From Promethearchaeota archaeon (GTDB taxonomy: Archaea > Asgardarchaeota > Lokiarchaeia > Sigyniarchaeales > SOKP01), in contig JAHLWP010000007.1 in assembly GCA_019057865.1 (NCBI GenBank), positions 75,005 through 139,004 of the forward strand: DNA of 64,000 bases. The letters run 5' to 3'. This document shows positions 1 through 64,000 of the stretch, one piece after another. The first letter of the stretch is position 1, and each line of letters starts with the position of its first letter. A program made the position numbers and the translations under genes. The notes beneath the pieces were generated by a model. That model was not told the DNA's origin. It made no database searches and saw nothing but the letters and a program-made list of their open reading frames with translations.

Positions 1-763
1 TTAAGTCTAGGAAACCCCTATTTAGAGTGGATATTTTTTGTTTTATGATATCAGCTTCAATAGTAACGCCTAAATGATTTGCCTGAGACTCCAAATCATT
101 AGCAGTATGATAATCTTTTCCATCTTTAATGAATTCTTCTTTATTTCTTAAATAGCACCATAGGACACAAACTAATCCTAGCTCATGAGCATATCTAAAA
201 GATTCACTAATTTCTTGAATCTGGCGTCTAGATTCTTTAGAACCAAAGTAAATTGTTGCACCTACTGCAGCAGCTCCCATAGTCCATGCTTGATCCACAT
301 TCGCGAAGAATGTTTGATCCGAAAGTTCTGGTTTTGTAAGTAATTCGTTATGGTTTATTTTTACTATAAATGGAATTTTTCTAGCATACCGACGAGAAAT
401 TGATCCTAAAACTCCTAGAGTGGAGGCAACACCATTACATCCACCATCTATGGCCAATTTAATAATATTTTCAGGATCAAAATAGGATGGATTTACAGCA
501 AAACTGGCAGACCCACTATGTTCAATACCTTGATCTACAGGTAATATAGAAAGGTATCCGGTTCCGGCTAGCCGACCACGTTGATTAAATAATCTAATCA
601 TATTATTTAAAACCAAATTAGTACGGTCTGAATGCTCCATAACTCTTTCAATGAAATCTGGTCCTGGAACATGAATAAGATCCTTCGTGATTCCTGTACA
701 TGTATGATTCAGAAGTCCTTCAGCTTCAGATCCAAGGAGGTTTTTAATCTCATTAAAATCCAT
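1..763 (-). CDS. fbaB: Class I fructose-bisphosphate aldolase (DhnA/FbaB type), runs off the window start
   Basis: Manual minus-strand translation from ATG at 763: [22 protein letters not shown]...[55 protein letters not shown]...GATIYFGS, matching FbaB motifs. Absent from the ORF track because it has no stop in the window. Confidence 0.93.
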
Positions 764-900
764 TTTTTTATATCATCCTCTTTATTATATTTTAAGATTA
801 AAGAAGAAATAATCTTCCTAAAATAAAATATTTTTCCTTCTTAATATTTGCTAATCAATAGTTTTAAGAAGAAGTATGCAAATTGAGCCTTGCAGATATA

Positions 901-1185
901 TTATTCTGATTTACCATTTGAATTAAAGAATTCTTTTAATAGTTCTGAAAGGAGATTATAATTACTTGAATGAACTTTTGAACTTCCACTTTCTAATTTA
1001 AGTAAAATTTTTCTTTTTTCTATACCATTAATCTCTAACTTTAATAATAATCTCTTCTTTTGATATTTTAAATTTCTAACATCAGAAGTTTTTTCCCATA
1101 AGTTATCTATCTTTTCTGAAAGAACTTCTTTTTCATTGAAGGGTGGCTTTAATTGATTTCTTTTTATTGTATCTGTTTTTTCCAT
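901..1185 (-). CDS. Hypothetical protein
   Basis: 94-aa ORF, K/E-rich, no recognised motif. Confidence 0.5.
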   Translation of the reverse strand: MEKTDTIKRNQLKPPFNEKEVLSEKIDNLWEKTSDVRNLKYQKKRLLLKLEINGIEKRKILLKLESGSSKVHSSNYNLLSELLKEFFNSNGKSE

Positions 1186-1333
1186 TTTTCTAAATTTATC
1201 TTGTAATTACTTGCTTTATTATCTATGAGATATTTTCATCCCGCATTTAAAAACCCCATAATAATTTCGGTTAGAATTTTACCTTATGAATTTGAACGAG
1301 AAACATTAATTTGTATGAGAATTTTTCATAACT

Positions 1334-1663
1334 ATGCCTAATGAATTCGATTTTAAAAACTACAAATCAATAGAAGACTATGGTAAAACAATGGAAGGTA
1401 CAAAATATCTTCATGATTTATATTTAAGGGCGGTTAATCATCCAGTTCGCAGACAAATATTAACTATCGTTAATAATGCTAAAAAAATTTCTAAAGAAAA
1501 ATTGTTTAGTATTCTTTTGGACGAAAACGTTATCAATGATGAATTTTCACTCAATTACAATATAGATTACTTGATTAAAGCTTTTTGCATTGAAAAAATT
1601 GAGGAAAAAAGTAAAATTTATTATGAAATCACTCAAAGTGGAAGAGTGATTGATTATTTATAA
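1334..1663 (+). CDS. ArsR-like winged-helix protein
   Basis: AVNHPVRRQIL helix 1 motif and YYEITQSG wing. Confidence 0.7.
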   Translation: MPNEFDFKNYKSIEDYGKTMEGTKYLHDLYLRAVNHPVRRQILTIVNNAKKISKEKLFSILLDENVINDEFSLNYNIDYLIKAFCIEKIEEKSKIYYEITQSGRVIDYL

Positions 1664-1680
1664 TAAAGCAACCATTATTG

Positions 1681-2136
1681 CTAATCACCCATCAATTTTT
1701 TATAGCAATTACAACAAGGGATTCCAAAACTAAAATTAATTTTATTTAATTTCTTACTTCTTAAATTCATGAATTTAATTAACTTTTCTTTTAATTCTCT
1801 TTTATCTTCGTCAAAATATAGTTTCTTTAAATTACGATAATGATTGTATTGATAACAAATAGGGCAAATTTGATAGAATTTTATAAAGCTTGAAAAAAAT
1901 TCTTTTTCTTCTTTCGAAAGAGCTTTTAGCTTTAAATCAGGATTATTATCGATAAGATTTCTTAAATTATTTAACTCATTTAACATTTCATCTCTTAATA
2001 ATGTTGTATTGATTCTCCGATTTTCCAAATTATTTAATTTTTCGCTTATTAGAATTTCTCGAGTATCTGATTTATCAAAATATTCTATAGCCTTATAAAA
2101 AAGTGGTAAACGTTTATTTTTCTGCTTTTCTCTCAT
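1681..2136 (-). CDS. Hypothetical protein with C-terminal Cys pairs (putative Zn binding)
   Basis: CPIC ... PCCNC. Confidence 0.6.
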   Translation of the reverse strand: MREKQKNKRLPLFYKAIEYFDKSDTREILISEKLNNLENRRINTTLLRDEMLNELNNLRNLIDNNPDLKLKALSKEEKEFFSSFIKFYQICPICYQYNHYRNLKKLYFDEDKRELKEKLIKFMNLRSKKLNKINFSFGIPCCNCYKKLMGD

Positions 2137-2211
2137 ATAAAAAAATCATTTTTTTTATTCGTATTTCTTTTTTTTCATAAAATATCTAGTTTGGTAATCT
2201 AAAAAATCTTT

Positions 2212-3507
2212 TTAAAGAAATTTCAAATTTTTCTCATTTCGGTTAAAAATATCATTCTTTTGCTCACTAGTTAATCTCCTGAAGTCAATTACTTTGGAAG
2301 GCGCAAAATATTCAAAATTAAAATCAATATCATCACCTGCAAACTTGCCAGGGATTGGCATCAAGCGCGCTGTTAAAGGTTTATTCAACCTAACAGAAAG
2401 TGTACACAAATCTAATAATATATAAAATAATTCTTTTTCTGTAATATCACCAGGTAGAGGAACAACATCTAGACCTGTACCACAAATCGTAGAGTATAAC
2501 AAGAGAGAATCGATGTTGAATTTATTTTCTGATAATCTTTTGGATATAATATAATCTTCTAATACAGGTTGCATAAAACCTGAAAATCCGATGACATTCT
2601 CCTTATCAATTGGAATGGAATTATTTATTAATGCTATTCCAGTTAAAGTTCCATTAGCTCCAAAATATTCAATACCTAGTTTTTCTATTGCTGTTCCTAT
2701 GCTTTTTTCAATTATGGGATATGGGGCAGGTGAAAAATCAACTCCTTTAAATTCAATATTGAATTTTCTTCCCACTTTTATTGAAATTTTAGTTAATTCA
2801 TCATAGATTTCATTAAATTTCATTAATAAATTGTCTTGTACGTCTTTAAATGTAGTAGAAGAATCAATAACATCAATAATTACATCTGCCATTTCTAAAG
2901 CAAGAGAAAAACCTGATTTTTCAGAAAGGTGATATGCTGCCGGAAAGAAGGGAACGTTTGGTTTAACATTAGATGACACACAGAATCTCAAATTATTAAA
3001 AGGATCGGGCTCTGAAAGTTTTTTGATTATTTTAGCACTAGACTTTATAGCTGAAATATTAATTCCAGTTTCTGTAGACGCTAAAGGTAAAGATGTGAAA
3101 AAGTTTTCACTATTTTTAATGAACTGAGGTACTTCATTTAATAGTAACTTCTCAAAAATTCCTAACTCTTGAATTTGATTTGCTAACATCATGCAGCAAG
3201 CAAAATAGTCTATATCATAATCCTTGAATATAGCTTGTAAAAAACCTAATTGTTCACTTATATCGACTAATGTTTCTTGTAAATTCTTTTCATAGAATAA
3301 TTTGTTATCATAACTAAAAATTGGTTGTGAACAAACTCGTTTAGTATCAACTAGTATGTTAATATCCTCAAATTGGTTGATAATTTCATTATTAAAGTTA
3401 GTAAAATTTTTAAGTTTTTCTTGTAAATAGGATAGTGTTGTTTCATTCCTATATAAAAATGGTATTTCCTGCCCGATAGTAATTGCTCGAATTCTCATAT
3501 TATCCAC
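2212..3507 (-). CDS. DUF711/UPF0210 (PFL-like) family protein
   Basis: MRIRAITIG start, PFFPAAYH, GFSGFMQPVLED, YSTICGTGLDVVPLPGD, KPLTARLMPIPG. Confidence 0.85.
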   Translation of the reverse strand: MDNMRIRAITIGQEIPFLYRNETTLSYLQEKLKNFTNFNNEIINQFEDINILVDTKRVCSQPIFSYDNKLFYEKNLQETLVDISEQLGFLQAIFKDYDIDYFACCMMLANQIQELGIFEKLLLNEVPQFIKNSENFFTSLPLASTETGINISAIKSSAKIIKKLSEPDPFNNLRFCVSSNVKPNVPFFPAAYHLSEKSGFSLALEMADVIIDVIDSSTTFKDVQDNLLMKFNEIYDELTKISIKVGRKFNIEFKGVDFSPAPYPIIEKSIGTAIEKLGIEYFGANGTLTGIALINNSIPIDKENVIGFSGFMQPVLEDYIISKRLSENKFNIDSLLLYSTICGTGLDVVPLPGDITEKELFYILLDLCTLSVRLNKPLTARLMPIPGKFAGDDIDFNFEYFAPSKVIDFRRLTSEQKNDIFNRNEKNLKFL

Positions 3508-3656
3508 TCTGATATTGAATTTAGAATTTTATTCTCATACTATAATATACAATATCAATTAATAAGATTTATAGAGGAATAGCAATAAAACAATAAAATA
3601 CTAACAATTATTATACTAAATTAAAATTTTCTTTTTTAAATAAGATAATAAAAATC

Positions 3657-6071
3657 CTATATTTCATCTAACTTAGCTTTATCTATTGCTTTTTCTTTTC
3701 TTGAAATAGGTTTTGTATATTCTTCTGGACGAATTGGGCCTAAATTTTCTAATTCTTCTTTGAATTCAGTTATTATTTGAGCAAATTTTTCTCCTTCTCC
3801 AGCAGATATACTAGTAATTTTAACACGATTCTCATATATCCCTGTCTCCGCTAACATTTGCTTAATACTTTCATAACGTGTTGTTGCTTTTTTAAATCCT
3901 TCTTGATAATGACAATCTTGAGGATAACATCCAGCAATTAAAACACCATCTGCACCATAAAAAAAACTCTCAAACACTAAAGAGGGATTCAACATTGCAG
4001 TACACATTACATGAATAATTCTTACATTTGTAGGGTAAGTTAATTTACTTATACCGGCAAGATCTGCCCCCAGATAGGAACACCAATTACAAAGAAAAGC
4101 AATAATAAGTGGAAATTCTGATTTATCTTTTAATAATGAATTTATTTGGGCAGAGATCTGATTTTTCGTGAACCCCGGAATATATAGAGCATCAGTTGGA
4201 CACATTGCAGCACACGCTCCACATCCAGTACAATTTGCTTGAATAATATCTAAATGATTCTTTTCAATATTTAGTGCATTGAACATGCATATATTTTCAC
4301 ATAAACGGCATAAATCACATTTTTCCTCATCAAAACACACTACATGTGGATCTAATTCTACTTTCTTTTTAGAGATTAAACTAATTACTTTAGCAGCTGC
4401 GCTTTCTGCTTGAGCAATACTACTTGGAATATCTTTTGGTCCCTGAATTGCCCCAGCTATATATATCCCAAAAATAGAACTTTCAGAAGGATTTACTTTT
4501 AAATGCTTTTCTAATAAAAAACCATAAGGACCTTGAGAAATGCCTAAAATTTGACTTAATTTGTCTGTATTTTCTGCTGGCTCAATACCTACTGCTAAGA
4601 CTGCTAGATCTGTTTTATTTTCAAATAAAGCATCTTCAGTAACATCTTCTCCTCGAATAATTAACTCTTCAGATGTATCACTCTTTAATATTGCTGATAT
4701 ATTACTTCTAATAAACCGTATTCCAAAAACTTCACGTGCCCTGTTATAGAATTCTTCACAATTCTTGCTAATAGATCTAATATCTGTGTAATAAATATTA
4801 ATTTTAATATCAGGATATTCTTTCTTTAGTAAAATTGCTTGTTTTATTGCAACATTACAACAAACCTGACTACAATATTCACGATGAATCTTTTTATTTC
4901 GTGATCCAACACATAATACAAATGATACCTTCTTTGGTGGTTGACCGTTGGAAGGTCTTATGATTCTTCCATGGGTGGGGCCATCATTATTAAATAATCG
5001 TTCCATTTGCATTGTTGTAATTACATCAGAATATTTTTGATAATTTAATTCTCCTAAAATGGATGGATCAAATATCTTTAATCCAGTTGCTACGATTATT
5101 GTACCAACTGTAATATCTAAAAATTCCGGTTTTTGGTCAAAATCAATTGCAAGTCTATCTCCACACGCTTGAGAGCACGCTTTGCATCCTATGCAATACT
5201 CCTCTAAAATATATGGAAATAGGGGAATAGCCTGTGGATATGGAACATCTATAGCCTTTCTTGGGAAATATGTATCCACTATATCAATAGGGCACACATC
5301 ACGGCAGATATCAACACAACCTACACAATTTTCTTCCACGATAAATCTTGGTTTCTTTTTAATAGAAACATTAAAATTACCAACATATCCCTCAACTTTT
5401 TCTACCTCAGAATAAGTTAATAATTCGATATTAGGATGATCTTTAACTTCCGTCATTAATGGTCCAAGAATGCAGATCGAACAATCTAAAGTGGGGAAAG
5501 TTTTATCGAATAGAGCCATATGGCCCCCTATAGTAGGTTCCTTTTCTACAAAATACACTTTATAGCCAGCATCAGCTATAACCATAGCCGCTTTTATCCC
5601 CGCAATACCTCCACCGATTATTAAGCAGGATGGTAGTACACTTGAATATTGGACTTCTAAAGGTTTTAAGAGTTTAACTTGTTCTATTGCCATATTAATT
5701 TGATCAATTGCTTTTTTTGTAGCTTTCTCTGGTTCATTGGCATGGACCCATGAATTTTGTTCCCTTATATTTGCAAAAGATATTAAAAATCGATTAATTC
5801 CTGCTTTTTCGATAGTTTTTCGAAATAAAAGTCCGTGTAATTTAAATGAACATGCTGCAATAACAACACGATCGATTTTTTTTTCTTTAATTTCTTCAAT
5901 AATTTTGTTTAAACCTAATTCTGAGCATAAGTATTGATCTCCAATAACATGAATTTCTGAATAATTGTTGAAGTGTTCGATTAATCTATTATTGTCAATA
6001 ACACCTGAGATATTCCTACCACAATCACACAAAAAAAGTCCTATTTTCAATTTGAGACCTCTTATAAACAC
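3657..6071 (-). CDS. hdrA: Heterodisulfide reductase subunit A fused to a C-terminal MvhD/FlpD domain
   Basis: LFLCDCG, AACS, NIREQ, IGGGIAG, DKTFPTLDCSIC, CVGSR, YCSQVCC, GPKDIP, ferredoxin motifs; C-terminal FLCNWCSYLGAD...GADGVLIAGC..DCHY (MvhD). Confidence 0.93.
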   Translation of the reverse strand: MFIRGLKLKIGLFLCDCGRNISGVIDNNRLIEHFNNYSEIHVIGDQYLCSELGLNKIIEEIKEKKIDRVVIAACSFKLHGLLFRKTIEKAGINRFLISFANIREQNSWVHANEPEKATKKAIDQINMAIEQVKLLKPLEVQYSSVLPSCLIIGGGIAGIKAAMVIADAGYKVYFVEKEPTIGGHMALFDKTFPTLDCSICILGPLMTEVKDHPNIELLTYSEVEKVEGYVGNFNVSIKKKPRFIVEENCVGCVDICRDVCPIDIVDTYFPRKAIDVPYPQAIPLFPYILEEYCIGCKACSQACGDRLAIDFDQKPEFLDITVGTIIVATGLKIFDPSILGELNYQKYSDVITTMQMERLFNNDGPTHGRIIRPSNGQPPKKVSFVLCVGSRNKKIHREYCSQVCCNVAIKQAILLKKEYPDIKINIYYTDIRSISKNCEEFYNRAREVFGIRFIRSNISAILKSDTSEELIIRGEDVTEDALFENKTDLAVLAVGIEPAENTDKLSQILGISQGPYGFLLEKHLKVNPSESSIFGIYIAGAIQGPKDIPSSIAQAESAAAKVISLISKKKVELDPHVVCFDEEKCDLCRLCENICMFNALNIEKNHLDIIQANCTGCGACAAMCPTDALYIPGFTKNQISAQINSLLKDKSEFPLIIAFLCNWCSYLGADLAGISKLTYPTNVRIIHVMCTAMLNPSLVFESFFYGADGVLIAGCYPQDCHYQEGFKKATTRYESIKQMLAETGIYENRVKITSISAGEGEKFAQIITEFKEELENLGPIRPEEYTKPISRKEKAIDKAKLDEI

Positions 6072-6180
6072 TAAATTTTCGCAATCTTATGAATAATATA
6101 AAGTTGAATTAATATTAATTATTCTAATAATTAGTATAAGATAATCTTGACTTTTCGTAATTATAAAGAAGAACTATGAA

Positions 6181-6786
6181 TTACCTATTAGTTATATCAT
6201 TAGGTAGAAATTTATATACTTTAAATATATTAAAATCATTTTTCTTCATTTTCATGAAAAAATTCTTCTCCATCTCATATTCTTGTTTTGCCCATTTTAT
6301 AATATCATCTTTAGAGTAAAAATATCCTTGGTTCTCAAGAGATTTTTGAAGAGCGGGACATCTTTTTGAATAGTCTTTAAAGTTTCTTAAACTATTTATA
6401 AGCATATTCCAACCAATAGGAAAAGCTCTACATTGGAAAGGTCTAGCTGTATGAACAGTACATTTATTATCCTTTAAAAAATGGCAATGTTCATCGTTAC
6501 CAGTAAATTTAAATCCTAATGTCTTAAATCGATAAGTTTTACCTTTTTTAGTTTTTGGATTCCTCCAAAAGAAGGTATCATTTATTATTTTCAAATACTT
6601 TTTAGTAAATTCTCTCAAACCAGATATTCCTTTTAGATTTAAATGATTGGCAAGCGTTTTAATGTCATTTTTATATAAAAATACTTCGCCTTCGCCTAAT
6701 CCTCTACAACAAGTGCCACACATCTTGCAGGAAAAGAAAATTCCATTCTCAAACTTTTTAGAGATTTTAATCTCAGTTGAGGTCAA
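6181..6786 (-). CDS. YkgJ-family cysteine-cluster protein (CxxCxxCC)
   Basis: FSCKMCGTCC ... CHFL...CTVHTARPFQCRAFP. Confidence 0.85.
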   Translation of the reverse strand: MTSTEIKISKKFENGIFFSCKMCGTCCRGLGEGEVFLYKNDIKTLANHLNLKGISGLREFTKKYLKIINDTFFWRNPKTKKGKTYRFKTLGFKFTGNDEHCHFLKDNKCTVHTARPFQCRAFPIGWNMLINSLRNFKDYSKRCPALQKSLENQGYFYSKDDIIKWAKQEYEMEKNFFMKMKKNDFNIFKVYKFLPNDITNR

Positions 6787-6901
6787 AACTATAATTTATC
6801 TTTTTGTTGTTGGTTTTTAAATAATATACAAATATTTAATTAATATTTAAATATTAATTCATTGATTATTTTAGGCAATAATGAAAGAGGAGTTTTAGTT
6901 T

Positions 6902-9151
6902 TTGGTCAGGAATTTAACCATAAATGAATATGTAGATCTTGATCTACAAATTATAAATAAAAAAGTAAAGCAGTTTGAAAGAATTTTAATTAAAAATGAG
7001 ATTCACATCGATAAAAGATTTATTAAATGGATTAAAGACTTTAAAAAGATATATGGGAGTAGATACGCAAATTTACAGTTATATATTGTTTTATCTTTAC
7101 TTTATTTATTAAGCCTTGAATTTATTCATAATTATATTCTAAAAAATGAAACCCCTTTATTTAAACAAAAAAATCCCATAAAAAAATATAAAAGAATAAT
7201 AGGACAAGTAGAAGCCATTTATAGAAATATTGAAATTTTTGAATTTGATTATTTTGAACCAATCTTATCATTCTCTGTAAGAGAAGATGCTATTATTTTG
7301 CGGGAACTCATTGAAATATTGTCCAATCACGTGTTAAATTTAAAAATTGACCCTGAATACTTATTTGATTATCTGATACAAAAAATAATATCTCCTATTA
7401 TAAGACATAAAATTGGTGAATATTATACTCCTCCTTTTTTAGTTAAAATAATGGTCCATGAAGTTTATTCATTTGGAGATACAGTCCTCGATCCTTGTTG
7501 TGGGTCTGGGAATTTTTTAGTTGAAATCTTAAGATATATAAATTCACAAGATAGGAGTAATGAAGAGAAAATAAGCGCAATCAATCGAATATATGGGTAT
7601 GACATCAATCCTATCTCAATCTATTTTTCAAAAATTAACTTTTTATATATTTTAAGGGAAAAAGGTCCTTTAATTAAATTCCATTTATATGTTCTTGATT
7701 TTTTATCCCAAAAAGGGAGTAAGTTGGATACAAAATTTGACTTAGTAATAGGAAATCCTCCATGGTATACATATAGAGACATAGAATCAGTATATTATCA
7801 AAAGCAAATTAAATCTTTAGCAGAAAATTTAGAAATAAAACCACTTCCTAAAAATGTTTTAAATTTAGAAGTCTCTACTCTCTTTTTTTATAAAGCAAAT
7901 AAGGTTTTTATGAAAAAAAATGCGAAAATATTTTTTGTAATTACTAAAGGAGTAATCACAGGTTCCCATGCTTCTCAATTTCGTAATTTCAAAGGTTTTT
8001 ATAATTTAAAGATTTGGACTTTTGATAAAAAGATTGAAAATGTTTTTAACATTGATTTTATTTGTTTGTTTGCTCAAAAATCTGAAATTGAATTTGAATA
8101 TTATGATAAAGAGATTCCTTCTTTACATTTTAAGATTAATGATAAAGCCAATGATATAAATTATTTTTCTCATATAGAATTAAAACAGGAAAAAATTAAT
8201 TATTTAATACCCTATTGCGTTGAAATAAAAGGTGAAAAAAGATATCCAAAAAAATTTATTCTAAAAGAAAGATATGAAGAATTATTCTGTATTAGACCTA
8301 GCTATTATAAAAAACAATTTCACAAGGGTGCTGATTTAAACCCAAGAAATTTAATATTCATTAAATATAAAAAAGTAGATGATAAATTAGTAAGAATTAA
8401 TCCTGATGAGAGAATTTTTAAAAGAGCCAAATTCCCTTGGAATAAAAATGAATTTAAAGATGAACTTGTTGAAAAAGAATATCTTTTTAAAGTAATTAAA
8501 AGTACAGAATTGGTAAAATTTTTTGTCTGTAATTATTATTATGTTTTTCTACCACTCTCAAAAAAAGATTTTAGTTTTAATTATTCAAGTTTATCTAAAA
8601 ATGCTAAATGCTTTTATGATAAAATTAATGAAATTTATTTGAATTATAAGAAGGAAACTACAAAAAACAATTCTTTAATGGATAACTTAAATAGATGGTC
8701 AAAATTGATTAATAATAGACAACTCTCAGAGATTAAAGTGATCTACAACAATTCAGGTTCAGTATTGAATTCTGCAGTTGTACAAGGGAATTTCATAATA
8801 ACAGGAGATTTGAGTTTTTATGCTACTCAAAATCTTGATGAGTCATATTATTTATCAACCATATTAAATTCTACGATAATGACAAATCAAGTTCAAATAA
8901 TGAAAAGTTCAAGACATATTTTTAAAATTCCCTTTGATATCCCTATTAAAACATTCAATCCAAATAACCAGAATCATCAAAAGTTAGTTAAATTAGGAAA
9001 AAGAGGAGAAGATATAGCAAAAAATACAGTCGATAAATTCCTCAAAAATAATAATTTTTCCAAAATAAAAATTCAAAATGTATTGTATGCAGAGTTAGGT
9101 AATATTTTAACTCAAATTGATGAAATTTTAAAGAATGAATTTGAAGAATAA
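6902..9151 (+). CDS. N6-adenine DNA methyltransferase with C-terminal target-recognition region (type IIG/HsdM-like)
   Basis: GEYYTPP, VLDPCCGSGNFL (motif I), YGYDINP, DLVIGNPPW (motif IV), YLSTILNS in the C-terminal region. Confidence 0.88.
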   Translation: MVRNLTINEYVDLDLQIINKKVKQFERILIKNEIHIDKRFIKWIKDFKKIYGSRYANLQLYIVLSLLYLLSLEFIHNYILKNETPLFKQKNPIKKYKRIIGQVEAIYRNIEIFEFDYFEPILSFSVREDAIILRELIEILSNHVLNLKIDPEYLFDYLIQKIISPIIRHKIGEYYTPPFLVKIMVHEVYSFGDTVLDPCCGSGNFLVEILRYINSQDRSNEEKISAINRIYGYDINPISIYFSKINFLYILREKGPLIKFHLYVLDFLSQKGSKLDTKFDLVIGNPPWYTYRDIESVYYQKQIKSLAENLEIKPLPKNVLNLEVSTLFFYKANKVFMKKNAKIFFVITKGVITGSHASQFRNFKGFYNLKIWTFDKKIENVFNIDFICLFAQKSEIEFEYYDKEIPSLHFKINDKANDINYFSHIELKQEKINYLIPYCVEIKGEKRYPKKFILKERYEELFCIRPSYYKKQFHKGADLNPRNLIFIKYKKVDDKLVRINPDERIFKRAKFPWNKNEFKDELVEKEYLFKVIKSTELVKFFVCNYYYVFLPLSKKDFSFNYSSLSKNAKCFYDKINEIYLNYKKETTKNNSLMDNLNRWSKLINNRQLSEIKVIYNNSGSVLNSAVVQGNFIITGDLSFYATQNLDESYYLSTILNSTIMTNQVQIMKSSRHIFKIPFDIPIKTFNPNNQNHQKLVKLGKRGEDIAKNTVDKFLKNNNFSKIKIQNVLYAELGNILTQIDEILKNEFEE

Positions 9152-9244
9152 GAATTTTTTAAGATTAAAATAAATAGGTGTATTTATTTCTATCACTTAA
9201 TTATACCACAGTATAAAATTATAGGATTTCTTTGGTAAATTCTA

Positions 9245-9763
9245 ATGCGGTCATTTGTTTTTAAGGTCTTAATCGCGGGGAATGGCGGAGTGGGTAAAAC
9301 CTCATTGCTACGTAGATATGTAGATGGATTCTTTGATGATTCTACTATTGAAACGGTAGGTGTGGATTTCTTCATTAAAGAAATCGAATTTAACAATACT
9401 TATTGCATGTTGCAATTGTGGGATTTAGGGGGTCAAGAAAGATTTAGACATTTAATAGAAAATTATGTAATGGGTGCTAGGGGAGCCCTCCTTTTATTTG
9501 ATATAACAAGGATGCCAAAAATCGAAAGTATTTTACAATGGGTGAATATTATAAGAATACATGATTTGAATTTACCTATAATACTTGTTGGAACTAAACT
9601 TGACCTCGAGGATGCTATTGCTGTCGATGATGAAAGTGCAAATCATATAAAAAATGCCTTTAATATGATTAAATATGTCAAAACCTCTGCTAAAACTGGT
9701 GATGGTGTTGAAGAACCATTTGAAATATTAGCAAAAACCATAAAGAAAGGAATTAAATACTGA
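9245..9763 (+). CDS. Rab-like small GTPase (eukaryotic signature protein)
   Basis: G1 GNGGVGKT, G2 ETVGVDF, G3 WDLGGQERF, G4 TKLD, G5 SAK; no C-terminal prenylation cysteines. Confidence 0.93.
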   Translation: MRSFVFKVLIAGNGGVGKTSLLRRYVDGFFDDSTIETVGVDFFIKEIEFNNTYCMLQLWDLGGQERFRHLIENYVMGARGALLLFDITRMPKIESILQWVNIIRIHDLNLPIILVGTKLDLEDAIAVDDESANHIKNAFNMIKYVKTSAKTGDGVEEPFEILAKTIKKGIKY

Positions 9764-9913
9764 AATTTTTACTCATACATGTTCCATGCTTAAAATATTT
9801 ATCTCAACTAAATGTTGTTAAAATGAAAATTCCTTTTATCGAATTATAGAGAAAAAATTATTTGTTTTGTATTATTTAATTTAATAATTATAAAGATAGT
9901 AAACTTTGACAAG

Positions 9914-10723
9914 ATGCAACAAGATCAACTTATAATTTTAGGGTCTGGTGGCGGGAGGCATCATATAAGGACTCAACATCGAGCAACTGGAGGCATTCTT
10001 TATAAATTTAATGGGATTCAATCTCATATAGACCCTGGACCAGGAGCAATTGTGCGAATCAATCAATATAAAGAAGATCCCCTTAAAACAGAATTATTTA
10101 TTGTGACCCATGCTCATGTTGATCATTTTAATGATTTAAGCGCTTTAATTGAGAGTTCTAGGGAAATATTGCATGATAAAAATTATAATTATTTCAAAAA
10201 AGGGATCTTAATTACTACAAATGAAGTGCTTAAGCTAATGTCTAATTATCACCTAAATATGCTTGAAAAGATAATCTCTTTTAAAGCTGGAAGCAAATAT
10301 AATTACAAAGATATTGAAATTAGGGGGACTAAAGTCGTTCATTCCCCCAATAACGAAGGATTTGGTGTAATTTTTAAACTAAAAAATTATTCATTAGCAT
10401 TTGCAAGTGATACTATGGTATATGACAGTTTTTCTGAACAATATTCGCGAGTAAATATTCTAATTCTTAACTTATTAAGACCAAATTCCGTTACTTGTAA
10501 GAGGCACTTATGTACTGATGAAGTAATCCCATATTTAAATAAAATTGTCCCTCCTCTTAATGGATTAGTTATAACTCATTTTGGTTCTTATATGGATGGA
10601 CCAAGATCTCCTAAAAATTTTGTTCCAAGTCAAGTCAAAAAGCTAAAAGAGAAAACTACCATTAAAAATATTATCGCTGCTGAGGATGGATTAAAAATCA
10701 AAATTGCTTCTCTATTAGAATAA
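9914..10723 (+). CDS. Metallo-beta-lactamase-fold hydrolase
   Basis: LGSGGG, IDPGPG, THAHVDH, ASDT, ITHFG. Confidence 0.85.
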   Translation: MQQDQLIILGSGGGRHHIRTQHRATGGILYKFNGIQSHIDPGPGAIVRINQYKEDPLKTELFIVTHAHVDHFNDLSALIESSREILHDKNYNYFKKGILITTNEVLKLMSNYHLNMLEKIISFKAGSKYNYKDIEIRGTKVVHSPNNEGFGVIFKLKNYSLAFASDTMVYDSFSEQYSRVNILILNLLRPNSVTCKRHLCTDEVIPYLNKIVPPLNGLVITHFGSYMDGPRSPKNFVPSQVKKLKEKTTIKNIIAAEDGLKIKIASLLE

Positions 10724-10843
10724 AATTAAATCCTCCTTCTTTAGGTAAAACTAATAATTCTAAACTTAGTATGTTCTCGATATTGAAACATAAATAATTA
10801 ATAATCACATTATTTTTATAAGAGGATATACCTATATATTCTA

Positions 10844-10966
10844 GGAAGGGAAATAAAAAACAAGATAATTTGAGCTAACATTGGATTTCGCCCTCTATTA
10901 AACTCTTTGATGAGTTTAATTCTCTCCCTGATTTTTTTCTAATTGCTCGAATTTCTTCTTCCCTTC
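10844..10966 (+). ncRNA. Candidate structured non-coding RNA (three nested helices)
   Basis: GAAGGGAA(10845-52)/TTCCCTTC(10959-66); AATTTGAGC(10867-75)/GCTCGAATT(10945-53, one G-U); ATTAAACTC(10897-905)/GAGTTTAAT(10912-20); TATA-like TTTATAA about 25 nt upstream. Confidence 0.3.
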
Positions 10967-11084
10967 ACTTCTTTATATTTTTATTAAAAATAAGATCGAA
11001 ATAAATTTAACAGTGAATTTTTATAATTGGGTTATTTTCAAAAAGGATCAAATTAATATATAAAAAGAGCAGGAAATTAAAGAT

Positions 11085-11243
11085 TTATTCTAAAGGAATC
11101 CAATACCTACACACAATACATTGGAGTACCGTCTCAAATTTTTTCTCTTCAGAATTGTTATTGGCAATTTTTCTTGTTATCATTATATTACCGCACTTTT
11201 TACAAATATATAATTCTTTTGCTTTTATTTTTTGTGCGGTCAT
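11085..11243 (-). CDS. Small zinc-ribbon protein (52 aa), not in ORF track
   Basis: MTAQKIKAKELYICKKCGNIMITRKIANNNSEEKKFETVLQCIVCRYWIPLE; two CxxC. Confidence 0.65.
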   Translation of the reverse strand: MTAQKIKAKELYICKKCGNIMITRKIANNNSEEKKFETVLQCIVCRYWIPLE

Positions 11244-11477
11244 GCTCTATTTCACGAAAGTTACATTATTATGTTACCATAAATTTTAATCTAAATATTA
11301 TAAAGGAGAATATTTCTTAATACCAACCCTTTACTTATAATATAGTAAAAATCTATTTATTTAAATTTATTCAAATGGTCTTCTAAGCAAAAATTTGTCG
11401 GATTTTAACATAAAGTTCAATAAATTCAATAATTTAACGAGGTTTTAGGAAGGAAAAGTAGCTTCAAAAATATCAAA

Positions 11478-12389
11478 TTATCTAATTTTTTTATTCTCTT
11501 CCGTTTTTAGAACTGTTATAAGGATTGCTACAAAAACTAAACCACATCCAAGCCAACCTAATATAGTCATTGTTTCATTTCCAATTATAAATGAAGCAAA
11601 AAGAACGGCAAAAACGGGTTCAAGAGTAAAAATTATAGCTGTTTTAGCAGGACCTTGATGTTGTTGCCCCCAATTCTGAAAAATGAATGTTCCTGTAGTA
11701 ACAACTATGCCCATATAAATAATTACCACCCAATAGCCTAACTCAATTGATGAGAAGCTATATGATTCATTTATTAAAAAAGAACTTCCAAAACAGAATA
11801 AACTAATAATCAATAATTGAACAATAGAATATAAGTATATATCTATAAGATTTACAAATTTATCGTTCAAAATTATAAATATTGCATATAAAACAGCACA
11901 TACTAACACTAAAATGTCACCAATAATTATACCTGCCTCACCTTCCAATAAAAGAAATGCCATACCAATTATGGATACAAAAACTGCAATCCATATCCTT
12001 TTATTTAGTGATCGCTTGAATCCAAGCCATGCTATAAATGGAACCATTATTGTACTCAACCCTGTAATAAATGCTGCTTTTCCCGCTGTTGTTGTTTGGA
12101 GTCCTATTGTTTGAAATACAATTGCAAGAAAATAAATTAATCCAGTTATACTTCCCCATAATAAAATCCTTTTATTGACTTGTTTTATTTTGATAAAATA
12201 TGGGAATAATCCAATAATCGCAATTAAAAATCTCAAACCCAGATAAAGAAAAATAGGAACTTCTTGGGTAAGTATCTTAGTTATTATAAAAGAAGTACCC
12301 CATAGCAGTGTAGTTAGGATTAGTAATATTGTTGCAATTATCTTAAGTCTATTTGAAGTGAAAGAGCTATCTCGAATGACCATATCCAT
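11478..12389 (-). CDS. EamA/DMT family transporter
   Basis: LWGTSF, LRFLIA, GLQTTTAGKAAFITGL, TLEPVFA; about 10 hydrophobic segments. Confidence 0.9.
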   Translation of the reverse strand: MDMVIRDSSFTSNRLKIIATILLILTTLLWGTSFIITKILTQEVPIFLYLGLRFLIAIIGLFPYFIKIKQVNKRILLWGSITGLIYFLAIVFQTIGLQTTTAGKAAFITGLSTIMVPFIAWLGFKRSLNKRIWIAVFVSIIGMAFLLLEGEAGIIIGDILVLVCAVLYAIFIILNDKFVNLIDIYLYSIVQLLIISLFCFGSSFLINESYSFSSIELGYWVVIIYMGIVVTTGTFIFQNWGQQHQGPAKTAIIFTLEPVFAVLFASFIIGNETMTILGWLGCGLVFVAILITVLKTEENKKIR

Positions 12390-12888
12390 CTGTTTGATAA
12401 TTTATTAATTACAGAAATATGTAAAAAATAAAAACTATTCTTATTTTATTATGGAGATCTAATAACTATAAAAACTTACACAATAGAAGTATTTAGGACC
12501 AATACTTAAAGAATTTTAAATCCTTATTTTCATCTCTTAAAATAAATATGTTTATTCTTTTTTTTTTTCAATTAAAATGAATTAAAAGAATAAGGGATTA
12601 ATTTCTACTATTAATGCTTTAATAATTGACTGTATTTGAAATGATAATAAATCTATTAAAAAAATATATGATGAATTACTAAAATATATCGAATTATAAC
12701 TTAATAGCCTAGATGATTTCTAGATTTCGAATAGATGAATTGAATTACTCTTTTATAAAAAAAATTTTTCTTTAATTAAAAGATCTTTAAAATTAAAAAA
12801 ATTTAAATATTTTGGGATTGAAATTGATATTAACACCAATGTTTTAAAAAAAATTATTTAAAAAATATTTAATGAGAGTTGAAAAAAT

Positions 12889-13359
12889 TTGGTAGATTTT
12901 AAAAAAGATACTTGGTTATATGGCTTAATCGCTGCAATTTTAGCAATTATTGGGATCTTAGTTCCTGCAGGTGGCCTTGAGGTGGGTGGCGATACCATAT
13001 GGATATGGTTTGGCGATATAGTCGCTTATAATGCTGATGCTGATCCCACTTGGTTTGATCTGGGATATTTTGGTGGTAATACAGCAGGATTATGGACTTT
13101 AGTACTTGCTGCAATGTTTGGTGCCTTATTTTTATGGTACGGCATTCATGGTATGAAAGGGATGGAATTCAAATGGGACTGGTTAGTTTACTTATTAGGT
13201 GGAATTGTTTGTGTCATCTTCCCAATCCTTTTCTGGGCTTTTGCTGCTGAAGCACCACTTGGAGCAGAAATAGTATTTGGTCCCGGTCCACTTTTAATAC
13301 TTTTTGCTGGAGCAGTAGCAATTGTAGCATTTGTGATGGACAAATTCATGGGCGAATAA
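12889..13359 (+). CDS. Hypothetical membrane protein
   Basis: About 4 hydrophobic segments, Gly/Trp-rich; T-tract downstream. Confidence 0.7.
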   Translation: MVDFKKDTWLYGLIAAILAIIGILVPAGGLEVGGDTIWIWFGDIVAYNADADPTWFDLGYFGGNTAGLWTLVLAAMFGALFLWYGIHGMKGMEFKWDWLVYLLGGIVCVIFPILFWAFAAEAPLGAEIVFGPGPLLILFAGAVAIVAFVMDKFMGE

Positions 13360-13618
13360 ACCCAAGAAAAAAACAATAATTTCTAAAAATTCTCTTTTTT
13401 TTTTAATTTTTCACTTAATACTTATAATTTAAAATTCAATTTCCTCTCCCTGCTCTATAATCTCTCTCTAACCAGTATCTTTTGACAAGCTATATATACC
13501 TTATTTATGTATTAAATGCATATTTTCTCTATAAAATATTTATAATAAAGATTTATTATTGTAAATTAATCCCTTAATTAACTAGATATAACTTTATTAG
13601 ATAAAATAAGGTGATCAT

Positions 13619-13985
13619 TTGATTAAAACATATATTGAGATTAATGAAAGAATTAAAAGTGGCAATGTTATAGTAGTAAATGCGGAAGAAATGATAAAAA
13701 TTGTGGAAGATAGCGGTATAAAGATCGCTGCAGAGGAAATAGATGTAGTTACAACAGGTACTTTTGGGTCTATGTGCTCAAGTGGTGCATTCTGACCCCC
13801 CAATAAAATTTGATGTCATCATCGATGATGATAAATGTATTGATTGCGGTGCATGTATATCATTATGTCCGACAGACGCCTTACATTTCAATAGTGATGA
13901 TAGATTAGAATTTTCTTATGAAAAATGTATTGGTTGTTTATTATGTTTAGACTCATGTCCAAGGTATGCAATTGAAGAAATGTAA
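13619..13985 (+). pseudogene. Internally deleted, frameshifted homocysteine-biosynthesis gene (DUF39, L-aspartate semialdehyde sulfurtransferase) joined to a 2x[4Fe-4S] ferredoxin domain
   Basis: After AGGTGA, TTG 13619 reads [58 protein letters not shown]-stop(13795); the +1 frame continues HSDPPIKF then CIDCGACISLCP...CIGCLLCLDSCP. Confidence 0.8.
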
Positions 13986-14021
13986 AGAGATATACTTTAA
14001 AATTTTTTTAGGGTTTAATTA

Positions 14022-15035
14022 TTATTGTTGAGTTATTATTTCAAAAATCTCATCTAATCTAGGTGTTTTTCTTCTTAAAGTAATACAGCGGTCTTCTTCA
14101 CACCCTCTCAATATCGCAATTAATTCATTAAGATGAATTGTAGGAATATCTAATTTTTCTCCGTACCATTTCTTCATTTTTTCTCTATACTCTGGTTTAC
14201 TTAAAGTGTATAAACATGTTGGGCAAGGCATTAATATAAAATCAGCATTAACATTCTCAGCACTTTTTAATTTTTTGAGGGTTACCTTTAAAGCTTCTTT
14301 AGGATGTATTACTAATTGACTAGCACCCCAACCACAACAACTTTCTTTTTCTTGATAATCTACAGGATTTCCACCAAAAAGAGTAATTAGTTCATCTAAT
14401 TTTGTTTTATCTTTTAAATAATTTTCAGCAGTTCTTTTATCTCTGCTTAAATTTAAATAGTGACATCCATAATGAACAGCAACTTTAAGATTTTTTAAAT
14501 CAAATTTTAATGAATTAAGAACTTCATTTCTAATTAAATATAAAAAATCCAAATCGTGAACTAGTCTTAGGTTTGGATTTTTTAAAACTTCATACTTACC
14601 TGGATAATTCTCAGTGTTATTTTTTTCTTTTAACTGATTTAAAATTTCCTGTGTTTTTTTTCTTACTTCATGATTATTTAAAAATTCTCGTCCTCTTAAG
14701 AGACTATTATAACATCCATTACAACTAAATAGAACTATATCTGCTAATTGGTTCATTTCATTTAGATTTCTTTCATTTATTGCAGCAAATTGAGCTCTTG
14801 TTATTAGATTTCTTTGAAAGAAAGTACCACTACAACAAGATTGATTAATACAAGTCTCTACTTTTAATTGAAGTTCTTCTAATAAATCATGAATCCCCCA
14901 TCTTACACCGGGAAAATATTTTTCTAGACAAGCTTTAAATAAGCATAATTTCTTATCTCTGAAAAATTCTATAACATTATTGGGAAATTTTTTTTCTATT
15001 TCATCTAAATTTAAAGCTAAATTGCTAAATTCCAT
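14022..15035 (-). CDS. hdrB: Heterodisulfide reductase subunit B-like (two CCG domains)
   Basis: SCCSG, SCNGC, VHYGCHY, SCCGWG, PCPTC. Confidence 0.82.
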   Translation of the reverse strand: MEFSNLALNLDEIEKKFPNNVIEFFRDKKLCLFKACLEKYFPGVRWGIHDLLEELQLKVETCINQSCCSGTFFQRNLITRAQFAAINERNLNEMNQLADIVLFSCNGCYNSLLRGREFLNNHEVRKKTQEILNQLKEKNNTENYPGKYEVLKNPNLRLVHDLDFLYLIRNEVLNSLKFDLKNLKVAVHYGCHYLNLSRDKRTAENYLKDKTKLDELITLFGGNPVDYQEKESCCGWGASQLVIHPKEALKVTLKKLKSAENVNADFILMPCPTCLYTLSKPEYREKMKKWYGEKLDIPTIHLNELIAILRGCEEDRCITLRRKTPRLDEIFEIITQQ

Positions 15036-15050
15036 CTTAATTTTCCTATA

Positions 15051-15572
15051 CTACTTTTTCTTCTTACCTTTACTTTTATTTGATCTACTTGCTTTAAACA
15101 CGTATTTTATGCGCGCAAAATTACATATAGTATTTAATTCCTCAATTCTTTCTTGTGATAATTTCTCGCCTAAAGGTTCTTCAACAACTATACCACTTGT
15201 TAGAAATCTTTCAGCCATTTCTACATATTTTCTTAAATCATTATATTGAGGACCATATCCCTTTTTGAAACTCTCATTCCTAAGATTGATAATTAATAAC
15301 GGAATATTGATGTTATCTTTTGGGCATACACGGGTACATCTTTCACATAAATAGCAATACCAAATATCAGAATCCTTTAATACACTTTTGTCTCCTCGAA
15401 GAACTTTATTAATTATCTTTCTTATATTAAAATTTGAAACTTTTGATGCAGGACAATCTCCAACACATTTTCCACAAGATATACATTGAATTATATTTTT
15501 ATTTTCATCTACATCATCTACAAGTTCTTCATAAAAGTCCCAATTCCAGTCTGAATCAGAATATTCGTCCAT
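15051..15572 (-). CDS. hdrC: Heterodisulfide reductase subunit C-like
   Basis: CISCGKCVGDCP and IWYCYLCERCTRVCP; directly upstream of hdrB. Confidence 0.85.
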   Translation of the reverse strand: MDEYSDSDWNWDFYEELVDDVDENKNIIQCISCGKCVGDCPASKVSNFNIRKIINKVLRGDKSVLKDSDIWYCYLCERCTRVCPKDNINIPLLIINLRNESFKKGYGPQYNDLRKYVEMAERFLTSGIVVEEPLGEKLSQERIEELNTICNFARIKYVFKASRSNKSKGKKKK

Positions 15573-15733
15573 TATTTTACATTTTAATGATTTAATATTT
15601 TGTAATATCTCTTTCTATGAGAGATTCATAATTCATTGTAAAAAAATGTAAGGTTTTTTGTTCATAAAACAAGACTAATAATCCCGAAGAGGAAAAAATT
15701 CAAATTTAATAATAAAAAAAAAAAATAAATAGT

Positions 15734-16492
15734 TTATTCACTTTTTAAAAAGATTTCTTTCATCCATCTTGGTAAAAGAAAACCTCCATAAAATTCAATC
15801 GCACTTGTTATTAACAGTAACCGAACAATAACGACCAATATCGATAGAAGTGGGTCAGCAGGATCTTCAAAAACTGCTCCAAGGGAAGAATCTAAAACTG
15901 CAGCGACTGTAAAAGTAATGAAAGCAGCACGGAGTAGTTTACCTTTCAATCGTACTTCCCGATCATCGGACTTAACCGATTTTTGAGCGAAAATAACTCC
16001 AGTAATTAACATTATTAGGATAATAAGTATTAGATAGATTGTTATAAAAATGCCAAAATCTACTGTGAAGGGTCGTGTAGGATTAATTATTCCTATTAAA
16101 TCAATATCTATGAAAAACATAATGAAAAATGTTACTTCAAATATTAACGAAAAAATATAAGTTAAAAGTACTGCTATTAATTGAATCCTTTTATTGATCA
16201 TATCTGTATATGCCACCATCCAGCATAAAAGTGCTATTGGAATAAATACATTACCAATAATGAAGTACCATCTTACTGGTAAGGACTCCCCAACAATTAA
16301 ATTCATTAAGAAGCTAATAGAGTCAGGCCACCAAGGTAAAGAAACTCCTACCCAAGATAAACCCACTAAAAAATATAACCGAGATTTATATTTAGGGTAT
16401 TTTGATAAAATTGCAAATCCTAATATCAATGAAATGATAACAAAGATTAAACTAAAACTACCTTGTAAAATATCTACTGGTTCGAGGGTCAA
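15734..16492 (-). CDS. Hypothetical polytopic membrane protein (about 7 TM)
   Basis: About seven hydrophobic stretches, short loops, no soluble domain. Confidence 0.75.
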   Translation of the reverse strand: MTLEPVDILQGSFSLIFVIISLILGFAILSKYPKYKSRLYFLVGLSWVGVSLPWWPDSISFLMNLIVGESLPVRWYFIIGNVFIPIALLCWMVAYTDMINKRIQLIAVLLTYIFSLIFEVTFFIMFFIDIDLIGIINPTRPFTVDFGIFITIYLILIILIMLITGVIFAQKSVKSDDREVRLKGKLLRAAFITFTVAAVLDSSLGAVFEDPADPLLSILVVIVRLLLITSAIEFYGGFLLPRWMKEIFLKSE

Positions 16493-16575
16493 TAAATTTC
16501 ACCAAATTTTTAAAAAATTGCATATAAATTTATTGAATTAAAATTAACTTTTTAGCATAAATAGTTTTGCCTAAA

Positions 16576-17664
16576 TTAAATTACTTCATAATTTATATAC
16601 GATGGGTGCCCCTCTAATTGATCTAATAGCAATTTAAGATGAGTTAGATATTCATCTAGCGAAAGAGATTGATTCTTATACCTTTTAGTTATTCTTTCAA
16701 ATATATAAAAAGGTGTAAATTTAATGAAATGGACATCCGAAAAACTATAAACAAAACCCTTTGCTTCATAAATAAATTGTTTCTCAATTAGTTCCGTAAA
16801 TAGATCTTGTTTATTATTTAAAATATTCAAGGATTCATCTACAGAAAGTCTCTTTTTTCTTAACATTTTTAATAATGAAAAAACATCTTTATCTACTATT
16901 ACCGTTTGTAGAATTGTTTTATTCTCAATATCTGTCACAGAATCATAGTTTATAAAAAATTCAATCAACGCTTTCTTATACTTTCTTAAAACTTTCTCTT
17001 CTATTTGTTCATTTGGCAAATTCTTAGGAGGAATTCGTGTACAAGAAAGATCCTTTATTAAGAAATAACATTCTTTGATTCCAGGGATATTCTCTTTAAT
17101 AATTAAGTTCTCTTGGATGAAAGAAATTAGTAATAAATCAATATTAATAGTCGAGAATCCATATTCTTGCCTTAAAATATTGGTTAATTCCAATTTAGAT
17201 ATTACACCATTTCTTAGAATCTCTAGAATAGTGAATTTTATTCTATCTTGGAAAAAGCTAATTAAGTTTTCTTCTTCATCTAATTTAGAATAATTAATTA
17301 TAGTATTAAATGCCTCAGAAATAGCACGAGTAATTTTATTAGTATTGATCAATTCTACTAAATTCCTACTAATAATTGCTAAGATATCAGGAGAATCTTT
17401 TATAATATTTTCAAACATATTTTTTTTATTATAAACTAAAACTATAAAGTATATTTCACCTTCAAATTTTTGTATAATTGAAGTAAAATGGTAATTACCC
17501 TCTTCATGAAGGAATTCTATTATTGAATTTTCTTTATTTAATTCATGCTTAGCCCAAATTTTCAAGAATAAATCTTTTGGAGGAAAAGACTTTTCTGGTG
17601 GATATTGGATTATAGGTTCTGGACCTGTTGATTTATTCCAATAAACCAAAATAATTCTTTCCAT
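16576..17664 (-). CDS. Putative uDENN/longin-domain protein with a C-terminal winged-helix-like region
   Basis: N-terminal ILVYWNKSTGPEPIIQYPP resembles the beta-strand/GP/x3-4-YP start of uDENN-longin domains (NPRL2/3-like). Confidence 0.55.
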   Translation of the reverse strand: MERIILVYWNKSTGPEPIIQYPPEKSFPPKDLFLKIWAKHELNKENSIIEFLHEEGNYHFTSIIQKFEGEIYFIVLVYNKKNMFENIIKDSPDILAIISRNLVELINTNKITRAISEAFNTIINYSKLDEEENLISFFQDRIKFTILEILRNGVISKLELTNILRQEYGFSTINIDLLLISFIQENLIIKENIPGIKECYFLIKDLSCTRIPPKNLPNEQIEEKVLRKYKKALIEFFINYDSVTDIENKTILQTVIVDKDVFSLLKMLRKKRLSVDESLNILNNKQDLFTELIEKQFIYEAKGFVYSFSDVHFIKFTPFYIFERITKRYKNQSLSLDEYLTHLKLLLDQLEGHPSYINYEVI

Positions 17665-17814
17665 ATTTAAATTATAACAATTATTCTATTAATTTTTATG
17701 TAATATACTTAAGATTACATAGTAATATAGTTTTGAATTAAATTAACTATTATATTCTAAATTATGTGTTTCCAATATTTTAAAAATAGATATGGTTTTC
17801 AAATAGAAATGAAT

Positions 17815-18066
17815 TTAAAAAAATTGAGGATAAGTTTGCTCTATTTTATCTAAAGTCAAAGTTAAGAAATTAAGTAAGTCCTTATTATTAGAAATGTTGA
17901 TATTATCAATAACATTGTTTAATATTTGATTTCCAATTTTAATGTCATTCTCAGTAAATCCTTCTTTTTTATTTCTGAATAAATAATTGAATTCTTGTTC
18001 TAACCATATGAGTTCTTCTTTTATGGTATCTTCCAAAATTCTATTATAATTTTCATTAACACTCAT
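17815..18066 (-). CDS. Hypothetical protein
   Basis: 83-aa helical, acidic ORF. Confidence 0.6.
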   Translation of the reverse strand: MSVNENYNRILEDTIKEELIWLEQEFNYLFRNKKEGFTENDIKIGNQILNNVIDNINISNNKDLLNFLTLTLDKIEQTYPQFF

Positions 18067-18379
18067 TCTAAATCCATTCTGAAATTATATAATTATTCAT
18101 TCTTACTGCTTTATAAATTAAATAGTCTTCTAACTTATAAAATTTCTATGAATAACGTTTTTTTATAATAATGAAACGAACAATTATGAAACTCATGAAT
18201 TATTTATATATGAGATTTAATTCTTTAGTTTTTGTCTTATTATCCGATAGAATTAAATTAATTTTTTTTAAGAACTTACCAAAAGAGAGAAACGATTAGG
18301 TAATATGAGGTATTAAATAAAATTAATATTAAATAGAATTAGAGATAATAAAGAAATATCATCGAAAAAAAGGAGGAGG

Positions 18380-19207
18380 ATGGTTAATATACCTAAAATA
18401 AAAGTTGACGATATTAATATTTATTATGAAATCTATGGAAATGGGGTTCCCCTTATTTTCATAATGGGACAGAGTGGTCATGTTAAGCATTTCAAGTCTT
18501 CTCTACTATTTCAAGACTTTGAAATATTGATTTTTAAAAAATTTAAGACAATAATTTTTGATAATAGAGGAATTGGACAAACAGATGATGGAGATAAGCA
18601 ATATACCATAAAAATATTAGCTGATGATGTAGCAGGATTGTTAGATGCTTTAAAATTTGGGAAAGTGAATATAATAGGTTTTAGTATGGGAGGAATGATT
18701 GCTCAAGAATTAATAATTAATTATCCTGAAAAAGTTGAGAAAGTAGTTATTGGTTCAACCCATTGTGGAAGACCGAAATATATCATGCCTTCAAAGGAGA
18801 TCTTTTCTGGAAAATCTCCTTTCCAAGAAGGTGTATCTCCAGAACAAATAATAAAAAGCCAGATCCCACTTGTATATAACGAAGCTTTCATTAAAACCCA
18901 TCCGGATTCTATAGAGTCAATAATCCAAAACTATATTTCTCATCAAGTTCCTCTTGAAGTGCAACGTAAACAAATTAATGCTGTGTTAAGATTTAAGTCG
19001 CATAGAAGATTGAAAAATATTCAAGTTCCCACTTTAATTCTGCATGGAAAACAAGATCTTCTTGTTCCTCCTCAAAACGCAGAAATTTTGGCTGATTTAA
19101 TCCCGGGGGCAAAATTAAAATTATTTGAAAATAGCGGGCATGGTTTAGTTACTGAGCAAGCGGAAGCTGTCATGAATGCCATCATAGATTTTATGGGAAC
19201 TCATTAA
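18380..19207 (+). CDS. Alpha/beta hydrolase
   Basis: DNRGIG, GFSMGG nucleophile elbow, HGKQD, SGH; AGGAGG RBS. Confidence 0.9.
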   Translation: MVNIPKIKVDDINIYYEIYGNGVPLIFIMGQSGHVKHFKSSLLFQDFEILIFKKFKTIIFDNRGIGQTDDGDKQYTIKILADDVAGLLDALKFGKVNIIGFSMGGMIAQELIINYPEKVEKVVIGSTHCGRPKYIMPSKEIFSGKSPFQEGVSPEQIIKSQIPLVYNEAFIKTHPDSIESIIQNYISHQVPLEVQRKQINAVLRFKSHRRLKNIQVPTLILHGKQDLLVPPQNAEILADLIPGAKLKLFENSGHGLVTEQAEAVMNAIIDFMGTH

Positions 19208-19374
19208 ATTAAAAAAAATATAATCTTTAGTTTGTGTTAAATGTAAAAGGAGTTACCTCATTAAATGGTTTTGTTAAAAATGATAACCTAACTTTAATAG
19301 AAATTAAATTCTATATAATATTTATTTAATCTAAAATCTTACAATTTAGCACAGAAATGTTGGATTGATGAAGA

Positions 19375-19809
19375 TTGAAAAGAATTTCTCGAAAGATAAT
19401 TGATGTGTTTTCATTAGGACATATAGTATTTGGATTAAATATAAACTCGTTTTTTATGTTATTTTTCCAATTCAATATAACCTACAAACAGGGAATTGTT
19501 TTATCACCATTCAGTCTTTTGGTATTTATTGGATGGGAATTGATTGAGCATACATTTGTTTATAAATTTATTTACAGTCGGGTTCTAAAAAATTGGTCGG
19601 AAAGCAAAAAAAACTCATTAATGGATGTTGTAATCTCTGAAACTACATTCTACGTAGCTTTTTTAATTTTATACGTTTTAATTTATAATATTTTAGTTTC
19701 AATGGTCAATTTGGCTATTTCATTATCATTAATCCCAATTGTAGTTATAATCATAATAAAAAGTAACAAAAAGAATTTTTTCAATTTTGACAAAACTGGA
19801 AAGCCTTAA
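19375..19809 (+). CDS. Hypothetical membrane protein
   Basis: Hydrophobic; D.FS.GH, WELIEH, ES..NS..D pattern. Confidence 0.6.
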   Translation: MKRISRKIIDVFSLGHIVFGLNINSFFMLFFQFNITYKQGIVLSPFSLLVFIGWELIEHTFVYKFIYSRVLKNWSESKKNSLMDVVISETTFYVAFLILYVLIYNILVSMVNLAISLSLIPIVVIIIIKSNKKNFFNFDKTGKP

Positions 19810-19888
19810 ATATTTTTGAAATTATTTATTTATTTTAATCTTGGGAATAATTTTTAGAAATATTATTAATAAAAATTACTTTACTTTC

Positions 19889-20062
19889 TTAATCTTCTAA
19901 TTCTTTAAAATAGTATCTCGTGATAATCTTTGAAAGCTCATAGATAGATTGCAAATTATTTGCATTTATTGCATTTTTCAGCTTTTCATATGCATCAGAT
20001 AAACTCATAACAAAATTTTCCCTTAAATTATTTAATGGTATTATTTTTTCTTTTTCATTCAT
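19889..20062 (-). CDS. Small hypothetical protein (57 aa), not in ORF track
   Basis: Open frame MNEKEKIIPLNNLRENFVMSLSDAYEKLKNAINANNLQSIYELSKIITRYYFKELED. Confidence 0.35.
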   Translation of the reverse strand: MNEKEKIIPLNNLRENFVMSLSDAYEKLKNAINANNLQSIYELSKIITRYYFKELED

Positions 20063-20277
20063 ACGCTACTAATTATGATTAAAAATAAAAAATGGAGATA
20101 ATATCTCAATAATATGGCATATGCTAAAAAATCCAAAAATTACGATTATTAATTCTTGAATTTTTTCTGAAATTCAAGGATAATAAAAAAAAAATAAACA
20201 GTTGTAAGTAATTTATAACTAGTAATATAGTATAAATTCTTAAAAACTGTTATTAACTTAGTTGATACTTTAAAATA

Positions 20278-20520
20278 TTACCGGAAGGTATCTCTCTTCA
20301 TGCGTGGTCCCTTTTCAGTAATTCGTACATCTTTTGCTTGTTTGCCTTTTTGACCCTCAACTATTTCAAAATCAACTTTATCTCCTTCGTATAATGTTCT
20401 AAAACCACTTTCATCATCAAGAATGCCACTAAAATGGACAAAAATATCTTCGCCTTTATCGGAAGTAATGAATCCATATCCCTTCCGGCTATTAAACCAC
20501 TTTACAATTCCATTAACCAT
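20278..20520 (-). CDS. csp: Cold-shock protein (CSD)
   Basis: [15 protein letters not shown] (RNP1), DIFVHFS (RNP2), GQKGKQA. Confidence 0.95.
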
Positions 20521-20685
20521 TATTGAAACCTATTAGAGTACATAATAATTAGTATTTATTGCTTCAAATTGAAACAACTAAACCCTTAACATTTTTCATT
20601 ATAAATAACTTTATGGTTTTTTAAATCCATTAATATTAAATTTAATCTGTAAAAGAGAGATCTAATAGATAAATTCTTTTATATC

Positions 20686-21528
20686 TTATCTTTTTTTCTC
20701 TAAATACTTAATAAGGATATAATAGAGAATAAACATTAATACAAGAACACCTAAAATGATTAATAATATAATATTGAAATAAATAGATTGTTCCTGAAGT
20801 GCTCCAGGAGGTAATGTATCGAAATCAATTGGTAGGGAAAGGCTATACTTACTAAAAAATAAAGATCCTAGTAATGCATAAAAAAAAGCCCTAAAAATTG
20901 AACCTATTAAAGTCCCTATTGAATATTTTTTTATGTCAATATCGACTAAGCCTGAAGTGTAAGATATAACATCAAAAGGGATAAAAGGAATAAAACGAGT
21001 GATAATAATTGCCTTCATACCATGTTTTTTTATAAATTCATCTGCGATGTTTATAGCTTTTTCTCCTACAAATTTTTCTGCTAATGGTCTTCCACCTTTT
21101 TTACTTATATAAAAACATAATATACCGGCAGCCATTGAGCCAATAATACCCATAAAACCCCCCAAGTAAATACCCCAAATCATTCCAGTTGCTAATAAAA
21201 CAACTTCTGATGGAATTGGAACTATAAGTCCCTGAAATGCCATAATTACAATAAATAAGAAAATCCCCATAACCTGTAATTTATAAATCGGATTTACAAA
21301 ATAGTTTATAATAAATTTGTATAAAATAGTTTCATCAATGAAAAAAATATAATATAGAAGAAATAGAGATATCGCAAATAAAAAGATAAATATAGTGATA
21401 TAAATTATTGTTTTCGTATCATATTGTGAAAATTTAATTAAATTTTTGAAATAGCTTTTTAATCTAGCTGAAAAGGGCTGCTTTTCTTTATAATTATCCT
21501 CATTCTCTCTTTTTTCCATTCTACTCAA
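20686..21528 (-). CDS. TVP38/TMEM64 (DedA/VTT) family membrane protein
   Basis: VPIPSEVVLLATG, RFIPFIPFDVISYTSG. Confidence 0.88.
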   Translation of the reverse strand: MSRMEKRENEDNYKEKQPFSARLKSYFKNLIKFSQYDTKTIIYITIFIFLFAISLFLLYYIFFIDETILYKFIINYFVNPIYKLQVMGIFLFIVIMAFQGLIVPIPSEVVLLATGMIWGIYLGGFMGIIGSMAAGILCFYISKKGGRPLAEKFVGEKAINIADEFIKKHGMKAIIITRFIPFIPFDVISYTSGLVDIDIKKYSIGTLIGSIFRAFFYALLGSLFFSKYSLSLPIDFDTLPPGALQEQSIYFNIILLIILGVLVLMFILYYILIKYLEKKR

Positions 21529-21668
21529 AAAATAAAGTAAATATTAAGTAATATATGTAATTTAGATTTAAATAAAAATTATTTTTTTTCTTTAATCTAA
21601 AACAAATTTATTAGTTTGCTTATCTATCTCTTATTATGTATTGATATATTTATTCAAAGTGCTTAAAA

Positions 21669-22310
21669 ATGAAAGAAATTTTTAAGGATATTTACCATAT
21701 AGGAAATTCTGGCTGTTCTGTTTACTTGGTGGATACAAAAAGTAATGATGGTTTAGTGTTAATTGATTGTGGTATGAGTCTTAGTTTAATAAAAAAAATA
21801 AGTAAAAGAGCTTTAAATCCTATGAATATTAAACACTGTATTTTAACTCATTTCCATATAGATCATATCGGTGCATGCCATGATCTTAAGCAATTTAATA
21901 AAAACGTAAAATTTTACGCTCATGAGTTAGATGCTGTCGCTATTGAAGAGAAAGGGCATGATAAGGAAACAGCAGCTAAGTGGTATGGGGTAAATTATAA
22001 ACCTATAAAACTTTCGAAAAGATTAAAAGGAGAACTAGAAATTTTAAGATTTGGCACATACGAATTTAAATGTATTCACACTCCCGGGCATACACCAGGA
22101 TCATTAGCGATATTACTGGAGTTAGAGAAAAAAATTTTATTTGGTCAAGATATACATGGACCAATAATTCCCGGTGTTAGTGATTTCGAAGATTATCAGG
22201 ATTCTCTCAAAAAACTTTTAGATTTAAAAGTAGATATTTTATGTGAAGGACATTTCGGGCTCTTTCAAGGGGAAGAAGTACAAAAATATATTAAACAATA
22301 TATAGAATAA
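21669..22310 (+). CDS. Metallo-beta-lactamase-fold hydrolase (glyoxalase II-like)
   Basis: LIDCG, THFHIDH, HTPGHTPGS, FGQD, CEGH. Confidence 0.88.
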   Translation: MKEIFKDIYHIGNSGCSVYLVDTKSNDGLVLIDCGMSLSLIKKISKRALNPMNIKHCILTHFHIDHIGACHDLKQFNKNVKFYAHELDAVAIEEKGHDKETAAKWYGVNYKPIKLSKRLKGELEILRFGTYEFKCIHTPGHTPGSLAILLELEKKILFGQDIHGPIIPGVSDFEDYQDSLKKLLDLKVDILCEGHFGLFQGEEVQKYIKQYIE

Positions 22311-22338
22311 ATAAATAAAAAAAATAAAAATTTGCTTC

Positions 22339-25300
22339 TTATTTTAATTGACTCTTAAGAGTATCTGCATTCTTTTTTATTATACCAGCTAAACTTGACT
22401 TGCTAGCACCTATCTTCTCTAAAACTTTTAATGCCTCATCAAATTGCTTTAATGCTTTAGGTTTTTTACCTTGATTTTTATAAATTAAACCAATACTGTG
22501 TAAAACTTCCGCTCGACCCTCTAGATCTCCGAGTATACTAAAATCTTCTATTGCTTCTTCAAAATATTTTAAGGATTTTCGATAAATCTCTTGGTCCATA
22601 TAGAGAGATCCGATTTTATTGAGGAAATTTGCTTTTGCCTTAATATCATTTTGATTTTCAGATAGATTAAGCCCCTCTTCATAATATCTCAATGCTTCTT
22701 CATATGATTTCTGTTCACTCATAATTAATCCTAAATTCTCAAGTGTCTCAATCCTTCCTTCATTATTCTCAAGATGTTCAAATATTCGAAATGCCTCTTC
22801 AGATCTTTCCAAAGCCTCATCAAACCTTCTCTGATTAAAGTAAATCATACCTATATTTTTAATTGAATTAGCCTTATCTTTCAAGTTACCAACTTGTTCA
22901 TTGATTTTTAATGCTGCTTCATATTGAGTTAATGCTCTTGAATATCTTTTTTGTATTTGATAAATTTCTCCTATATTTACTAATCGTTTTGCTCTTCCCG
23001 GTAAATTACCTAGTTCATCATCAATTTCTAATCCTTTTTCATATTGGTTTAGTGCATCATCATATTTTTCTTGATATTGATATATATTTCCTATAGTTTC
23101 AAGGATATTAGCTTTCATTTCCAGATTTCCTAGTTTTTCAGCAACTTGAAGTATATTTTCATATTGTTTTAGAGCTTCATCATACCTCTCTTGATATTGA
23201 TAAACATTTCCGATAACTTCTAAGATTTTGGCTTTTTCTTCGAAGTTTTCTAAATCTTCAGCAATAAAGAGTGCTTCATCAAACCATCTTAGGGCTTCGG
23301 GGTAATTAACTTGATCTAGATACACATTGCCAATAGTTTTAAGAATTTTCGCATTCATTGATAAATCTTCTAACTGTTCAGAAATTAATAGTACTTCTTC
23401 AAAATTTTTTATAGCCATATCATAATTTATTTGATAAAGATAATTAAGCCCAATATTAGTAATTGCTATGGTTTTTCCTTCGAGATTTCTCATTTTTTCA
23501 TAAATATTTAAGGTTTCTTCGAATTTTTTGAAAGCATCGGAATAATTTCCTTGGTCTTGATCAATCAAGCCAAGATTTATAAGAGCTTTAGCCTTTCCCT
23601 TAAGATTTCCTTGTTGTTCATACACATTTAAGGCTTCTTCAAACCGACTCAAAGCTTCAGGGTAATTTCCTTGATCGAGATAAATAACTCCAATATTATT
23701 GATACTATCTGCATATCCAACATCATTCTTTAAATCCAAATAGATAGTTAATGCATCTTCAAATCTTTTTAAAGCTTCCTTATAATTGCCCTGTTCACGA
23801 TAAGTTAATCCAATCTTGTTGAGATAAGCAGCATTATCTCCCAATCTGCTTAGTTTTTCAGAGATCTCTAATATTTTTTCATATCTCCTAATTGCCTTGG
23901 GATACGCTTTTTGTTTAACATAAATGCTTCCAGTTTTTTTAAGAATACTTGCCTTTCCTTCAATGATGCCCAATTCATCTATAATCTGTAAAGCATTTTC
24001 ATATTGTTCTAATGCAGCTGGAAAATTTTTTTGTTTCTTATAAATATTTCCAATATTGAATATTAATCGTGTTTTATCCTCCAAATTACCTGTTTGTTCA
24101 ATTATATTTAGAGCTTCTTGAAATTGGTTTATAGCTTTAGTTAAATTCCATTGATTTGTATAAATTAAGCCATTGTTAAACAGACATTCAGCTTTTCCTT
24201 CTAAATTTCCTAATTTTTCAAAAAGAGGAAGCGCTTCTCCAAACTCTTTTATAGCTTTTCTATGGTAACCTTGCCTTCTAAAGATTGTACCTATTTTTAA
24301 TTTAGAATTTGATTTCCCTATTAAATCTCCTAACTCCTCATAAATCTTCAACGCCTCTTGAAAAGCATCTAGAGAATCAGAATATTTGTGTTGAATATTA
24401 AGTATATTTCCAATTTTTCGTAGAGTATTAGCTTTTTCCCTTAAATTACCCAATTTATTATATATCTTAATTAAATCTTCATATTTTAATATTGCTTCAT
24501 TAAAATTCCCTTGTTCTTGATAAATTTGCCCTAAATTATTAAGATCATATGCTATCCTTGCAAAGTTTTTTAACTTTTCATCAATCTTTAAAGCTTCATT
24601 AAAATATTCTAATGCTTTAGTATAATTTCTTTGACTATGATAGATTACTCCGATATTACCCTTGTTCATTGCTTTGCCTTTAAAATTCTTTGTGGTTTCT
24701 ACAATTTGAAGTGCTTCTTCAAAAGAATTTAGTGCTTCCGGGAATTTTTCTTGATCTTTATAAATTAATCCTATTTTATTAAGTAATGTTGCTCTTAGGC
24801 TTAAATTACCTGATTCTTCAGAAACACTAATCAATTCTTTAAGACATCCTAATGCTTCATTATATTCATTAAGAAAAAAATAAATTTTGTAAGAAATAGT
24901 ACTTTTGATAATATCATCAATAGTTTTAAGATTTTCTTTAAACCAATCTGAAGTATTTATAGAGAAGTTTTCCTTACTAATCTCTGGCTTAATATCTAAT
25001 AAGTCTTCAAATAATTTTGTTGTATTCGTATTTACGCGATATATATTTACATCGTAATTTATTTGTTTTATATCATTTAGTATATAATCAACATTATCCA
25101 ATTTTTCTAAGGATTGAATTCGCTTAGCATCAACTTCATAAATTTCTTCCTTTCCCTCTTCTCCAATATGATTAATCCAAATGATATTTCTAAGGTTCAT
25201 TAAGACTTTAAGTGTAGGAATAATATCATTATCATTCTGACCAGAATAGCCTACAATAATAAGTGAACGTTTATTTGTGATATTATCAAATAAAGGACGT

Positions 25301-25929
25301 TTATATGGTTCTAATTGAAATATATTTAATCCTTCTTTATTAGAACCTAATAACTTGATTGTATCAATTAAAGAATCGTTAGTGTCTTCCTCAAAAATAA
25401 TATTTTTAGCTGAGCCATGGATCTTATGTAGTGAAAATCTTCCACTTTTCAACAATTTGATAGGGTCACTAAATTTTTTAAAATCTTTTTCAGTAATGGC
25501 AGTAACTATCCTTTTTTTCATCACATTAGACTGTAATAGAGCATATTCGATTAAAAAATCGAAATTCGTAGTCATAACAAAAGCCCCTTTCTTAATCATT
25601 TCTGCAATAAAATAGTGCTGAATATTTGGTTTATCGCATAATCCATAATAGTCAAAAATCATTAGTGCCTCATCTAAGCAATCACGAATAATATCTAAAA
25701 TTGTTTCAAGTCTTAAGTTTTTTAATTTTAGGATTTTCTCTATCTCTGATTTAGCACAACTATACTTAATGATGTTTTTTATCATTTCATTGCTGGCTGG
25801 TAGACATGAAGGTGGGTCGACAGAACAACCAGCACCTATTAGAAATGTTAAATCTTCACCTTTTTTCAATAAATCACGTATATTGAGCTTCGATTCATTA
25901 TTTACAGACGTCATTTTTTTCGCACTCAT
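22339..25929 (-). CDS. SIR2-like (SIR2_2) domain protein with a long TPR array
   Basis: FLIGAGCS, TTNFD, KIHGS, VGYSG in the N-terminal ~300 aa, then about 20 repeats of ~40 aa (A..LNNIG.IY...G.Y.EAL..FEEAL.I.E). Confidence 0.85.
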   Translation of the reverse strand: MSAKKMTSVNNESKLNIRDLLKKGEDLTFLIGAGCSVDPPSCLPASNEMIKNIIKYSCAKSEIEKILKLKNLRLETILDIIRDCLDEALMIFDYYGLCDKPNIQHYFIAEMIKKGAFVMTTNFDFLIEYALLQSNVMKKRIVTAITEKDFKKFSDPIKLLKSGRFSLHKIHGSAKNIIFEEDTNDSLIDTIKLLGSNKEGLNIFQLEPYKRPLFDNITNKRSLIIVGYSGQNDNDIIPTLKVLMNLRNIIWINHIGEEGKEEIYEVDAKRIQSLEKLDNVDYILNDIKQINYDVNIYRVNTNTTKLFEDLLDIKPEISKENFSINTSDWFKENLKTIDDIIKSTISYKIYFFLNEYNEALGCLKELISVSEESGNLSLRATLLNKIGLIYKDQEKFPEALNSFEEALQIVETTKNFKGKAMNKGNIGVIYHSQRNYTKALEYFNEALKIDEKLKNFARIAYDLNNLGQIYQEQGNFNEAILKYEDLIKIYNKLGNLREKANTLRKIGNILNIQHKYSDSLDAFQEALKIYEELGDLIGKSNSKLKIGTIFRRQGYHRKAIKEFGEALPLFEKLGNLEGKAECLFNNGLIYTNQWNLTKAINQFQEALNIIEQTGNLEDKTRLIFNIGNIYKKQKNFPAALEQYENALQIIDELGIIEGKASILKKTGSIYVKQKAYPKAIRRYEKILEISEKLSRLGDNAAYLNKIGLTYREQGNYKEALKRFEDALTIYLDLKNDVGYADSINNIGVIYLDQGNYPEALSRFEEALNVYEQQGNLKGKAKALINLGLIDQDQGNYSDAFKKFEETLNIYEKMRNLEGKTIAITNIGLNYLYQINYDMAIKNFEEVLLISEQLEDLSMNAKILKTIGNVYLDQVNYPEALRWFDEALFIAEDLENFEEKAKILEVIGNVYQYQERYDEALKQYENILQVAEKLGNLEMKANILETIGNIYQYQEKYDDALNQYEKGLEIDDELGNLPGRAKRLVNIGEIYQIQKRYSRALTQYEAALKINEQVGNLKDKANSIKNIGMIYFNQRRFDEALERSEEAFRIFEHLENNEGRIETLENLGLIMSEQKSYEEALRYYEEGLNLSENQNDIKAKANFLNKIGSLYMDQEIYRKSLKYFEEAIEDFSILGDLEGRAEVLHSIGLIYKNQGKKPKALKQFDEALKVLEKIGASKSSLAGIIKKNADTLKSQLK

Positions 25930-26134
25930 TAAAAAATATAAATTTTTAATTGAATTAAATTAAATGATTCTTTTTATTCTTAAAAAGTTTATTTTAAAAC
26001 TTATATCCTAATTTTTTAAAAGGATTTTGCACAAGTATCCATCTTATTATATTAATTTTGTTGTTTAAAAAAGTAAAATTTAAAGAAATTACATAATTTT
26101 TTGAGACAATAAAACCAAAAAGTGAGTATGTTAA

Positions 26135-26368
26135 ATGGAAAATAAAAAATTCCTCCAAATAGGGTTAATATGTAGTATAATCACTATATTTTGCCTTATA
26201 ATATCTCTGATGGTATCATTAGCAACTAATTATTGGATATGGGAGTTAAGTAATCTTCCATTATCAACGGCAGAAATATTTATAATAATCTTTGGAATTA
26301 TTATTGGAATTAGTGGAATTTTTTCTGGTGTTTTTATTGCTATGTGGATTATTAAAAGTAAAACTTAA
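26135..26368 (+). CDS. Small two-TM membrane protein
   Basis: Two hydrophobic stretches. Confidence 0.55.
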   Translation: MENKKFLQIGLICSIITIFCLIISLMVSLATNYWIWELSNLPLSTAEIFIIIFGIIIGISGIFSGVFIAMWIIKSKT

Positions 26369-26466
26369 AACAATCTAAAAAATATCTTAATTTCCTAATT
26401 TAGATCTACAACTTCTAATGTAAAAAGTAAAATTTTAACTTTTTTCTTGTATTTCACTTTTTTAGA

Positions 26467-27318
26467 ATGAAATTAGAAGACTGGCATACGCACAGTGCTC
26501 TTTGTCACCATGCGGTTGGCTCCATTGAAGATTACATAAGAAAAGCTATCGAACTTGAATTAAATACAATTGGTATTTGTGATCATTTTCCCTTTGAATT
26601 TTTAAAGAACATTGAACGAATTCCATATGAAGATTATGCGATAACTTTAGATGAGATTAAGGGTTATTTATCAATGGCAAAAACTTTAAAAGATAAATAT
26701 AGAAATGTTATAAATGTAAGAATCGCATTTGAAGTAGATTTTTTTGAGAATCAAGAGTCTGCTCTTAATACCCACCTTTACAAATATAAAAATCATTTAG
26801 ATTACATCTTAGGTTCCATTCATATTTTAAATTTTCATGATGGAAGAGGAGCATGGGGATTTGATGATAGTAGATTTAGAACTGATTATGACTATTATGG
26901 TCCTGATAAAGTATATATGGAGTATTACAAGACGGTACAAAAAATGATAAATTCCAATGACTTTGATTTTGATATCATAGCTCATTTTGATTTACCTAAG
27001 AAATTCAACGATATCCCTAATAATAAAGAAATAGTAAATAATGAGGCAATGAAAACCTTAGGCCTTATTAAAAAAAGAGATGTTGTAATTGAAATAAATT
27101 CAAGTGGATTGAGGAAGGATGCAAAAGAGCAATACCCAAGTAAAGAAATTATTCAAAAAGTGTATGATCTTGATATTTCAATATTATTAGGCTCTGATGC
27201 CCATGATCCTAATTATATCGCTTGGGAATTTGAAAAAATTATTAATATGTTAAAAAAGATAGGATATAATCACCTTGTTCACTTTAAGAAAAGAGATAGA
27301 TTATATATGGAAATATAA
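26467..27318 (+). CDS. PHP-family histidinol-phosphatase (HisJ/HisK type)
   Basis: DWHTHS..CHHA, CDH, DYILGSIH, IIAHFDLPK, EINSSG, LGSDAH. Confidence 0.88.
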   Translation: MKLEDWHTHSALCHHAVGSIEDYIRKAIELELNTIGICDHFPFEFLKNIERIPYEDYAITLDEIKGYLSMAKTLKDKYRNVINVRIAFEVDFFENQESALNTHLYKYKNHLDYILGSIHILNFHDGRGAWGFDDSRFRTDYDYYGPDKVYMEYYKTVQKMINSNDFDFDIIAHFDLPKKFNDIPNNKEIVNNEAMKTLGLIKKRDVVIEINSSGLRKDAKEQYPSKEIIQKVYDLDISILLGSDAHDPNYIAWEFEKIINMLKKIGYNHLVHFKKRDRLYMEI

Positions 27319-27366
27319 TCAAGAGAAAAAATGCCCTATTTTTTAAAAATAACTAGATAAGATTTT

Positions 27367-28269
27367 TTAAATCCCTCTACTCTGCAACCATCCTTCCATA
27401 GTTAGTGAGTTGAAGAGACGAATATGTTTTGAATCTTTAGTATGAATTGTTAAATGATTCTTCTCAGAATTTCCTTTAACAGCAATGAGCATTTCCTCGC
27501 CATCTCTCACTATAACATATCTATCCTCACGTTCATAACTTCTTAGAGAAATGTTATCAAGACTAGTAAATTCATCTAATAATTCAGAATGTTCATCTAT
27601 TCCAGGATTAATTAAACAAGAGATCCTCATATTTACAGACGACTTCACTTCATAAAGATATAACTCTTGTAAATCAACAATAGTAGGAACGACAATCATG
27701 ACATTGTGCAAACCTTTTTCTAGAATTTCTCTCATTTTTATAAGAATTTCAGATTTTGTAATTTCAGTTTTGGTGAAATCAATGATTTTTGAACCTGATA
27801 AGCTTGATTGTGCTTGTCTTAATTTCTCATTTTCTAATTCTAACGTCTCTAAATCGACATCTGCCTTAGATAATTCATCATTTAAAATTTCTATCTCTTT
27901 TTGGAGTTTGTTGATTTTTTCATCTTTTTCTTTAAGAAGATTTTCATCAGTTATAGATGATGCCTGTGCTTTCAACTCCTCCTCTTTTAATTTAATTGTT
28001 TTTCCTAATGTTGCTATTTTTTCATCTTTAGCTTTTATTTGCTGATCTTTTAATTCTAATGAATCACGAATAGTCTTTATTTGATCATCCTTTAACTTTA
28101 TTGAATCTTTAAGAGAATTTATAAGGCTATCTTGAGTTTGAAATTTTTCATTTAATTTATTTATAGATTCTCCAACTTTTCTTAATGTTTCGTCTTTTTT
28201 TTCAATTTCAGCTTGTAGCTTATTGATGAGTGCGTCTTTAGATTCATCATTTACCATTATGATATTCAC
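27367..28269 (-). CDS. Coiled-coil protein with a C-terminal globular domain (TrmB/PLD-like)
   Basis: Heptad-rich residues ~10-155 (LKDSIKLKDDQIKTIRDSLELKDQQI); C-terminal alpha/beta domain with VIVRDGEEMLIA. Confidence 0.65.
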   Translation of the reverse strand: MNIIMVNDESKDALINKLQAEIEKKDETLRKVGESINKLNEKFQTQDSLINSLKDSIKLKDDQIKTIRDSLELKDQQIKAKDEKIATLGKTIKLKEEELKAQASSITDENLLKEKDEKINKLQKEIEILNDELSKADVDLETLELENEKLRQAQSSLSGSKIIDFTKTEITKSEILIKMREILEKGLHNVMIVVPTIVDLQELYLYEVKSSVNMRISCLINPGIDEHSELLDEFTSLDNISLRSYEREDRYVIVRDGEEMLIAVKGNSEKNHLTIHTKDSKHIRLFNSLTMEGWLQSRGI

Positions 28270-28502
28270 AAAATCTTTTATATATATTAATAAAAAAGTT
28301 TAGCTTAAAATATATTTTCTATATTCTTAAAGTATATAAAATCTTGAAATATTTAAAATTGAACTACATTTTTCATTTTTAATATAAAACTAAATTAATA
28401 AGATTATCCTAGAATATTCAGATAATATCCTATTATAAAGTTTTAAGATTATTACTTGATTATTAGAATATCTTTTTATTTTTATAAGAAGAAGATAACA
28501 TT

Positions 28503-29240
28503 ATGGAAAAACACGATAATATGATAAAAGAATTAGAATCGGATGTCTCTGAACTGATAGAAAAAGAACTTCAATCGGCACCAGCCATTCTAGGTATTAA
28601 TGTTGGAACGCCTGAAGGAACTAGAATTGCGAGTAAATTCAAAAAAGAGATAAAAATGTCGATGAGTGAAGTAACGGCCGCTAGTAGTAGCCTTGTTTTT
28701 CTATCATCAAAAATTTTGAAGGATTCATTAAACCAAAAGATTTCTTATCATTTAATTACTGGAAAAGAAAAAATAATCCATTCTATTTTAACAGAAAACA
28801 TTACGATGATTTCCTATCTGAATCGAGAATTAGCAGAACTCGAAGGACTAAGTATTTACATAAATAATTTATATAAATTAAGTCTACGGATATCAGCAAT
28901 TATTGAAACTTCGGATATCCTCAAAGAACAAGTTTTTGTAGCTATAAAGAGAGCAATTCCTAACGCACTTGTTATAGCTATTATTACAAAAGACGGTTTA
29001 CCCATTAAAATTCAAGCAACTATGCCTGAACCTATACTATCAGCTATTACTTCCGCAATATACAATTTAGCTGGTGTTTTATTAGAAGAAGGGTTAGAGT
29101 TTTCGATAATTGGAGGAGAAAACGGTTCAATTATTATTCATGAACTAGATGAGAATCGTATATTGGCAATGGCAGTTCCAGAGGCAGATGAAAGAAAGTT
29201 AGGTTCTTATATTGCGAAAATTAAGTCTATAATTCAATAA
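28503..29240 (+). CDS. Tandem Roadblock/LC7 domain protein
   Basis: Two repeats of the Roadblock pattern: GINVGTPEGTRIAS...VTAASSSLV and IAIITKDGLPI...LSAITSAIY...GGENGSIII. Confidence 0.75.
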   Translation: MEKHDNMIKELESDVSELIEKELQSAPAILGINVGTPEGTRIASKFKKEIKMSMSEVTAASSSLVFLSSKILKDSLNQKISYHLITGKEKIIHSILTENITMISYLNRELAELEGLSIYINNLYKLSLRISAIIETSDILKEQVFVAIKRAIPNALVIAIITKDGLPIKIQATMPEPILSAITSAIYNLAGVLLEEGLEFSIIGGENGSIIIHELDENRILAMAVPEADERKLGSYIAKIKSIIQ

Positions 29241-29250
29241 TGTTTAAAAT

Positions 29251-30495
29251 TTAATGAATAATATTTTTAATTTTATCTATTATCTTTATAGCACCAAAAT
29301 AAGATTCTGAGAAATTCTTTCCCTTAAATAAGATCGTACATAAAGGTTCTTCTTTTAAGATATTCTTAATGGGTTCAGTTTTATCATAAACAAATTCAAT
29401 ATTATTAATTTTATTCAATAATTCTTTATTTATTTCTTTTGGAGCAAAAAATATTAATTTTGTAGCAAATCCAGTTGCTTGTGCTGATCTAATTTTATTT
29501 TTTACAATATCCCATCTTTTCGGATCAAAACTTTGAACATGTAAATCTAAAAGGTTTAAATCTAAAACTTTTTCAGAAGCTCTAATACTACCAGGAATTC
29601 GTGGATTTATTTCCATTAAATATGGATAATGGTTTTTTAACACAAAATCAAATCCATTAATACCTTTTAAACCTAGTTTTTTTGTTAAAATTAATGAAAT
29701 TTCAGAAATTAGTTTGTTATCCTCTTTTAATAAATTTGCTGGCACAATATTTCCACAATATACAAAATCTCCTGGGGGATTGAGAAATTTTTCTCCAATT
29801 ATTTGGCGGTTAATAGAAATAATTTCGCATTCAGCACCATTGGATATAATAGTGCAACTTACAGGTATTCCTTCAACAAATTCTTGAATTAACCAATCTG
29901 ATGGGTTAAATTCTTTTACTTCTAATTTATTTAAAAGAAAATTTAATTTTTCCTTATTTTCAATTTTAAAAACATTTATGCCTCCCGCGCTCCTCTTTTT
30001 TTTTAAAATAATAGGAAATTCAAATGTTACATTATTTTTAAAAAGCTCATAAGAAAGAGATAAAGGAACCTTAAATCCCTTAGAGCTGAGATAATCATAG
30101 ACTCTTTCAATATCTCGAGATTTTTTAATGATTTCTAAATTATTATTAACATTTTTCACGTCTAACTCTTTTTCTTTGATTTCTCTTAAAATGAAATCTC
30201 TTCCTTCATAATCATCATCTAAACCACTCCCAATTAATAAATAATTGATGTCATTATGTTTTCTTAGCATTTCTACTGTAAAATGTACTAAAAATTCACT
30301 GTATTTATCTTTTAGAAATTCATAGTTAGACTCTAACTCCTTTGTAATAATTATATAATCCTTAACATAAGGATATAGATCTAAATCTCCAAAAAAATCT
30401 ACTGTATATACTTCATAATCCGCTATATGCAAAGATTTAGCTAAAGGTCGAGTATTAAATCCTACTACCAAAATTGAATTTATTTTTACAACCAT
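29251..30495 (-). CDS. ATP-grasp carboxylate-amine ligase (archaeal uncharacterised type)
   Basis: VDFFGDLDL, FPIILKK..SAGG, LIQEFVEG, GLKGINGFDF, MEINPR. Confidence 0.85.
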   Translation of the reverse strand: MVVKINSILVVGFNTRPLAKSLHIADYEVYTVDFFGDLDLYPYVKDYIIITKELESNYEFLKDKYSEFLVHFTVEMLRKHNDINYLLIGSGLDDDYEGRDFILREIKEKELDVKNVNNNLEIIKKSRDIERVYDYLSSKGFKVPLSLSYELFKNNVTFEFPIILKKKRSAGGINVFKIENKEKLNFLLNKLEVKEFNPSDWLIQEFVEGIPVSCTIISNGAECEIISINRQIIGEKFLNPPGDFVYCGNIVPANLLKEDNKLISEISLILTKKLGLKGINGFDFVLKNHYPYLMEINPRIPGSIRASEKVLDLNLLDLHVQSFDPKRWDIVKNKIRSAQATGFATKLIFFAPKEINKELLNKINNIEFVYDKTEPIKNILKEEPLCTILFKGKNFSESYFGAIKIIDKIKNIIH

Positions 30496-30538
30496 TAATT
30501 AGGGATAGTAATAAAATTTAATTGAAATGTATTTCGGT

Positions 30539-32743
30539 TTAAAGAATTTTCTTCAATTCTAATATCAAAGAAGAAGGATTATACTTATCAAATTTATATA
30601 CTTCTGCATTACCAAATTTTTTAAAGTTCTTTTTAATGTTATCTGCTGAATAAGTATGTACTCCTAAAGCCTGAGTAGCGTAAGATTTTTTTGGTTCTAA
30701 TACAACTATATGGACTTTTTGTTTTGATAATTTTTTTGTTAAATCCTTCAATTCTTCAGTTACTAAGGCATAATCATTCTCAACTTGTGCAATTAAATCA
30801 GGATATTTTACTGAAATATTGGCTCCACAGTCAGAAAATATAAAGATTACCGGGATAATATTTCGATTCTTTAGTTTCTCTGCTTTTATTAAATCTGAAC
30901 ATTTCTTTAATGCTGCTGCCATTGGAGTATAAGATTTTCCCTCTATTCTTTTCAATTTATTTACAGCGCTTTTAAAATTAACTGTAGGTTTTTGGAGAAC
31001 AATTGCTTCTTTCCCTCTAAAAACAATTAAAGCAATTTTATCCTTTTTACGATACCCTTCTTTATGGAGAGACAATATAACGTCAGTCATTTGCTTTATT
31101 ACATAATGCATTGATGCAGAACTATCGAGAACGAAAAAGAGAATTAAAGGAGCACGGTATTCATAAATTTTGTCCATTAAATCATATTTGTTAAAGTGTA
31201 TTGGAAATTCAACGTCAGTTTGATTATATACTTTGTTTTTCAAATAATTTCTTATAGTTGCATCTAAAGCAATACTTTTTGGAAGTAGATTGATTGGCCT
31301 CCTATATGAGACATATCTCCCTTTTTGTGAAGATGATATTTTAATCCGCCTTCCTATACCTCTTCCTCCATAATCAGAAATTTTTCGATCTTTTCTAATA
31401 TTATCCAATATTGAGGTCATTTTTTTTTCCATTTTATAAATAAATGTCCTATTACTTAATTTGTCCTCAAAAAATCGAAAGTCATCTTTTTCTCTAGGAA
31501 TATTTTTTACTTTCCATCCTCCTGCAGGTTTAGGGCTCCTTTTTTTGTTATCAGGGTATTTAGGAGGGGGTAGTTTCTGTTCCTTTGTTTCAGGTATATC
31601 AACTTTTTTAGGATCTACCGACTGACGTTTAAATTCCTTTTGCGGAGTATCGTCATGTTTTAAAGGACCTTCTGTGTCTTTATTAGGACGGTATGCTTTT
31701 GGGTCCTCATAGGCTTTCTGAATTTTACCATAGACTTCCGCAATTTTAGCCTTCACCTCCTTAGGGGTCATTTCGTAATGAAGTGATAGAATTCTATGCT
31801 CAAACACTAAATCCATTGCCACATCTAAGTCTTCTTCAGTAATGATTTTCCTATCACTAAAAGCGGCATGAGCTCTAGCACACCGGATGAATGTTATATC
31901 TGCTCTTTGAGAAAAGATTTCTAACTCATTAACTATTTTAGAAACAAACTCGTAAATAGAAGCGGGAATCTGGACTTCTTGAAGAATTTCTCGTGCTCTT
32001 ACAATTCTATGTTTTAAAATCTCTTGTTCACTTTCATAGCATTTAATAAATTCTTTAGGATTATCATCAAATTCAATGACTTTTTTTGTTATTTCAGCTC
32101 GAAGTTTATTATCTCGAGGAGCTTTTATTCTAACTTCCAATCCAAGACGATCTGCGATCTGGGGTCTTAATTCACCCTCTTCAGGATTCATACTACCTAC
32201 TAATACAAATCTTGAAGGATGTGTAACAGAAATTCCTTCTCGCTCAATGATATTTATACCTGAAGCTGAAGCATCTAAAAGAGTATCAACGATATGATCT
32301 TGCAGTAAATTAATTTCATCAATATATAAAATTCCTCTATTTGCTTTAGCTAATAATCCAGGATGAAGCTCTGATGTTCCCTCTGTTAATACACGATCAA
32401 TTGATAAGGAACCGCAAACCATATCTTCTGTTACACCAAGAGGGAGGTTAACCAATCGCATCTCTCGAAATTCAATTTCAATTTCCTTTTTCTTTTTCAA
32501 TCTACAATCCTCACAAAGATCATCAATATTAGACTTAGGATTACAAGAAAACTGACAATCTTTAACAACTTCAATATCTGGCATTACTTCAACCAAAGAT
32601 CTTACAGCAGTAGATTTTCCCGTACCTTGATGTCCCGTTAAAAGCACTCCTCCAATTTGGGGATCGATGACATTTAGTATTAGTGACATCTTCATCTTAT
32701 CTTGTCCTAATATAGCAGTAAAAGGATAATTAATTTTTTTCAT
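30539..32743 (-). CDS. Mg/Co-chelatase ChlI/ChlD-type AAA+ ATPase with C-terminal VWA domain
   Basis: YPFTAILGQ, GHQGTGKS, PGLLAKANRGILYIDE, GSMNPEEGELRPQ; VLDSSASM MIDAS. Confidence 0.88.
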   Translation of the reverse strand: MKKINYPFTAILGQDKMKMSLILNVIDPQIGGVLLTGHQGTGKSTAVRSLVEVMPDIEVVKDCQFSCNPKSNIDDLCEDCRLKKKKEIEIEFREMRLVNLPLGVTEDMVCGSLSIDRVLTEGTSELHPGLLAKANRGILYIDEINLLQDHIVDTLLDASASGINIIEREGISVTHPSRFVLVGSMNPEEGELRPQIADRLGLEVRIKAPRDNKLRAEITKKVIEFDDNPKEFIKCYESEQEILKHRIVRAREILQEVQIPASIYEFVSKIVNELEIFSQRADITFIRCARAHAAFSDRKIITEEDLDVAMDLVFEHRILSLHYEMTPKEVKAKIAEVYGKIQKAYEDPKAYRPNKDTEGPLKHDDTPQKEFKRQSVDPKKVDIPETKEQKLPPPKYPDNKKRSPKPAGGWKVKNIPREKDDFRFFEDKLSNRTFIYKMEKKMTSILDNIRKDRKISDYGGRGIGRRIKISSSQKGRYVSYRRPINLLPKSIALDATIRNYLKNKVYNQTDVEFPIHFNKYDLMDKIYEYRAPLILFFVLDSSASMHYVIKQMTDVILSLHKEGYRKKDKIALIVFRGKEAIVLQKPTVNFKSAVNKLKRIEGKSYTPMAAALKKCSDLIKAEKLKNRNIIPVIFIFSDCGANISVKYPDLIAQVENDYALVTEELKDLTKKLSKQKVHIVVLEPKKSYATQALGVHTYSADNIKKNFKKFGNAEVYKFDKYNPSSLILELKKIL

Positions 32744-32913
32744 TAGTATAACTGTTATTTTTAGAGTTCAATTGATTTAGTTTTTTACTTAAATACTCTT
32801 CTTACTCTTCTAATAAAAGAAAATATCAAAATAAATAAAGATTTTCCTAAAAACAATAGATTAATGTTAGGTTTAGGTTTATTTTTAAATAGTACTACTC
32901 TTAAATAAACCAT

Positions 32914-33861
32914 TCAAAATTTTGATAAGTCATCAATTCTCTGGTCTAATTTAGAAATAACTTCATCCCAATTAGATAAGATTTCTTCTACTTTAGGAAT
33001 AACTATATCTCTTTCCTTATATTCTAAATAATCTAAGAACTCTTTAATATTTTCAATTTTCATAAAAGTTTCTGCAACATACTTGCGAATCTCGGATTTT
33101 TGATTATCTAGAACTTCAGGAACTCTGTTGTGTTCCCCACGTCGTATTAATGTCGCTATATATTCTTCTGTTCCTTGCAAAAGGGAATTTAATTGATTTA
33201 TCCGTTCCATGATAAATTTTTCATAGGACTCAAAAATTCTATCTTTTGGGAAAAAATTAGTAATATCTATGATAAATTTCTGGGTTAGCTTAACTAATTG
33301 CTCCATACTTTCATATCCTTCAATTATATAATCAACAGTATGATAAGATGCTTCAATACCTTTATTAACATCATTCAATCTAAAAATTTTAAAACCAGGA
33401 TCATTTTTTAATCGCTTTTCGGGATCCCCTTTTTTGTCTGCTACCTCGATTTGACGTATTAACCTTGTTGGATTAAATACGAGAGAAACTGCTAATGGAT
33501 TATTGGTTTGATAAGACAATGTGGTTTTAATATCTATGTGGCTCATCATTACTTTAAAACCGGGATGAGAATGCCACCAACCTACTGTAAATTCTTCTCG
33601 AGAAAACGCCTTATCATCAATAATATATAAAGCTTCATAATCTTCATCTGACCATTTATATTGGTCGATAACGGCATCCTTATCGAGTTTTTGATGCATA
33701 ATGGGATAGGCTGCAGCAATCATTATGTCATCACCTTCATTTTTACCAATAAAAACACCACTTACTTCAAGCCAATCATCTTTTAGGATTTTCTGGTTAG
33801 CAAACCTCACAGTGGCAGCAACAATTGTCAAATAAACTTTCTTAGGGATGATTACTACCAT
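32914..33861 (-). CDS. JAB1/MPN (JAMM) domain protein with helical C-terminus, intact motif
   Basis: LEVSGVFIG ... VGWWHSHPGFKVMMSHID (E, HxH-x7-S-x2-D). Confidence 0.85.
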   Translation of the reverse strand: MVVIIPKKVYLTIVAATVRFANQKILKDDWLEVSGVFIGKNEGDDIMIAAAYPIMHQKLDKDAVIDQYKWSDEDYEALYIIDDKAFSREEFTVGWWHSHPGFKVMMSHIDIKTTLSYQTNNPLAVSLVFNPTRLIRQIEVADKKGDPEKRLKNDPGFKIFRLNDVNKGIEASYHTVDYIIEGYESMEQLVKLTQKFIIDITNFFPKDRIFESYEKFIMERINQLNSLLQGTEEYIATLIRRGEHNRVPEVLDNQKSEIRKYVAETFMKIENIKEFLDYLEYKERDIVIPKVEEILSNWDEVISKLDQRIDDLSKF

Positions 33862-34027
33862 ATTCTTAAATCATTTTTTTAATTATTCAAATGGAATTAT
33901 ATTGATTAATACTAATTTTACTATTTATGTTTTAGTTTGAATATAAAATTATATAACTATGAAATTTATATTATAATATTATTACAATATTCAATTCTCA
34001 AAATTATATGCAATTTTATAGATAATT

Positions 34028-34681
34028 ATGTCATTAAATTTTGAACCATTAACAAGTCAATTGGGTGTTCCTGGGACTTCCTATAGACTTCAATTAGGAT
34101 CAATTAATGGGAAATGGGCTTGTAGATTATTGAAGGGAAAAAATGTAATTGATTCTTATGTATTCAAAGATGAAGATGTGCTAGATGATATTCCTAATCA
34201 AAATCGAATTGTTTCATGGGTCTTAATGACTGTAGCTATTCCAAATATAAACCCTCATCAAATTATGAAAACAACGCAGGCCTTGGTCAAACAAGCACTC
34301 AAAAAGAAGGAAGAAAGAAAAGCAGTAGCACCCATATCTGAAACAAAAAAAGTAGAGTTAGAGAGAGTTCCCGAAAGTGAATTGAAACGACCTAAAGTGG
34401 CTGGATGGGTTAAAGAAGAGGGAATGAAAACAGTTCAGGAATTAGAAGATGAAAAACGACAAGCATTTAAAGAAAGGATGATCCATAAAAGGGAAGAAGA
34501 AAGAACTCGAGAGGCTTCTACTTTAAAAACTTCAAGAGAATTACCATCTATTCCTACAGGTGCAGGTGGAACAAATGTATCTGCTGGTGCTGAGGTATCA
34601 AAATTTTGTCCATTTTGTGGAAAAGATTTAAACTGGAAATTTTGTCCTAATTGTGGGAAACCTCTACCCCATGAAGATTAA
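34028..34681 (+). CDS. Hypothetical protein with C-terminal double zinc ribbon
   Basis: FCPFCGKDLNWKFCPNCG at the C-terminus, after a charged low-complexity linker. Confidence 0.75.
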   Translation: MSLNFEPLTSQLGVPGTSYRLQLGSINGKWACRLLKGKNVIDSYVFKDEDVLDDIPNQNRIVSWVLMTVAIPNINPHQIMKTTQALVKQALKKKEERKAVAPISETKKVELERVPESELKRPKVAGWVKEEGMKTVQELEDEKRQAFKERMIHKREEERTREASTLKTSRELPSIPTGAGGTNVSAGAEVSKFCPFCGKDLNWKFCPNCGKPLPHED

Positions 34682-34822
34682 TTTATTATTATTTTAGTAA
34701 AATCTATTTTTGAAAAAAATTATTTTTAATTTCTAAAATTCAATTCAAAAATTTAAAACATTTAAATTATATATGGATAAAAAATTAACTATATCTAAAA
34801 CTCATAAAAATCGTGATTAAAT

Positions 34823-36298
34823 TTGACATCTGATAAAACTGTCATCATTAAACCACTCGCGTATTATAAAATGCTCATTCATGTTTTACGTTTTGGTTCT
34901 AAAGTAAGAGATCGCAAACAATATAAAGAGGTAATGGGGATCTTAATTGGTCGTCTTGAGTCAGGAGAACCTGATAAAAAAGGGATCAATGATGTAATTG
35001 TGGAAGATGCAGTACCAATTTCCCATGGCGGCTCAATAGAAGTTGATTTTGCCCCAGAAGATTATGTAACATTCTCCATGGTAGATGCAGAATTTGCAGA
35101 AAAAGGATGGTTTAGTGTAGGGTGGTACCATTCACACCCTGGTTTGAAGATATTCTTTTCGAGTACGGATATAAAAAACATGCTTGGTTGGCAGACTCCG
35201 AACCCAAGCGCTATTGGAATTGTCTTCGACCATACTTTCTTAGAAAAACCCGGAGATATGGGATTTCGCGCATTTAGATTAGATGACACTTCTAAAGGCC
35301 AAACAACAGGGTATCATGAAGTAAGAACTGTAGTCGAACCTCCAGATAGTCTTGAATATTACCAAAGACTTATGGAATTAATTAACAGTGTTCACTCTAA
35401 AGAACCGCCAATCTTAGAACTTAATGAATTGCCTGACTTATTTGGTGATATTGCTATTCCTAGTCAAGATCAATTAATAACTAAAAAACCAGAATTAGAA
35501 TTAACTAAAATATTTTCTGCTATCCAGAATGGAATATCAAGTTTTTTAGAGTTGACAATTGAACCATCTGTTAAATTTCTTAATACGTGGAGTCAAGAGA
35601 TGATTAGAAAAACCATTGAATCTAATTTAGAAATGAGAAATAACATTTTAGCTATAAAGGAAAAGATTGGAAATGGTATCTCTAATATACAAAAAGATTT
35701 TAAATTTTCCTTAAAAGATAAATTGAATCAATTAGATATGTATATCGATGATAAATTTGATGAATTTGATAATAACAATGAAAATCTTAAAGAAATTATA
35801 AGTCAAATTAAAATTGAACTTAATGATAAATTGAAGGTCATATTTGAAGAAAAGCTAAAGGTTTCTCTAGATCAAGGTATAAACTCGTTTAAAGAAAATC
35901 TAGAAAATTTAACAAAAATAAATCAAGAAAGTTCTATTTTTATTGAAAAATTAGAAGGTGAACGCAAGTCTCTAAATAATGTATCAGAGAATATTAATTC
36001 TATTGAAGATTCAATCAACAATAAATTAAAGAATATACAAGACGAAGTCATAAATAAACTATCCAAAAACACTAATAAAATTGTTGGAAATTTTATTAAT
36101 TTAAATAAAGACACAAAGAGTTTCTTATCAGATTTAAAAGCCGCAATTATATTACTGGAAAGTTCAAAGAATCCTATACAGAATAAGATAAAAATCTTAG
36201 AAACAGAAAATAAGACCCTCCAAAAAGATTTATTAGAGTTGAAAAATGAAAATCAAGATTTAATGATTAAATTAAAAAAATATGAAGGAGGAGAATAA
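34823..36298 (+). CDS. JAB1/MPN (JAMM) domain protein with long coiled coil, intact motif
   Basis: KEVMGILIG ... VGWYHSHPGLKIFFSSTD, IVFD; ~260-aa helical/coiled-coil tail. Confidence 0.88.
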   Translation: MTSDKTVIIKPLAYYKMLIHVLRFGSKVRDRKQYKEVMGILIGRLESGEPDKKGINDVIVEDAVPISHGGSIEVDFAPEDYVTFSMVDAEFAEKGWFSVGWYHSHPGLKIFFSSTDIKNMLGWQTPNPSAIGIVFDHTFLEKPGDMGFRAFRLDDTSKGQTTGYHEVRTVVEPPDSLEYYQRLMELINSVHSKEPPILELNELPDLFGDIAIPSQDQLITKKPELELTKIFSAIQNGISSFLELTIEPSVKFLNTWSQEMIRKTIESNLEMRNNILAIKEKIGNGISNIQKDFKFSLKDKLNQLDMYIDDKFDEFDNNNENLKEIISQIKIELNDKLKVIFEEKLKVSLDQGINSFKENLENLTKINQESSIFIEKLEGERKSLNNVSENINSIEDSINNKLKNIQDEVINKLSKNTNKIVGNFINLNKDTKSFLSDLKAAIILLESSKNPIQNKIKILETENKTLQKDLLELKNENQDLMIKLKKYEGGE

Positions 36299-37711
36299 TT
36301 GAAAATGCCTGAAAATGAATTAAACAACAATAAGGACAAAAATGAGAAAGATCAAACCATTCCAACGAAAAATAGACAAATAATAATAAAAAAAGAAGCT
36401 TTCAGGAATATGATAACCCATGTTTTAAGATTTGGAAGCATTGCATTAGAAAAGAGTGTAGAGGTTATGGGCATTTGCTTAGGAGAATTAACTGAGAATG
36501 AGAAAGACATTGTTTTAATCAATGCTATTCCGATTACTCATGGAAAAAAAGTATCAGCAGGTTTTACTAAAGACGATTATGATTTATTAACTCAACTTGA
36601 AAAACAATATCAAAAGAAGAATCTTAATATTGTAGGATGGTATAGTTCACACCCCGGGTGGGGTCTTTATTTTTCTGACTTAGAGATAAAAACTCATCAA
36701 TTTTTTCAAAAGGAAAGTAATCCTAACGGATTTTTTGTTGTTTTTGATCATACTTTAATGGATAAAGATAAGACTTTTGGTTTTGAGATTTATAGATTTG
36801 ATGATTTTAAAAAAGCAGATAAATATCATAATGTAGTATTTGAAATTGAAGAACCAGCAACCCTAGATTATTTTAAATGGGTTCAGAAATTTGTAGAAGA
36901 TTTTCAAAAACAGACATCTATCTTAATTAAAGAAATTAGTGAATCAAAAGAGTCAATTCCGGGTGAATTACAAGAAATACCAATATCAGAGGAAATATCA
37001 CCAGAAGAAGAATTTGATGATTATTCACAAATTTCACCGATAATTTCAGGATTTCAAAAAGGAGTGTCTAGATTTTCTGAATCGGTGATAGATACCTTCA
37101 AGTCTCAATTTGGAGATTGGACCAATGATCTTAAAGAAGGATCTTCGAAAGGTTCAGAATATTTACGTAATAGTGTAAATAAAATGAAAGAGGCAGCATC
37201 TCAGAGTCTTATTAAAGTAGAGAATTGGTTTAAAAAAAATTTAGATAGTATGTTAAACGAATTTAAAGAAACTGTGGTTAATTATGTAGATAATAGAGTT
37301 GAAGCTCAGACTGAACTCAGAAATGATCTCAATAATATAAAAAATGATCTTTTTAATGATTTAAATATCGTTGTTGATGAAAATTTAAAATATATTAAAA
37401 GTGAAATAGCATCTGTTGTTAAATTAACAACTGAAAAAGTAAATAATAGCACTCAAATAAATTCTAAGATTGAAGAGATGATTGGCAGTATTTCTAAAGT
37501 AATCTTAGCAATTGAAAATGAATCAAGTGATCTAGGTAGTAAAATAGAAAAAAATATTGAAACAACGATTGATCAATTTGAAACAAGTATTAATGAAAAA
37601 ATTGAAAAAATGAGTTCAGAATTACAACCATTTAAAGAATATTACTTAGAAATTAGTGAATTGTTAGAAAAGTTACAAAAAATAATCACAGATTTTCGCA
37701 TGAAGATATAG
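36299..37711 (+). CDS. MPN domain protein with degenerate JAMM motif and long coiled coil
   Basis: VEVMGICLG ... VGWYSSHPGWGLYFSDLE (first His to Ser, Asp to Glu); abuts the previous gene. Confidence 0.85.
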   Translation: MKMPENELNNNKDKNEKDQTIPTKNRQIIIKKEAFRNMITHVLRFGSIALEKSVEVMGICLGELTENEKDIVLINAIPITHGKKVSAGFTKDDYDLLTQLEKQYQKKNLNIVGWYSSHPGWGLYFSDLEIKTHQFFQKESNPNGFFVVFDHTLMDKDKTFGFEIYRFDDFKKADKYHNVVFEIEEPATLDYFKWVQKFVEDFQKQTSILIKEISESKESIPGELQEIPISEEISPEEEFDDYSQISPIISGFQKGVSRFSESVIDTFKSQFGDWTNDLKEGSSKGSEYLRNSVNKMKEAASQSLIKVENWFKKNLDSMLNEFKETVVNYVDNRVEAQTELRNDLNNIKNDLFNDLNIVVDENLKYIKSEIASVVKLTTEKVNNSTQINSKIEEMIGSISKVILAIENESSDLGSKIEKNIETTIDQFETSINEKIEKMSSELQPFKEYYLEISELLEKLQKIITDFRMKI

Positions 37712-37745
37712 TGGTTAATGAATTACATATATAGAGGGATCTGAG

Positions 37746-37934
37746 TTGACACCGTCAAGAAAGAAAATGTTAAAGAAGGTAGACGAAGCTATAAAAGTAT
37801 TGGATAATCAAATCAACAATCCTGATGGGATCGATGAAAACAAGCTAAAAGAGTTAATGGAATTGAAGGAAGAACTCGAGAAATCAAAAAAAGTGATAAA
37901 AAAGAGACACTTTGACCTCTTACCTTACAGGTAA
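37746..37934 (+). CDS. Small helical-hairpin protein at the end of the MPN operon
   Basis: 62-aa ORF with GAGG RBS, two amphipathic helices. Confidence 0.55.
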   Translation: MTPSRKKMLKKVDEAIKVLDNQINNPDGIDENKLKELMELKEELEKSKKVIKKRHFDLLPYR

Positions 37935-38254
37935 GAAGGAATAAAATCAACTAAAAAATTAAAGATTTCTGAAGTGAGCTGAAAGCTCATGATTAATTTC
38001 TACATCTCTAATTTTTTAGAGATATATATAATATGTTATATCCGGGAGGAGTTGAGCGAGAAAGTTATAAAATAAATAAAAATTTAGGCATAGAAGTTTT
38101 TTTTTATATGATTCTGATCTTTTATTTAATTTTTTTATTTCTTATTTTTATATCCATTTGTCAATTTTTGATTACAAAAGAGCAGAGATTACGATTATGG
38201 ATCCATGGAGGATGATTTTGACTATTGGGAAGAGACAGTAGGTGTAAAAATGGT

Positions 38255-38539
38255 TTAGAAAAATTTCAAGTTTGAAACTTTAGAAATTTGTAATCTATAT
38301 TTCGGAATGTTAGTATTCAATCGCTTTAAATGATTCAATTTAGCGATTTTGCCTAAAACTCTTCCGATTCTGTCAACTTTAACGTCAATTCCAAAATTTT
38401 CTTTAAGAACTGAATTAATTTTATAGGACGATAATATAACAACACGTGAGATATTTTTTTCACATAACAACTCAATTGCTTTTTTTACTAAGCTAATTAG
38501 AGTTTCTTTATTATCTATCTTAATTTTTTCCATTCTCAA
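38255..38539 (-). CDS. Small basic hypothetical protein (possible winged helix)
   Basis: 94-aa K-rich ORF. Confidence 0.55.
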   Translation of the reverse strand: MRMEKIKIDNKETLISLVKKAIELLCEKNISRVVILSSYKINSVLKENFGIDVKVDRIGRVLGKIAKLNHLKRLNTNIPKYRLQISKVSNLKFF

Positions 38540-38819
38540 TAATTTAAAAAAAATTTCGTATAATTAAATTTATTTTTAACCATTTTTAAAACTTTCATCT
38601 AAGTTTGATTCTTAAATTTGTTTTAACTTTATAATTAGGTTTAAATTAAAAAAAATGATTTATTAATATAATGTCTGATAAGCAATCTAATTCTGTTAAT
38701 TCTCTAAGAAAATCAAATATATCTAAAGAACAAAAAAGTTCAGAAACAGAAATAAAATTACTCAAATTAAACCGTCATATTTATCACATACTTCAAAAAT
38801 TGGGAGGCGTAGGTTCAAA

Positions 38820-41168
38820 ATGAAAAAAAGAGAGTCTTTATCGACCCTTCGAACAAAAATTGCAGCCTTTAAGTCAAGAACAGGTGAAAAATTAAAGGTA
38901 TTTGCGGATAAACTTGTTCACAAGGAAGTCTATGTTGATGGGCAAGAACCTCCAAAATCTTATTCATTTGAAAAAAAGTTCTTTGGCTTATATTTCATTT
39001 TTATAATATCTTCTTTTGTCTTAATATTAACAATTAACATTTCACAAAAGAATTCTATAAATACAGTAATTTTTGCTATTTCAAATGCAATTGTTGCATT
39101 CTTTCTAGTACTATCTGGATTGTTAAGTATAGATAGATTTAGAATTTTCTTATTTGAAGAAAAAACTTTAATTAAACAACTTATTCTTTATTCAGGTTTA
39201 TTTACTTTACTTATTCCCGTTTCTTTTTATATCTCAACAGATATTAACTTTATTACGTATTTATTGATTTTCGCAATGATATGGTTATTTCTTCTAAGTA
39301 GCAAATTCTATATTTATTCTAGGAAATTTGCTACAAAAATTGAAGCTAGATTTATTAAAAAATATTCTATCCTTAGATATCTTGTCGCAATTATTATCCC
39401 CTTTTTAATATTAGGTGTTCTTGTTATTCTTTCACTATTTTATAGGACTTTTTTAGTGTGGCTCTCATTGGATTTCTTTGGAAATAGTGATCCTAGTTCT
39501 GCTGTTGCTGTATATAATCTAGAAATGCGTGTAGTTATGCCGCTAATTTATTTTAGTTTGGTATTAACATTAGTATTTATAATTTTTGAATTTGTTTTTA
39601 CTAGAAGGCGTGCAGAAACAAAAAGAGCTGGAACTTTTGATAATTTTACTTTTTCTTTAATTGTTTTATTCATCTTTTTCTTTCAAATTTTACAAATCAG
39701 TATCTTTATGTTATTAAGACCAGAAACAATAGATGCCTTTAAAGCAACGGTAGGAGTTATTGGCTCGCCTGTCGGTTATATTATAATTTTTGAGTCTGTC
39801 ATTTCTATGTATTTTCTATATAGGGTTATTAAAAAAACTGGTAGAACATTAGGTTGGCGTATCTTTATATTTAAGAAAGATGGATTAATTTTGTTCTTTT
39901 TAGCATGTGTCCTCGCTCAAACTATGACACGTTTTGCACTAGCAAATGAAATAGCAAATCAAGAAATAACTCCAATAGGAACATTGTTAATGGCGGATAA
40001 ATATGTAATTTCAGTATTGATGATTTTTCTCTTAGGTAGTACTTTATTAGTCTATTATATAAAACCTCATGAGACTTCAATGTTCATGAGACTTCAAAAA
40101 GAATTAGTATATGATGAAGAAAAGAATATTGAAAAAATTTATAACATTATAAGAAGTGAATATATCCGGAGGGGAGAGGCTTTTCCAATTGAAATACTTG
40201 AACGTGAATTAATTAAAGCAACTCGACTATCAAAAGGTAATGTTTACTCTCTAGTTGAGCAATTAGCGATAAAAGATATGGATATTCTGATAACCGAGAG
40301 AAAAGAAGAATTTGGAACACCCGTAAAATTTATAGATTTCACCTCTGTTACCGAACGATTTGATAGAAAAGAAATAGCACAAGAAAAAGCTAAAAAATAT
40401 TTAACCAAAAGATTATATGAAACAAGTTTGGCGAAAAGGAGTGAAAAAAGCAGATTAAAAGCTGTCAGCGAATCAGAAAAAGCTTCAGATCAACTTATTA
40501 CCTCTCTTACTGCAAATTATACAAAAAAGCAAGTAGATGAACGAGAAATTGAAAAAGTAAAAGAAGAAGCAAAAGTAACAGAAGATTTGAGAGTAAAGTT
40601 AACAGATGCTTTAAAAAATCAACTATTACAAACGATTAAAAATGAATACTTCTATAGGATTGAGAACAATGATAAATATTTAGACTTTTATGTCCCTATT
40701 TCTGAAGTGTCAGATCAAATTGAATTAAATACGAAAATCACTCCTGGAGAATTATATCCCATTTTAGAAAGTCTCAGTATTATTGATTTGGAATTGACTC
40801 TAATTGATAATCCTGATGAACCTGAAGATAAGAAAATCAAATTCTTACCCTTTGCTGATGATAATATGAACTTTTCTTTAGCAAATTTTCGACCAGAAGA
40901 GTATGCTAAATTTAAAATTAATGTAATTAAAAATTTTCATAGAGCTCTTAAAACTAAGAAAGAAAAAAGAAGTTTATTTCAGTTGAAAAAAGGGATTTCA
41001 GATAAATTCGAAGGTCAAAAATCATGGCTTAGTTTATTAGATAATTTATATAGATATTATCCTTTATATACTGAAAAATTATCTTCTGTTCCTAATACAA
41101 CAAAACTTAGAAATCAGTTGAGGAAAATGGAAGAATTTTATGAAAGAAAACATAACTTAAACAGTTAA
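38820..41168 (+). CDS. Polytopic membrane protein with a cytoplasmic C-terminus containing a duplicated domain
   Basis: About 10-11 TM segments in residues ~55-415, then two related ~75-aa segments. Confidence 0.75.
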   Translation: MKKRESLSTLRTKIAAFKSRTGEKLKVFADKLVHKEVYVDGQEPPKSYSFEKKFFGLYFIFIISSFVLILTINISQKNSINTVIFAISNAIVAFFLVLSGLLSIDRFRIFLFEEKTLIKQLILYSGLFTLLIPVSFYISTDINFITYLLIFAMIWLFLLSSKFYIYSRKFATKIEARFIKKYSILRYLVAIIIPFLILGVLVILSLFYRTFLVWLSLDFFGNSDPSSAVAVYNLEMRVVMPLIYFSLVLTLVFIIFEFVFTRRRAETKRAGTFDNFTFSLIVLFIFFFQILQISIFMLLRPETIDAFKATVGVIGSPVGYIIIFESVISMYFLYRVIKKTGRTLGWRIFIFKKDGLILFFLACVLAQTMTRFALANEIANQEITPIGTLLMADKYVISVLMIFLLGSTLLVYYIKPHETSMFMRLQKELVYDEEKNIEKIYNIIRSEYIRRGEAFPIEILERELIKATRLSKGNVYSLVEQLAIKDMDILITERKEEFGTPVKFIDFTSVTERFDRKEIAQEKAKKYLTKRLYETSLAKRSEKSRLKAVSESEKASDQLITSLTANYTKKQVDEREIEKVKEEAKVTEDLRVKLTDALKNQLLQTIKNEYFYRIENNDKYLDFYVPISEVSDQIELNTKITPGELYPILESLSIIDLELTLIDNPDEPEDKKIKFLPFADDNMNFSLANFRPEEYAKFKINVIKNFHRALKTKKEKRSLFQLKKGISDKFEGQKSWLSLLDNLYRYYPLYTEKLSSVPNTTKLRNQLRKMEEFYERKHNLNS

Positions 41169-41216
41169 GAAAAATAAAATAATTTTAATTCTATTTTTAA
41201 TGTATAAAGATAAGAT

Positions 41217-42530
41217 TTGTCGAGTCAAAAATTTCAAGAATCAAATTTTAAAGTATTCATTGGATTATCCTCTTTTCAAATTCTCGCTATGTTTAGGCGA
41301 GGTTTGTTTTATACATATTTATCTGTTTATCTAAAGTTTTCTTTAAATTTATCAGTAACAGAAACAACTCTATATGCTACACTCCCCATGATAATGAGTG
41401 TATTGTTTCAAAATCTAGTTTGGGGTCCTATAAGTGATAAATTTCAACGTCGACGATTATTAATTATTTTAGGTGAAATAATCGCGGGAATTGGAACACT
41501 GCTAGTATGGGGCGTTCATTTTATTTTCGAGAATTTGTATCTAGCTGGATATGTAATAATAATTGGATTAATGATTGTAGAAATGTTTTGGTCAATGTCA
41601 AACATTGGATGGAGTGCTCTAGTGAGTGATATATACCCTCTTAAAAAACGTGGTAAAACTATGGGCTATTTAACTAGTATTGGAGGATCAGGACGTATTA
41701 TAGGAATCTTTATCGGTGGATTTCTGTATGATGGAGGCTTGGGGTTTCGAAACGGAACATTATTTTTTATAGCATCATTTGTTATGTTTATTTCAACTAT
41801 TCCAATGCTCCTCTTTGTTCCTGAAGGTGGTGTCACCTTAAGAAAGAAACCAGAAGGGAATTCTGATATAGAATTAGATGATGAGCAAAATAACATTTTC
41901 ATATTTGTCATATTCATTATTGCCTTAACTTTTATAAATTTTGGAAGAAATTCTATTGCTGTTCCTTTCCCGCAATTTTTAAAATTGGAATCTGGTTTTG
42001 CAGTTGATGATATAATGCTCAGTTTTATTGCGAATACACGTTCAATTTCAATTATTTTAATTGGACTTTCAGCAGGAATATTAAGTAAAAAATTAGGCCA
42101 TGCACGGACTTTAATATTTGGTGCAAACATTGGAATCATTGCTTTAATCATTATAGCAACTGCAGCCAATCTACCAACCATTTTCCTTGGAAGTTTCTTA
42201 ATAGGTGCGGCTGAAGTAATTATATACGCCTCATCATACGCTTTTGCTTCAACTTTAATACCAGCAAGAATTCGAGCAAAGTTATTTGGGGTATATAATA
42301 CTACATTCTTCTTATCTTGGGGTTTAGCTTGTACTCTTGTATCTGGACCTTTAATAGATCTCTTAATAAACGAAGGAAAAAGTGATATTTTTGCGTATCA
42401 AGTGGCGTTTTTGGTGGGAGCGTTGATTTGTTTAATTGGTCTATTAATGTTCACTTTTTTAGAAATTTGGCTGAAATTAAAAAAGAGAAAGTTAAAAATA
42501 GCTTTAAATAAGTCTAATGTTTTAATTTAA
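41217..42530 (+). CDS. MFS transporter
   Basis: WGPISDKFQRRR motif A, about 12 TM. Confidence 0.9.
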   Translation: MSSQKFQESNFKVFIGLSSFQILAMFRRGLFYTYLSVYLKFSLNLSVTETTLYATLPMIMSVLFQNLVWGPISDKFQRRRLLIILGEIIAGIGTLLVWGVHFIFENLYLAGYVIIIGLMIVEMFWSMSNIGWSALVSDIYPLKKRGKTMGYLTSIGGSGRIIGIFIGGFLYDGGLGFRNGTLFFIASFVMFISTIPMLLFVPEGGVTLRKKPEGNSDIELDDEQNNIFIFVIFIIALTFINFGRNSIAVPFPQFLKLESGFAVDDIMLSFIANTRSISIILIGLSAGILSKKLGHARTLIFGANIGIIALIIIATAANLPTIFLGSFLIGAAEVIIYASSYAFASTLIPARIRAKLFGVYNTTFFLSWGLACTLVSGPLIDLLINEGKSDIFAYQVAFLVGALICLIGLLMFTFLEIWLKLKKRKLKIALNKSNVLI

Positions 42531-42553
42531 TCCAAAAAATTAACTCAAATTAC

Positions 42554-42709
42554 TTATTTATTATTTAAATTTTTTTTCTTTAGTTGAAATTCACTGCATA
42601 CATTTATTGCTTTAGAATCATTACAATTAAAATTCTTAGGCAAAATACAAGAATCATAAAAAGGACAATTAATTCTCATTTTCGACCTTTGATTTGATTG
42701 TTCACTCAT
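42554..42709 (-). CDS. Small 4-Cys protein (51 aa), not in ORF track
   Basis: GGTGA RBS; MSEQSNQRSKMRINCPFYDSCILPKNFNCNDSKAINVCSEFQLKKKNLNNK. Confidence 0.5.
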   Translation of the reverse strand: MSEQSNQRSKMRINCPFYDSCILPKNFNCNDSKAINVCSEFQLKKKNLNNK

Positions 42710-42820
42710 ATTCTCTCACCTAAACCCTTAAAGATGGTAATAAACAGATTCGTTGATTTATCTTTTTATTTACCAGTTAATATTATAATTTGTAAAATAT
42801 AAGATAAAAAATAAAATTTA

Positions 42821-42988
42821 TTATTTACAACAATTTTCACAGATAAACTCATCCAAATCTATGTAACCACAGGATTCTCCCATATAACACTCCAACGCTC
42901 CAGTTTCTTCATTAATAATCATATCTTGACCACAATGTTGTGGAAGCGTCTCAACAATATTTCCGCATTTAATACATTTTAATTCCAT
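42821..42988 (-). CDS. Small Cys/His/Met-rich putative metal-binding protein (55 aa), not in ORF track
   Basis: AGGTGA RBS; MELKCIKCGNIVETLPQHCGQDMIINEETGALECYMGESCGYIDLDEFICENCCK; directly downstream of copA. Confidence 0.8.
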   Translation of the reverse strand: MELKCIKCGNIVETLPQHCGQDMIINEETGALECYMGESCGYIDLDEFICENCCK

Positions 42989-43037
42989 AATTTGTATATC
43001 ACCTTTCTTTTAATTCATATCAATCATTACTACTTCT

Positions 43038-45920
43038 TTACTCAATCACTTCCATAGGTTTTCCGTGATGTTCTGGGATTTGCTGAGCACCACAAGATGC
43101 ACCCATCCAACAGACTAACTGGTCACCTTCCTTATGCATAGGCTTACCACAATGCATTGGAAGTTCTTGTTCTACTCCACATTCCACACATTTTAATTTT
43201 CCCATTTTTTTATCAACCTCTTTTTTATTTACAGATTTAACATACTTTTCATTAATACTTTTCATTTGCATTAATTTGGGATTCATATTATCATAATTCT
43301 TAAATCTTTCTGGATCACGTTTAAAGTGAGTTTCACAGTTAGGATTACAAAAGTGATATAGTTTCCCCTGATATTCATACTCAATAGCGCGTCTTGGATC
43401 AATTTCCATTCCGCATACAGGATCAATTACTTTTTCTTGAGATACAAGTAAACGTTCCTCTTCAAGTTGTTGAGGTGTTTTTGGTTCGAATCTTTTTAAG
43501 AACAAAGCATTGGTCACCACAGAAACAGAACTAGTAGCCATGAAAACTGCTGCTAAATAAGGAGGTAAAAAGAATCCTGTTAATCCATATAAAATACCCG
43601 CCGCAATAGGAAGTCCTATGATATTATAAATAAATGCCCAAAATAGATTCGTAATCATTTTTTTATACGTTTTTTTAGATAAATTAATAGCAGAAACCAC
43701 ATTTCTAAGGTCACCTCGCATTAGAACGATATCTGCAGTCTCAATTGCTACATCCGTACCAGATCCAATAGCAATGCCTACATCTGCTTGGGCTAAAGCT
43801 GGTGCATCATTAATTCCATCACCTACCATACCCACAATTTTGTGATCACCCGATTTTTGTAGTTTCTGTATAGTTAAAGCTTTATCATTTGGAAGAACCT
43901 CTGCTAATATGTGTTCCTCGTCAATTTTTAACTGATTTCCTATACTTAACGCGGTTTGCATATTATCACCAGTTAGCATATAAATGCTTAATCCAATTTC
44001 TCTTAATTTATTTAAAGCGTATGGAGCTTGATCTTTAATCTTATCAGAAATTCCTATAATTCCTCTAACAACATTTTCTATACTTACTAAGATTGTCGTT
44101 ATTCCTTTTTGCTGAAATTCTTCAAATTTGTCCTTGTATTTAAAGATCGAAATATTGTTTTCAATCATTAATTTTTCATTCCCAATCAATACTACTTTTC
44201 CTTTAATGTTAGTTCTGATACCTTTACCAAGGATAGCATCAAATTCAGTCGGAGCTTCAAGAGATAACCCTCTTTGATTTGACTCCTCGATAATTGCTTT
44301 TCCAATTGGATGTTCAGAGCCCATTTCTGCGCTCCCAGCATAAAATAAAAGTTCTTTTTCGTCATAACCTTTTCCAGTTAAATCTTTTTCAGCAAAAATT
44401 ACCGAAACTTTTGGTTTTCCAACGGTTAAAGTGCCAGTTTTATCGAATACGACTGTATTAATAGTATTAATGGATTCTAAGGAATCTCCACCTTTAATTA
44501 ATAAGCCACTTTCAGCACCTTTGCCAGTACCAACCATTACAGCGGTTGGAATTGCCAATCCTAAGGCACAGGGACAAGCAATAACTACAACTGAAGTGAA
44601 TACTAATAAAGATGTCTCAAGTTGAGTTGCTTCGAGTGCTGGATATAATTGAGTACCAATGAAATACCAATAAAGAAACGCGCTAACAGCAATAATAATG
44701 ACTATAGGTACGAAATAATTACTAATTTTGTCAGCTAATTGCTGCTTAGCAGCTTTTCGACTTTGAGCTTGTTTTACAAAATTGATGATTTGAAATAATA
44801 ATGTATCTTTTCCAACTTTTTCAGTTATCATATGAATTAAACCAGTTTGGTTTACTGTTGCCCCAATTACTTCACTATCAAGCTCTTTTTTAACATATTT
44901 ACTTTCTCCTGTAATCATAGATTCATCTATTTTAGTTTTTCCCACAATTACTCTCCCATCAACTGGAATTTTTTCTCCTGGTCTGACAACTAACACGTCT
45001 CCAACTTCAATTTCTTCAATAGGAATCTCTATTTCCTCGCCATCTTTTAAGATTGTTGCGGTTTTCGGTTGCAATCCTACTAATTTTTTTATAGCTTCAG
45101 ATGTCTGCCCTTTAGTCTTATGCTCAAGGTATTTTCCAACTAATAAAAAAGTGATTATCAAACTCATTGCTTCATAAAACACTTTTCCTGATATAAAGAA
45201 AGTGGTCATTATTGAGTAAATAAGTGCAGTCGTTGTCCCTAAAGCAACTAACACATCCATGTTAGTAGTTTTATTTTTTAATGATTTATATGCTCCGATT
45301 AAAAAAAACGACCCTGAAATAACGTAATTTGTTATCCCCAAAAAGAAAAGAAGGATGTTTCTTTCAAACGATTCTGTCACAAACCAACTTATAGGTGCAA
45401 TTATTAGTGAAAATATTAATGATATTGCCATGATGCGTAATCGATATCTCATTTCTTTCTTATGTTTTATAATTTCCATGTCCATAGCTCCAGCAGATTT
45501 CTCAATGTTATAATCTAGTTGTTTAACTTTAGAATATACTTGGTTTTCATCTATAACTAATTCATTAAATTCAATGAACATCTTAGATGCTTTATAATTT
45601 CCCCTGATGTCATGAATTCCTTCGACCTCTTTTATACTATTAATAAAAATTTCAAATTCATTTTCTGAAAGTTTATCTACAACTCTTATATCGATTTTGG
45701 CTAAGGATGCCTTGTAACCAAGATCTCGAATTGCTTCTTTAAAGTTATTGAAATTAGTTATATTTGGATCATATTTGACTGTCGCTTCTTCATTAGCAAA
45801 ATTAACAACTGCATTCTTCACACCATCAAGACTACTCAATTTATTCTCAATTTTTAAGGCACAATTAGCACATGTCATTCCACCAAGCTTAATATTTACA
45901 TTTTCTTTTGTTTCTGCCAT
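43038..45920 (-). CDS. copA: Cu(I)-exporting P1B-1 ATPase with N-terminal HMA, C-terminal YHS/TRASH and an extra Cys/His/Met domain
   Basis: GMTCANC, TGES, CPC, DKTGT, HP, GDGIND, YN, MATSS; DPVCGM...YHFCNPNC. Confidence 0.95.
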
Positions 45921-46534
45921 TAAAAATCACCTTTTTTCATATTTCTAGATAACAAATTTAATAATTATACCTTTTGTTTATATTTTGAAAGATTTTTAAA
46001 TCATATTTTTTGAGACTTGTAAAAAAATCTTATAGATTTGTTATTTTTTAAAAATAAAATTTAGAATAAAACCTGATTACTTATAAACAATTAAAATAAC
46101 ATATTTTTTTCATAACATTTTTTTAAAAATTTTTTTAAAAATCTTAAACTTTCTTCTTACAATAAATATTTCTATAAACTTAATTTTTTTTTAAATTTCT
46201 AAAAACTTTTATCTCATTTTATAGTTTCTTGTTTCAAAATGAAAATTTAATAATACACCCTCCACCTTGATTCTAATTGTCAATTATTGAGTTATTATTA
46301 AAAAAATCCGAGATTGAAACAAAAGTCTCTATTTTTTAGTTTATAAAATTATTTTGACGTAATATTTAAAATTATGTAGTAAAGGTGTTCTTAAAACTAT
46401 TATAAACCCAGAATAATAATTTTTTTACAACCTTTATCAGGTTGCTTAGTTCTACTCCTTTGTAGTTAATAAGAAGATATGAAAAAGAAAATAAAATGAT
46501 AATAATTAACTAAATTATCTCAATTTTTTATTTC

Positions 46535-48616
46535 TTATTTCTTTAACTTTAGAAATCTTGCATTAATGGCAACGATAACCGTGCTTAAAGACATAAGAAT
46601 TGCCCCAATTGCAGGAGTAATTAATACTCCGAGACTAAATAGAACTCCTGCGGCAAGCGGAATCGCAAAAACATTATAACCTGTTGCCCATATAAGATTT
46701 TGAATCATTTTCTTATAGGTTGCTTTTCCAAATCCTATAAGAGAAGTTACATCTCTTGGATTACTATTTACGAGAATGATGTCAGCAGTTTCAGCTGCAA
46801 CATCAGTGCCTGATCCAATTGCAATTCCTACATCTGCTTGAGCTAAAGCAGGAGCATCATTAATTCCATCACCAGTCATTGCTACAAATTCACCTTTAGA
46901 TTGTAACTCTTTAACCTTTTCTAACTTTTCATGAGGAAGTACTTCAGAATAATATCCATCAAGACTTAATTCCTCTGAGACGGCTTTAGCAGTTTTTTCA
47001 TTATCACCTGTTAACATCCAACATTTAATATTCATAGATTTTAAATTCTTAATAGCATCATGAGATTCTTCACGGACTTGATCAGAAAGACTAATAGCCC
47101 CGATTAATTTATTCTCACCCAAAAGCACAAATACGACAGTATCTATTGATCCTCTTCTCAAATTTTTTGGGATCGGGATGTCTAGGGCTTTCAAATAATT
47201 TGGACTAATAACACTAACAAGTTCTCCATTGATAGTTCCTTCAACACCTTTTCCCTTGATAGCTTTAAAATCCAAAGGTTGTTGTAGGGTAAGATTCATT
47301 TTATGTGCTTTTTCTACTATTCCCTTTGCAATTGGATGCTCAGAATTTTGTTCTAACGAAGCTGTTAGTTGAATAATTTTCTGCTCATCATAATCATTAT
47401 CAAAGGATTGTATGACATTTACACCAAAAGCACCCTCTGTTAAAGTTCCCGTTTTATCAAACAAAATGGTGGAAATTTTTCTAGAAGCTTCGAAAGCTGT
47501 TCGATTTCTAATCAATAAACCACTTTTTGCAGAGAGGGCAGTCGACATTGCCACTACCAGAGGTATCGCTAATCCAAGCGCGTGTGGACAGGCAATAACC
47601 ATTACTGTTGCCATTCTCTCAATTGAAAAATTAAAAGACTCTCCAATAGATAACCAGATAAATAAGGTGGTGAATCCAACAGTCAAGGCTATAATAGTAA
47701 GCCAAAAAGCAGCTCTATCAGCAAGTCGTTGAGTTTTTGATTTGGAGGCTTGTGCTTCTCTCACTAAATTAATTACTTTTGATAAATATGAATCCTTCCC
47801 TGTACTTTCTACTTGAATTTCAAGAGACCCATCACCATTAACAGACCCCCCGATAACCAAGTCTCCACTCTCCTTTTCAACTGGTACTGATTCTCCTGTT
47901 AACATGGACTCATCAATATAGCTCGAACCTTTTAAAATTAATCCATCGGATGGTATTTTTTCACCAGGCCTTATTAAGACATTGTCTCCTTTTTTTAATT
48001 CACTAAGCTCTACGTCAATGATCTCTCCATCTCTTATTTGATGAGCTGTCGATGGCATTAACTCCACCAACTTTTCTAAAGCTCGAGACGCTCCTAAAAT
48101 TGATTTCATTTCGATCCAATGCCCTAAGAGCATAATATCAATTAATGTTGCTAATTCCCAAAAAAAAGGATCTCCTTCTAATCCCAAAACAGTAGCAGCA
48201 CTATAAAAGTATGCGACAGAAATAGCTACCGCAATCAATGTCATCATTCCAGGAGCTTTTTTCCTTAACTCGTTCACAAGACCTTTAAGAAATGGCCATC
48301 CTCCATAAAAGAAAATAAAGGATGCCATAATCAGTAATACATAATCTAAACCGGGAAATGTGATACTCACTCCTAACCATCCTTGTATAGTGGGAGATAA
48401 TATAAGTATAGGAATAGTAACAATTAGTGAGACATAAAATCTTCGCCGAAAATCTTTTATCATCATTCTATGGTGAGCAGATTGATCCATATGTCCTTTA
48501 TGTTCAGCTTTATTCGAACTATGAGTATCATGAGAATTTATTCCATTCATATTTTTATCTGATACTACAGTGGGTTTATCTTGTTTTTTTTCTTTAACTT
48601 TATTATTATTTTTCAT
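46535..48616 (-). CDS. copB: P1B-3 copper-exporting ATPase with His-rich N-terminus
   Basis: His-rich N-terminus, PGMMTL, HWIEM, CPHALG, DKTGT, GYN, MSLST. Confidence 0.93.
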
Positions 48617-48715
48617 CTTTTACCATCGATTCTTTTTCTATCAAATATTTTTTTTTACTATTTGTTATAAATTTTTTATTTATAATTTAAATATAATTAA
48701 AATAAAATGGTTACT

Positions 48716-48931
48716 TTAATCTAATCCAATGTGTTCAATTACATTTCTAAGTTTTTGAGCAGATTTTTTAAAGTAATCTTCTTCTTTCAAGTTTAGGGCA
48801 ATTTTCAACACACGCGATACACCTAATTTGTTTATAATCGCAGGTAAACCTAAATAGACTTTGTTTATGCCTAAGTAGTTTCTTTTAAAAAGGAGTCTAA
48901 CGCGGAGAGAAAGCCGGATATTAATTATCAT
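48716..48931 (-). pseudogene. C-terminal remnant of a lactate/malate dehydrogenase
   Basis: YLGINKVYLGLPAIINKLGVSRVLKIALNLKEEDYFKKSAQKL matches the LDH/MDH C-terminal pattern; no Rossmann domain upstream. Confidence 0.7.
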
Positions 48932-49082
48932 AAATCTTATTTAACTTTACATAATTTTTGCAAAAAATTAATACACCGTCCATAGTCAAGGCCCAAAAGT
49001 TTTCAATCATTCTATTTTCATCTCTATGTAAATTTAATTTTACTATTTTATTTATGCAAATAAAAACGTAAAATAATTAAAT

Positions 49083-49352
49083 TTTTCTTCTCAGTCTTTA
49101 AATTCAAGTATTGTATATTTTGCAGTTTCTTCATTTGCAATTAAGACTGCTATGGATCCTCATATTATAAAAACAATAAAAGTTAAAAAATTTAATTCTT
49201 CTAATAAAATTCACTTGAGGTTAGCACAACTTTCGCAAGACGCTCTTAAAATAACTAAAAAGATCATTGAAGATAGTCATGAAGATTTAATAACAAATTT
49301 GAATAACTTTAAGGAATAAATTGATAAAACAGTAGCTAAACTGTATTTAGGA
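49083..49352 (+). pseudogene. C-terminal remnant of a type IIG/N6-methyltransferase specificity region
   Basis: Reads SLNSSIVYFAVSSFAIKTAMDPHIIKTIKVKKFNSSNKIHLRLAQLSQDA...FKE-stop-IDKTVAKLY; internal TAA, upstream part missing. Confidence 0.6.
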
Positions 49353-49769
49353 ACCACAACCAAACCAAGGCTTCTCGTCCTTTTTAGTCTGCTGTGCAAC
49401 ATTGAATCTGTTCAAACCTGAATAAATGTCAATAATTGCATATATCTCAGTTAAAGCTTCGTCATCCAAACCATTGTTTGATACTGCTCCATTATAAACA
49501 TCAATACAATAGTTAGATCCGCTCATTATTGAGACGGTAAGAGCAATAATGTCTTTGGTGTTTTTATCAAGCTTGCCTTCTTTGGTCATGACTGCCTGAA
49601 CTCTATTCCAAGTTAATTCCAAATAATCAGGGTTCAACGCCATAGCTTTGTACATGTTAGGGATAAAATCTATTCCTAATGTTTTCTTAATGTCATCATA
49701 AATCATTCGCACTTTTCCTGCTGCAGTTGATTCATCTACAACATCCGTAGTCGTACATTTTTCTGTCAT
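49347..49769 (-). CDS. Carboxymuconolactone decarboxylase/AhpD family protein
   Basis: IYDDIKKTLGIDFIPNMYKAMA.NPDYL, KDIIALTVSIMSGSNYC. Confidence 0.8.
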   Translation of the reverse strand: MTEKCTTTDVVDESTAAGKVRMIYDDIKKTLGIDFIPNMYKAMALNPDYLELTWNRVQAVMTKEGKLDKNTKDIIALTVSIMSGSNYCIDVYNGAVSNNGLDDEALTEIYAIIDIYSGLNRFNVAQQTKKDEKPWFGCGS

Positions 49770-49910
49770 AAGAAAAATATTAATTCTTTAATTTATAAAC
49801 GTAATCCATTTAATTTATAATATATTGATTGTAGGAGCAATTATCAGAACAATCAATATCTTCACTTATTTTTCTTATTTCAAGAACAGAATCAAGATCT
49901 ACTATTTTGA

Positions 49911-50252
49911 TTAAATTTCACTTCCGCAAAATGGACAATATTTTTGTGTTCTTTCATCGAGTTTTTCTCCACAATTAGGACAGAAATAAGCATTTTCACT
50001 TTTCAGTTTTTCTTCAATTCCTTTATCTGATGTAATTCTCTGTAAATTTCGAGTTTCTATTTTATTAGATTTTTCATTGTTATATGCTTCTTGATGTGAG
50101 ATGTCTGTTAAATTATCCTGACGAGTTCTTCGAGATAGAAGATATAAAAGAATTACAGCAATTATAACAAAAAGACTGACTCCTAAAATCATGTAGAACC
50201 ATCCATTTGAACCCCAATCCATCATACCATCATGACCATAATCTAACATCAT
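49911..50252 (-). CDS. Single-TM protein with N-terminal His/Met motif and C-terminal zinc ribbon
   Basis: GHDGMMDW, one TM, FCPNCG...YCPFCG. Confidence 0.75.
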   Translation of the reverse strand: MMLDYGHDGMMDWGSNGWFYMILGVSLFVIIAVILLYLLSRRTRQDNLTDISHQEAYNNEKSNKIETRNLQRITSDKGIEEKLKSENAYFCPNCGEKLDERTQKYCPFCGSEI

Positions 50253-50272
50253 TAATCCACCCTATACTTATG

Positions 50273-50569
50273 TTAATTTCTATTTCCATTTGCTTTTTTA
50301 TTTAAATGGCTTTCTTCATAATTTCCTCTGACAAGTAAATAAACTAATAACCCTAATACATTAAAAATTAAGGATATTATTAGCCACACTTCAGAATTGC
50401 CAATTCCTCTCCTAATGGCATCTTTATGGACATAATAGGCAATTGTAACACTAAATATGATATAAAGACTTATTCCTAATACCATAACGAGCCATAGATA
50501 GGGACCAAATATACTATACCACCAATCCATCATGTGAAAATCTCCATCATGAAAGCTATCGAAAATCAT
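50273..50569 (-). CDS. Small membrane protein (PLDc_N-like) with N-terminal His/Met motif
   Basis: FHDGDFHMMDWW; YVHKDAIRRG...WLII..IFNVLGLLVYLLVR. Confidence 0.75.
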   Translation of the reverse strand: MIFDSFHDGDFHMMDWWYSIFGPYLWLVMVLGISLYIIFSVTIAYYVHKDAIRRGIGNSEVWLIISLIFNVLGLLVYLLVRGNYEESHLNKKANGNRN

Positions 50570-50613
50570 TTTACCACCTATTTTAACAAGTTTTATTAAA
50601 GTATTATCTTAAG

Positions 50614-50635
50614 ATATATATGTAAAAGTATGTAT
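50614..50635. promoter_or_regulatory. Putative operator, copy 1, overlapping a minus-strand TATA box
   Basis: ATATATAT-gtaaaa-GTATGTAT followed by TTAAA; flanks match those at 56305-56360. Confidence 0.6.
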
Positions 50636-50956
50636 TTAAAAATTATTATTATAAAATATATATAATTAGAAAATTCTATGTAAGTGTATTTATTTTTATA
50701 GAGCTAATATTTAATTTTTTAAAAGGAGGATAAATGTGAATAGTTATTTAAGATTATAACCTAAGGAGTATGAATCATATTAAGTATAATGTTAATTTAT
50801 AGAAAGAGTCTTTTTTTTTTTAAAAATATATAGATTAAAGTATTATTTCAATTACAATTTATTTCTACTAATTGATTTGACAATATTAATTTATATTTCT
50901 GTATTTATGGATTTTTTACATATTATGGGATTCTTATTTTTCTAATTTCACCACAA

Positions 50957-51040
50957 CTACAGATCTACTGCTTCTAATCCTTCTCGAAATGCTAAAAATG
51001 TTGGAATTAAAAAATCCACAAATGAACCTTGTAAAATCAT
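50957..51040 (-). pseudogene. 5' remnant of an FTR1-family iron permease
   Basis: MILQGSFVDFLIPTFLAFREGLEAVDL-stop; REGLE is the FTR1 TM1 signature. Confidence 0.65.
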
Positions 51041-51062
51041 ATTAGTTTTCTTTTTTTTAATG

Positions 51063-51272
51063 TTAATTGATTTTATAATTACGTACTTTTTTACTGCAGA
51101 TTGGACATTTATAATAATAGGTCTTATATTTTCTTTTTCTTCCCATAACTGTCTCTGTATTTATGATTCTTTCTTTCACACATTTCAAGTGGAAATTATT
51201 AATACAATCTGGGCATTGGAAAATTTGATCTTCTTCGCCTATAAATTTATCATAATATTTGCATTTATGCAT
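51063..51272 (-). CDS. Small PHD/RING-variant-like zinc finger (C4HC3 spacing, second Cys replaced by Tyr)
   Basis: CKYY...CPDC.NNFH.KC...CPIC. Confidence 0.6.
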   Translation of the reverse strand: MHKCKYYDKFIGEEDQIFQCPDCINNFHLKCVKERIINTETVMGRKRKYKTYYYKCPICSKKVRNYKIN

Positions 51273-51291
51273 AGTTAATTCAAATTTTAGA

Positions 51292-51972
51292 CTATTTTGG
51301 CTTAGATATTATTACTCGTATAATTCCAGCAGGATCAAGGGACCATTCATGAATTACACTAAATCCTGCTCTTTCAAGGTTGTTTAATGTGTTTCTAGTG
51401 AGGTGAAATCCCCGCATATTAGCTGTTATTGGATCAAATGCTCTCATGAAGATGTTTAATAATTTGGAATTGCTTATTCCATGCTCAATTTGAACAAATT
51501 TCCCTGATGATTTCAATACCTTAGCTATTTCTTGAAGACCTTTTAATGGATCAGGAACTGAACAAAAAACACAAGTAGAAGTTATGAAGTCAAAAGAATT
51601 TGGTTCAAAATAATTATTTAATTTTTGAATATCCCCTATAACAAAGTTTTTAATATTATGAAGCTCTAATCTTTTTACTTTCATTTTAGTTTGACGGATC
51701 ATCTGTGGGCTCCAATCAAAAACAGTAATATTTGCAGAAGGATGGTAGTATTTTAAATTTTCTCCAGTTCCTACACCAACTTCGAGTATTTTTCCTCTTA
51801 ATAATGAAAAAATAGTTCTTCCTTTCGAAAATAAACGCTCCATAAGTGAATTCATTATATCATAAGTAGGAGCTTGTCTATCATATATTTCTAATATGGG
51901 ATCTATATCTGACATTGTTTTGAAACCTCTAAAAAGTTTATTCTTAGTTTTATTTGAGACATTTTTCCGCAA
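51292..51972 (-). CDS. Class I SAM-dependent methyltransferase (true start may be ATG at 51915)
   Basis: ILEVGVGTG, FDFITSTCVFCSVPDP, LKSSG, IEHG. Confidence 0.88.
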   Translation of the reverse strand: MRKNVSNKTKNKLFRGFKTMSDIDPILEIYDRQAPTYDIMNSLMERLFSKGRTIFSLLRGKILEVGVGTGENLKYYHPSANITVFDWSPQMIRQTKMKVKRLELHNIKNFVIGDIQKLNNYFEPNSFDFITSTCVFCSVPDPLKGLQEIAKVLKSSGKFVQIEHGISNSKLLNIFMRAFDPITANMRGFHLTRNTLNNLERAGFSVIHEWSLDPAGIIRVIISKPK

Positions 51973-52011
51973 CCTGATTTTTAAGATAGTCTAAAAATTT
52001 ATTACTCTAAA

Positions 52012-52033
52012 ATATATATGAATAAGTATATAT
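52012..52033. promoter_or_regulatory. Putative operator, copy 2
   Basis: ATATATAT-gaataa-GTATATAT followed by ATAAA, upstream of the minus-strand methyltransferase. Confidence 0.55.
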
Positions 52034-52064
52034 ATAAATGTATATATTATAATTTTATAGTTAT

Positions 52065-52232
52065 TTATAAAATTCTAATTGGGGCAGATTCTTTATCATC
52101 ATGCTTTATTGTTTTTACAATGGTGTAATTATCAATTTTAGGATCAAAGTTAAAATATTTTTCACATACCTTACAGTATAATCTTTTATTTTTTGGAATT
52201 AATATATTATCACAATATGGGCAGAATCTCAT
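52065..52232 (-). CDS. TFS/RPB9-like N-terminal zinc ribbon only (55 aa; truncated or short paralog), not in ORF track
   Basis: MRFCPYCDNILIPKNKRLYCKVCEKYFNFDPKIDNYTIVKTIKHDDKESAPIRIL. Confidence 0.6.
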   Translation of the reverse strand: MRFCPYCDNILIPKNKRLYCKVCEKYFNFDPKIDNYTIVKTIKHDDKESAPIRIL

Positions 52233-52309
52233 AATTTCCCTTTATAAAATATAATTATATTCTCTATTTGTATATATTTTTAGACAATGTTTTAAGAAAA
52301 TTTTGAAAG

Positions 52310-52867
52310 TTAAATAAAGCGCCTAACTTTTTTACGATATTTATTATACTCATCTTTGAACTGTTCTTTTAACCATGGTTCTTCTGTAAACGGAGTAAGA
52401 AAATTCCACAAAATTCCTAAAATGCCTGTAATCAAAGTTAAAAAGGAATTAGCTAGTATTATCAATCCGGCAAATAATAAAATATCGGCTAAATATTGGG
52501 GATTTCTTGAATATTTATAGGGCCCATCTGTGACTAATTTCCCTTTTAACCCGAGGGTCAAGTGAATACTTAAAGTTCTTACTCCCCAGATCGCAAAAAA
52601 TAATCCCACAACTATTAATGATAACCCAATTGGGTACCGAGACCAATGTAATAAAATAAAATTATCCCAATCCAAAATACTTAATGTAATTGTTCCTAAG
52701 AAAGAAATTATTGATACAATCCATGATATCCAAAATTGCCATGAATCTTTGTTTGGTGGAGGCCATATCCTATATTTTGGTTTGATTATTGTGAAAATAA
52801 GCCCTCCCACAAGTAATATATCTGCAATAACAGTCATAATAAATATTAAAATTGTTAAAGATCCCAT
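52310..52867 (-). CDS. PEMT/ICMT-family membrane methyltransferase
   Basis: LVTDGPYKYSRNPQY, EEPWL..QF..EY..Y...V.RFI. Confidence 0.88.
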   Translation of the reverse strand: MGSLTILIFIMTVIADILLVGGLIFTIIKPKYRIWPPPNKDSWQFWISWIVSIISFLGTITLSILDWDNFILLHWSRYPIGLSLIVVGLFFAIWGVRTLSIHLTLGLKGKLVTDGPYKYSRNPQYLADILLFAGLIILANSFLTLITGILGILWNFLTPFTEEPWLKEQFKDEYNKYRKKVRRFI

Positions 52868-52963
52868 AATTCTTACACCCCCTTATTTTAAACCTATTTT
52901 TTTAATAAATGATATATTTTTCCATTCTTTCTTCAAGTTCTCTTCACTTAACCTGTTAAATCA

Positions 52964-53266
52964 CTAAGATAATAATAAATCCCCTAAAGGAATATCAAGT
53001 TCAATTTCAGAACTCTTTATTTTTCTCACAAATTTCCTAAAACCATAATCATTAAATATCAATTCTAGAAAGTTTTGATAGAGCGCTTCTATATTATCCA
53101 TACCTATTTTGATAAAAAGATCGTTCTCTTTAGAAGCAATGATACTTAGAATTGCATAAAGCCCTTTTATCGATCTTTTAAGATTCTCAAAGTTATTAAT
53201 TGCTTTTTGAGTTGACTCTCTCGTAAATTTTGTTATAATAATAGTTATCACACCCCAATTAATCAA
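52964..53266 (-). CDS. Hypothetical protein, coupled to the upstream TRASH-like gene
   Basis: 100-aa ORF overlapping 53263-53496 by 4 nt; start uncertain. Confidence 0.55.
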   Translation of the reverse strand: MINWGVITIIITKFTRESTQKAINNFENLKRSIKGLYAILSIIASKENDLFIKIGMDNIEALYQNFLELIFNDYGFRKFVRKIKSSEIELDIPLGDLLLS

Positions 53267-53496
53267 AATTGATTAGAATTGTTTTCTTTAACTATTTCTG
53301 TTTCATAAATTGAAAGGCACCTAGAACAACAGAAATATAACATTTTTTCGTCTTTATCTTTATACGTTGGTGCAGATAAATGTACAGGAATTCCCATACC
53401 CCATAATGTACAATATTCATGCACATCTGCATCAGATCTTATAGTTTTACTACAAATTGGACATAATTTCTCTTTCAAAAATATAACCTCCATCAA
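53263..53496 (-). CDS. TRASH/YHS-like metal-binding protein
   Basis: CPIC...YCTLWGMGIP...LYFCCSRC; GGAGGT RBS suggests a start a few codons downstream. Confidence 0.65.
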   Translation of the reverse strand: MMEVIFLKEKLCPICSKTIRSDADVHEYCTLWGMGIPVHLSAPTYKDKDEKMLYFCCSRCLSIYETEIVKENNSNQF

Positions 53497-53544
53497 TCAA
53501 TTCAACTTTTAATATTTATAAAAAAAATTAATTATTTTTAATAA

Positions 53545-53709
53545 TTAAATAAAATTCATTTGTAGACCACAATGCTCAGGGATGGGTTGAACACCACAGT
53601 GAGATCCCATCCAACAGACTAGTTTATCGCCTTCTTTATGCATAGGTTTACCACAATGCTGTGGTATATCCATTTCATAACCACACTTAGAACACTTTAA
53701 CTTTTCCAT
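53545..53709 (-). CDS. Small Cys/His/Met-rich putative metal-binding protein (54 aa), not in ORF track
   Basis: [54 protein letters not shown]; 27 nt after the copA stop. Confidence 0.85.
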   Translation of the reverse strand: MEKLKCSKCGYEMDIPQHCGKPMHKEGDKLVCWMGSHCGVQPIPEHCGLQMNFI

Positions 53710-53736
53710 AATATTTTACCATTTTTTTTTAATTTT

Positions 53737-56250
53737 TTATTTATTCGTCTTGTAATTTGGAAGTATATTCGACCTACGAAGCAGATTAGCATTTGTTACT
53801 ACAGTTACCGAACTTGTAGCCATGGCAACCTCTGCGATTAATGGGTGAGCTAATCCTAACATAGCAGCAGGTAATGCCACTACATTATAAAAGAAGGCCC
53901 AAAACAGATTCTGTTTGATTTTCTTGAAAGTATTTCTAGATAATTTTATTGCTGAAACAACTCCAGATAAATTCCCACTAACTAATGTAATATCGGCGGA
54001 TTCAATTGCAATATCTGTTCCGGTACCAATTGCAATTCCTACATTGGCCGCTGTTAAAGCAGGAGCGTCATTTATTCCATCGCCCACCATAGCTACTAGT
54101 TTTCCATTTTCTTGTAATCTTTGAATCTCATTAACTTTTTCATCAGGTAATACCTCAGCTATAACTTTTGAAATGCCTATTGCTTTTGCTATTGCTTTTG
54201 CAGTGAGTTCATTATCTCCTGTTAACATCACTGTTTCAATTCCCATACCTTCCAACTCCCTAATAACTTCAATAAAATCGTCTTTAATTGTATCTGCTAT
54301 TGCTAAGATTCCAACCATTTTCCCGTCGACAGCTAATAATATAACTGTTTTTGCTTCTTTTTCAAGAGATTCAATATCTCCCTCCATAAAATGATATTCG
54401 ATTTGAAATTCTTGCATTAATTTCCGATTCCCTACAAGGATTAATTTTTCCGGAGTTGTTTTAATCTTTGCTTTTACACCTCTTCCAGTTAGAGATTCAA
54501 ACTCTATTAAATCGTAATATTCAATATTTTTTTCTTTTGCCTTTCTTAAAACTGCATCAGCAAGAGGATGCTCGGAACCTGCTTCTACACTCGCTGCAAA
54601 CTGAAGTACTTCTTCGAATGTAAAACCCTCAGCAAAACGTATATCAGTTACTTCGGGTGATCCTTTAGTAATCGTTCCCGTTTTATCAAAAACAATAGCG
54701 TCAATACTTTTAAGGGTTTGAATTGCCTCACCGTGTCTTATTAAGATTCCATGTTCCGCTCCCATACCACTGCCAACCATGAGTGCGGTAGGTGTTGCTA
54801 GTCCAAGCGCACAGGGGCACGCTATGATAAGCGTTGCGATTAATGCAAGTAATGCTAATGTTATTACTCCAAGATTTGGATCCACCCATGGTATGAATGA
54901 TTGAACCCCATTAATCACTATATCCATAACGTTAGGTAAAAACATCCATAAAAGAAAAGCAGCACTAGCTAATATTAACACTACAGGAACAAAATAATTG
55001 GTGATGGTATCAGCAAACTTTTGTATGGGAATTTTAGAACCTTGGCATTCCTCGACCATTTTAATAACCTGGGACAAAAATGTGTCTTCTCCTACCTTTG
55101 TAGCTTTAATCTTCAACATTCCACGTTGATTGATTGTCGCCCCTATAACTTCATCTCCAACTTTTTTCTTCACAGGCATAGATTCGCCAGTTGCCATAGA
55201 CTCATCAATAGCACTTTGTCCTTCGATAACAATACCATCAGTAGGAATTTTTTCTCCTGGTTTGACAAACATTATATCGTTTTCTTTTAATTGTTCAATA
55301 GGGATTTCTATTTCTTCTCCATCGATTATGATTCTAGCACTCTTTGCTCCAAGTTCTAGCAATTTTCTGATTGCTTGTGATGCTCTTCCTTTTGCTTTAG
55401 TTTCAATATACCTTCCAGTTAAATGAAAGGACATTATCATAGCAGCAACACCAGAATAATTAAAAATCGGACTAAAAAAGGACATTGGACCTGTTATAAA
55501 TGCTGAAATCGTTCCTAAAGCTATTAACACATCCATATTCGCATTACGATGCCTAATGGCTTTAAATGCGGAGTAATAGGTATTGTATCCTGCCCAAAAA
55601 AGTGGAAATATTGATAACAATATGATCCCTAAACTATATAATTCTTCATTAGGCCAATATATTCCCCCAATCATTTCCAACAACATCCAGCCAATAATTG
55701 GTCCAGTAAAGACCCAAGAAAGTTTCATTCGCTTTTTAGCTATCTTAAATTTTTTTTCTTCCGCTTCAACTTCCTTATCATATTTTGATTTAATTGACTC
55801 TTCTTCTTCCTTTCCGAGTGTTGTATAACCAGTATTATTAATTATCCTAGCAATATCATTATATTCTAGTCCATCTACATCGTAAATTACAACTGCTTTT
55901 TCAGTTGCGATATTAACACTTGCATTCAAAATACCATCGCTTTTTTTAAGAGCAGTCTCAACAGTTTGGGCACAAGATGCGCAAGTCATACCTTTGATTT
56001 TAATGGTAATTTTTTTTGAGTTTGTAGTTGCTTCATACCCTGTGTTTTTCACAATTTCTAAGATTTCTGATTTCTTTATCTTATCAGGATAATAAGTAAG
56101 ATATGCTTTTTCAGCAGCTAAATTAACATTTACATCATTTATTCCTTCATGTTTATTTAATGCTTTAGCAATTGTCTGAGCACATGAAGCACAATGCATT
56201 CCTTGAATATTTAGAACAGTTGTTTTTCCTTGTTCAATTTTTTCTATCAT
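53737..56250 (-). CDS. copA: Cu(I)-exporting P1B-1 ATPase with two HMA domains
   Basis: GMHCASC, GMTCASC, TGES, CPC, DKTGT, HP, GDGIND, YN, MATSS. Confidence 0.95.
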
Positions 56251-56309
56251 ATTTAATTCTCTTCTCCATCAATTATTTCTAGTCAATTTTAAAGAAATGT
56301 TATTTTAAG

Positions 56310-56331
56310 ATATATACGTCAGAGTATATAT
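56310..56331. promoter_or_regulatory. Putative operator, copy 3: perfect 8-bp inverted repeat between copA and its divergent regulator
   Basis: ATATATAC-gtcaga-GTATATAT, overlapping the minus-strand TTTAAATA box. Confidence 0.7.
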
Positions 56332-56441
56332 TTAAATGTTGTTATTATAAAATATATATTTATAAATTATAATCACTATTAATAATACAGTGAATTTCTA
56401 TTATAAACCAAAGAATTTATGAATTTAAGGAGTGTTTTTAA

Positions 56442-56876
56442 TTGAGTGATATTAAAATTCAAAATCTAACAAAATTTTATACCTTAACGTTATTGAAATC
56501 TAAAAAATCAGTTACTGGGTATTATATCATAAAGCGACTCGAATCGGATTTAGGGAAAACGGCAAGTCCAACCTACATATATGATTTCTTGAATAAACTC
56601 CAATCAGAAGGATATATCGAACACACCCCTAATCCAAAATCAAAAAAATCAAAAGGATTTCAATTAACTTCTTCAGGGAAACAATTTATTGATAATATTT
56701 TCAAACGATTTGGCAATTTAATAGAAGCTGCTATAGAATCAAAATTGAAAATATGTGCAAGCTGTGGTGTAAAACTTTATGAAGATTTTCATGTTGAAAC
56801 AATTGGAGGAAAAGAGATGAATTTTTGCTGCAAACATTGCGCAAAAGCATATATAAATTCTCACCATGAAAAATAA
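56442..56876 (+). CDS. PadR-family winged-helix regulator with C-terminal TRASH metal-binding domain
   Basis: TGYYIIKRL...SPTYIYDFLNKLQSEGYI...FQLTSSGK (PadR); CASCG...FCCKHC (TRASH). Confidence 0.85.
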   Translation: MSDIKIQNLTKFYTLTLLKSKKSVTGYYIIKRLESDLGKTASPTYIYDFLNKLQSEGYIEHTPNPKSKKSKGFQLTSSGKQFIDNIFKRFGNLIEAAIESKLKICASCGVKLYEDFHVETIGGKEMNFCCKHCAKAYINSHHEK

Positions 56877-56994
56877 TATCAATTTGCTTATTAAAGGAAA
56901 TCTTAATAATTATAAAAAAAGTGTGTGGAAGTAAAATTATTATTTGCTTATTTCCTTGGAATTTTTGGATTATGTGTTGTTATTGTAATTTTTC

Positions 56995-57492
56995 CTAACG
57001 AATATATAGAGCAGTAAACCAATCCATTTTAATTTCTTCAGCTATTTGTAGAAAACCATTTAATTGGATATTTGGAATTCTATTATTTGCATCACAAAAA
57101 ATAGTAGGTGCTTGGATTATTACTTTCTCTACTAAATCTGGATGTAATAATACAAATTCAAGGGCTAATTCACTTCCAAAAGAAAATCCCAATGGTATAA
57201 TCTTTTTTAATTTTAAATCGTTACATAGGATTTCTAAATCTGAAATAAGTAATGGAATAGAATATGCTTCTTTATCTTCTGGTGCTTCAGATCTTCCACA
57301 TCCTCTTTGTTCATAATAAATAACTGTAGCATATTCTTCCAAGTAGGGACCAATTGTCCTTTCAAATGTGTAATTATGTCCACCAGGACCACCATGAATA
57401 ATAACTAAAGGGACTGTTTCATTTTCTGCTCCTGCAATTTTAACCCAATGTTTTATACTATTAATAGTTAAAAAAAATTCTCCATTTTCCAT
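56995..57492 (-). pseudogene. 3'-truncated proline iminopeptidase-like alpha/beta hydrolase
   Basis: HGGPGG, YEQRGCGRS, GFSFG present; ORF ends at 165 aa before the catalytic Asp/His region. Confidence 0.7.
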
Positions 57493-57507
57493 AGGAAATA
57501 TGTTCTC

Positions 57508-57891
57508 TTATATCTTTTTTTTCTCACGATATTTCTTGATAGCATCCTTCAATCCGTCGGCTGCTAAATTACTGCAATGCAGTTTAATAGGAGGTAAGCC
57601 GTCTAATGAATCCGCTACATTGCCTCGAGTTATTTTTGCAGCTTCCTCAAGGGTCTTACCTTTAGCTAATTCTGTTATCATAGATGATGTTGCAATTGCT
57701 GCTGCACAACCAAATGTTTGGAAAGATATATCATCAATTATTTCAGTGATTCCATCTTCTTTTACCTTTATATAAATATACATTAAGTCACCACACACAG
57801 GGTTTCCAACTTCTCCTACAGCATCAGCATCTTTCATTTCACCCATATTTCGAGGGTTTCTAAAGTGATCCATAACTTTTTCCGAATAAAT
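57508..57891 (-). CDS. iscU: Fe-S cluster scaffold IscU/NifU (first ATG at 57873; conserved YSEKV lies upstream)
   Basis: YSEKVMDHFRNPRN, GNPVCGD, FGCAAAIATSS, LPPIKLHCS. Confidence 0.95.
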   Translation of the reverse strand: MYSEKVMDHFRNPRNMGEMKDADAVGEVGNPVCGDLMYIYIKVKEDGITEIIDDISFQTFGCAAAIATSSMITELAKGKTLEEAAKITRGNVADSLDGLPPIKLHCSNLAADGLKDAIKKYREKKKI

Positions 57892-58004
57892 AGATAATCA
57901 CCTAATAAAAACTGCCACTATATATTAATAAAGCTTCATACTTTAAAGTCTTAATGGTTGTTATCTAATAAGTACAAACAGATAACTTCAGAATATTGAT
58001 AAGT

Positions 58005-60323
58005 TTAACTTTGATTTAAGATTAAGAGTTTTCTCTTAATTGGAATTGAAACTTTTTCTACACCTAAACCTTTTACGTATTCTACTGCTTCCTCTAATCT
58101 TTTAGGACTTTGATGGAAAAAGCAAACTTCCTTTGGCTCAAGACTTTTTATCATTTCAGCCAACTGATTTTTATCAGCATGTAGTTTAATTTTAAGTTGA
58201 GGAGCAAATGTATTGATTAATAATGCACGAAATGGCATTTTCCATGTTTCTAAAAATTCAATTTCTTCACTTCCCAAGATTAAATCAATACCAGGAGGTT
58301 CATGGATTGAACCTGCCAAAAACACAAGATTGTGAGGGTTACGTCCAATAATATTAATAATATTTCTAATAATGCCATATGAAAGATCAGGAGGATGTGA
58401 GATAATTATATTATTTTTCGTTCTTAGAAAATCTAAATTATTATGATCAAACCATCGAAATTTTATGCTATTAAATGGATTTGCTTTATCACGAATTAAT
58501 CTTGAGATAGGTCCATAAATATATTCATATCGATGATTAATAACTTGAATATTTTTCCTTACCATCATGTCTACATAAATATTGGGACGTTTTTTGAAGC
58601 CTCGTCTTAGTTGCAACTTTCTAAAATAGCGCCAAAAGATTAGCATGAATGTTATAGCTAAACTCGAAGGGTCGGCGCCAATAAGCACATTGTCTTCATA
58701 TTCTGCTTTTTGTTCTAAAAATAGAATCAAACTGTGAAATTGATCTGATAAATAACCGAAATCCTCACTTGCACTTGTTCCATCAATTAAAAGATAATCA
58801 ATTGGTCGAGAAATTTGTTCTAAGAACCTCCTAGTTCCTGCAAAAGGGGTAATATCATGATAAGTATAATCTCCAGTATATAATAATCGAAAATTATTAA
58901 TTTTTGCTAATAGCATCAAAGCTCCTGGCATATGTCCAGCATGAAAGAAAGAAAGGTAACAATTTTTCTCTTTAAATTCTATTTTATCGCCATTTTCTAC
59001 ATAAATTACATTTTTTACAGTATTTTTATATTCTTCTTCTTCAATTTCTTCATGAGTCTCTTGCTTTAAAAAGTTAGAATCCCTTAAGAGAAATAGATCT
59101 AATGTAATTCTTGAGCATAATATAGGGATATCTGGATATAATTCAATCAATTTTTTAAGTCCTGAAATATGATCAAAATGACTATGTGAAATGAAAATTG
59201 CATCAATTTTTGGTTTGTATGGTGACAAATTTTGGATTATTTCATGTTCAGATTCAATTTTCTCTTTTTTTTCTTCTTCTAAGATTAATTCTGGAAGGTT
59301 CTCAAGATATTCTTCAATGTGTTTAAAGTCATCTACTTTTTTACTTATATCAATTTTTTCTTCTTCTTCACCTTCTTGAGAAATTGGTTTAGAAATTCCG
59401 CAATCTAATAAAATATTTAGGTTTCCTATCCCTATAATATGGCAATTGTGATTTGGTTTAAGTACTATTGGATAAATAGTTACTCTAGATTTGGCATTAT
59501 TATATTGAGAAATTGATAAACTTTTAAAATAATCTTGGTTATATCTTTTTTCAATTCTATCAATTGCTAGTGAGATTTCACTAGATCCTACAGGAACTCC
59601 TGTTATATAAAAGTACCATCCATATTTCTTAACCAAATTTTCCAAATGTTCATACATCTTATCCCCAATAAGGGATTTTATAACAATGACCTTCTCTCTA
59701 TTGTAATATATAACATTCCTAATCGCCTTCTTTTCTTTTAAAGGTATATCTTCATATTTATGGAAAAAATCTTCTAAAACTTCTTTAATGGGTACTTGTG
59801 GAATATTTTCTGATTTAATTAATTTAATATACTGGAAGTATTCTTTTGTATGATATAATGGACGCATATTTTCTTTTTGTTTAATTGGAAAAACCAGATC
59901 TTTAAACTGAAAATTAATTTTACTTATCGTTATTTCTTTTTTTATCTCTTCCTTTTCTCTCTTTTTTTTGGATTTTTTTTTCTCAATATCAGTTTTAGCT
60001 ATAAAAAAGAACCAACCATAATCTCGAATGAGTTTATCTCTATTCCAAATAATGTCCTTTCCCGATTTTGTAATAATAATTAGTATTTTATCTTTTGGAG
60101 AGTGGATAATTTTCGTAATTGACTTCTTTGACTTTTCAGAAATATATTTGTTTTTCAAAAAAAAATGGTTTAATACTTCAAAAATTGGTTTCTGAGGAAT
60201 TTTTCTGTTTTCCATAAACTTAAGTTTTTGATTATACGACTTAATTTTATAGGAAGAATCAATTTCTTCTTTTTCTAAAACTATAATTTTTTTATCTAAA
60301 AAAGAAAATTCCTCATTATCCAT
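58005..60323 (-). CDS. MBL/beta-CASP ribonuclease (CPSF-like) with duplicated N-terminal domain
   Basis: LLDCG, SHSHFDH, HAGHMPG, YTGD, IDGT, LHAD, FFHQ. Confidence 0.82.
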   Translation of the reverse strand: MDNEEFSFLDKKIIVLEKEEIDSSYKIKSYNQKLKFMENRKIPQKPIFEVLNHFFLKNKYISEKSKKSITKIIHSPKDKILIIITKSGKDIIWNRDKLIRDYGWFFFIAKTDIEKKKSKKKREKEEIKKEITISKINFQFKDLVFPIKQKENMRPLYHTKEYFQYIKLIKSENIPQVPIKEVLEDFFHKYEDIPLKEKKAIRNVIYYNREKVIVIKSLIGDKMYEHLENLVKKYGWYFYITGVPVGSSEISLAIDRIEKRYNQDYFKSLSISQYNNAKSRVTIYPIVLKPNHNCHIIGIGNLNILLDCGISKPISQEGEEEEKIDISKKVDDFKHIEEYLENLPELILEEEKKEKIESEHEIIQNLSPYKPKIDAIFISHSHFDHISGLKKLIELYPDIPILCSRITLDLFLLRDSNFLKQETHEEIEEEEYKNTVKNVIYVENGDKIEFKEKNCYLSFFHAGHMPGALMLLAKINNFRLLYTGDYTYHDITPFAGTRRFLEQISRPIDYLLIDGTSASEDFGYLSDQFHSLILFLEQKAEYEDNVLIGADPSSLAITFMLIFWRYFRKLQLRRGFKKRPNIYVDMMVRKNIQVINHRYEYIYGPISRLIRDKANPFNSIKFRWFDHNNLDFLRTKNNIIISHPPDLSYGIIRNIINIIGRNPHNLVFLAGSIHEPPGIDLILGSEEIEFLETWKMPFRALLINTFAPQLKIKLHADKNQLAEMIKSLEPKEVCFFHQSPKRLEEAVEYVKGLGVEKVSIPIKRKLLILNQS

Positions 60324-60722
60324 TATTTAATCTTATTTAACAATCAAAAAAACAGTTGCGATTTCTAATAATATAGAAATATAATAAAATTCCTAAATTA
60401 TTCCTATTGAATTTTAATTTTTTAATTAAAAGATTTCATTTTATTTTTTTTCTTCTTAAAAGATCCCATGGTGTCTTCTTTCTTGGAGGAAATTCACATT
60501 TTTTTAATTCAAAAGAGATCTATATTATTTTTGTCCCTTAACAATTCCAAGAGAAAACTCTTCCTTATATATTTAACTTTTAGACCTTATTTACAAATCT
60601 AAGAACATAATTTCAAATAGTTTCTATCAACTTTCTATAAGAAAAATAAAAACTATATCATTTAATGAGTGCTTTTATTACCAATAAAGAAGGTACATTT
60701 AATATATAGATACTTTTTGAAT

Positions 60723-61397
60723 CTAAGAAGAAGAATTTTGCATATAAAATTTTATTAATTTGGCAAGATCTATTGGACCATTAATATTTATTAAACTCAC
60801 TAAATTTTTATCTAGAGGTTGAATAGATTTTTCTACAGAAACATAATTAATTTTCCAGTTTTTATCTATAAAGTTGTATAAACCATAATTTTCTGAGTTT
60901 AAAATTTCCCTAGCTTTATAATATCCTTTCTCAACTGGATAAATTGTAAAAAATGGTTCTAAAAAACCATTATTCCATCTTGGTATGCAACAATCATATC
61001 CTTCAGATTCTTTTATCATTAATTCAATTATTTCTGGTTTAATTAAAGGCATATCACATGATAATAAGAATGCTTTTTCAAAATTTAACCTAAATAATTC
61101 CTTTAATCCAGAATATATGCCTAACATTGGTTTAAAGATTTTTAGATGTTTAAAAATTTCACGATCATCTACAATAAAAGTGATTTCTTTAGGGAATTCT
61201 ATTGATTTGCGATAATTAAAAACTTGTTCTTCAGAATGTGCCACTAAAAAGATATCTTGATCAAATTTATTTAAAGTTTCTATTTGATGTAAAATTAACG
61301 ACTTTCCAAAGAATTCTATAGCCGCTTTTTCAGTACCAAAACGAGTACTTTTGCCTCCAATTAAAATAAGAATCGCAAGGTATTTTGGATTTTCCAT
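60723..61397 (-). CDS. mobA: Molybdenum cofactor guanylyltransferase
   Basis: LIGGKSTRFGTEKA, PMLGIYSG, SCDMP, EP..TIY, NIN.P.DL. Confidence 0.88.
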   Translation of the reverse strand: MENPKYLAILILIGGKSTRFGTEKAAIEFFGKSLILHQIETLNKFDQDIFLVAHSEEQVFNYRKSIEFPKEITFIVDDREIFKHLKIFKPMLGIYSGLKELFRLNFEKAFLLSCDMPLIKPEIIELMIKESEGYDCCIPRWNNGFLEPFFTIYPVEKGYYKAREILNSENYGLYNFIDKNWKINYVSVEKSIQPLDKNLVSLININGPIDLAKLIKFYMQNSSS

Positions 61398-61726
61398 TTT
61401 AGACAGTATATTTATTATTATATTTAGAATATGTAATTGATATAGAAATAAATATTTCTAAAAAAACTTCATTTCAAGAGTTATCTTTTTACTGGAAGAT
61501 TTTAAGGAATTTAGATTTCAAAAGACTATTGAAAGTAGGTGCAACATCTGCTATAATTCATATTATTTTGTCAATAGTTATATTAGACAAGATTCAAATT
61601 TAATCCTACTTGGTTTGGAATTATTAATTCTTGGAGTAGTGGAAATTATATAGTAATAGATATTGAACCCCCTAATGAAATTTATCGCTAATAATTTCAG
61701 ATAATAAAATCTAATTTATTAAAAAT

Positions 61727-62959
61727 TTAATAATAATGATCTGTGGCAGTCTCATCAAACATATATTGAACTCCTTTCTTAAGAGGAGATATTTTCCTTA
61801 ACCTTTGTATTATTAAAGGTAATTTCTCTAAAAAATACTTAACTTCTTCCTCTGTAGTAAATCTTCCTATTGAAACTCTTAAAGAACCATGAACCTCTTC
61901 TGGTTTTAAGCCTATAGCTAGTAATACATGGGATGGATCAAGTGATTTTGAGGAACATGCTGAGCCTGTAGACGTACCAATACCCTCCATATCTAAATCT
62001 AAGACAATAGACTCTCCCTCAATATATTTGAATCCCAAATTTACATTATTAGGTAGCCTTTGAGAAGGATGACCATTAAGATAAGTATCATCAATATTTC
62101 CTAACACAGATTTTATGATTTTATCTCGTAACTTAATTTGCCTTTCAGCCTCTTTAGCCATCTCTGCTTTTGCTATTTCTACTGCTTTAGTAAAACCAGC
62201 AATTAATGGCACTGCTACTGTGCTTGGCCGCATGTCTTTTTCATGCCCTCCACCAAACATTAATGGCTGAATATATTTACCCCACCCTTCCTTTTTCCCT
62301 TTATTTCGTATATATAATAATCCAATACCCTTTGGACCATAAACCTTATGAGCAGATGCAGATAACAGATCAATATTCATCTCGTTGACATCTATTGGGA
62401 GTTTACCAAAAGCTTGAACTGCATCAGTATGAAATATAACATTGTGTTTTTTAGCTATTGCTCCGATTTCCTTAATAGGTTCAATTGTGCCTATTTCATT
62501 ATTAGCAAATATTATAGTTATAAGAATTGTTTTATCTTTTATTGTATTTTCCAATTCTTTAAGATCAATTAAACCAAAATTATCAACCGGTAAGAATGTA
62601 ACATCAAATCCTCTCTTCTGCAATTCTTTACATGGATTTTCGACTGCATGGTGCTCTATAGTAGAAGTTATTATATGATTTCCCTTTTCTTGATTTTTTA
62701 AAGCCACACCCATTACTGCAAGGTTGTCAGCTTCTGTGCCTGATGATGTAAAATAAATTTCCTCTGATTTTGCATTAATCAAGGAAGCTATAGTTTTTCG
62801 TGATTTTTCTAGTAATTGACCCGCTTTTTGTCCTATTAAGTGCAGACTAGAAGAATTTCCATAGGTTTCTTTAAAATGTTTACTAACTATTTCAATTACT
62901 TGCGGATCCATTGGAGTTGTGGCGGCATTATCCATATATACATATTTTGAATCATTCAT
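61727..62959 (-). CDS. iscS: Cysteine desulfurase IscS/NifS
   Basis: YMDNAATT, TSSGTEADN, IEHHAV, HTDAVQ, SAHKVYGPKG, STGSACSS. Confidence 0.96.
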   Translation of the reverse strand: MNDSKYVYMDNAATTPMDPQVIEIVSKHFKETYGNSSSLHLIGQKAGQLLEKSRKTIASLINAKSEEIYFTSSGTEADNLAVMGVALKNQEKGNHIITSTIEHHAVENPCKELQKRGFDVTFLPVDNFGLIDLKELENTIKDKTILITIIFANNEIGTIEPIKEIGAIAKKHNVIFHTDAVQAFGKLPIDVNEMNIDLLSASAHKVYGPKGIGLLYIRNKGKKEGWGKYIQPLMFGGGHEKDMRPSTVAVPLIAGFTKAVEIAKAEMAKEAERQIKLRDKIIKSVLGNIDDTYLNGHPSQRLPNNVNLGFKYIEGESIVLDLDMEGIGTSTGSACSSKSLDPSHVLLAIGLKPEEVHGSLRVSIGRFTTEEEVKYFLEKLPLIIQRLRKISPLKKGVQYMFDETATDHYY

Positions 62960-63267
62960 ACTTGATCTAACAGTAAAATTTTAGTATTATTTTTGTTTTT
63001 TATATAATTTTTATTAAATTTAGAATTTAGATTATATTTATAATTATTTCAATTAAATATTTATATACTCTTAGAGTAAAAATATAAAAATAAAAGAACA
63101 CTCTTAAATGAGTTTTTTTTAATTATCTATCTTATTATCACACAATTCTCTATACTTGGCAATTTAAAATATTTATTTCAATCTATTGTAATATTTCGTG
63201 TTGATTTTATAAATAATTTTGAAGATAATAATGCTAACTTTCTAATTTAAAGAGGTTAGATAAATCT

Positions 63268-64000
63268 ATGGTGGACTATAAAGTATATTTAATAATTGTG
63301 AATCACCCTAATTCTGGTAGAATGTATGTTGGATATACTAGACAAGATTTAGATGTTAGATTGAGTCAACATCTTACTAGTCCTCGAAATGAAGATTTTG
63401 GTGATGAAATTAAGAAATTCGGGAAGGAATCATTTGTAATAAAAGAACTTCAAAGATATGATAATTATCGAGAAATGAGGATTGGAGAAAAACATCACAT
63501 TAAAGAATTACGCACATATGAAGATCAAGAAATTGGTATGAATAAAAATGAGGGTGGAGGGGGTGTTGTAGAACAATCACAGGAAACTAAAGAAAAGATT
63601 GCCGAAGCTAATAGAGGAAAGCGACGTACTCAGGAAACTAAAGAAAAAATTGCTGAAGTTCGTAGAGGAAGGCAACATACTCAGGAAACTAAAGAAAAAA
63701 TTGCCGAAGGTCATAGAGGAAGGCAACATACTCAGGAGACTAAAGAAAAAATTGCTGAAGCTAATAGAGGAAAGCGACATACTCAGGAGACTAAAGAAAA
63801 AATTGCTGAAGGTCATAGAGGAAGGCAACATACTCAGGAGACTAAAGAAAAAATTGCTGAAACTCTTAGAGGAAGGCAATATACTCAGGAGACTAAAGAA
63901 AAAATTGCTGAAGCTCTTAGAGGAAGGCAACTTACTCAGGAGACCAAAGAAAAAATTGCTGAAGCTCTTAGAGGAAGGCAACTTACTCAGGAGACCAAAG
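63268..64000 (+). CDS. GIY-YIG endonuclease with a tandem NUMOD3-like repeat array, runs off the window end
   Basis: GAGGT RBS, ATG 63268: MVDYKVYLII...RMYVGYT..DLDVRLSQH...GEKHHI...GMNKNEGG (VY/YVG, Arg, Glu, Asn of GIY-YIG), then (TQETKEKIAExxRGxxx)n. Confidence 0.85.
   Translation, partial: MVDYKVYLIIVNHPNSGRMYVGYTRQDLDVRLSQHLTSPRNEDFGDEIKKFGKESFVIKELQRYDNYREMRIGEKHHIKELRTYEDQEIGMNKNEGGGGVVEQSQETKEKIAEANRGKRRTQETKEKIAEVRRGRQHTQETKEKIAEGHRGRQHTQETKEKIAEANRGKRHTQETKEKIAEGHRGRQHTQETKEKIAETLRGRQYTQETKEKIAEALRGRQLTQETKEKIAEALRGRQLTQETK
63580..64000 (+). repeat. 51-bp coding tandem repeat, 8 full copies plus a partial ninth
   Basis: CAGGARACYAAAG recurs at 63580, 63631, 63682, 63733, 63784, 63835, 63886, 63937, 63988. 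Confidence 0.97.

Follow-up and report, generated by a model that had tools for sequence, protein, structure and literature searches.

The locus described here raises the question of whether an archaeon may encode an active/inactive pair of MPN proteins and, if so, whether such a pair is ancestral to those of the eukaryotes or parallel to them. In eukaryotes, the pairing of an active with an inactive MPN protein is a hallmark of the proteasome lid, the signalosome, eIF3, and BRISC. In the window, i.e., the whole stretch of 64,000 nucleotides that was analysed, the first-pass annotation had recognized three MPN genes, referred to here as MPN1, MPN2, and MPN3, and all three are present and of eukaryotic type, with the open reading frames and motifs that it described. 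The MPN+/MPN- organization was not known in archaea according to a paper of 2018 (PMC6043591), and no description of the MPN2/MPN3 family was found in a literature search. The reading that is modestly favoured here is a family-specific locus of tailed JAMM/MPN proteins, in which MPN2 would be an isopeptidase acting on ubiquitin or ubiquitin-like modifiers (Ub/Ubl) and MPN3 its non-catalytic partner, the pair being home-grown.

Organization of the Locus

MPN1 (32914..33861, minus strand), the third JAMM/MPN+ gene, is divergently transcribed and encodes 315 aa with a helical tail of ~130 aa. On the plus strand lie the gene of a zinc-ribbon protein, ZnR (34028..34681; 217 aa; Pfam Zn_Ribbon_1/DZR), that of MPN2 (34823..36298; 491 aa), a JAMM/MPN+ protein with its catalytic motif intact, an MPN domain at residues ~1-200, and an amphipathic helical tail of ~280 aa, and that of the tandem MPN2 paralog MPN3 (36305..37711), which has a degenerate zinc site and a helical tail of ~200 residues. 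All three MPN proteins match Pfam JAB (PF01398) above the curated cut-off of 22.5 bits, with 52.8 bits for MPN1 (E 4.3e-14), 46.6 for MPN2 (E 4e-12), and 58.5 for MPN3 (E 7e-16).

MPN3 had been taken to start at the base following MPN2, and a TTG at 36299 (470 aa) does abut the MPN2 stop, but the ATG at 36305 is the likelier start, being preceded by a Shine-Dalgarno-like box (GGAGGAG) and yielding the 468-aa protein found in the protein collection, so the real gap between the two genes in the window is probably 6 nt. The gene order ATP-grasp, chelatase, MPN1, ZnR, MPN2, MPN3, 94-aa gene, and membrane protein is kept across 56 species, where MPN1 adjoins the block in most loci, the ZnR gene lies upstream of MPN2 in nearly all of them, and the spacing of MPN2 and MPN3 is 6-20 nt. 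The apparent stops inside the MPN2/MPN3 matches of relatives do not represent recoding, as they are the terminal stop codons of MPN2, past which the search had continued.

Downstream, a 94-aa protein with no assigned function (38255..38539, minus strand, convergent with MPN3) is present in 50 of the 56 loci, with 63-88% identity, and finds only sub-threshold matches in Pfam (E 0.07 or weaker), with nothing significant there or in NCBIfam. It is followed by a protein of 782 aa that crosses the membrane several times and has a large, soluble C-terminal portion (38820..41168, plus strand), found in 44+ loci, which belongs to no Pfam or NCBIfam family and retrieves only its own Promethearchaeota cluster in an Atlas search; comparison with the PCI-like proteins of the genome ruled out that it is their paralog, the two being unrelated. 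A functional partnership of either gene with the MPN genes is unproven. The small helical ORF that the first-pass annotation had added to the system does exist (37746..37934; 62 aa), but is no part of it, given that it sits inside a single-copy, 544-nt insertion (37701-38244) that is unique to this genome and absent in its closest relatives, and tblastn found no match to the ORF in the 56 related loci.

ZnR consists of a conserved N-terminal alpha/beta domain of ~100 aa and a C-terminal zinc ribbon (CPxCG...CPxCG), joined by a charged linker in which short motifs are conserved. The N-terminal domain is modelled by AF2 with a pLDDT of ~90 and has no clear known fold. Foldseek against the PDB gave no match with an E of 0.001 or below, the Atlas feature search yielded none that was usable, and the top-ranking structure in a wide VIA-align comparison, a de novo design, had a Z of 6.3, inside the noise band. 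Fusions of the same domain to Ras-family GTPases are seen in other metagenomic proteins. In three relatives of the domain that were inspected elsewhere, none adjoins an MPN gene.

Zinc Sites of the MPN Proteins

The JAMM motif, E...HxH...S..D, in which the zinc ligands are the two His and the Asp, is complete in MPN1 (HSHPGFKVMMSHID) and MPN2 (HSHPGLKIFFSSTD), and the MPN3 of the window (SSHPGWGLYFSDLE) fails it. In the latter, Ser takes the place of the first His and Glu that of the Asp, as had been read from the sequence at the outset, and the upstream Glu, the second His, and the Ser are retained (S-S-H...S..E). By its motif, the MPN3 of the window is an MPN- protein. MPN2 finds its best PDB matches in Rpn11, CsRpn11, CSN5, and BRCC36, and has an Ins-1-like segment (PISHGGSIEVDF) that aligns with the Ins-1 of Rpn11; it would be a working zinc isopeptidase.

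The divergent MPN1 would be a further active member, its E/H/H/S(T)/D motif being intact in the window, as first described, and in all 34 uninterrupted orthologs. A separate observation concerns the MPN1 orthologs of eight species, in which a bulge-helix-bulge mini-intron of 30-32 nt is predicted from the sequence inside the JAMM motif; removing it from the eight interrupted orthologs restores the motif, and the predicted spliced junction would read GGnTTy|AAR. A canonical translational bypass was rejected for this insert, given that, in our reading of the sequences, the take-off and landing codons are mismatched in L026 and L061.

Repeated Decay of the MPN3 Site

The five motif residues of MPN2 (EHHSD) are invariant in 53 of 53 copies. 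The first-pass annotation had named orthologs that usually retain HxH...D as evidence against an active/inactive complex, and the MPN3 orthologs divide on this point, 33 of the 55 at species level keeping the full motif and 22 being degenerate. The window and 22 of the 55 species thus encode an active and a zinc-degenerate paralog together, and both motifs are kept in the other 33 (one intact MPN3 ortholog being that of CP070805.1), so that the MPN- status is a property of certain lineages and not of the whole MPN3 family. With both sites intact in 60% of the species, the ancestral and commonest state is a set of two potentially active enzymes that could act independently of one another.

The degenerate variants are unrelated (ESHSE/EIHSE/ESHSS, EIRTT/ELRTT, ESHSA, ELHSG, EIHND, ECHID, and AHHSD), and the trees require at least 4-5 changes of state at the MPN3 site, with the genus of the window among the degenerate lineages. 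A single origin of the I/L-S-R...T..T variant was discarded, as one clade is rejected by the AU test (p 0.004, for a group named after the tree had been seen). The two groups that carry it resemble one another only in the motif region, which may reflect either convergence or a short recombination tract.

The degenerate copies are nevertheless retained by selection. In the degenerate clades, the dN/dS of MPN3 is 0.18-0.35, which is similar to that of MPN2 (0.16-0.28), and the values of the intact MPN3 clades are mostly 0.24-0.32, so the dead-site copies are still under purifying selection. Decay of the site together with continued selection points to a conserved non-catalytic role for MPN3.

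Proposed Pairing of MPN2 and MPN3

The likeliest role of MPN3 is that of a partner of MPN2, to which it would most likely bind by contacts between the MPN domains and between the long tails, lying in parallel, and so serve as a scaffold or regulator, a role that may be compared to that of Rpn8 for Rpn11 and of Abraxas for BRCC36. The two proteins share 27% identity and align over 407 columns (hhalign E 1.5e-67), their homology being full-length and their tails collinear. It may be proposed that the zinc site of MPN3 decayed independently in several lineages because that of MPN2 suffices.

The tails had been described as long coiled coils, and long helices are indeed predicted (in the AF2 model, the tail of MPN3 is a single helix at residues 270-467), but a heptad period of 3.5 is confined to the final ~75 residues of MPN2, where the description does fit, and elsewhere the hydrophobic period is 3.6-3.7, so the tails are predicted to be long amphipathic helices that are mostly not heptad coiled coils. 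Profile searches with the tails gave only sub-threshold matches to apolipoproteins, phasins, and ZorA, which are read as compositional. The segment at ~243-275 of MPN3 is conserved (W272 invariant, G253 and Q268 nearly so), as is the corresponding stretch of MPN2 (P248 and W256 invariant). In the monomer model of MPN3, this segment has a pLDDT below 50, a pattern typically shown by stretches that become ordered upon binding to another protein.

The heterodimer itself, which had been proposed at the outset, receives weak support from modelling. The full-length complex of MPN2 and MPN3 scored an ipSAE of 0.55 (runs of 0.53, 0.55, and 0.63) against 0.00 for the best control, with at least 41% of the contacts in common among runs and a partner pLDDT of at least 59. 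In calibration, 58 of the 80 solved complexes reached the mark, as did 2 of 110 mismatched pairs, and passes at 0.60 or under comprise only 7 of the 80 solved complexes and both of the passing mismatches. The result was graded as weak support, with no interface output. The pass may stem from a resemblance to known structures, because MPN-MPN dimers have already been solved.

On the other hand, MPN2 and MPN3 may act separately, as monomers or homo-oligomers, with a non-catalytic MPN3 serving, for example, as a Ub/Ubl receptor or, through its tail, as a membrane or filament scaffold, for which the zinc site would be dispensable. This account is rather unlikely, even though several observations would suit it, i.e., both sites are intact in 33 of the 55 species, the complex score falls in the weak band, and both the tail period of 3.6-3.7 and the faint apolipoprotein- and phasin-type matches are suited to surface-binding amphipathic helices rather than to a two-chain coiled coil. 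CsRpn11, moreover, works alone and crystallizes as a homodimer (PMC6043591). The account of separate action has to contend, however, with the strictly tandem, near-abutting arrangement of the two genes in all of the 50+ species, the full-length paralogy with collinear tails, the control scores of 0.00, and the repeated catalytic loss in one fixed member, which is the pattern of obligate MPN+/MPN- pairs.

The partnership of MPN2 with MPN3 may also be extended. ZnR is probably an adaptor, and ZnR, MPN2, MPN3, and perhaps MPN1 might be assembled through the amphipathic tails of ~30 nm into a ubiquitin-isopeptidase machine of several subunits that is anchored on a membrane or filament, an independent archaeal analogue of BRISC or the lid, in which MPN3 would repeatedly have become an allosteric pseudo-enzyme partner. 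This larger scheme is speculative and, on balance, doubtful. If it were true, the series of species from both active to one dead would be a natural time-course of the birth of a pseudo-enzyme.

Ubiquitin Context and Substrate

The most likely activity of MPN2, as far as its sequence can indicate, is that of an isopeptidase acting on Ub/Ubl conjugates, i.e., the removal of ubiquitin or a ubiquitin-like modifier made at other loci. The absence of ubiquitin, E1, and E2 genes from the window, already remarked upon, was borne out by a search of the window's part of contig C87, which found no ubiquitin, E2, E1, or ThiS-type gene. In the same genome, contig C41 carries a full Ub/E1/E2/MPN/RING-like operon, and contigs C54, C18, and C69 have further sets of E1 and E2 genes, with Ub-like proteins encoded in the C41 operon and on C69. 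The MPN protein of the C41 operon has 278 aa and falls in a clade distinct from MPN1, MPN2, and MPN3. Given that the locus has no linked gene for Ub, E1, or E2 and that the C41 operon has its own MPN, the Ub/Ubl substrate of MPN2 is a guess.

JAMM domains also serve non-ubiquitin roles elsewhere. The proteins of this locus might likewise lie outside the ubiquitin system, their JAMM sites cutting some other peptide or isopeptide bond or processing a precursor, or they might be mainly structural, as long helices with MPN heads. Besides the lack of linked conjugation genes and the MPN protein that the canonical operon already carries, the conserved neighbours, a membrane protein and a small protein without assigned function, would be in keeping with such a role. 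It is nonetheless improbable, since the closest relatives by both sequence and fold are Rpn11, CSN5, and BRCC36, MPN2 has the Ins-1-like segment, and the several Ub/Ubl conjugation sets of the genome would require deconjugation.

Origin and Distribution of the Pair

MPN2 and MPN3 are sister clades (SH-aLRT 95) in a tree of non-eukaryotic MPN sequences, and both are confined to a single family, f1, of the Promethearchaeia (Loki-type Asgard archaea). Full-length MPN2 and MPN3 occur in 25 of 25 genomes of this family and are absent from the 26 other sampled families of the phylum, which have MPN-domain matches only. As full-length sister paralogs, the two thus arose by a duplication inside family f1.

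The profile of MPN3 finds active enzymes, namely BRCC36, CSN5, and Rpn11, and its 37 PDB sequence matches include no chain of Rpn8, CSN6, or Abraxas. In the tree of non-eukaryotic sequences, MPN3 is sister to MPN2 rather than an ortholog of Rpn8, CSN6, eIF3f, or Abraxas. No PCI gene is found in the conserved neighbourhood of the pair; one PCI-like match in the genome falls in a UFL1/DDRGK-like protein of C87 (at 29.7-30.6 kb, i.e., at a distance of ~80 kb), and others lie on C38, C54, and C42, so that an association with PCI proteins in trans might exist.

The complex had first been described as paralleling or prefiguring the lid, CSN, and BRISC cores. Her interpretation as a whole is partly supported: the pair is a parallel invention with respect to the Rpn11/Rpn8-type pairs, and prefiguring is not supported, given the one-family duplication, the affinity of MPN3 to active enzymes, and the lack of an adjoining PCI gene. 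That the pair is directly ancestral (orthologous) to Rpn11/Rpn8, CSN5/CSN6, or BRCC36/Abraxas is thus extremely improbable, for all that its MPN domains are of eukaryotic type and that the C-terminal helices of both partners recall BRCC36/Abraxas, given also that MPN3 is intact in most species and that MPN2 is most closely related to MPN3, and vice versa, in a tree whose sampling gives no formal phylogenetic rejection.

Comparison with Known Systems

Rpn11-Rpn8 and CSN5-CSN6 share with the pair the MPN fold, the top Foldseek match being the Rpn11 of Rpn8-Rpn11 dimer structures (E 4.5e-12), as well as the presence of E...HxH...S..D in one paralog and the loss of zinc ligands in the other, both with helices C-terminal to the MPN domain. 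Unlike them, MPN2 and MPN3 come from a duplication inside one Asgard family, have the inactive state fixed in some lineages only, and lack adjacent PCI partners and any known link to the proteasome. Their tails of ~200-280 residues are also far longer than the helices of the lid.

In BRCC36-Abraxas/KIAA0157 (BRISC, BRCA1-A), an MPN+ protein is similarly joined by an MPN- partner, each continuing into a C-terminal helical or coiled-coil region, and BRCC36 is the best PDB sequence-profile match of the MPN3 family (E 6e-11). MPN3, however, resembles BRCC36 itself and not Abraxas, and the tails of the archaeal pair are several times longer, with no detectable homology to those of BRCC36/Abraxas.

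Among prokaryotic enzymes, the CsRpn11 of Caldiarchaeum subterraneum (PDB 6FJU/6FJV), the one characterized archaeal Rpn11-like JAMM (PMC6043591), ranks with the best matches that MPN2 has in the PDB (E 3.5e-8), but it has ~200 aa, belongs to a Ub/E1/E2/E3 operon, and needs no partner for its activity. The geometry of its dimer is parallel, and that of Rpn8-Rpn11 antiparallel. The HvJAMM1 desampylase and the Prok-JAB enzymes have JAMM metalloprotease chemistry in common with the locus, but are single-domain and tail-less, and the respective models fit poorly (16-20 bits for the NCBIfam desampylase against a cut-off of 130, and below or near the cut-off for Prok-JAB).

Given these comparisons, not all eukaryote-like MPN arrangements in Asgard genomes should be taken as ancestral. 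The 55 species, with an ancestral state in which both sites are intact and at least 4-5 separate losses in the same partner, represent a tractable, replicated natural experiment, in which it can be addressed how a catalytic subunit is converted into an obligate partner without catalysis of its own, and whether activity already depends on that partner while its site is still intact. Family f1 looks to have built an active/inactive MPN pair on its own, as an independent re-run of eukaryotic evolution.

Gene Organization and Neighboring Genes

The source genome (Promethearchaeia, Loki-type Asgard) comprises 4.26 Mb in 87 contigs, and the window, which is AT-rich with a GC content of about 28%, corresponds to positions 75005-139004 of contig C87. 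All of the open reading frames described in the first-pass annotation were found exactly where it had placed them, i.e., MPN1 (32914-33861, reverse strand, 315 aa), the zinc-ribbon protein gene ZnR (34028-34681, 217 aa, with a double zinc ribbon at the C-terminus), MPN2 (34823-36298, forward strand, 491 aa), and MPN3 (36299 or 36305 to 37711, forward strand, 470 or 468 aa). The annotation had MPN3 begin at the base directly after MPN2, and a TTG-type frame does open at 36299, although the likely start is the ATG at 36305, which is preceded by GGAGGAG and gives the 468-aa protein that matches the entry in the protein collection.

The scan of one genome per species yielded 56 loci, nearly all of which share the order ATP-grasp, cobaltochelatase-like AAA/VWA, MPN1 (reverse), ZnR, MPN2, and MPN3 (forward), followed by a 94-aa gene (38255-38539 in the window, reverse strand), a conserved polytopic membrane protein of about 800 aa (38820-41168, forward strand), and an MFS transporter. 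The 94-aa protein is 63-88% identical across 50 species, and the MPN pair is always followed by this gene and by the membrane protein; the family search returned no assignment for either one.

The ZnR protein is also conserved throughout, and consists of an N-domain, conserved linear motifs, a helix, and the zinc ribbon. The N-domain (34028-34330) is an alpha/beta unit of approximately 100 residues with a confident model, for which the structural comparison gave no clear known fold. When 1.84 billion representatives were searched with a profile, 108 clusters (at 50% identity) were recovered with E 1e-10 or better, and in several metagenomic proteins (P0137, P0155, and P0211) the domain sits behind a Ras/Rab-like small GTPase domain. 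None of the three GTPase-type relatives inspected adjoins an MPN gene. Given these relatives located away from MPN genes, the N-domain is an interaction module of wider, probably Asgard, occurrence, and the ortholog described here is the only one linked with the MPN pair.

The small helical ORF (37746-37934, 62 aa), which had been proposed as an accessory component, lies within a 544-nt single-copy insertion (37701-38244) between MPN3 and the 94-aa gene. This insertion is missing from the closest relatives (MPN3 92% and 87% identical), where the gap is about 58 nt, and the ORF has no homologues in the other loci, so that it can be set aside as not part of the system. The insertion, which is AT-rich and has short imperfect inverted repeats, also encodes a 60-aa ORF.

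Paralogy, Fold, and Active Sites

All three MPN proteins score above the Pfam JAB (PF01398) cut-off, with weak matches to the Prok-JAB and NCBIfam desampylase models. The E...HxH...S..D motif is complete in MPN1 and MPN2, while that of MPN3 reads SSHPGWGLYFSDLE, in which the first His is replaced by Ser, and the Asp by Glu. The solved structures closest to MPN2 are Rpn11, the Caldiarchaeum Rpn11-like protein, CSN5, and BRCC36, and its alignment to these relatives includes an Ins-1-like segment. In the structural search with the MPN domain of MPN3, the Rpn11 chains of Rpn8-Rpn11 dimers ranked best, followed by CSN5, eIF3, and BRCC36.

The two genes of the tandem are full-length paralogs, with 27% identity over 460 columns (BLASTP) and a profile-profile match (E 1.5e-67, 407 columns) that reaches far into the tails. 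In the AlphaFold2 model of MPN3 (28-row alignment, mean pLDDT 68), the MPN domain covers residues 25-200, residues 204-279 are of low confidence, yet contain conserved residues, and a single unbroken helix spans residues 270-467. The tails had been described as coiled coils, and long helices they are; the hydrophobic period, however, is 3.6-3.7, with the heptad value of 3.5 found only in the final 75 or so residues of MPN2, and the sub-threshold matches to apolipoproteins and phasins are compatible with amphipathic helices, so the term describes the tails in part only.

Loss of the Catalytic Site in MPN3

Across the 56 loci and the window, the five motif residues (E, H, H, S, and D) are kept in 53/53 copies of MPN2 and in 34/34 uninterrupted copies of MPN1. 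The degenerate partner of the first-pass annotation is found in the window, and over this set 22 of the 55 copies of MPN3 have lost one or more of these residues, with all five retained in the other 33; a survey of 120 database proteins revealed the same pattern, with 60 intact. The replacements are mutually unrelated, i.e., ESHSE/EIHSE/ESHSS (the window's clade), EIRTT/ELRTT, ESHSA, ELHSG, EIHND, ECHID, and AHHSD, and, with the motif columns removed, they require at least four state changes on the concatenated MPN2+MPN3 tree and at least five on that of MPN3 alone.

The dN/dS ratios (Nei-Gojobori) are 0.18-0.35 in the degenerate MPN3 clades, 0.16-0.28 in MPN2, and mostly 0.24-0.32 in the intact MPN3 clades, which indicates that the dead-site copies remain under purifying selection. 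As dead sites are tolerated in MPN3 under selection, and the MPN2 site is invariant, the function kept in MPN3 needs no catalysis, whereas that of MPN2 does.

One dead-site cassette, GWY[I/L]SRPGWGLDFT[E/D]IT, is present in two groups of loci (L020, L028, L029, L039, and L050 versus L046 and L048). An AU test spoke against joining these groups (p 0.004), and the extra likeness between them is restricted to about 60 alignment columns near the motif. The cassette may thus have come to be shared either by convergence or through a short tract of recombination or transfer.

Prediction of the MPN2-MPN3 Complex

The full-length MPN2 and MPN3 were modeled together, each with its own alignment, alongside three controls. 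The ipSAE values were 0.53, 0.55, and 0.63 (median 0.55), against 0.00 for the best control, a result graded as weak support, and one that may partly reflect likeness to the MPN-MPN dimers present in the PDB. The ipSAE mark was reached by 58 of the 80 solved complexes and 2 of the 110 mismatched pairs; the passes with a value of 0.60 or lower comprise only 7 of these 80 complexes, and both mismatches. The runs, for which no interface was returned, had at least 41% of their contacts in common, with a partner pLDDT of at least 59. Given the invariant tandem, the collinear tails, the conserved segment, which the monomer model shows as disordered, and the loss of catalysis always in the same partner, a heterodimer of MPN2 and MPN3 is the most likely reading, with moderate confidence. 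Of the active/inactive complex proposed earlier, then, the pairing of one intact and one degenerate paralog stands, and the binding is a prediction.

A Candidate Mini-Intron in MPN1

Eight related species (L020, L024, L025, L026, L030, L052, L059, and L061) have an MPN1 ortholog with an interruption of 30-32 nt at one exact site inside the JAMM motif, where the HSHPGF codons meet those for KVMMSHID, as at about L061:4996-5025 (reverse strand). The window's MPN1 has the matching site without the insert. The inserts hold stop codons, their length breaks the frame in five of the eight species, and the gene is conserved on either side of them; they are borne by DNA contigs from independent salt-marsh and marine-sediment studies.

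All eight inserts fit a canonical bulge-helix-bulge core, in which a central helix of 4 bp (4/4) pairs the exon GG(C/U)U with the intron A(G/A)(C/U)U, with a compensatory change from C-G to U-A in one species and a change from G-C to G-U in another. A 3-nt bulge lies on either side of the helix, and cleavage behind the second nucleotide of the bulge brings back ...HSHPGFKVMMSHID... in frame. The insert thus looks like a candidate EndA-spliced mini-intron in the mRNA of an Asgard protein-coding gene; a 2026 preprint on Asgard introns covers tRNA genes.

Distribution and Origin of the Pair

The MPN2 profile was searched over 151 genomes of the phylum, and 25 of the 25 genomes of the window's family had full-length MPN2 and MPN3 matches, while in the 26 other families sampled the matches were limited to the MPN domain (E 1e-29 or weaker), with no full-length MPN2 or MPN3. 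The genomes of this family carry five to seven MPN genes, with seven in that of the window, including two more tailed forms (373 and 506 aa) and a 278-aa MPN gene within a canonical, eukaryote-like Ub operon on contig C41 (57500-68500). This operon comprises three Ub-like genes, a wHTH regulator, E1 (ThiF), E2, the 278-aa MPN, and a membrane RING-like protein whose C-terminus is Cys-rich. Contigs C54, C18, and C69 carry further E1/E2(/MPN) sets.

The MPN-domain tree places the MPN2 and MPN3 clades as sisters (SH-aLRT 95) within a larger group (support 91), which also includes MPN1 and the other tailed forms and is confined to the window's family, plus one sister-family protein. The Ub-operon MPN, on the other hand, clusters with MPN proteins from other Asgard families. 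Together, the tree and the distribution place the origin of the pair in a duplication within the window's lineage.

Comparison with the Eukaryotic MPN Pairs

The genome also encodes, about 44 kb before the window, a 788-aa protein (C87:28648-31011, reverse strand; L098:648-3011) with three PCI-type winged-helix matches, matches to UFL1 (E3 UFM1-ligase) and DDRGK, and a C-terminus resembling VPS28; it is a UFMylation-like component in fusion with an ESCRT-I-like domain. On contig C38 (L099:408-2888), an 827-aa protein combines an LRR array, a PCI-like winged helix, and a TIR domain.

No PCI gene adjoins the MPN pair, and the PCI-like matches of the genome sit elsewhere; no description of this pair family was found in the literature searched. 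The first-pass observation is confirmed, and its interpretation is partly supported. As in Rpn11-Rpn8, CSN5-CSN6, and BRCC36-Abraxas, an active MPN+ protein stands beside a paralog with a degenerate zinc site, with C-terminal helices on both. In contrast with these families, however, the window's MPN3 is the sister of MPN2 itself, and its profile finds matches in BRCC36, CSN5, and Rpn11, which are active enzymes. Given this, the absence of an adjacent PCI gene, and an inactive state that is not fixed, the suggestion that the cluster prefigures the lid/CSN/BRISC core is not upheld. The distribution and the paralogy, with a tree of archaeal sequences, argue for a pair parallel to the eukaryotic ones, and not ancestral to them. 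This pair is lineage-specific and independently evolved, and it is seen here at several stages of becoming MPN+/MPN-.

Follow-up and report, generated by a model that had tools for sequence, protein, structure and literature searches.

A twin desulforedoxin-like domain as a candidate accessory metal domain of copper-exporting ATPases in Asgard archaea

We describe a small Cys/His/Met domain that accompanies copper-exporting P1B ATPases in Asgard archaea and that is a real, strongly conserved family. In our preferred reading, to which we assign a probability of roughly 0.6, this independently folding twin-desulforedoxin domain would serve Cu(I)-exporting CopA pumps as an accessory soft-metal domain and bind Cu(I). 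The unit, of about 50 residues, would form an all-beta domain built from two tandem knuckle pairs derived from desulforedoxin, each half being predicted, by homology to desulforedoxin, to hold one metal ion. It would act in cis when placed C-terminally after a YHS domain, as in CopA1, or N-terminally before HMA domains, and in trans as a free 55-aa protein encoded beside the pump. In other systems, CopZ and the HMA domains hand Cu(I) to the pump or report metal load; the twin domain may likewise bind cytosolic Cu(I), possibly Zn, and pass the metal to the pump or report metal load. We infer the ligand set, the metal, and the choice between transfer and regulation. The function given in the original prediction, a chaperone or buffer, is one of several compatible ones, and the data suit a cis-acting regulatory or sensor domain just as well. 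The domain appears to be a variant form of a pump-associated metal-binding or chaperone module.

The window, i.e., the whole stretch of 64,000 nucleotides of Promethearchaeota DNA analysed here (contig JAHLWP010000007.1, positions 75,005 to 139,004), had been predicted to contain three copies of about 55 aa, namely a free ORF at 53545-53709, the C-terminus of a CopA and a free ORF at 42821-42988. All three are present in the ORF list of the window, on the minus strand, with agreeing coordinates and sequences. The features of the region are as follows:

42821-42988, minus strand: free 55-aa paralogue of the "CENCC" subfamily, copy 3 (ORF, alignment).
43038-45920, minus strand: copA1, 960 aa, with HMA, Cu-type P1B ATPase core, YHS, linker and twin domain (ORF, Pfam, NCBIfam).
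43041-43205, minus strand: fused copy of the HC/HH type, the final 55 residues of CopA1 (alignment; no Pfam family covers it).
43216-43220, minus strand: Shine-Dalgarno (SD)-like GAGGT that precedes, by 10 nt, the in-frame ATG at 43203-43205 (sequence).
43296-43430, minus strand: residues 831-875 of CopA1, a YHS domain followed immediately by the linker and then the twin domain (Pfam, E 1.4e-13).
46535-48616, minus strand: CopB-like third P1B ATPase, between the two copA genes (Pfam, NCBIfam).
53263-53496, minus strand: 77-aa TRASH-like Cys protein that follows the free copy directly (TRASH, weak match at E 0.025).
53545-53709, minus strand: free 54-aa twin domain of the HC/HC type (ORF; start 27 nt past the copA2 stop).
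53737-56250, minus strand: copA2, encoding a Cu-type P1B ATPase that has two HMA domains at its N-terminus and lacks a fused twin domain (Pfam, NCBIfam).
56442-56876, plus strand: PadR-TRASH regulator, divergent from copA2 (Pfam PadR, E 7e-10).

CopA2 is matched in Pfam by two HMA domains, E1-E2_ATPase and Hydrolase, and in NCBIfam by TIGR01525, CopA PRK10671 and TIGR01511, while the CopB-like ATPase has a His-rich N-terminus and a CPH motif. The PadR regulator identifies the region as a copper island; its match to TRASH_HVO_1752_C is sub-threshold (E 3e-4, 21.4 bits against a cut-off of 27), and at 28 of 80 related loci an orthologue adjoins copA. At 77 of 80 related loci the twin domain is preceded by YHS, and in CopA1 a disordered linker rich in Lys and Glu leads up to it. 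The start of copy 3 lies 49 nt past the copA1 stop, downstream of a strong AGGTGA SD motif; its half 1 is intact, and its half 2 retains C-x-MG-x2-CG and terminates in C-E-N-C-C. The three copies share 50-67% pairwise identity, with invariant Cys, His, Met, Gly and Pro positions. In a quick tree of 57 columns, in which few forks are resolved, the free copy at 53545-53709 groups with the copA2-adjacent free copies of loci L149 and L151 (SH-aLRT 99), and the CENCC subfamily, which is conserved downstream of fused copA at other loci (67-96% identity among the matches listed), forms a separate clade of 35 rows (SH-aLRT 99). The order copA2, domain, 77-aa ORF and 100-aa ORF is kept in L149, with 74% identity.

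That the domain was unannotated held up, as did its separation from HMA/CopZ, TRASH and YHS. Pfam and NCBIfam scans of the copies assigned no family, and PDB sequence searches with a single protein and with a profile returned only rubredoxin and eS27 at E 0.03-0.3. In the Pfam scan, HMA (PF00403) did not match the domain; the YHS/TRASH models (PF04945, PF08394, PF24273) left the free copies unmatched, and the YHS match in CopA1 was confined to residues 831-875. Homologues in other genomes reach 64-89% identity (E 8e-28 to 5e-18, the lower value for the free copy at 53545-53709), and a search of 1.84 billion representative proteins with the family profile yields 162 clusters. Chance similarity is ruled out by these homologues, by the profile clusters and by the conserved subfamily of copy 3. 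The family is nearly confined to Asgard archaea, where 280 of 400 genomes carry it. Gene callers do not miss it, contrary to what had been supposed, since NCBI and JGI carry homologues as "hypothetical protein"; the literature collection searched contained nothing relevant on a desulforedoxin-like domain of P1B ATPases or on Asgard copper chaperones.

The internal duplication of the motif, also part of the original prediction, is borne out by comparison of the profiles of the two halves (hhalign: 97.8% probability, E 1.2e-12; 52% identity across 23 aligned columns). The pattern of half 1 is L-x-C-x2-C-G ... P-x-H-C-G-x-P-M, with candidate ligands C6, C9, H18 and C19, and half 2 reads L-V-C-W-M-G-x2-C-G ... 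P-x-H-[CH]-G-x2-M, with candidate ligands C32, C38, H46 and C/H47. These candidate ligands are near-invariant among 193 domain instances, in which His occupies the first position of the CC pair 167 times in half 1 and 110 times in half 2, as against 10 and 8 times, respectively, for Cys. The proposed resemblance to desulforedoxin with His for one Cys is supported by profile-profile comparison, both for half 1, which aligns with the whole desulforedoxin unit (probability 93.6%, E 2e-7), and for the whole domain against an Asgard desulforedoxin profile (91.4%, E 9e-7). In the half 1 alignment, C6/C9/H18/C19 correspond to desulforedoxin C9/C12/C28/C29, followed by G-x-P-M, and 7 residues of the loop are deleted. 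Among named ESM clusters, those of PF06397 lie nearest, and the best of 48,161 chains in VIA-align, albeit weak, is desulforedoxin 1cfw (Z 3.4, rmsd 2.3 Å, 33 of 36 residues). Foldseek against the PDB gave nothing below E 1, its best match being at E 1.0; PF06397 itself has no Pfam match on the free copies or CopA1 at E up to 1, its sole match in the whole genome being a desulfoferrodoxin-like 139-aa ORF on contig 41, and NCBIfam TIGR00319 reaches copy 3 at E 0.03, under its cut-off. Taken as a remote homology, the similarity indicates that each half is a shortened desulforedoxin unit in which His replaces the first Cys of the CC pair.

The AF2 model of the free copy is all-beta, with five short strands (pLDDT 94). 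When the CopA1 tail (YHS and domain) is modelled, the domain has a pLDDT of about 85 and the linker one below 50 (disordered), with no confident packing between YHS and the twin domain; a predicted complex of CopA2 with the free domain scored 0.00, which counts neither for nor against binding. Two ligand topologies are conceivable, either one site per half or two sites formed by C6/C9/C32/C38 and H18/C19/H46/C47, and we prefer the former because each half aligns with a whole desulforedoxin unit. A CusF-like Cu(I) site involving the conserved Met was considered and rejected: the Met residues belong to the desulforedoxin G-x-P-M signature and are therefore probably core residues, not copper ligands.

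The occurrence of the domain both free and fused to a Cu-ATPase, from which a role in copper handling had been proposed, recurs massively on Cu-type P1B ATPases. Among the best 80 loci in other species, 73 have a CopA-like ORF with an in-frame C-terminal domain, eight of these fusions being tandem double copies, and the Cu-type CPC and SSVSVV motifs occur in every fused pump where they are readable. The arrangements seen are C-terminal, N-terminal, tandem and as a free gene adjoining the pump. In genome family f1, all assessable free copies directly follow copA; in family f16, the pump carries the domain at its N-terminus, before the HMA domains, a free copy lies directly upstream, and free and N-fused copies form one clade in the tree. 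The ligand set shifts systematically, from HC/HH in fused to HC/HC in free copies. Of the Pfam partners in 50 representative proteins of at least 95 aa (TRASH 9, P-type ATPase parts 8, HMA 5, YHS 4, sigma-70 region-4 HTH 1), nearly all belong to Cu-type P1B ATPases, HMA, YHS or TRASH, the HTH being the sole other. The domain sits on or beside the copper pumps of most relatives of this archaeon, but linkage to P1B ATPases is not universal: in family f31 no P-type ATPase lies within about 7 kb of the free gene (0 of 20), and this genome has another two copies, one free and all-Cys, the other SCP2-fused, amid unrelated genes in non-metal neighbourhoods. The same exceptions limit the claim that the domain always lies at the 3' end of copA, which is true within the window but not in general. 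The f31 gene stands instead in a conserved row of 2x[4Fe-4S] ferredoxin, acyl-CoA dehydrogenase, domain and nitroreductase, and all-Cys variants exist away from pumps. This genome also has a degenerate half-copy on a Zn/Cd-type ATPase, which, like the unlinked f31 gene and the all-Cys and SCP2-fused copies, speaks against our preferred reading.

The fused gene itself may also provide a free form of the domain. The ATG at 43203-43205 opens the fused domain of CopA1; 61 of 83 fused copies have a Met at position -5 relative to the first Cys, and an SD-like 4-mer precedes the domain-start ATG in 51 of 62, compared with 69 of the 1447 other ATGs inside these ORFs. E. coli CopA(Z) is a chaperone produced from the copA gene itself, and the conserved in-frame ATG with its SD-like motif suggests that here, too, the pump gene may yield a free metal domain, although the putative internal initiation lies at the 3' end, whereas E. 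coli uses frameshifting at the 5' end.

With regard to the usual chaperone, HMA occurs in this 99.7%-complete genome solely inside the two CopA proteins, and all 46 HMA matches in the 41 genomes of family f1 lie in ORFs of at least 255 aa. Family f13 presents the opposite picture: the domain is found in 3 of 31 genomes, and a free 70-100 aa HMA gene adjoins copA in at least 27 of the 31. Domain-bearing lineages are thus mostly without free CopZ, in a comparison of few independent lineages, and the complementary distribution is imperfect, because family f19 has neither the domain nor a clear free CopZ. The twin domain stands where copZ stands in other lineages; in f16 the free gene lies directly upstream of copA, the position held by copZ in f13. 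In this archaeon and most of its relatives, the domain probably replaces the usual copper chaperone. A more detailed scenario is tentative and, on balance, would not be our expectation: in Asgard lineages of the Loki, Hod, Hermod and Thor type, CopZ would have been replaced by a single-chain, pseudo-dimeric desulforedoxin derivative, the Cys-to-His changes would have retuned two former iron sites for Cu(I), and the pump gene would give both a tethered form and, via an internal ribosome-binding site and ATG, a free chaperone.

The strongest competing explanation, which we consider unlikely yet worth taking seriously, is a structural double zinc ribbon, in which two permanent Zn ions would shape a small interaction module that regulates the pump (by autoinhibition, dimerisation or partner docking) and carries no copper. 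Knuckles of the CxxC and HC kind are typical of Zn sites, most Cys3His sites hold a structural Zn, and every weak echo in fold or sequence comes from a zinc ribbon (MCM, PriA CRR, ribosomal proteins and the RNA polymerase subunit Rpb9); the degenerate copy on a Zn/Cd-type pump points the same way. The domain is also carried on a disordered linker of roughly 20-30 residues, an arrangement similar to that of the regulatory tails of other P-type ATPases (PMC11970713). However, its free and fused, N- and C-terminal and tandem behaviour and its copZ position resemble those of a cargo-binding domain, its repeated fusion to TRASH/YHS and to an HTH is sensor-like, and the shift from HC/HH to HC/HC ligands would be surprising if the site were purely structural.

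A redox-active iron centre of the desulforedoxin kind, acting as a small electron carrier, redox sensor or Cu(II)-to-Cu(I) reductase for the pump, is improbable in our judgement. It would be comparable with the [2Fe-2S]/Zn N-terminal domain found in Archaeoglobus fulgidus CopZ, and it would account for the remote desulforedoxin homology, the f31 row of ferredoxin, dehydrogenase and nitroreductase genes, and the all-Cys variants away from pumps. Yet the Cys-to-His change in both halves sets the domain apart from rubredoxin-type Fe(Cys)4 centres, the PF06397 model does not match it, the recognisable fusion partners are metal-transport or metal-sensing domains and no redox enzymes, and the f31 synteny is limited to a single family and may reflect inherited gene order. 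That the small ORFs are unexpressed relics of duplicated copA tails is scarcely credible, given 60-89% protein identity of free copies across families, intact starts and stops, the conserved clade of copy 3, and strong SD motifs ahead of the ORFs.

Seen as an accessory soft-metal domain of CopA, the twin domain shares features with three known modules. With desulforedoxin and the desulfoferrodoxin N-terminus (PF06397; PDB 1dxg, 1cfw, 1dfx) it has in common a hydrophobic-x-C-x2-C-G motif, a beta hairpin, an adjacent ligand pair and G-x-P-M. Desulforedoxin is a homodimer, so that two units per functional module are found in both, but in the twin domain a single chain contains both, the loop between the knuckles is shorter by 7 residues, and the four Cys required by desulforedoxin (C-x2-C and a CC pair) are not retained, His being the first of the pair and unit 2 having C-x5-C; the context is copper pumps, not superoxide reductase. 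Like HMA/CopZ/Atox1 (PF00403), it occurs as one to several copies on a pump terminus and as a free paralogue beside the pump. Unlike HMA, it is predicted to consist of all-beta knuckles in place of a beta-alpha-beta-beta-alpha-beta fold, uses a ligand motif other than the M-x-C-x2-C loop, may be placed C-terminally and is found together with HMA on the same pumps. The YHS and TRASH domains, which are likewise small Cys-based metal modules of archaeal copper pumps and regulators, adjoin it in CopA tails and in proteins of 190-260 aa, but they have another motif and no sequence match, and the twin domain is always additional to them, never a substitute.

The accessory metal domains of these pumps (HMA, His-rich, YHS/TRASH, hemerythrin) have been thought well catalogued. 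If our reading is true, a structurally different one would be added, lineage-wide in the archaea nearest to eukaryotes, and the domain would show how copper handling may have come to employ an iron-redox fold. The 54-aa domain is tiny, confidently predicted and easy to express, so that its metal, stoichiometry and effect on CopA are directly testable, and the copZ and twin-domain lineages would together offer a natural experiment on chaperone replacement.

The twin domain, as we call the Cys/His-rich domain of about 55 residues that occurs in three copies in the window, consists of two halves that are homologous to each other (hhalign probability 97.8%, E 1.2e-12), which bears out the internal duplication proposed in the original prediction. 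When compared with a desulforedoxin profile built from PF06397 matches within the same phylum, the whole domain aligns with a probability of 91%, and half 1 alone matches the entire 36-residue desulforedoxin unit (93.6%, E 2e-7). In the latter alignment, which includes a 7-residue loop deletion, C6/C9/H18/C19 of half 1 fall on desulforedoxin's four iron ligands C9/C12/C28/C29, and its G-x-P-M on G-Q-P-M. The resemblance to desulforedoxin noted earlier thus stands at the profile level, the structural match being weak (VIA-align, top match among 48,161 chains Ga-desulforedoxin 1cfw; Z 3.4, rmsd 2.3 A, 33 residues); the closest named ESM clusters are PF06397 at scores of 0.80-0.81, a lead only. 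The PF06397 HMM itself did not match the twin domain, either in the Pfam scan of the copies or in the PF06397 search of the genome. The twin domain, with His in place of the first Cys of the CC pair, is best seen as two shortened desulforedoxin-like units arranged in tandem within one chain. Because the profile matches are present and the PF06397 HMM match is absent, it is best regarded as a remote relative, and not a member, of the desulforedoxin family.

The twin domain is real. Over 193 domain instances C6, C9, P16, H18, C19, M23, C32, W33-M34-G35, C38, P44, H46, C/H47 and M51 are near-invariant, and AlphaFold2, run with a 50-row alignment, returns an all-beta model with a pLDDT of 94. When 1.84 billion representative proteins were searched with its profile, 162 clusters emerged, a small family of which 66 clusters score E 1e-10 or better. 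It is not a known family: neither Pfam-A nor NCBIfam contains it, the only echoes there being a sub-threshold match of the CENCC-ending third copy to desulfoferrodoxin FeS4 (E 0.03) and matches to PriA (E about 0.1 to 2); PDB sequence searches gave only rubredoxin or eS27 (E 0.03-0.3), and literature searches for such a domain on P1B ATPases and for Asgard copper chaperones turned up no description. Contrary to what had been supposed, gene callers do not overlook it, since its close homologues, 54-55 aa proteins of Asgard MAGs with 64-89% identity, are listed by NCBI and JGI as 'hypothetical protein'. Almost every named record comes from the Asgard phylum, Promethearchaeota, under the labels Promethearchaeia, Hod-, Hermod-, Thorarchaeota or Lokiarchaeota; the exceptions are a MAG labelled 'bacterium' and a short contig labelled Bathyarchaeota. 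Within the phylum the domain occurs in 280 of 400 genomes, and several of the families to which these belong lack it, namely f19 (0/19), f24 (0/7) and, but for 3 of 31 genomes, f13.

In the window the three copies, whose predicted coordinates and sequences proved correct in the ORF listing and alignment, share 50-67% identity and lie in a copper island with the gene order copA2, CopB-like pump, copA1, third copy:

53737-56250, minus strand: copA2, two HMA domains and P1B core
53545-53709, minus strand: free 54-aa twin-domain ORF, beginning 27 nt past the copA2 stop
52964-53496, minus strand: 77-aa TRASH-like ORF and overlapping 100-aa ORF, directly after the free domain ORF
46535-48616, minus strand: CopB-like pump, between a stretch of small genes and copA1
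43038-45920, minus strand: copA1, with HMA, core, YHS (residues 831-875), Lys/Glu-rich linker and terminal 55-residue Cys/His domain
42821-42988, minus strand: third copy, 55-aa ORF, beginning 49 nt past the copA1 stop
42554-42709, minus strand: 51-aa Cys-containing ORF without family, downstream of the third copy

Divergent from copA2 is the gene of a PadR regulator whose TRASH match falls below threshold, and several small membrane and methyltransferase genes separate the 100-aa ORF from the CopB-like pump. The 77-aa and 100-aa ORFs match no Pfam family at threshold; the same order recurs in locus L149 (74% identity), and the 51-aa ORF keeps its position in L072, L082 and L099 (86-88% identity).

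Linkage to copper pumps extends to other species. Of the best 80 loci, 73 encode a CopA-like ORF (507-1084 aa) that ends, in frame, with the domain, and eight ORFs hold two tandem copies. Of all 80 loci, 77 have a YHS domain ahead of the twin domain and 28 a PadR-TRASH orthologue nearby. Every fused pump with readable motifs has the Cu-type CPC and SSVSVV. In f1, the window's own family, every assessable free copy lies directly 3' of a copA gene, and f16 pumps bear the domain N-terminally (domain, HMA, HMA, core), often doubled, with a free 69-72 aa copy directly upstream. In a quick, weakly resolved tree the free ORF of the window joins the free copies next to copA2 in L149 and L151, the CENCC forms make up a separate clade, and the free and N-fused f16 copies fall together. 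Counting Pfam-recognised domains only, the fusion partners in the 50 representative proteins that are at least 95 aa long were TRASH (9), P-type ATPase parts (8), HMA (5), YHS (4) and a sigma-70 region-4 HTH (1).

Several proteins show further architectures. P0069, P0077, P0080 and P0083 form a subfamily that is fused to CopA without YHS and has a second-knuckle insertion (C-W-M-N-L-x(4-6)-G-G-M-x(1-2)-C-G). The metagenome proteins P0034, P0038, P0061, P0072, P0085, P0088 and P0098 (190-260 aa) combine, in order, an N-terminal module, TRASH and the twin domain; the module (about 125 aa, GFLSA..F motif, weak Longin match) recurs in the source genome in 13 or more paralogues whose C-termini differ. 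The metagenome proteins P0037, which joins the domain to a sigma-70 region-4-like HTH, and P0121 and P0155, with a C-terminal twin domain and long N-terminal regions without family match, may be metal-responsive regulators.

The proposed linkage to copA holds for the window copies, f1 and f16, but not in f31, where no P-type ATPase lies within some 7 kb of the free gene (0/20). Each f31 genome has one free copy, its motif perfectly kept, in a strictly conserved row (L036-L055) of a 2x[4Fe-4S] ferredoxin (about 113 aa), an acyl-CoA dehydrogenase (419 aa) and the twin domain, followed by a nitroreductase (180 aa), a small membrane protein and a roughly 410-aa secreted protein; f31 CopA consists of HMA, core and one or two YHS, with no twin domain. 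The source genome contains three further relatives. A free 59-aa all-Cys variant (L004:1489-1668, contig 14), with CC in both halves and extra Cys after C32, lies among unrelated genes, none of them for metal transport over about 1.5 kb, and could be a genuine redox protein of the desulforedoxin type. A 179-aa protein (L006:1498-2037, contig 5) joins an N-terminal CENCC-type copy to an SCP2 sterol-transfer-like domain; its gene adjoins a VapBC-like pair and a GDPD-like gene. The third, a Zn/Cd-type P1B ATPase (L005:1-1683, contig 53; best NCBIfam match zinc/cadmium/mercury/lead ATPase), has a degenerate half-copy at its C-terminus, the first half reading C-x2-C...P-x-H-H-G-x2-M and the second being replaced by a C...C-x2-C tail.

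The 99.7%-complete source genome has HMA nowhere outside CopA1 and CopA2, and the families compare as follows.

Twin domain and free HMA genes by family
f1: twin domain in 132/134 genomes; no free HMA genes (46/46 HMA matches, from 41 genomes, in ORFs at least 255 aa long)
f16: twin domain in 21/22 genomes (22/22 with a broader profile); free HMA genes in about 4/22
f31: twin domain in 20/20 loci examined; free HMA genes in about 7/40 genomes
f13: twin domain in 3/31 genomes; HMA genes of 70-100 aa immediately next to copA in at least 27/31
f19: twin domain in 0/19 genomes; no clear free HMA gene

The free f16 gene occupies exactly the same place as f13 copZ. This pattern is suggestive of the twin domain standing in place of a free CopZ, and is not statistical proof, since few independent lineages are involved.

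In 61 of 83 fused copies a Met occurs where the free proteins start (-5 from the first Cys), and 51 of 62 such copies have an SD-like 4-mer at -16 to -4, as against 4.8% of the same ORFs' other internal ATGs, counts that overstate independence because the loci are related. In copA1, GAGGT (43216-43220, minus strand) precedes by 10 nt an in-frame ATG (43203-43205, minus strand) exactly at the start point of the free paralogues. Such a signal would be either a relic of fusion or a second route to the free domain.

In function, the twin domain is best read as a soft-metal domain with two sites, its metal and ligand topology being inferred, that would be coupled to Cu(I) export. Free, or tethered to the pump by a disordered linker, it would serve as a sensor, a regulator or a chaperone. 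The chief competing readings are an iron redox centre and a zinc ribbon that is structural and would have a regulatory role only. Fused copies mostly have HC/HH at the candidate ligand pairs of halves 1 and 2, and free copies mostly HC/HC or the CENCC ending, which hints that the sites are tuned.

Follow-up and report, generated by a model that had tools for sequence, protein, structure and literature searches.

Bacterial CopY couples a BlaI/MecI-type winged helix to a C-terminal CxCx4CxC motif, and Cu(I) releases this repressor from its operator. Archaeal CopR combines an Lrp-type HTH with a TRASH domain that mediates copper sensing, an architecture stated correctly in the initial annotation of the locus described here, and acts mainly as an activator (PMC7830388). 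Regulators of the PadR family bind as dimers to ATGT-N8-10-ACAT inverted repeats and control their own genes (PMC3506622). The locus presented here has features in common with all three systems.

The window analysed is a 64,000-nt stretch of contig JAHLWP010000007.1 from a Promethearchaeota archaeon (GCA_019057865.1), and all coordinates are positions within it. The gene divergent from copA (56442–56876, plus strand; TTG start after an AAGGAG Shine–Dalgarno sequence) encodes a 144-residue protein in which a PadR domain is fused to CxxC...CCxxC, as the initial annotation had stated; the motif is present in the translation and the Pfam PadR match has an E value of 6.9e-10. The PadR model PF03551 scores 39.2 bits against a curated cut-off of 27, and sequence searches of the PDB match 5x11 and 3elk at 2e-7. 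The protein comprises a winged helix (residues 15–83), a long helix (77–100) and a C-terminal Cys domain, C105-x2-C108-x20-C129(C130)-x3-C133, which fits the TRASH pattern C-x2-C-x19-22-C-x3-C and is invariant, with the extra C130, across 33 family sequences. The TRASH matches of the window protein itself, to TRASH_HVO_1752_C and Ta0938, fall short of the Pfam cut-off (21.4 bits against 27). All 33 family members match PadR and TRASH_HVO_1752_C (best E value 1.2e-6 for the latter), 31 of 33 relatives match Ta0938 and a few match Arc_trans_TRASH, YHS or zf-FCS. An AF2 model (pLDDT 88) has three helices, a two-strand wing and helix 77–100, and the best Foldseek matches of the full model are the B. 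subtilis PadR–DNA structure 5x11 and LmrR. The C-terminal domain is modelled (pLDDT 88) as a hairpin and a helix, with best structural matches to ribosomal eL24/Rlp24 (TM ∼0.7, r.m.s.d. 1.5–1.9 Å, at an E value of only 0.08); we take eL24 to be a member of the TRASH clan.

With the CopR/CopT systems of Sulfolobus, Pyrococcus, Thermococcus and Halobacterium, the protein shares a C-terminal TRASH-type Cys domain as presumed copper sensor and a gene divergent from copA, with one intergenic site for both promoters; CopR/CopT are also autoregulated (PMC7830388), and autoregulation is proposed here. The scaffold is PadR instead of Lrp/AsnC. Sequence and fold searches with the PadR-TRASH protein gave no Lrp/AsnC or RAM match, so it is not a member of the CopR family, and since it lacks a RAM/oligomerization domain a dimer is expected, in contrast to the DNA-wrapping octamer of CopR/CopT. 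The operators also differ, a 22 bp AT-rich palindrome at the predicted TATA box and transcription start as opposed to TTNNCAWWWTGNNAA upstream of the BRE, as does the likely mode of action, which appears to be repression where CopR activates. In PadR subfamily 2 (LmrR, BcPadR1/2), too, a single long C-terminal helix comes after the winged helix; B. subtilis PadR, which with LmrR is among the best structural matches, is a subfamily-1 member. Unlike subfamily 2, the protein carries an additional domain of about 40 residues, predicted to be of metal-binding type, the operator arms are TATATAC/GTATATA in place of ATGT/ACAT, and the promoters are those of archaeal TBP/TFB. The recognition helix has a derived sequence, SPTYIYDFL, where distant orthologues retain the usual S-x-IYP-x-L. 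CopY offers a parallel, for which homology is not claimed, in its N-terminal winged helix, dimerization helix and short C-terminal Cys cluster and in repressing a copA-type operon from a short palindrome, as we infer for PadR-TRASH; the two differ in winged-helix family, in Cys motif and fold (here a predicted TRASH treble clef), in operator sequence and in domain of life. The different sensor architecture suggested by the initial annotation is best read as a TRASH sensor like that of archaeal CopR, carried on a PadR scaffold in a CopY-like build. PadR-TRASH probably does the same job as CopR. A search of the 99.7%-complete genome with two TRASH models matched only PadR-TRASH and the tail of a 960-residue ATPase, so that no other TRASH-bearing regulator was found in it, and no CsoR was found there either. 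No literature on a PadR-TRASH regulator was found.

A palindrome, ATATATAY-N6-GTATRTAT (22 bp), had been noted at 50614, 52012 and 56310. A pattern scan of the window returned exact matches at 50614–50635 (operator A), 52012–52033 (operator B) and 56310–56331 (operator C). No others occur in the whole genome (4,263,694 bp scanned, 29% GC); all three lie beside copper-pump genes and at most 5.7 kb from the regulator gene, and 0 of 100 dinucleotide-preserving shuffles yielded an exact match. Operator C, located between the divergent copA and padR-TRASH genes, has perfect 8+8 inverted arms (ATATATAC-GTCAGA-GTATATAT), while A reads ATATATAT-GTAAAA-GTATGTAT and B reads ATATATAT-GAATAA-GTATATAT. Scored with a 38-column weight matrix derived from 39 distinct operator sites in other genomes, C (36.6 bits), B (31.6 bits) and A (29.3 bits) rank as the top three sites of the genome, about 14 bits above the next scores of 14.9 and 14.4 bits. 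The 14.9-bit match is itself a weak tandem copy at 52026–52047 that has the distal arm of B in common, the two together spanning 52012–52047. The flank similarity reported earlier between A and C extends to 82% identity across 73 bp, with TTATTATAAAATATATAT identical in both, and B aligns with C at 75% identity across 64 bp; with 64–73 bp in common, the similarity of the window copies may in part reflect recent duplication and not independent selection.

Such shared flanks, the TATA-like character of the arms and the TATA-like boxes in the flanks on either side are what would be expected if the palindrome were a core-promoter module of back-to-back TATA/BRE elements, copied along with the island genes or bound by another factor. 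We regard this as very improbable. A generic module should be common, yet there are three copies in 4.26 Mb, separated by the 14-bit gap from everything else, and the genome-wide search that the initial annotation had proposed as a check thus places the motif at this locus and not at promoters in general. The second check, on upstream regions of orthologues, gave a phylogenetic footprint: upstream of padR-TRASH orthologues in some 50 related Asgard (Promethearchaeota) genomes, the arms are conserved and the spacer is free to vary. Of 49 contig loci with a PadR-TRASH at least 58% identical, 44 have the palindrome, with at most two mismatches, 67–143 nt ahead of the aligned start of padR-TRASH, and an unbiased alignment by MAFFT of 25 orthologous intergenic regions has TATATA[C/T]-N6-[G/A]TATATATTTAA as its sole invariant block. 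The inner C/G positions of the arms are kept despite the 29% GC content while the spacer drifts, which also argues against a promoter module, as does the distribution of strong sites, found only in regulator-bearing genomes and nearly always adjoining padR-TRASH. Among genomes G000–G024, the pattern is matched in 13 of the 14 that possess the regulator, each scored site there reaching at least 24.9 bits, and the 11 that lack it have no scored match above 15 bits (two further matches were unscored). One-mismatch matches elsewhere stay under 12 bits and fall within coding sequences. A point against the operator model is that orthologues at a greater distance (Freyarchaeia, Harpocratesius and contigs labelled Bathyarchaeia) have AGATATATCT-like elements instead of the 22 bp palindrome.

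An overlap of each copy with a TATA box had also been claimed, and in the target sense a canonical box does overlap the gene-distal arm of each operator: TTTAAATA at 50633–50640 (A), TTTATATA at 52031–52038 (B) and, for copA, a TATA-like box at 56329–56337 (minus strand) with TTTAAATA in the copA sense at 56329–56336. The last overlaps the distal arm of operator C by 3 nt and includes a palindromic ATTTAAAT at 56330–56337. The copA ATG lies 60 nt from operator C and its transcription start is predicted near 56306; because the TATA box overlaps the distal arm, the operator would occupy the interval from the TATA box to the predicted start. Orthologues invariably have TTAAA adjoining the distal arm, and TTAAA..TTnTTATAA is kept in the target-distal flank also at sites where that flank leads to no padR gene. 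At L064-type loci, the distance from the palindrome to the ATG is only 35 nt and takes in the Shine–Dalgarno sequence, which leaves no room for the TATA box on the proximal side. The TATA assignment is a prediction, and repression carries the same qualification.

The same regulator and operator could instead serve a copper-dependent activator or dual regulator resembling CopR, with the metal remodelling a DNA-bound complex so as to admit TBP/TFB. P. furiosus CopR (Lrp-TRASH) indeed remains bound to DNA and stimulates copA under copper (PMC7830388), the palindromic TATA ATTTAAAT beside the operator could serve both directions, and conserved AT-rich blocks 14–20 bp past the distal arm are possible auxiliary sites. 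We nevertheless think activation unlikely: a single 22 bp palindrome overlapping or directly following the target-sense TATA box is the usual position of an archaeal repressor, the PadR-family members described in the work cited here are ligand-released repressors (PMC3506622), and there is no sign of the octameric DNA wrapping of CopR.

The genes behind the operators point to copper. The copA product (53737–56250, minus strand) is a P1B-1 Cu(I) ATPase with two HMA domains and CPC and MxxSS motifs, scoring above cut-off with TIGR01511 and TIGR01525. The 960-residue ATPase has the same P1B-1 signature (CPC, MxxSS, HMA domains) and copB a P1B-3 signature (CPH, MSxST, His-rich N-terminus); both also exceed the TIGR01511 cut-off. 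As the initial annotation had observed, no operator precedes copB or this second copA-type ATPase in the window genome (best scores below −13 bits), and two of its three pumps are therefore without a site.

Five small genes follow copA on the minus strand. A 54-residue Cys/His microprotein (53545–53709), known as an ORF, resembles residues 906–959, the C-terminal tail, of the 960-residue ATPase, and its orthologue in genome G022 lies behind its own operator. A 77-residue TRASH-like protein with CxxC...FCCxxC (53263–53496; weak Pfam TRASH match), possibly a CopM-type metallochaperone, has orthologues behind operators in L096, L049 and L050. It is followed by a 100-residue ORF without family match (52964–53266) and by a PEMT/ICMT-family membrane methyltransferase (52310–52867; Pfam PEMT, E value 1e-17), paralogues of which follow operators in G022 (L049 sites at 5028 and 16110; L052). 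The string ends with a 55-residue zinc-ribbon protein (52065–52232; Zn_ribbon_RPB9, E value 8e-6) whose G022 orthologue immediately follows an operator. Behind operator B, again on the minus strand, are a class I SAM methyltransferase (51292–51972; Methyltransf_11), for which the nearest named models, PmtA, UbiE and ArsM, are all below cut-off, and a 69-residue PHD/RING-like zinc-finger protein (51063–51272; Pfam matches below threshold), whose G022 orthologue is 84% identical and occupies the same position. The true methyltransferase start is probably M20 at 51915, since residue 20 is where the alignment with its G022 orthologue begins. Operator A precedes two minus-strand genes for membrane proteins, HM98 (98 residues, 50273–50569; N-terminal FHDGDFHMMDWW, PLDc_N-like hairpin) and HM113 (113 residues, 49911–50252; N-terminal GHDGMMDW, C-terminal zinc ribbon).

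Related loci contain 64 distinct sites above 20 bits, 63 of them within 300 nt of a called gene. First genes at these sites are padR-TRASH (46), HM113-type (27, usually with a P1B ATPase next), HM98-type (12), the 960-residue-type ATPase (11), copA (5) and copB (2). The SAM methyltransferase occurs within five operator-led operons among these sites, and operator-led operons containing it are found in L077, L083, L090, L097, L102 and L049. Gene order behind the operators varies among genomes (for example in the G022 island), and the methyltransferase and the His/Met microproteins repeatedly follow the same operator in these different arrangements. The regulon members named initially thus stand, and the extent proposed was too narrow: relatives add the 960-residue-type ATPase, copB and small TRASH, Zn-ribbon and Cys/His proteins.

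The four cysteines of the predicted treble clef might bind zinc for structure instead of sensing copper, in which case a genuine regulator and operator would answer to another effector, which might be Zn/Cd, an organic ligand, or redox or thiol stress. Structural zinc binders do occur among TRASH-clan folds (here the weak Ta0938 and zf-FCS matches and the eL24-like fold); the methyltransferases and an AhpD-like protein further along the same string are not obviously linked to copper, and in G050 a strong site adjoins a lactate/malate dehydrogenase-like gene and an apparent aldo-keto reductase. Against this, wherever pumps follow the operator in these genomes they are copper-type (CPC/MxxSS or CPH/MSxST), the microproteins carry His/Met and Cys motifs, and the fifth invariant cysteine, forming the CC doublet, exceeds what Zn(Cys)4 needs. 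We judge a non-copper effector somewhat less likely still than activation.

The best explanation, which we consider probable, is a dimeric PadR-TRASH repressor on a TATA-overlapping operator, released by Cu(I) and serving as metal sensor and regulator of the copper island. The conserved 8+8 inverted repeat agrees with binding by a homodimer. The dimer would be held by the single long helix 77–100, by analogy with the PadR subfamily-2 layout, and its two winged helices would contact the palindrome ATATATAC-N6-GTATATAT, obstructing the binding of TBP/TFB or the recruitment of RNA polymerase. Three units would thereby be shut off, the string from copA to the zinc ribbon, the SAM methyltransferase with its zinc-finger neighbour and the two His/Met membrane proteins, and at the divergent operator C the regulator's own gene as well. 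Binding of Cu(I), and probably Ag(I), to C105, C108, C129, C130 and C133 of the TRASH domain would lower the affinity for DNA and switch the regulon on.

More tentatively, and with a rather modest chance of holding in full, we suggest that PadR-TRASH is an Asgard-lineage copper sensor in the role of CopR, with a regulon that reaches beyond efflux to two methyltransferases and the His/Met microproteins. One methyltransferase so induced would be soluble and PmtA/UbiE-like, the other membrane-bound and PEMT/ICMT-like; the predicted outward-facing His/Met microproteins, which accompany the pumps more constantly than any other partner, would be copper-induced as well. If true, this would amount to a remodelling of membrane proteins or lipids set off by copper, which is not known to have been described in any organism. 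The locus offers a candidate copper switch, ready to test, in the Asgard archaea, a group in which gene regulation is almost unknown.

The window spans 75005-139004 of contig C87 in a 4.26 Mb host genome (29% GC, 99.7% complete). In this genome the pattern ATATATAY-N6-GTATRTAT occurs at 50614-50635 (site A), 52012-52033 (site B) and 56310-56331 (site C) of the window, the threefold repeat described in the initial annotation; no fourth copy is present and none of 100 shuffles gave a match. A symmetrised weight matrix of 38 columns, built from 39 distinct sites that precede the regulator's orthologues elsewhere, placed the same three sites at the top of a whole-genome scan (36.6, 31.6 and 29.3 bits). 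The next matches scored 14.9 and 14.4 bits, the former being a tandem copy that shares one arm with site B. Given the three copies and this ranking, the operator is not a common promoter feature, and no frequent occurrence at unrelated promoters was found genome-wide. According to the matrix scores, neither copB nor the 960-residue ATPase, a third pump beside copA and copB, is preceded by a site in this genome, as had been annotated, although their orthologues do have the operator in other genomes. A degenerate site upstream of the 960-residue ATPase (45966-45987), suspected by eye, scored far below any threshold.

A search of 24 same-genus genomes found orthologues of the regulator, PadR-TRASH, in 13, and at least two further genera have them as well; Candidatus Harpocratesius repetitus is a relative from the same order. 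Among 57 loci taken from public genomes, 49 encode a PadR-TRASH protein at least 58% identical, and in 44 of these the palindrome, with no more than two mismatches, precedes the aligned start of padR-TRASH by 67-143 nt, the arms being preserved and the six central bases free to vary. Upstream of orthologues, where the initial annotation had proposed to look, the motif is thus conserved. A motif-blind MAFFT alignment of 25 whole intergenic regions left TATATA[C/T]-N6-[G/A]TATATATTTAA as the sole invariant block. Across genomes G000-G024, the pattern was matched in 13 of the 14 genomes with the regulator, where all scored sites reached at least 24.9 bits, and the 11 genomes lacking the regulator gave no scored match above 15 bits; strong operator sites were found only in regulator-bearing genomes. 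As the genomes are kin, this co-occurrence is not an independent statistic. One-mismatch matches outside the relatives' copper loci were rejected as extra regulon members, lying within coding sequences and scoring below 12 bits. Only the extended matrix discriminates, since at one mismatch a reversed-pattern control was nearly as frequent as the true pattern (32 versus 45).

The regulator gene (56442-56876, plus strand), divergent from copA (53737-56250, minus strand), codes for 144 residues, of which 15-83 match Pfam PadR (39.2 bits; cut-off 27); its PDB sequence matches are PadR proteins. The AF2 model (pLDDT 88) comprises a winged helix, a long helix (residues 77-100) and a small β-β-β-helix domain. 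The best Foldseek matches were B. subtilis PadR on DNA and LmrR, the search with the whole model recovering the PadR part only. Members of PadR subfamily 2 dimerise through one C-terminal helix (PMC3506622), and up to residue 100 the regulator is laid out in this manner; the homodimer prediction (score 0.11 against a mark of 0.42) counts neither way. The five cysteines of the C-terminal domain (C105-x2-C108-x20-C129-C130-x2-C133) are invariant in 33 sequences, with a spacing that agrees with the TRASH motif. These results confirm the annotated fusion of a PadR winged helix to CxxC...CCxxC. TRASH-clan matches fall below the cut-off for the window regulator; family-wide, TRASH_HVO_1752_C matches 33 of 33 sequences and Ta0938 31 of 33. 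Modelled alone, the domain resembles ribosomal protein eL24, the fold relative of TRASH (TM ~0.7; weak Foldseek E-values). No BLASTP similarity was detected between the cysteine domain and a 77-residue TRASH-like protein (E 0.95).

At E ≤1e-3, a collection of 5.8 billion proteins contains 332 family members, all generically named, and no description of the PadR plus TRASH architecture was found in the literature on PadR, TRASH, copper, Asgard, metalloregulators and HVO_1752. The protein can be likened to archaeal CopR in role and to bacterial CopY in layout; what is new here is a putative TRASH metal sensor carried by a PadR scaffold, with a well-defined operator and a regulon predicted by comparative genomics.

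Sites A, B and C have 64-73 bp in common, forming a polar module. Beyond the arm distal to the target gene comes TTAAA..TTnTTATAA, also where no regulator gene lies on that side. In the target sense, TTTAAATA (sites A and C) or TTTATATA (site B) overlaps the distal arm by 3 nt, in line with the annotated overlap with a TATA-like box; both are probably canonical archaeal TATA boxes. At loci resembling L064, only 35 nt separate the palindrome from the ATG, Shine-Dalgarno sequence included, so a TATA box cannot be accommodated between palindrome and gene. The operator would then span about -27 to -6, with predicted starts near 56306, 52008 and 50610, a placement typical of archaeal repressors. 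The palindromic ATTTAAAT at the divergent site may also serve the regulator's own promoter; at one related locus, L071, ATTTAAAT occupies positions -31 to -24 relative to the ATG, the spacing expected of a leaderless mRNA. Across the genome, TATA-like hexamers ahead of Shine-Dalgarno-led starts are most frequent at about -50 to -70, in a distribution too broad to fix the TATA-to-ATG distance. No padR pseudogene, sought as the source of the shared flank, was found beside site A. The ~430 bp distal to operator A (50636-51062) start with the same TTATTATAAAATATATAT block as that upstream of padR at site C and contain no ORF of 40 residues or more and no padR remnant; the stretch could encode an unannotated small RNA or micro-ORF under the control of the module's divergent half.

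Related loci contain 64 distinct sites above 20 bits, 63 of them no more than 300 nt from a called gene. First behind the operators come the genes for the regulator (46), His/Met membrane microproteins similar to the 113-residue (49911-50252; 27) and 98-residue (50273-50569; 12) window proteins, the 960-residue-type ATPase (11), copA (5) and copB (2). The SAM methyltransferase (51292-51972, minus strand in the window) belongs to five operator-led operons, and small TRASH, Zn-ribbon and Cys/His proteins and the PEMT-family methyltransferase (52310-52867, minus strand) recur in such units. Gene order around the operators is shuffled from genome to genome. In genome G022, separate operators precede the 960-residue-type ATPase; a PEMT, methyltransferase and zinc-finger unit; copA; a zinc ribbon followed by a TRASH protein; and a Cys/His protein followed by PEMT. 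The strongest argument for methyltransferase and microproteins as real regulon members, as first proposed, is that the same site stays with the same gene families despite rearrangement. In most relatives an HMMDW-type microprotein and then a pump lie divergent from the regulator; in the window, copA takes the divergent position and the microprotein pair follows a separate operator copy 5.7 kb away, a local variant.

The G022 copper island (L049) encodes a 172-residue protein with a TRASH-like C-terminal motif, CxxC...FCCxxC (7430-7948), and three paralogues (5965-7065 and 8058-8639) with a common ~150-residue domain of no recognised family; two have an N-terminal zinc ribbon, and one pair lies immediately behind a 28.5-bit operator. 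In the window, the 54-residue Cys/His microprotein downstream of copA (53545-53709) is the same domain as the final ~55 residues of the 960-residue ATPase (43038-43205), which also has a YHS (TRASH-clan) domain at residues 831-875. A 71-residue fragment between an AhpD-like gene and copB (48716-48931) matches the lactate/malate dehydrogenase C-terminus; in G050, an intact 319-residue homologue (L037, 218-1177) adjoins a 30.2-bit operator copy, which is also beside an apparent aldo-keto reductase, with no copper genes within 1.5 kb. An IscU/NifU-like scaffold gene just past the regulator (57508-57873), which adjoins padR-TRASH in several relatives too (L038, L041, L053), may connect the locus with the repair of Fe-S clusters during copper stress.

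All three pumps pass the copper-ATPase model: copA and the 960-residue ATPase pair CPC and MxxSS motifs with HMA domains, and copB pairs CPH and MSxST motifs with a His-rich N-terminus. PadR-TRASH is the only evident candidate sensor, since two TRASH models match only the regulator and the 960-residue ATPase tail genome-wide and no CsoR was found in this 99.7% complete genome. Deletion of the TRASH domain reduces the metal sensitivity of P. furiosus CopR (PMC7830388); the cysteine domain of the regulator could instead hold a structural zinc. CopR is an activator, a caveat on the direction of regulation by PadR-TRASH.

Distant orthologues (L104-L111, from Freyarchaeia, Harpocratesius and contigs labelled Bathyarchaeia) are divergent from copA and lack the 22-bp palindrome. 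They have in common AGATATATCT-like 10-bp palindromes, which persist in L108 although its intergenic region is GC-rich; in L105 a separate inverted repeat is flanked by two copies spaced 40 bp apart. The PadR recognition helix reads S-x-IYP-x-L, the canonical form, in these orthologues and SPTYIYDFL in the window genus, a change that is suggestive, no more, of tracking the operator change.

Taken as a comparative result, the association of operator, regulator and recurrent gene set is real, and operator uniqueness, the orthologue footprint and the recurring regulon support the proposed copper regulon with its putative binding site. Asgard archaea are the closest prokaryotic relatives of eukaryotes, and no sequence-specific regulator-operator pair was found described for them in the literature searched. 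The locus offers a complete testable hypothesis, consisting of a 144-residue protein, a 22-bp site, five candidate ligand cysteines and a small regulon, with comparative support from ~50 genomes. PadR would join the short list of metal-sensing scaffolds, the TRASH module would have found a further use with a second DNA-binding domain, and copper stress would be tied to two methyltransferases and to microproteins so far uncharacterised.

Follow-up and report, generated by a model that had tools for sequence, protein, structure and literature searches.

A GIY-YIG nuclease with a homogeneous NUMOD3 array as the probable partner of a HerA/VirB4-like ATPase on a mobile Asgard island

The gene that runs off the right-hand end of the DNA analysed here (the window, 64,000 nucleotides from the Promethearchaeota archaeon assembly GCA_019057865.1) probably codes for the subunit with nuclease and DNA-binding functions in a module that pairs a nuclease with a HerA/VirB4-like ATPase and is carried on a mobile Asgard island of about 17 kb. 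NUMOD3 helices are known in homing endonucleases as one to three diverged copies. What is new with respect to the searchable literature is the length and homogeneity of the array found in this gene, the acidic motif tail that replaces the zinc finger and helix-turn-helix (HTH), and the conserved coupling to a HerA/VirB4-like ATPase; our literature search returned no paper describing a module of this kind. The array offers a natural test bed for the question of whether minor-groove helix units, strung together, can tune DNA recognition. The context weighs more than the array: this appears to be a mobile two-gene module in which nuclease head and DNA-binding arm form one exchangeable cassette, joined to a conserved acidic tail that would serve for docking. 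The module is a candidate new archaeal system of defence or of DNA transfer.

The reading frame of the nuclease occupies positions 63268..63999 of the plus strand, and its 3' end is open at the window edge. The features of this region are the following:

62989..64000, no strand assigned: left end of the island, which continues on contig C65 at positions 1-16136, for a total of about 17 kb
63206..63215, plus strand: TATA-box-like TTTATAAATA, 53-62 nt 5' of the ATG, a candidate archaeal promoter read from the sequence
63252..63256, plus strand: Shine-Dalgarno-like GAGGT, 11 nt 5' of the nuclease ATG, also read from the sequence
63268..63579, plus strand: GIY-YIG nuclease domain, aa 1-104 (Pfam, family profile, AF2 and Foldseek)
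63580..63987, plus strand: eight full NUMOD3 units of 51 nt/17 aa (Tandem Repeats Finder, Pfam and AF2)
63988..64000, plus strand: the 13 nt with which the next unit begins, at the end of contig C87

The region upstream of the nuclease ATG shows 79-84% conservation in two remnant copies, L127 and L128. Base 64000 of the window is the final base of contig C87, so that the assembly broke within the array. The earlier note had the gene running on past the window, which is true in that the assembly breaks at the end of C87; the remainder was retrieved on contig C65, whose start overlaps the end of C87 by an exact 48 nt and on which the nuclease gene resumes at positions 49-533. This part contains units 9 and 10, both diverged and ending in MAEAHRGRRHT and ISEAHRRRRHT, respectively, then a degenerate 11th unit and an acidic low-complexity stretch up to the stop at C65:533. 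The minimal join of the two contigs gives a nuclease of 405 aa with 10 units, which is a lower bound: units 7 and 8 are one base apart, so extra copies may have collapsed and the count is at least 10. Apart from C87 and C65, no contig of this genome carries array units. The link between the two contigs is independently confirmed by the closest relative, G012 (nifS 95% identical at the amino acid level), in which both outer flanks are joined directly, and the two parts are therefore halves of one insertion.

The identification of the product as a GIY-YIG nuclease with a NUMOD3 array, already made in the earlier note, is confirmed by both Pfam domains, which score over their cut-offs: PF01541 (GIY-YIG) with 29.5 bits against 22.6 over aa 6-83, and NUMOD3 with 72.6 bits against 20.4 in seven stretches, to which the part on C65 adds another 32.1 bits. 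The curated model TIGR01453 ('group I intron endonuclease') gives 50.3 bits, under its cut-off of 56.05, and PADLOC matches the nuclease to 'HEase' at 5e-6. In a family alignment of 28 sequences (A2), Y7, Y20, G22, R31, E74 and N92 are invariant and H35 is nearly so; Y7, Y20, R31, H35, E74 and N92 align with Y6, Y17, R27, H31, E75 and N90 of I-TevI, and the mutant chains R27A and E75A in the PDB mark two catalytic columns of this alignment. The family profile matches the catalytic domain of I-TevI (1mk0) with E=4e-25. The AF2 model of the nuclease has a pLDDT of 87.6 (about 85 in the head), and with the head Foldseek retrieves 1mk0 at a TM(target) of 0.74 and an rmsd of 2.6 A. Given the intact conserved residues and the match to 1mk0 in both profile and fold, the head looks catalytically competent. 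The nearest relatives of head and array together are found in viral contigs, at about 31-33% identity. An exhaustive search of 1.8 billion representatives gave just two sequences related to the head at more than 41% identity, both truncated: P0124, in which H35 is replaced by N, stops just short of the array and is fused to a homologue of C65:10016, which makes it an internally deleted island at another locus, and P0125 is a 54-aa remnant. The whole nuclease is devoid of Cys, and it lacks the zinc finger and C-terminal HTH of I-TevI, carrying the acidic tail instead. Sub-threshold Pfam matches to AcrF31 and to an ISL3 HTH were discarded as spurious. The nuclease showed no intron or intein context, in agreement with the claim that no host intron or intein was visible: no Rfam family, and hence no group I intron, was detected near the gene or in C65:1-9000.

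Tandem Repeats Finder delimits the array at 63580-64000, with a period of 51, 8.3 copies, 92% matches and no indels. Its eight full units read exactly as had been claimed: QETKEKIAE, R12 and G13 are invariant, as is T17, and from unit 1 to unit 8 positions 10-11 read AN, VR, GH, AN, GH, TL, AL and AL, and positions 14-16 read KRR, RQH, RQH, KRH, RQH, RQY, RQL and RQL. With respect to the consensus unit QETKEKIAEAHRGRQHT, 15 variant alleles are present among these eight units; the 11 non-synonymous ones are confined to codons 10, 11, 14, 15 and 16, and the four synonymous ones to codons 2, 3, 6 and 8. This segregation by codon is significant (Fisher p=7e-4), and in a simulation with random placement the probability that 11 non-synonymous variants fall in five codons or fewer was 0.002. 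The confinement of the variation to fixed positions, as proposed from the first reading, is therefore beyond chance. The ratio of 11:0 non-synonymous to synonymous variants within the variable segment is marginal against neutrality (p about 0.05-0.07, our own estimate). Positions 10 (A/G/V/T) and 14 (K/R) undergo conservative changes only, and the truly variable positions are 11 (N/R/H/L), 15 (R/Q) and 16 (R/H/Y/L). In addition, positions 1, 5, 9 and 12 are invariant in this array and variable across the family, according to the consensus of the same 28-sequence alignment. The codon-wise split of non-synonymous and synonymous variants indicates that selection acted after the expansion of the array, being purifying in the core (positions 1-9, 12, 13 and 17) and relaxed or diversifying at the helix end and in the loop. 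Neutral recent expansion, which the earlier note had offered as the simple alternative, consequently stands with regard to the recent tandem expansion and fails as a purely neutral account, since the changes in the helix core are synonymous only. Units of the type AN..KR recur as units 1 and 4, and those of the type GH..RQH as units 3 and 5, and the 5' halves of the units resemble those of their neighbours (GAA in units 1-3, GAG in units 4-10). The non-adjacent recurrence is thus real, but the shuffling that it had been taken to imply is not needed: each variant is a single-nucleotide step from the consensus unit, and the recurrence is explained by one block duplication or by unequal crossover.

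In the AF2 model each unit is predicted to form an 11-residue helix (positions 1-11) followed by a 6-residue basic loop (positions 12-17; R-G-basic-x-x-T), and the pTM of 0.46 implies that the arrangement of the units relative to each other is not predicted. The eight-unit array has a net charge of +12 and a pI of 10.1. With one helix and a loop per unit, the array departs from the two-helix repeats and the DNA-wrapping superhelix that define a TALE array, and Foldseek with the nuclease model matched neither a solenoid nor a TALE. When the units alone were made into a profile and searched against the PDB, nothing matched; the single-sequence matches, a designed toroid repeat with E=0.003 and TALE chains with E>=0.3, were rejected as artefacts of repetition or composition. 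Position 16 of the unit aligns with His182 of I-TevI, position 17 with Ser183 and position 8 with Ser191. In the account of Kleinstiver et al. (2010; PMC2853131), which summarises the co-crystal, the NUMOD3 helix of I-TevI runs along the minor groove, His182 forms a pair of base-specific hydrogen bonds that are given as the sole base-specific NUMOD3 contact, and S191 provides the only phosphate contact mentioned inside the helix; according to the same account, the three histidines equivalent to His182 in I-BmoI tolerate substitution. More generally, enzymes of the I-TevI type bind long minor-groove sites in a sequence-tolerant manner (PMC2988022). The coincidence of the variable position 16 with His182, which faces the bases in the one example whose structure is solved, is real but thin support for a tuning of specificity. 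It is the homogeneity of the array, more than its layout, that sets this gene apart: the 17-aa spacing and the presence of 4-8 NUMOD3 units are common in hundreds of metagenomic homologues, with diverged units. Measured as lag-17 self-identity over the best 85 residues, homogeneity is 0.85 here, whereas 121 homologues from databases have a median of 0.28 and reach 0.55 at most. Only sister genes from this Asgard module, G109 (0.86) and L015 (0.68), have arrays of comparable homogeneity, and their units are almost identical with next to no variable patch. Recent expansion of a 51-nt unit therefore recurs in this gene family, and variability at fixed positions is not a family property; a comparable variable patch is present in P0043, an unrelated homologue. 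No full-length or closer copy of the gene was found in a set of 5.8 billion proteins (near and longer length classes) or in viral and genome contigs, and two DNA-pattern scans of metagenomes gave 0 matches. A scan of 54 genomes of the genus for the unit pattern located it elsewhere only in G108, as one unit at the start of contig C128.

The tail of the nuclease is acidic (net charge -18, pI 4.4) and contains six motifs of the form [KR]D[YF]xG[IL]D (KDYxGID). In relatives these motifs lie about 14 aa apart and are alignable across five genomes; a profile of the tail matches 7 of the 54 genus genomes and none of 100 other genomes of the order. Its omega of about 0.42 indicates purifying selection of moderate constraint, and an omega of about 0.10 indicates strong constraint on the product of the downstream gene. 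This gene (C65:640-2586) encodes a HerA/VirB4-type ATPase of 648 aa, here called ATPase-1, which is matched by Pfam DUF87 (7.6e-6) and by the PADLOC models mad8 (1.6e-15) and HerA (1e-12), and in which the Walker A and B residues show no or almost no variation. With its AF2 model (pTM 0.71), the top Foldseek matches are TrwK/VirB4, HerA, HerA-DUF4297, Sir2-HerA and HerA-NurA (E 1e-15 to 1e-11), the best being TrwK/VirB4 (7o43, E=6e-15); conservation of the N-terminal 300 aa or so is limited to its Asgard relatives. Orthologues with 65-92% identity are present in several genomes of the genus. The reading frame is unbroken and colinear with them, and no bulge-helix-bulge micro-intron is present in it.

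The earlier note had described the nuclease gene as free-standing, and this has to be corrected, since it opens a conserved nuclease-ATPase pair within the island of about 17 kb. Counting full-length and contig-cut genes, the ATPase lies directly 3' of eight of the nine tail-bearing genes (the one described here, G108:C128, L058, G003, G020, G008, G109 and G108:C54). The two genes overlap or directly adjoin each other in G003, G020 and L058; in the genome studied here and in G108 they are separated by a 107-nt spacer with a TATA-like run, so that the two need not be co-translated. The upstream gene in G003, G020, G008, G109, G108:C54 and GCA_019057575.1 encodes a GIY-YIG head followed by 17-aa repeats of the type PEWxEKMxxINR, one to three helical repeats of about 60 aa, an acidic region and [KR]D[YF]xG[IL]D motifs. 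By BLAST these PEWxEKMxxINR repeats match the array of the window with an E of about 4e-12, and Pfam does not call them NUMOD3. The pairing has its exceptions among the ATPase orthologues: G010 has no partner upstream, and the partner of G018 is not of the GIY type and lacks the strict motif. The ATPase gene of G108 carries an in-frame TAG at about codon 30. A complex prediction for ATPase-1 (alignment A3) and the tail (alignment A4), run without controls, scored 0.00 and weighs neither way.

The tail and the ATPase were compared with locus L058 (GCA_019057575.1). The ATPase region C65:638-2554 is 90.9% identical to L058 in nucleotides (92% in amino acids) and the end of the tail, C65:285-546, is 84% identical in nucleotides. 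No match to L058 exists upstream of C65:285 or in positions 58001-64000 of the window, and the two nuclease heads are only about 25% identical. A nearly identical ATPase and tail end joined to unrelated heads imply that head and arm were swapped together, with the breakpoint inside the tail. The own-type allele is found in G108, where contig C128 starts with a canonical unit and continues with the same tail and ATPase. This stretch is 91% identical to the one described here in nucleotides overall and about 95% in the tail, whereas the nifS proteins of the two genomes share only 78% amino acid identity, which points to horizontal transfer.

The limits of the island were obtained from G012, whose homology to the window ends at about 62988 and, two bases further on, resumes with C65:16137 onward at 94% nucleotide identity. 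The island of about 17 kb is thus missing from G012, which represents an empty site; this genome keeps just a 310-nt remnant of ATPase-1, elsewhere. Decayed copies of the island are present at other loci, and in other assemblies the homology of remnants begins at about 63003 (L128) and about 63086 (L127) of the window, with different host genes alongside. Besides the nuclease and ATPase-1, the island encodes a TPR protein, an NYN RNase with a second HerA-like ATPase behind it, five small ORFs that lack annotation and a third ATPase of the HerA/FtsK kind; its right edge carries an IS630-like transposase. Terminal inverted or direct repeats at its ends are no better than in shuffled sequence. 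The nuclease is the first gene at the left end, and an I-TevI-like head in this extreme position would also fit an autonomous selfish nuclease.

According to the mechanism that is favoured here, the N-terminal I-TevI-type GIY-YIG domain would cut DNA, and the at least 10 helix-loop units would form a long basic arm lying along the minor groove, with extended and sequence-tolerant binding, as expected from homology with I-TevI, I-BmoI and I-HmuI; binding of DNA by this arm is itself predicted on such grounds. The acidic tail with its six KDYxGID motifs would tether the nuclease to the ATPase ring, an idea that comes from the tail staying with the ATPase when heads are exchanged. The array probably arose by recent tandem duplication of a 51-nt unit, through slippage or unequal crossover, and later selection preserved the helix core and let positions 10, 11 and 14-16 change. 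It may also be speculated that the acidic tail masks the basic arm until the ATPase engages the tail. The module most likely serves in conflict, in a defence-like or another way, which is favoured because of the sporadic, island-borne distribution, the swapping of cassettes, the decay in relatives and the similarity to HerA-effector assemblies.

Other explanations deserve consideration. The protein could be an autonomous, free-standing homing endonuclease, like I-TevI or those of the T4 Seg/Mob kind, that cuts island-free alleles and so drives the island; the NUMOD3 array would then provide a long target site, and the ATPase would be incidental cargo. The I-TevI-like head, the TIGR01453 score just below the cut-off and the 'HEase' match agree with this proposal, as do the position of the nuclease, which opens the island at its left end, the viral contigs that hold the nearest relatives of head and array, and the decayed or truncated copies in other genomes, which are what the life cycle of a homing endonuclease predicts. 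We consider it unlikely, however, since the end of the tail has been co-inherited with the ATPase through the head swap (84-91% nucleotide identity) and is under purifying selection, the nuclease-ATPase pair occurs at at least eight loci, and neither the zinc finger and HTH of I-TevI nor an intron, an intein or an Rfam match accompanies the head. Somewhat less likely still is a conjugation-like transfer of DNA, with the GIY-YIG protein as nickase and its C-terminal motifs as the recruitment or translocation signal for a VirB4-like ATPase. The best structural match of ATPase-1 is in line with such a role, and the island has moved between species and consists of three such ATPases, small ORFs, which this reading takes to encode membrane proteins, and an IS, with no housekeeping genes; moreover, paralogous ATPases elsewhere are membrane-anchored or preceded by membrane proteins. 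Against it, searches of the island turned up no family of relaxases, coupling proteins, pilins or integrases, the PEW-type pairs of relatives stand alone outside such islands, and HerA-type defence complexes match ATPase-1 equally well.

The remaining alternatives concern the array itself. About as doubtful as DNA transfer is an arm that would act as an evolvable, modular minor-groove reader, in which position 16 together with positions 10, 11, 14 and 15 would set local preference and head-plus-arm cassettes would be swapped on a constant tail; if this were true, gain and loss of units and single-nucleotide changes would retarget an ATPase-coupled nuclease, and the system would be polymorphic and reprogrammable. 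A modular recognition array that repeat recombination could reprogram was the inference of the earlier note, and its TALE-like form appears less probable again; here the DNA touched by a unit would be specified by that unit's variable residues, and recombination or point changes would reprogram the target under diversifying selection. What stands of it is the variation at fixed positions (5 of 17, with 11:0 non-synonymous to synonymous variants there), the equivalence of position 16 with the base-contacting His182, the invariance here of the family-variable positions 1, 5, 9 and 12, and the comparable patch of P0043. What is unsupported is a one-repeat-one-base reading, for which no evidence was found: the units form no solenoid and are too few for a code to be inferred from them, the changes at positions 10 and 14 are conservative, the 11:0 ratio does not significantly exceed what neutrality predicts, and the equally homogeneous arrays of G109 and L015 are almost devoid of a variable patch. 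Furthermore, NUMOD3 helices are sequence-tolerant minor-groove binders with very few base contacts (PMC2853131, PMC2988022), and the His182 equivalents of I-BmoI are described in the former as dispensable. Least probable of all, and very improbable in our opinion, is that the array expanded recently, without any function, in a selfish gene under decay, or that it is in part an assembly artefact. The contig break within the array in this genome and in G108, the truncated relatives and a copy number that is a lower bound speak in its favour. Nevertheless, the reading frame runs uninterrupted across all 10 units and the tail, the catalytic residues are intact, changes in the helix core are synonymous only, units 1-7 are distinct enough to be ordered by short reads, and the same unit type was recovered independently in G108.

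Several known systems help to place the nuclease-ATPase module preferred here. HerA-NurA performs end resection in archaea, and HerA-DUF4297 and Sir2-HerA are anti-phage systems of the Nezha type. As in these assemblies, an ATPase of the HerA fold lies beside a nuclease or effector with a sporadic, island-borne distribution, whereas the putative partner is here a GIY-YIG/NUMOD3 protein with an acidic motif tail. VirB4/TrwK of type IV secretion, the best structural match of ATPase-1, is not accompanied by any other recognised secretion component in the island. TALE units are 33-35 aa long, contain two helices and build a major-groove superhelix that reads one base per repeat by a proven code. 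The arrays of TAL effectors are similar in layout, as tandem, near-identical units that differ at few fixed positions; unlike them, the units described here have 17 aa and a single helix, are by homology of the minor-groove type, and gave no fold match. The closest comparison is with I-TevI and I-BmoI, from phage T4 and Bacillus mojavensis, respectively (PDB 1mk0 and 1ln0 for the catalytic part, 1i3j for the DNA-binding part), which have the same N-terminal GIY-YIG fold and catalytic residues, along with a DNA-binding region at the C terminus likewise made from NUMOD3 minor-groove helix units. I-TevI contains one NUMOD3 unit and I-BmoI three diverged ones (PMC3664794), against at least 10 near-identical units in this nuclease; in place of the zinc finger and terminal HTH of I-TevI there is the acidic six-motif tail, and the gene has an ATPase partner and no intron. 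I-HmuI, which joins NUMOD3 helices to an HNH head (PMC3664794), illustrates that these minor-groove helices can sit as a portable module on an unrelated nuclease head, and it differs from the protein described here in that head, in its few units and in its terminal HTH.

Sister nucleases of the array-bearing GIY-YIG nuclease are found in two other genomes, where they contain five (L085, G109:C12) and four (L015, G046:C129) nearly identical 17-aa units, in both cases of the type KDPEWREKMTKINQERA. In these genes, which have the other type of nuclease head, 51-nt units expanded independently and recently. The downstream HerA/VirB4-like ATPase (ATPase-1) has orthologs in other genomes. In a further genome (G018:C60, L055 318-3566), the orthologous ATPase (65% identical) is preceded by a 1083-aa protein, another swapped partner. 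This protein lacks a GIY-YIG domain, shows weak similarity to the 'homing endonuclease associated repeat' (PF18780), contains a long repeat of the PDIEPVP type and ends in an acidic C-terminus. The ortholog in G108 (L083, G108:C128:1-1959) has an in-frame TAG at approximately codon 30 (PENK* versus PENSL in the own genome), so the gene is a pseudogene unless the codon is a sequencing error. The start of that contig falls inside the NUMOD3 array, which makes this the second, independent assembly to be interrupted by the repeat.

The ATPase family comprises both membrane-anchored and nuclease-coupled versions, since the paralogs, 36-38% identical (G000:C75:145467-147404, that is L046, together with L031 and L033), take one of two forms: in one, the ATPase carries a fused multi-pass membrane region at its N-terminus (944 aa), and in the other it follows a membrane protein that has an HExxH motif. 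The island itself contains further ATPases, and a second nuclease-ATPase pair was observed within it (G000:C65:5569-8482, locus L023). The genes concerned, and the transposase at the right edge, are:

G000:C65:5569-8482, first gene of the pair: NYN-domain RNase, 189 aa (Pfam, 4e-9)
G000:C65:5569-8482, 29 nt after the RNase: HerA-like ATPase, 771 aa (DUF87, 7e-10)
G000:C65:12709-14409 (L126 4310-6010): third HerA/FtsK-type ATPase, 566 aa, near the right edge of the island
G000:C65:14925-15985 (L126 6526-7586): IS630-like transposase, adjoining the third ATPase

The transposase is split in two ORFs, an HTH ORF and a DDE_3 ORF. In the decayed copy L128, the homolog of C65:14443 is joined directly to approximately C65:16086 and the transposase-bearing stretch is missing, which suggests that the IS630-like element was a later arrival in the island. 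Another copy, with an internal deletion and at a different locus (L127 6001-6543; GCA_019058075.1, JAHLWD010000440.1), adjoins GCHY-1 and a ThiF/UQ_con/JAB ubiquitin-like cluster. Its nuclease head is 84% identical, with the catalytic H35 replaced by N, and the ORF ends just 5′ of the array position, where it is joined to the homolog of C65:10016-10276. The closest relative, G012, lacks the island, and 310 nt of sequence with 91% identity to ATPase-1 persist there (G012:C88, L125 6656-6965), which is evidence for a former presence followed by decay.

Elsewhere in the window lies a further gene:

58005-60323 (-): metallo-beta-lactamase/beta-CASP-like protein, 772 aa, with two similar segments of ~130 aa in its N-terminal region

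The nifS neighborhood is variable on both sides, because G012 carries extra DNA flanking the MobA-like gene, ~1 kb on one side and ~3 kb on the other (G012:C3, L124 238-1250 and 2155-5120, compared with window stretches 60492-60612 and 61518-61578).
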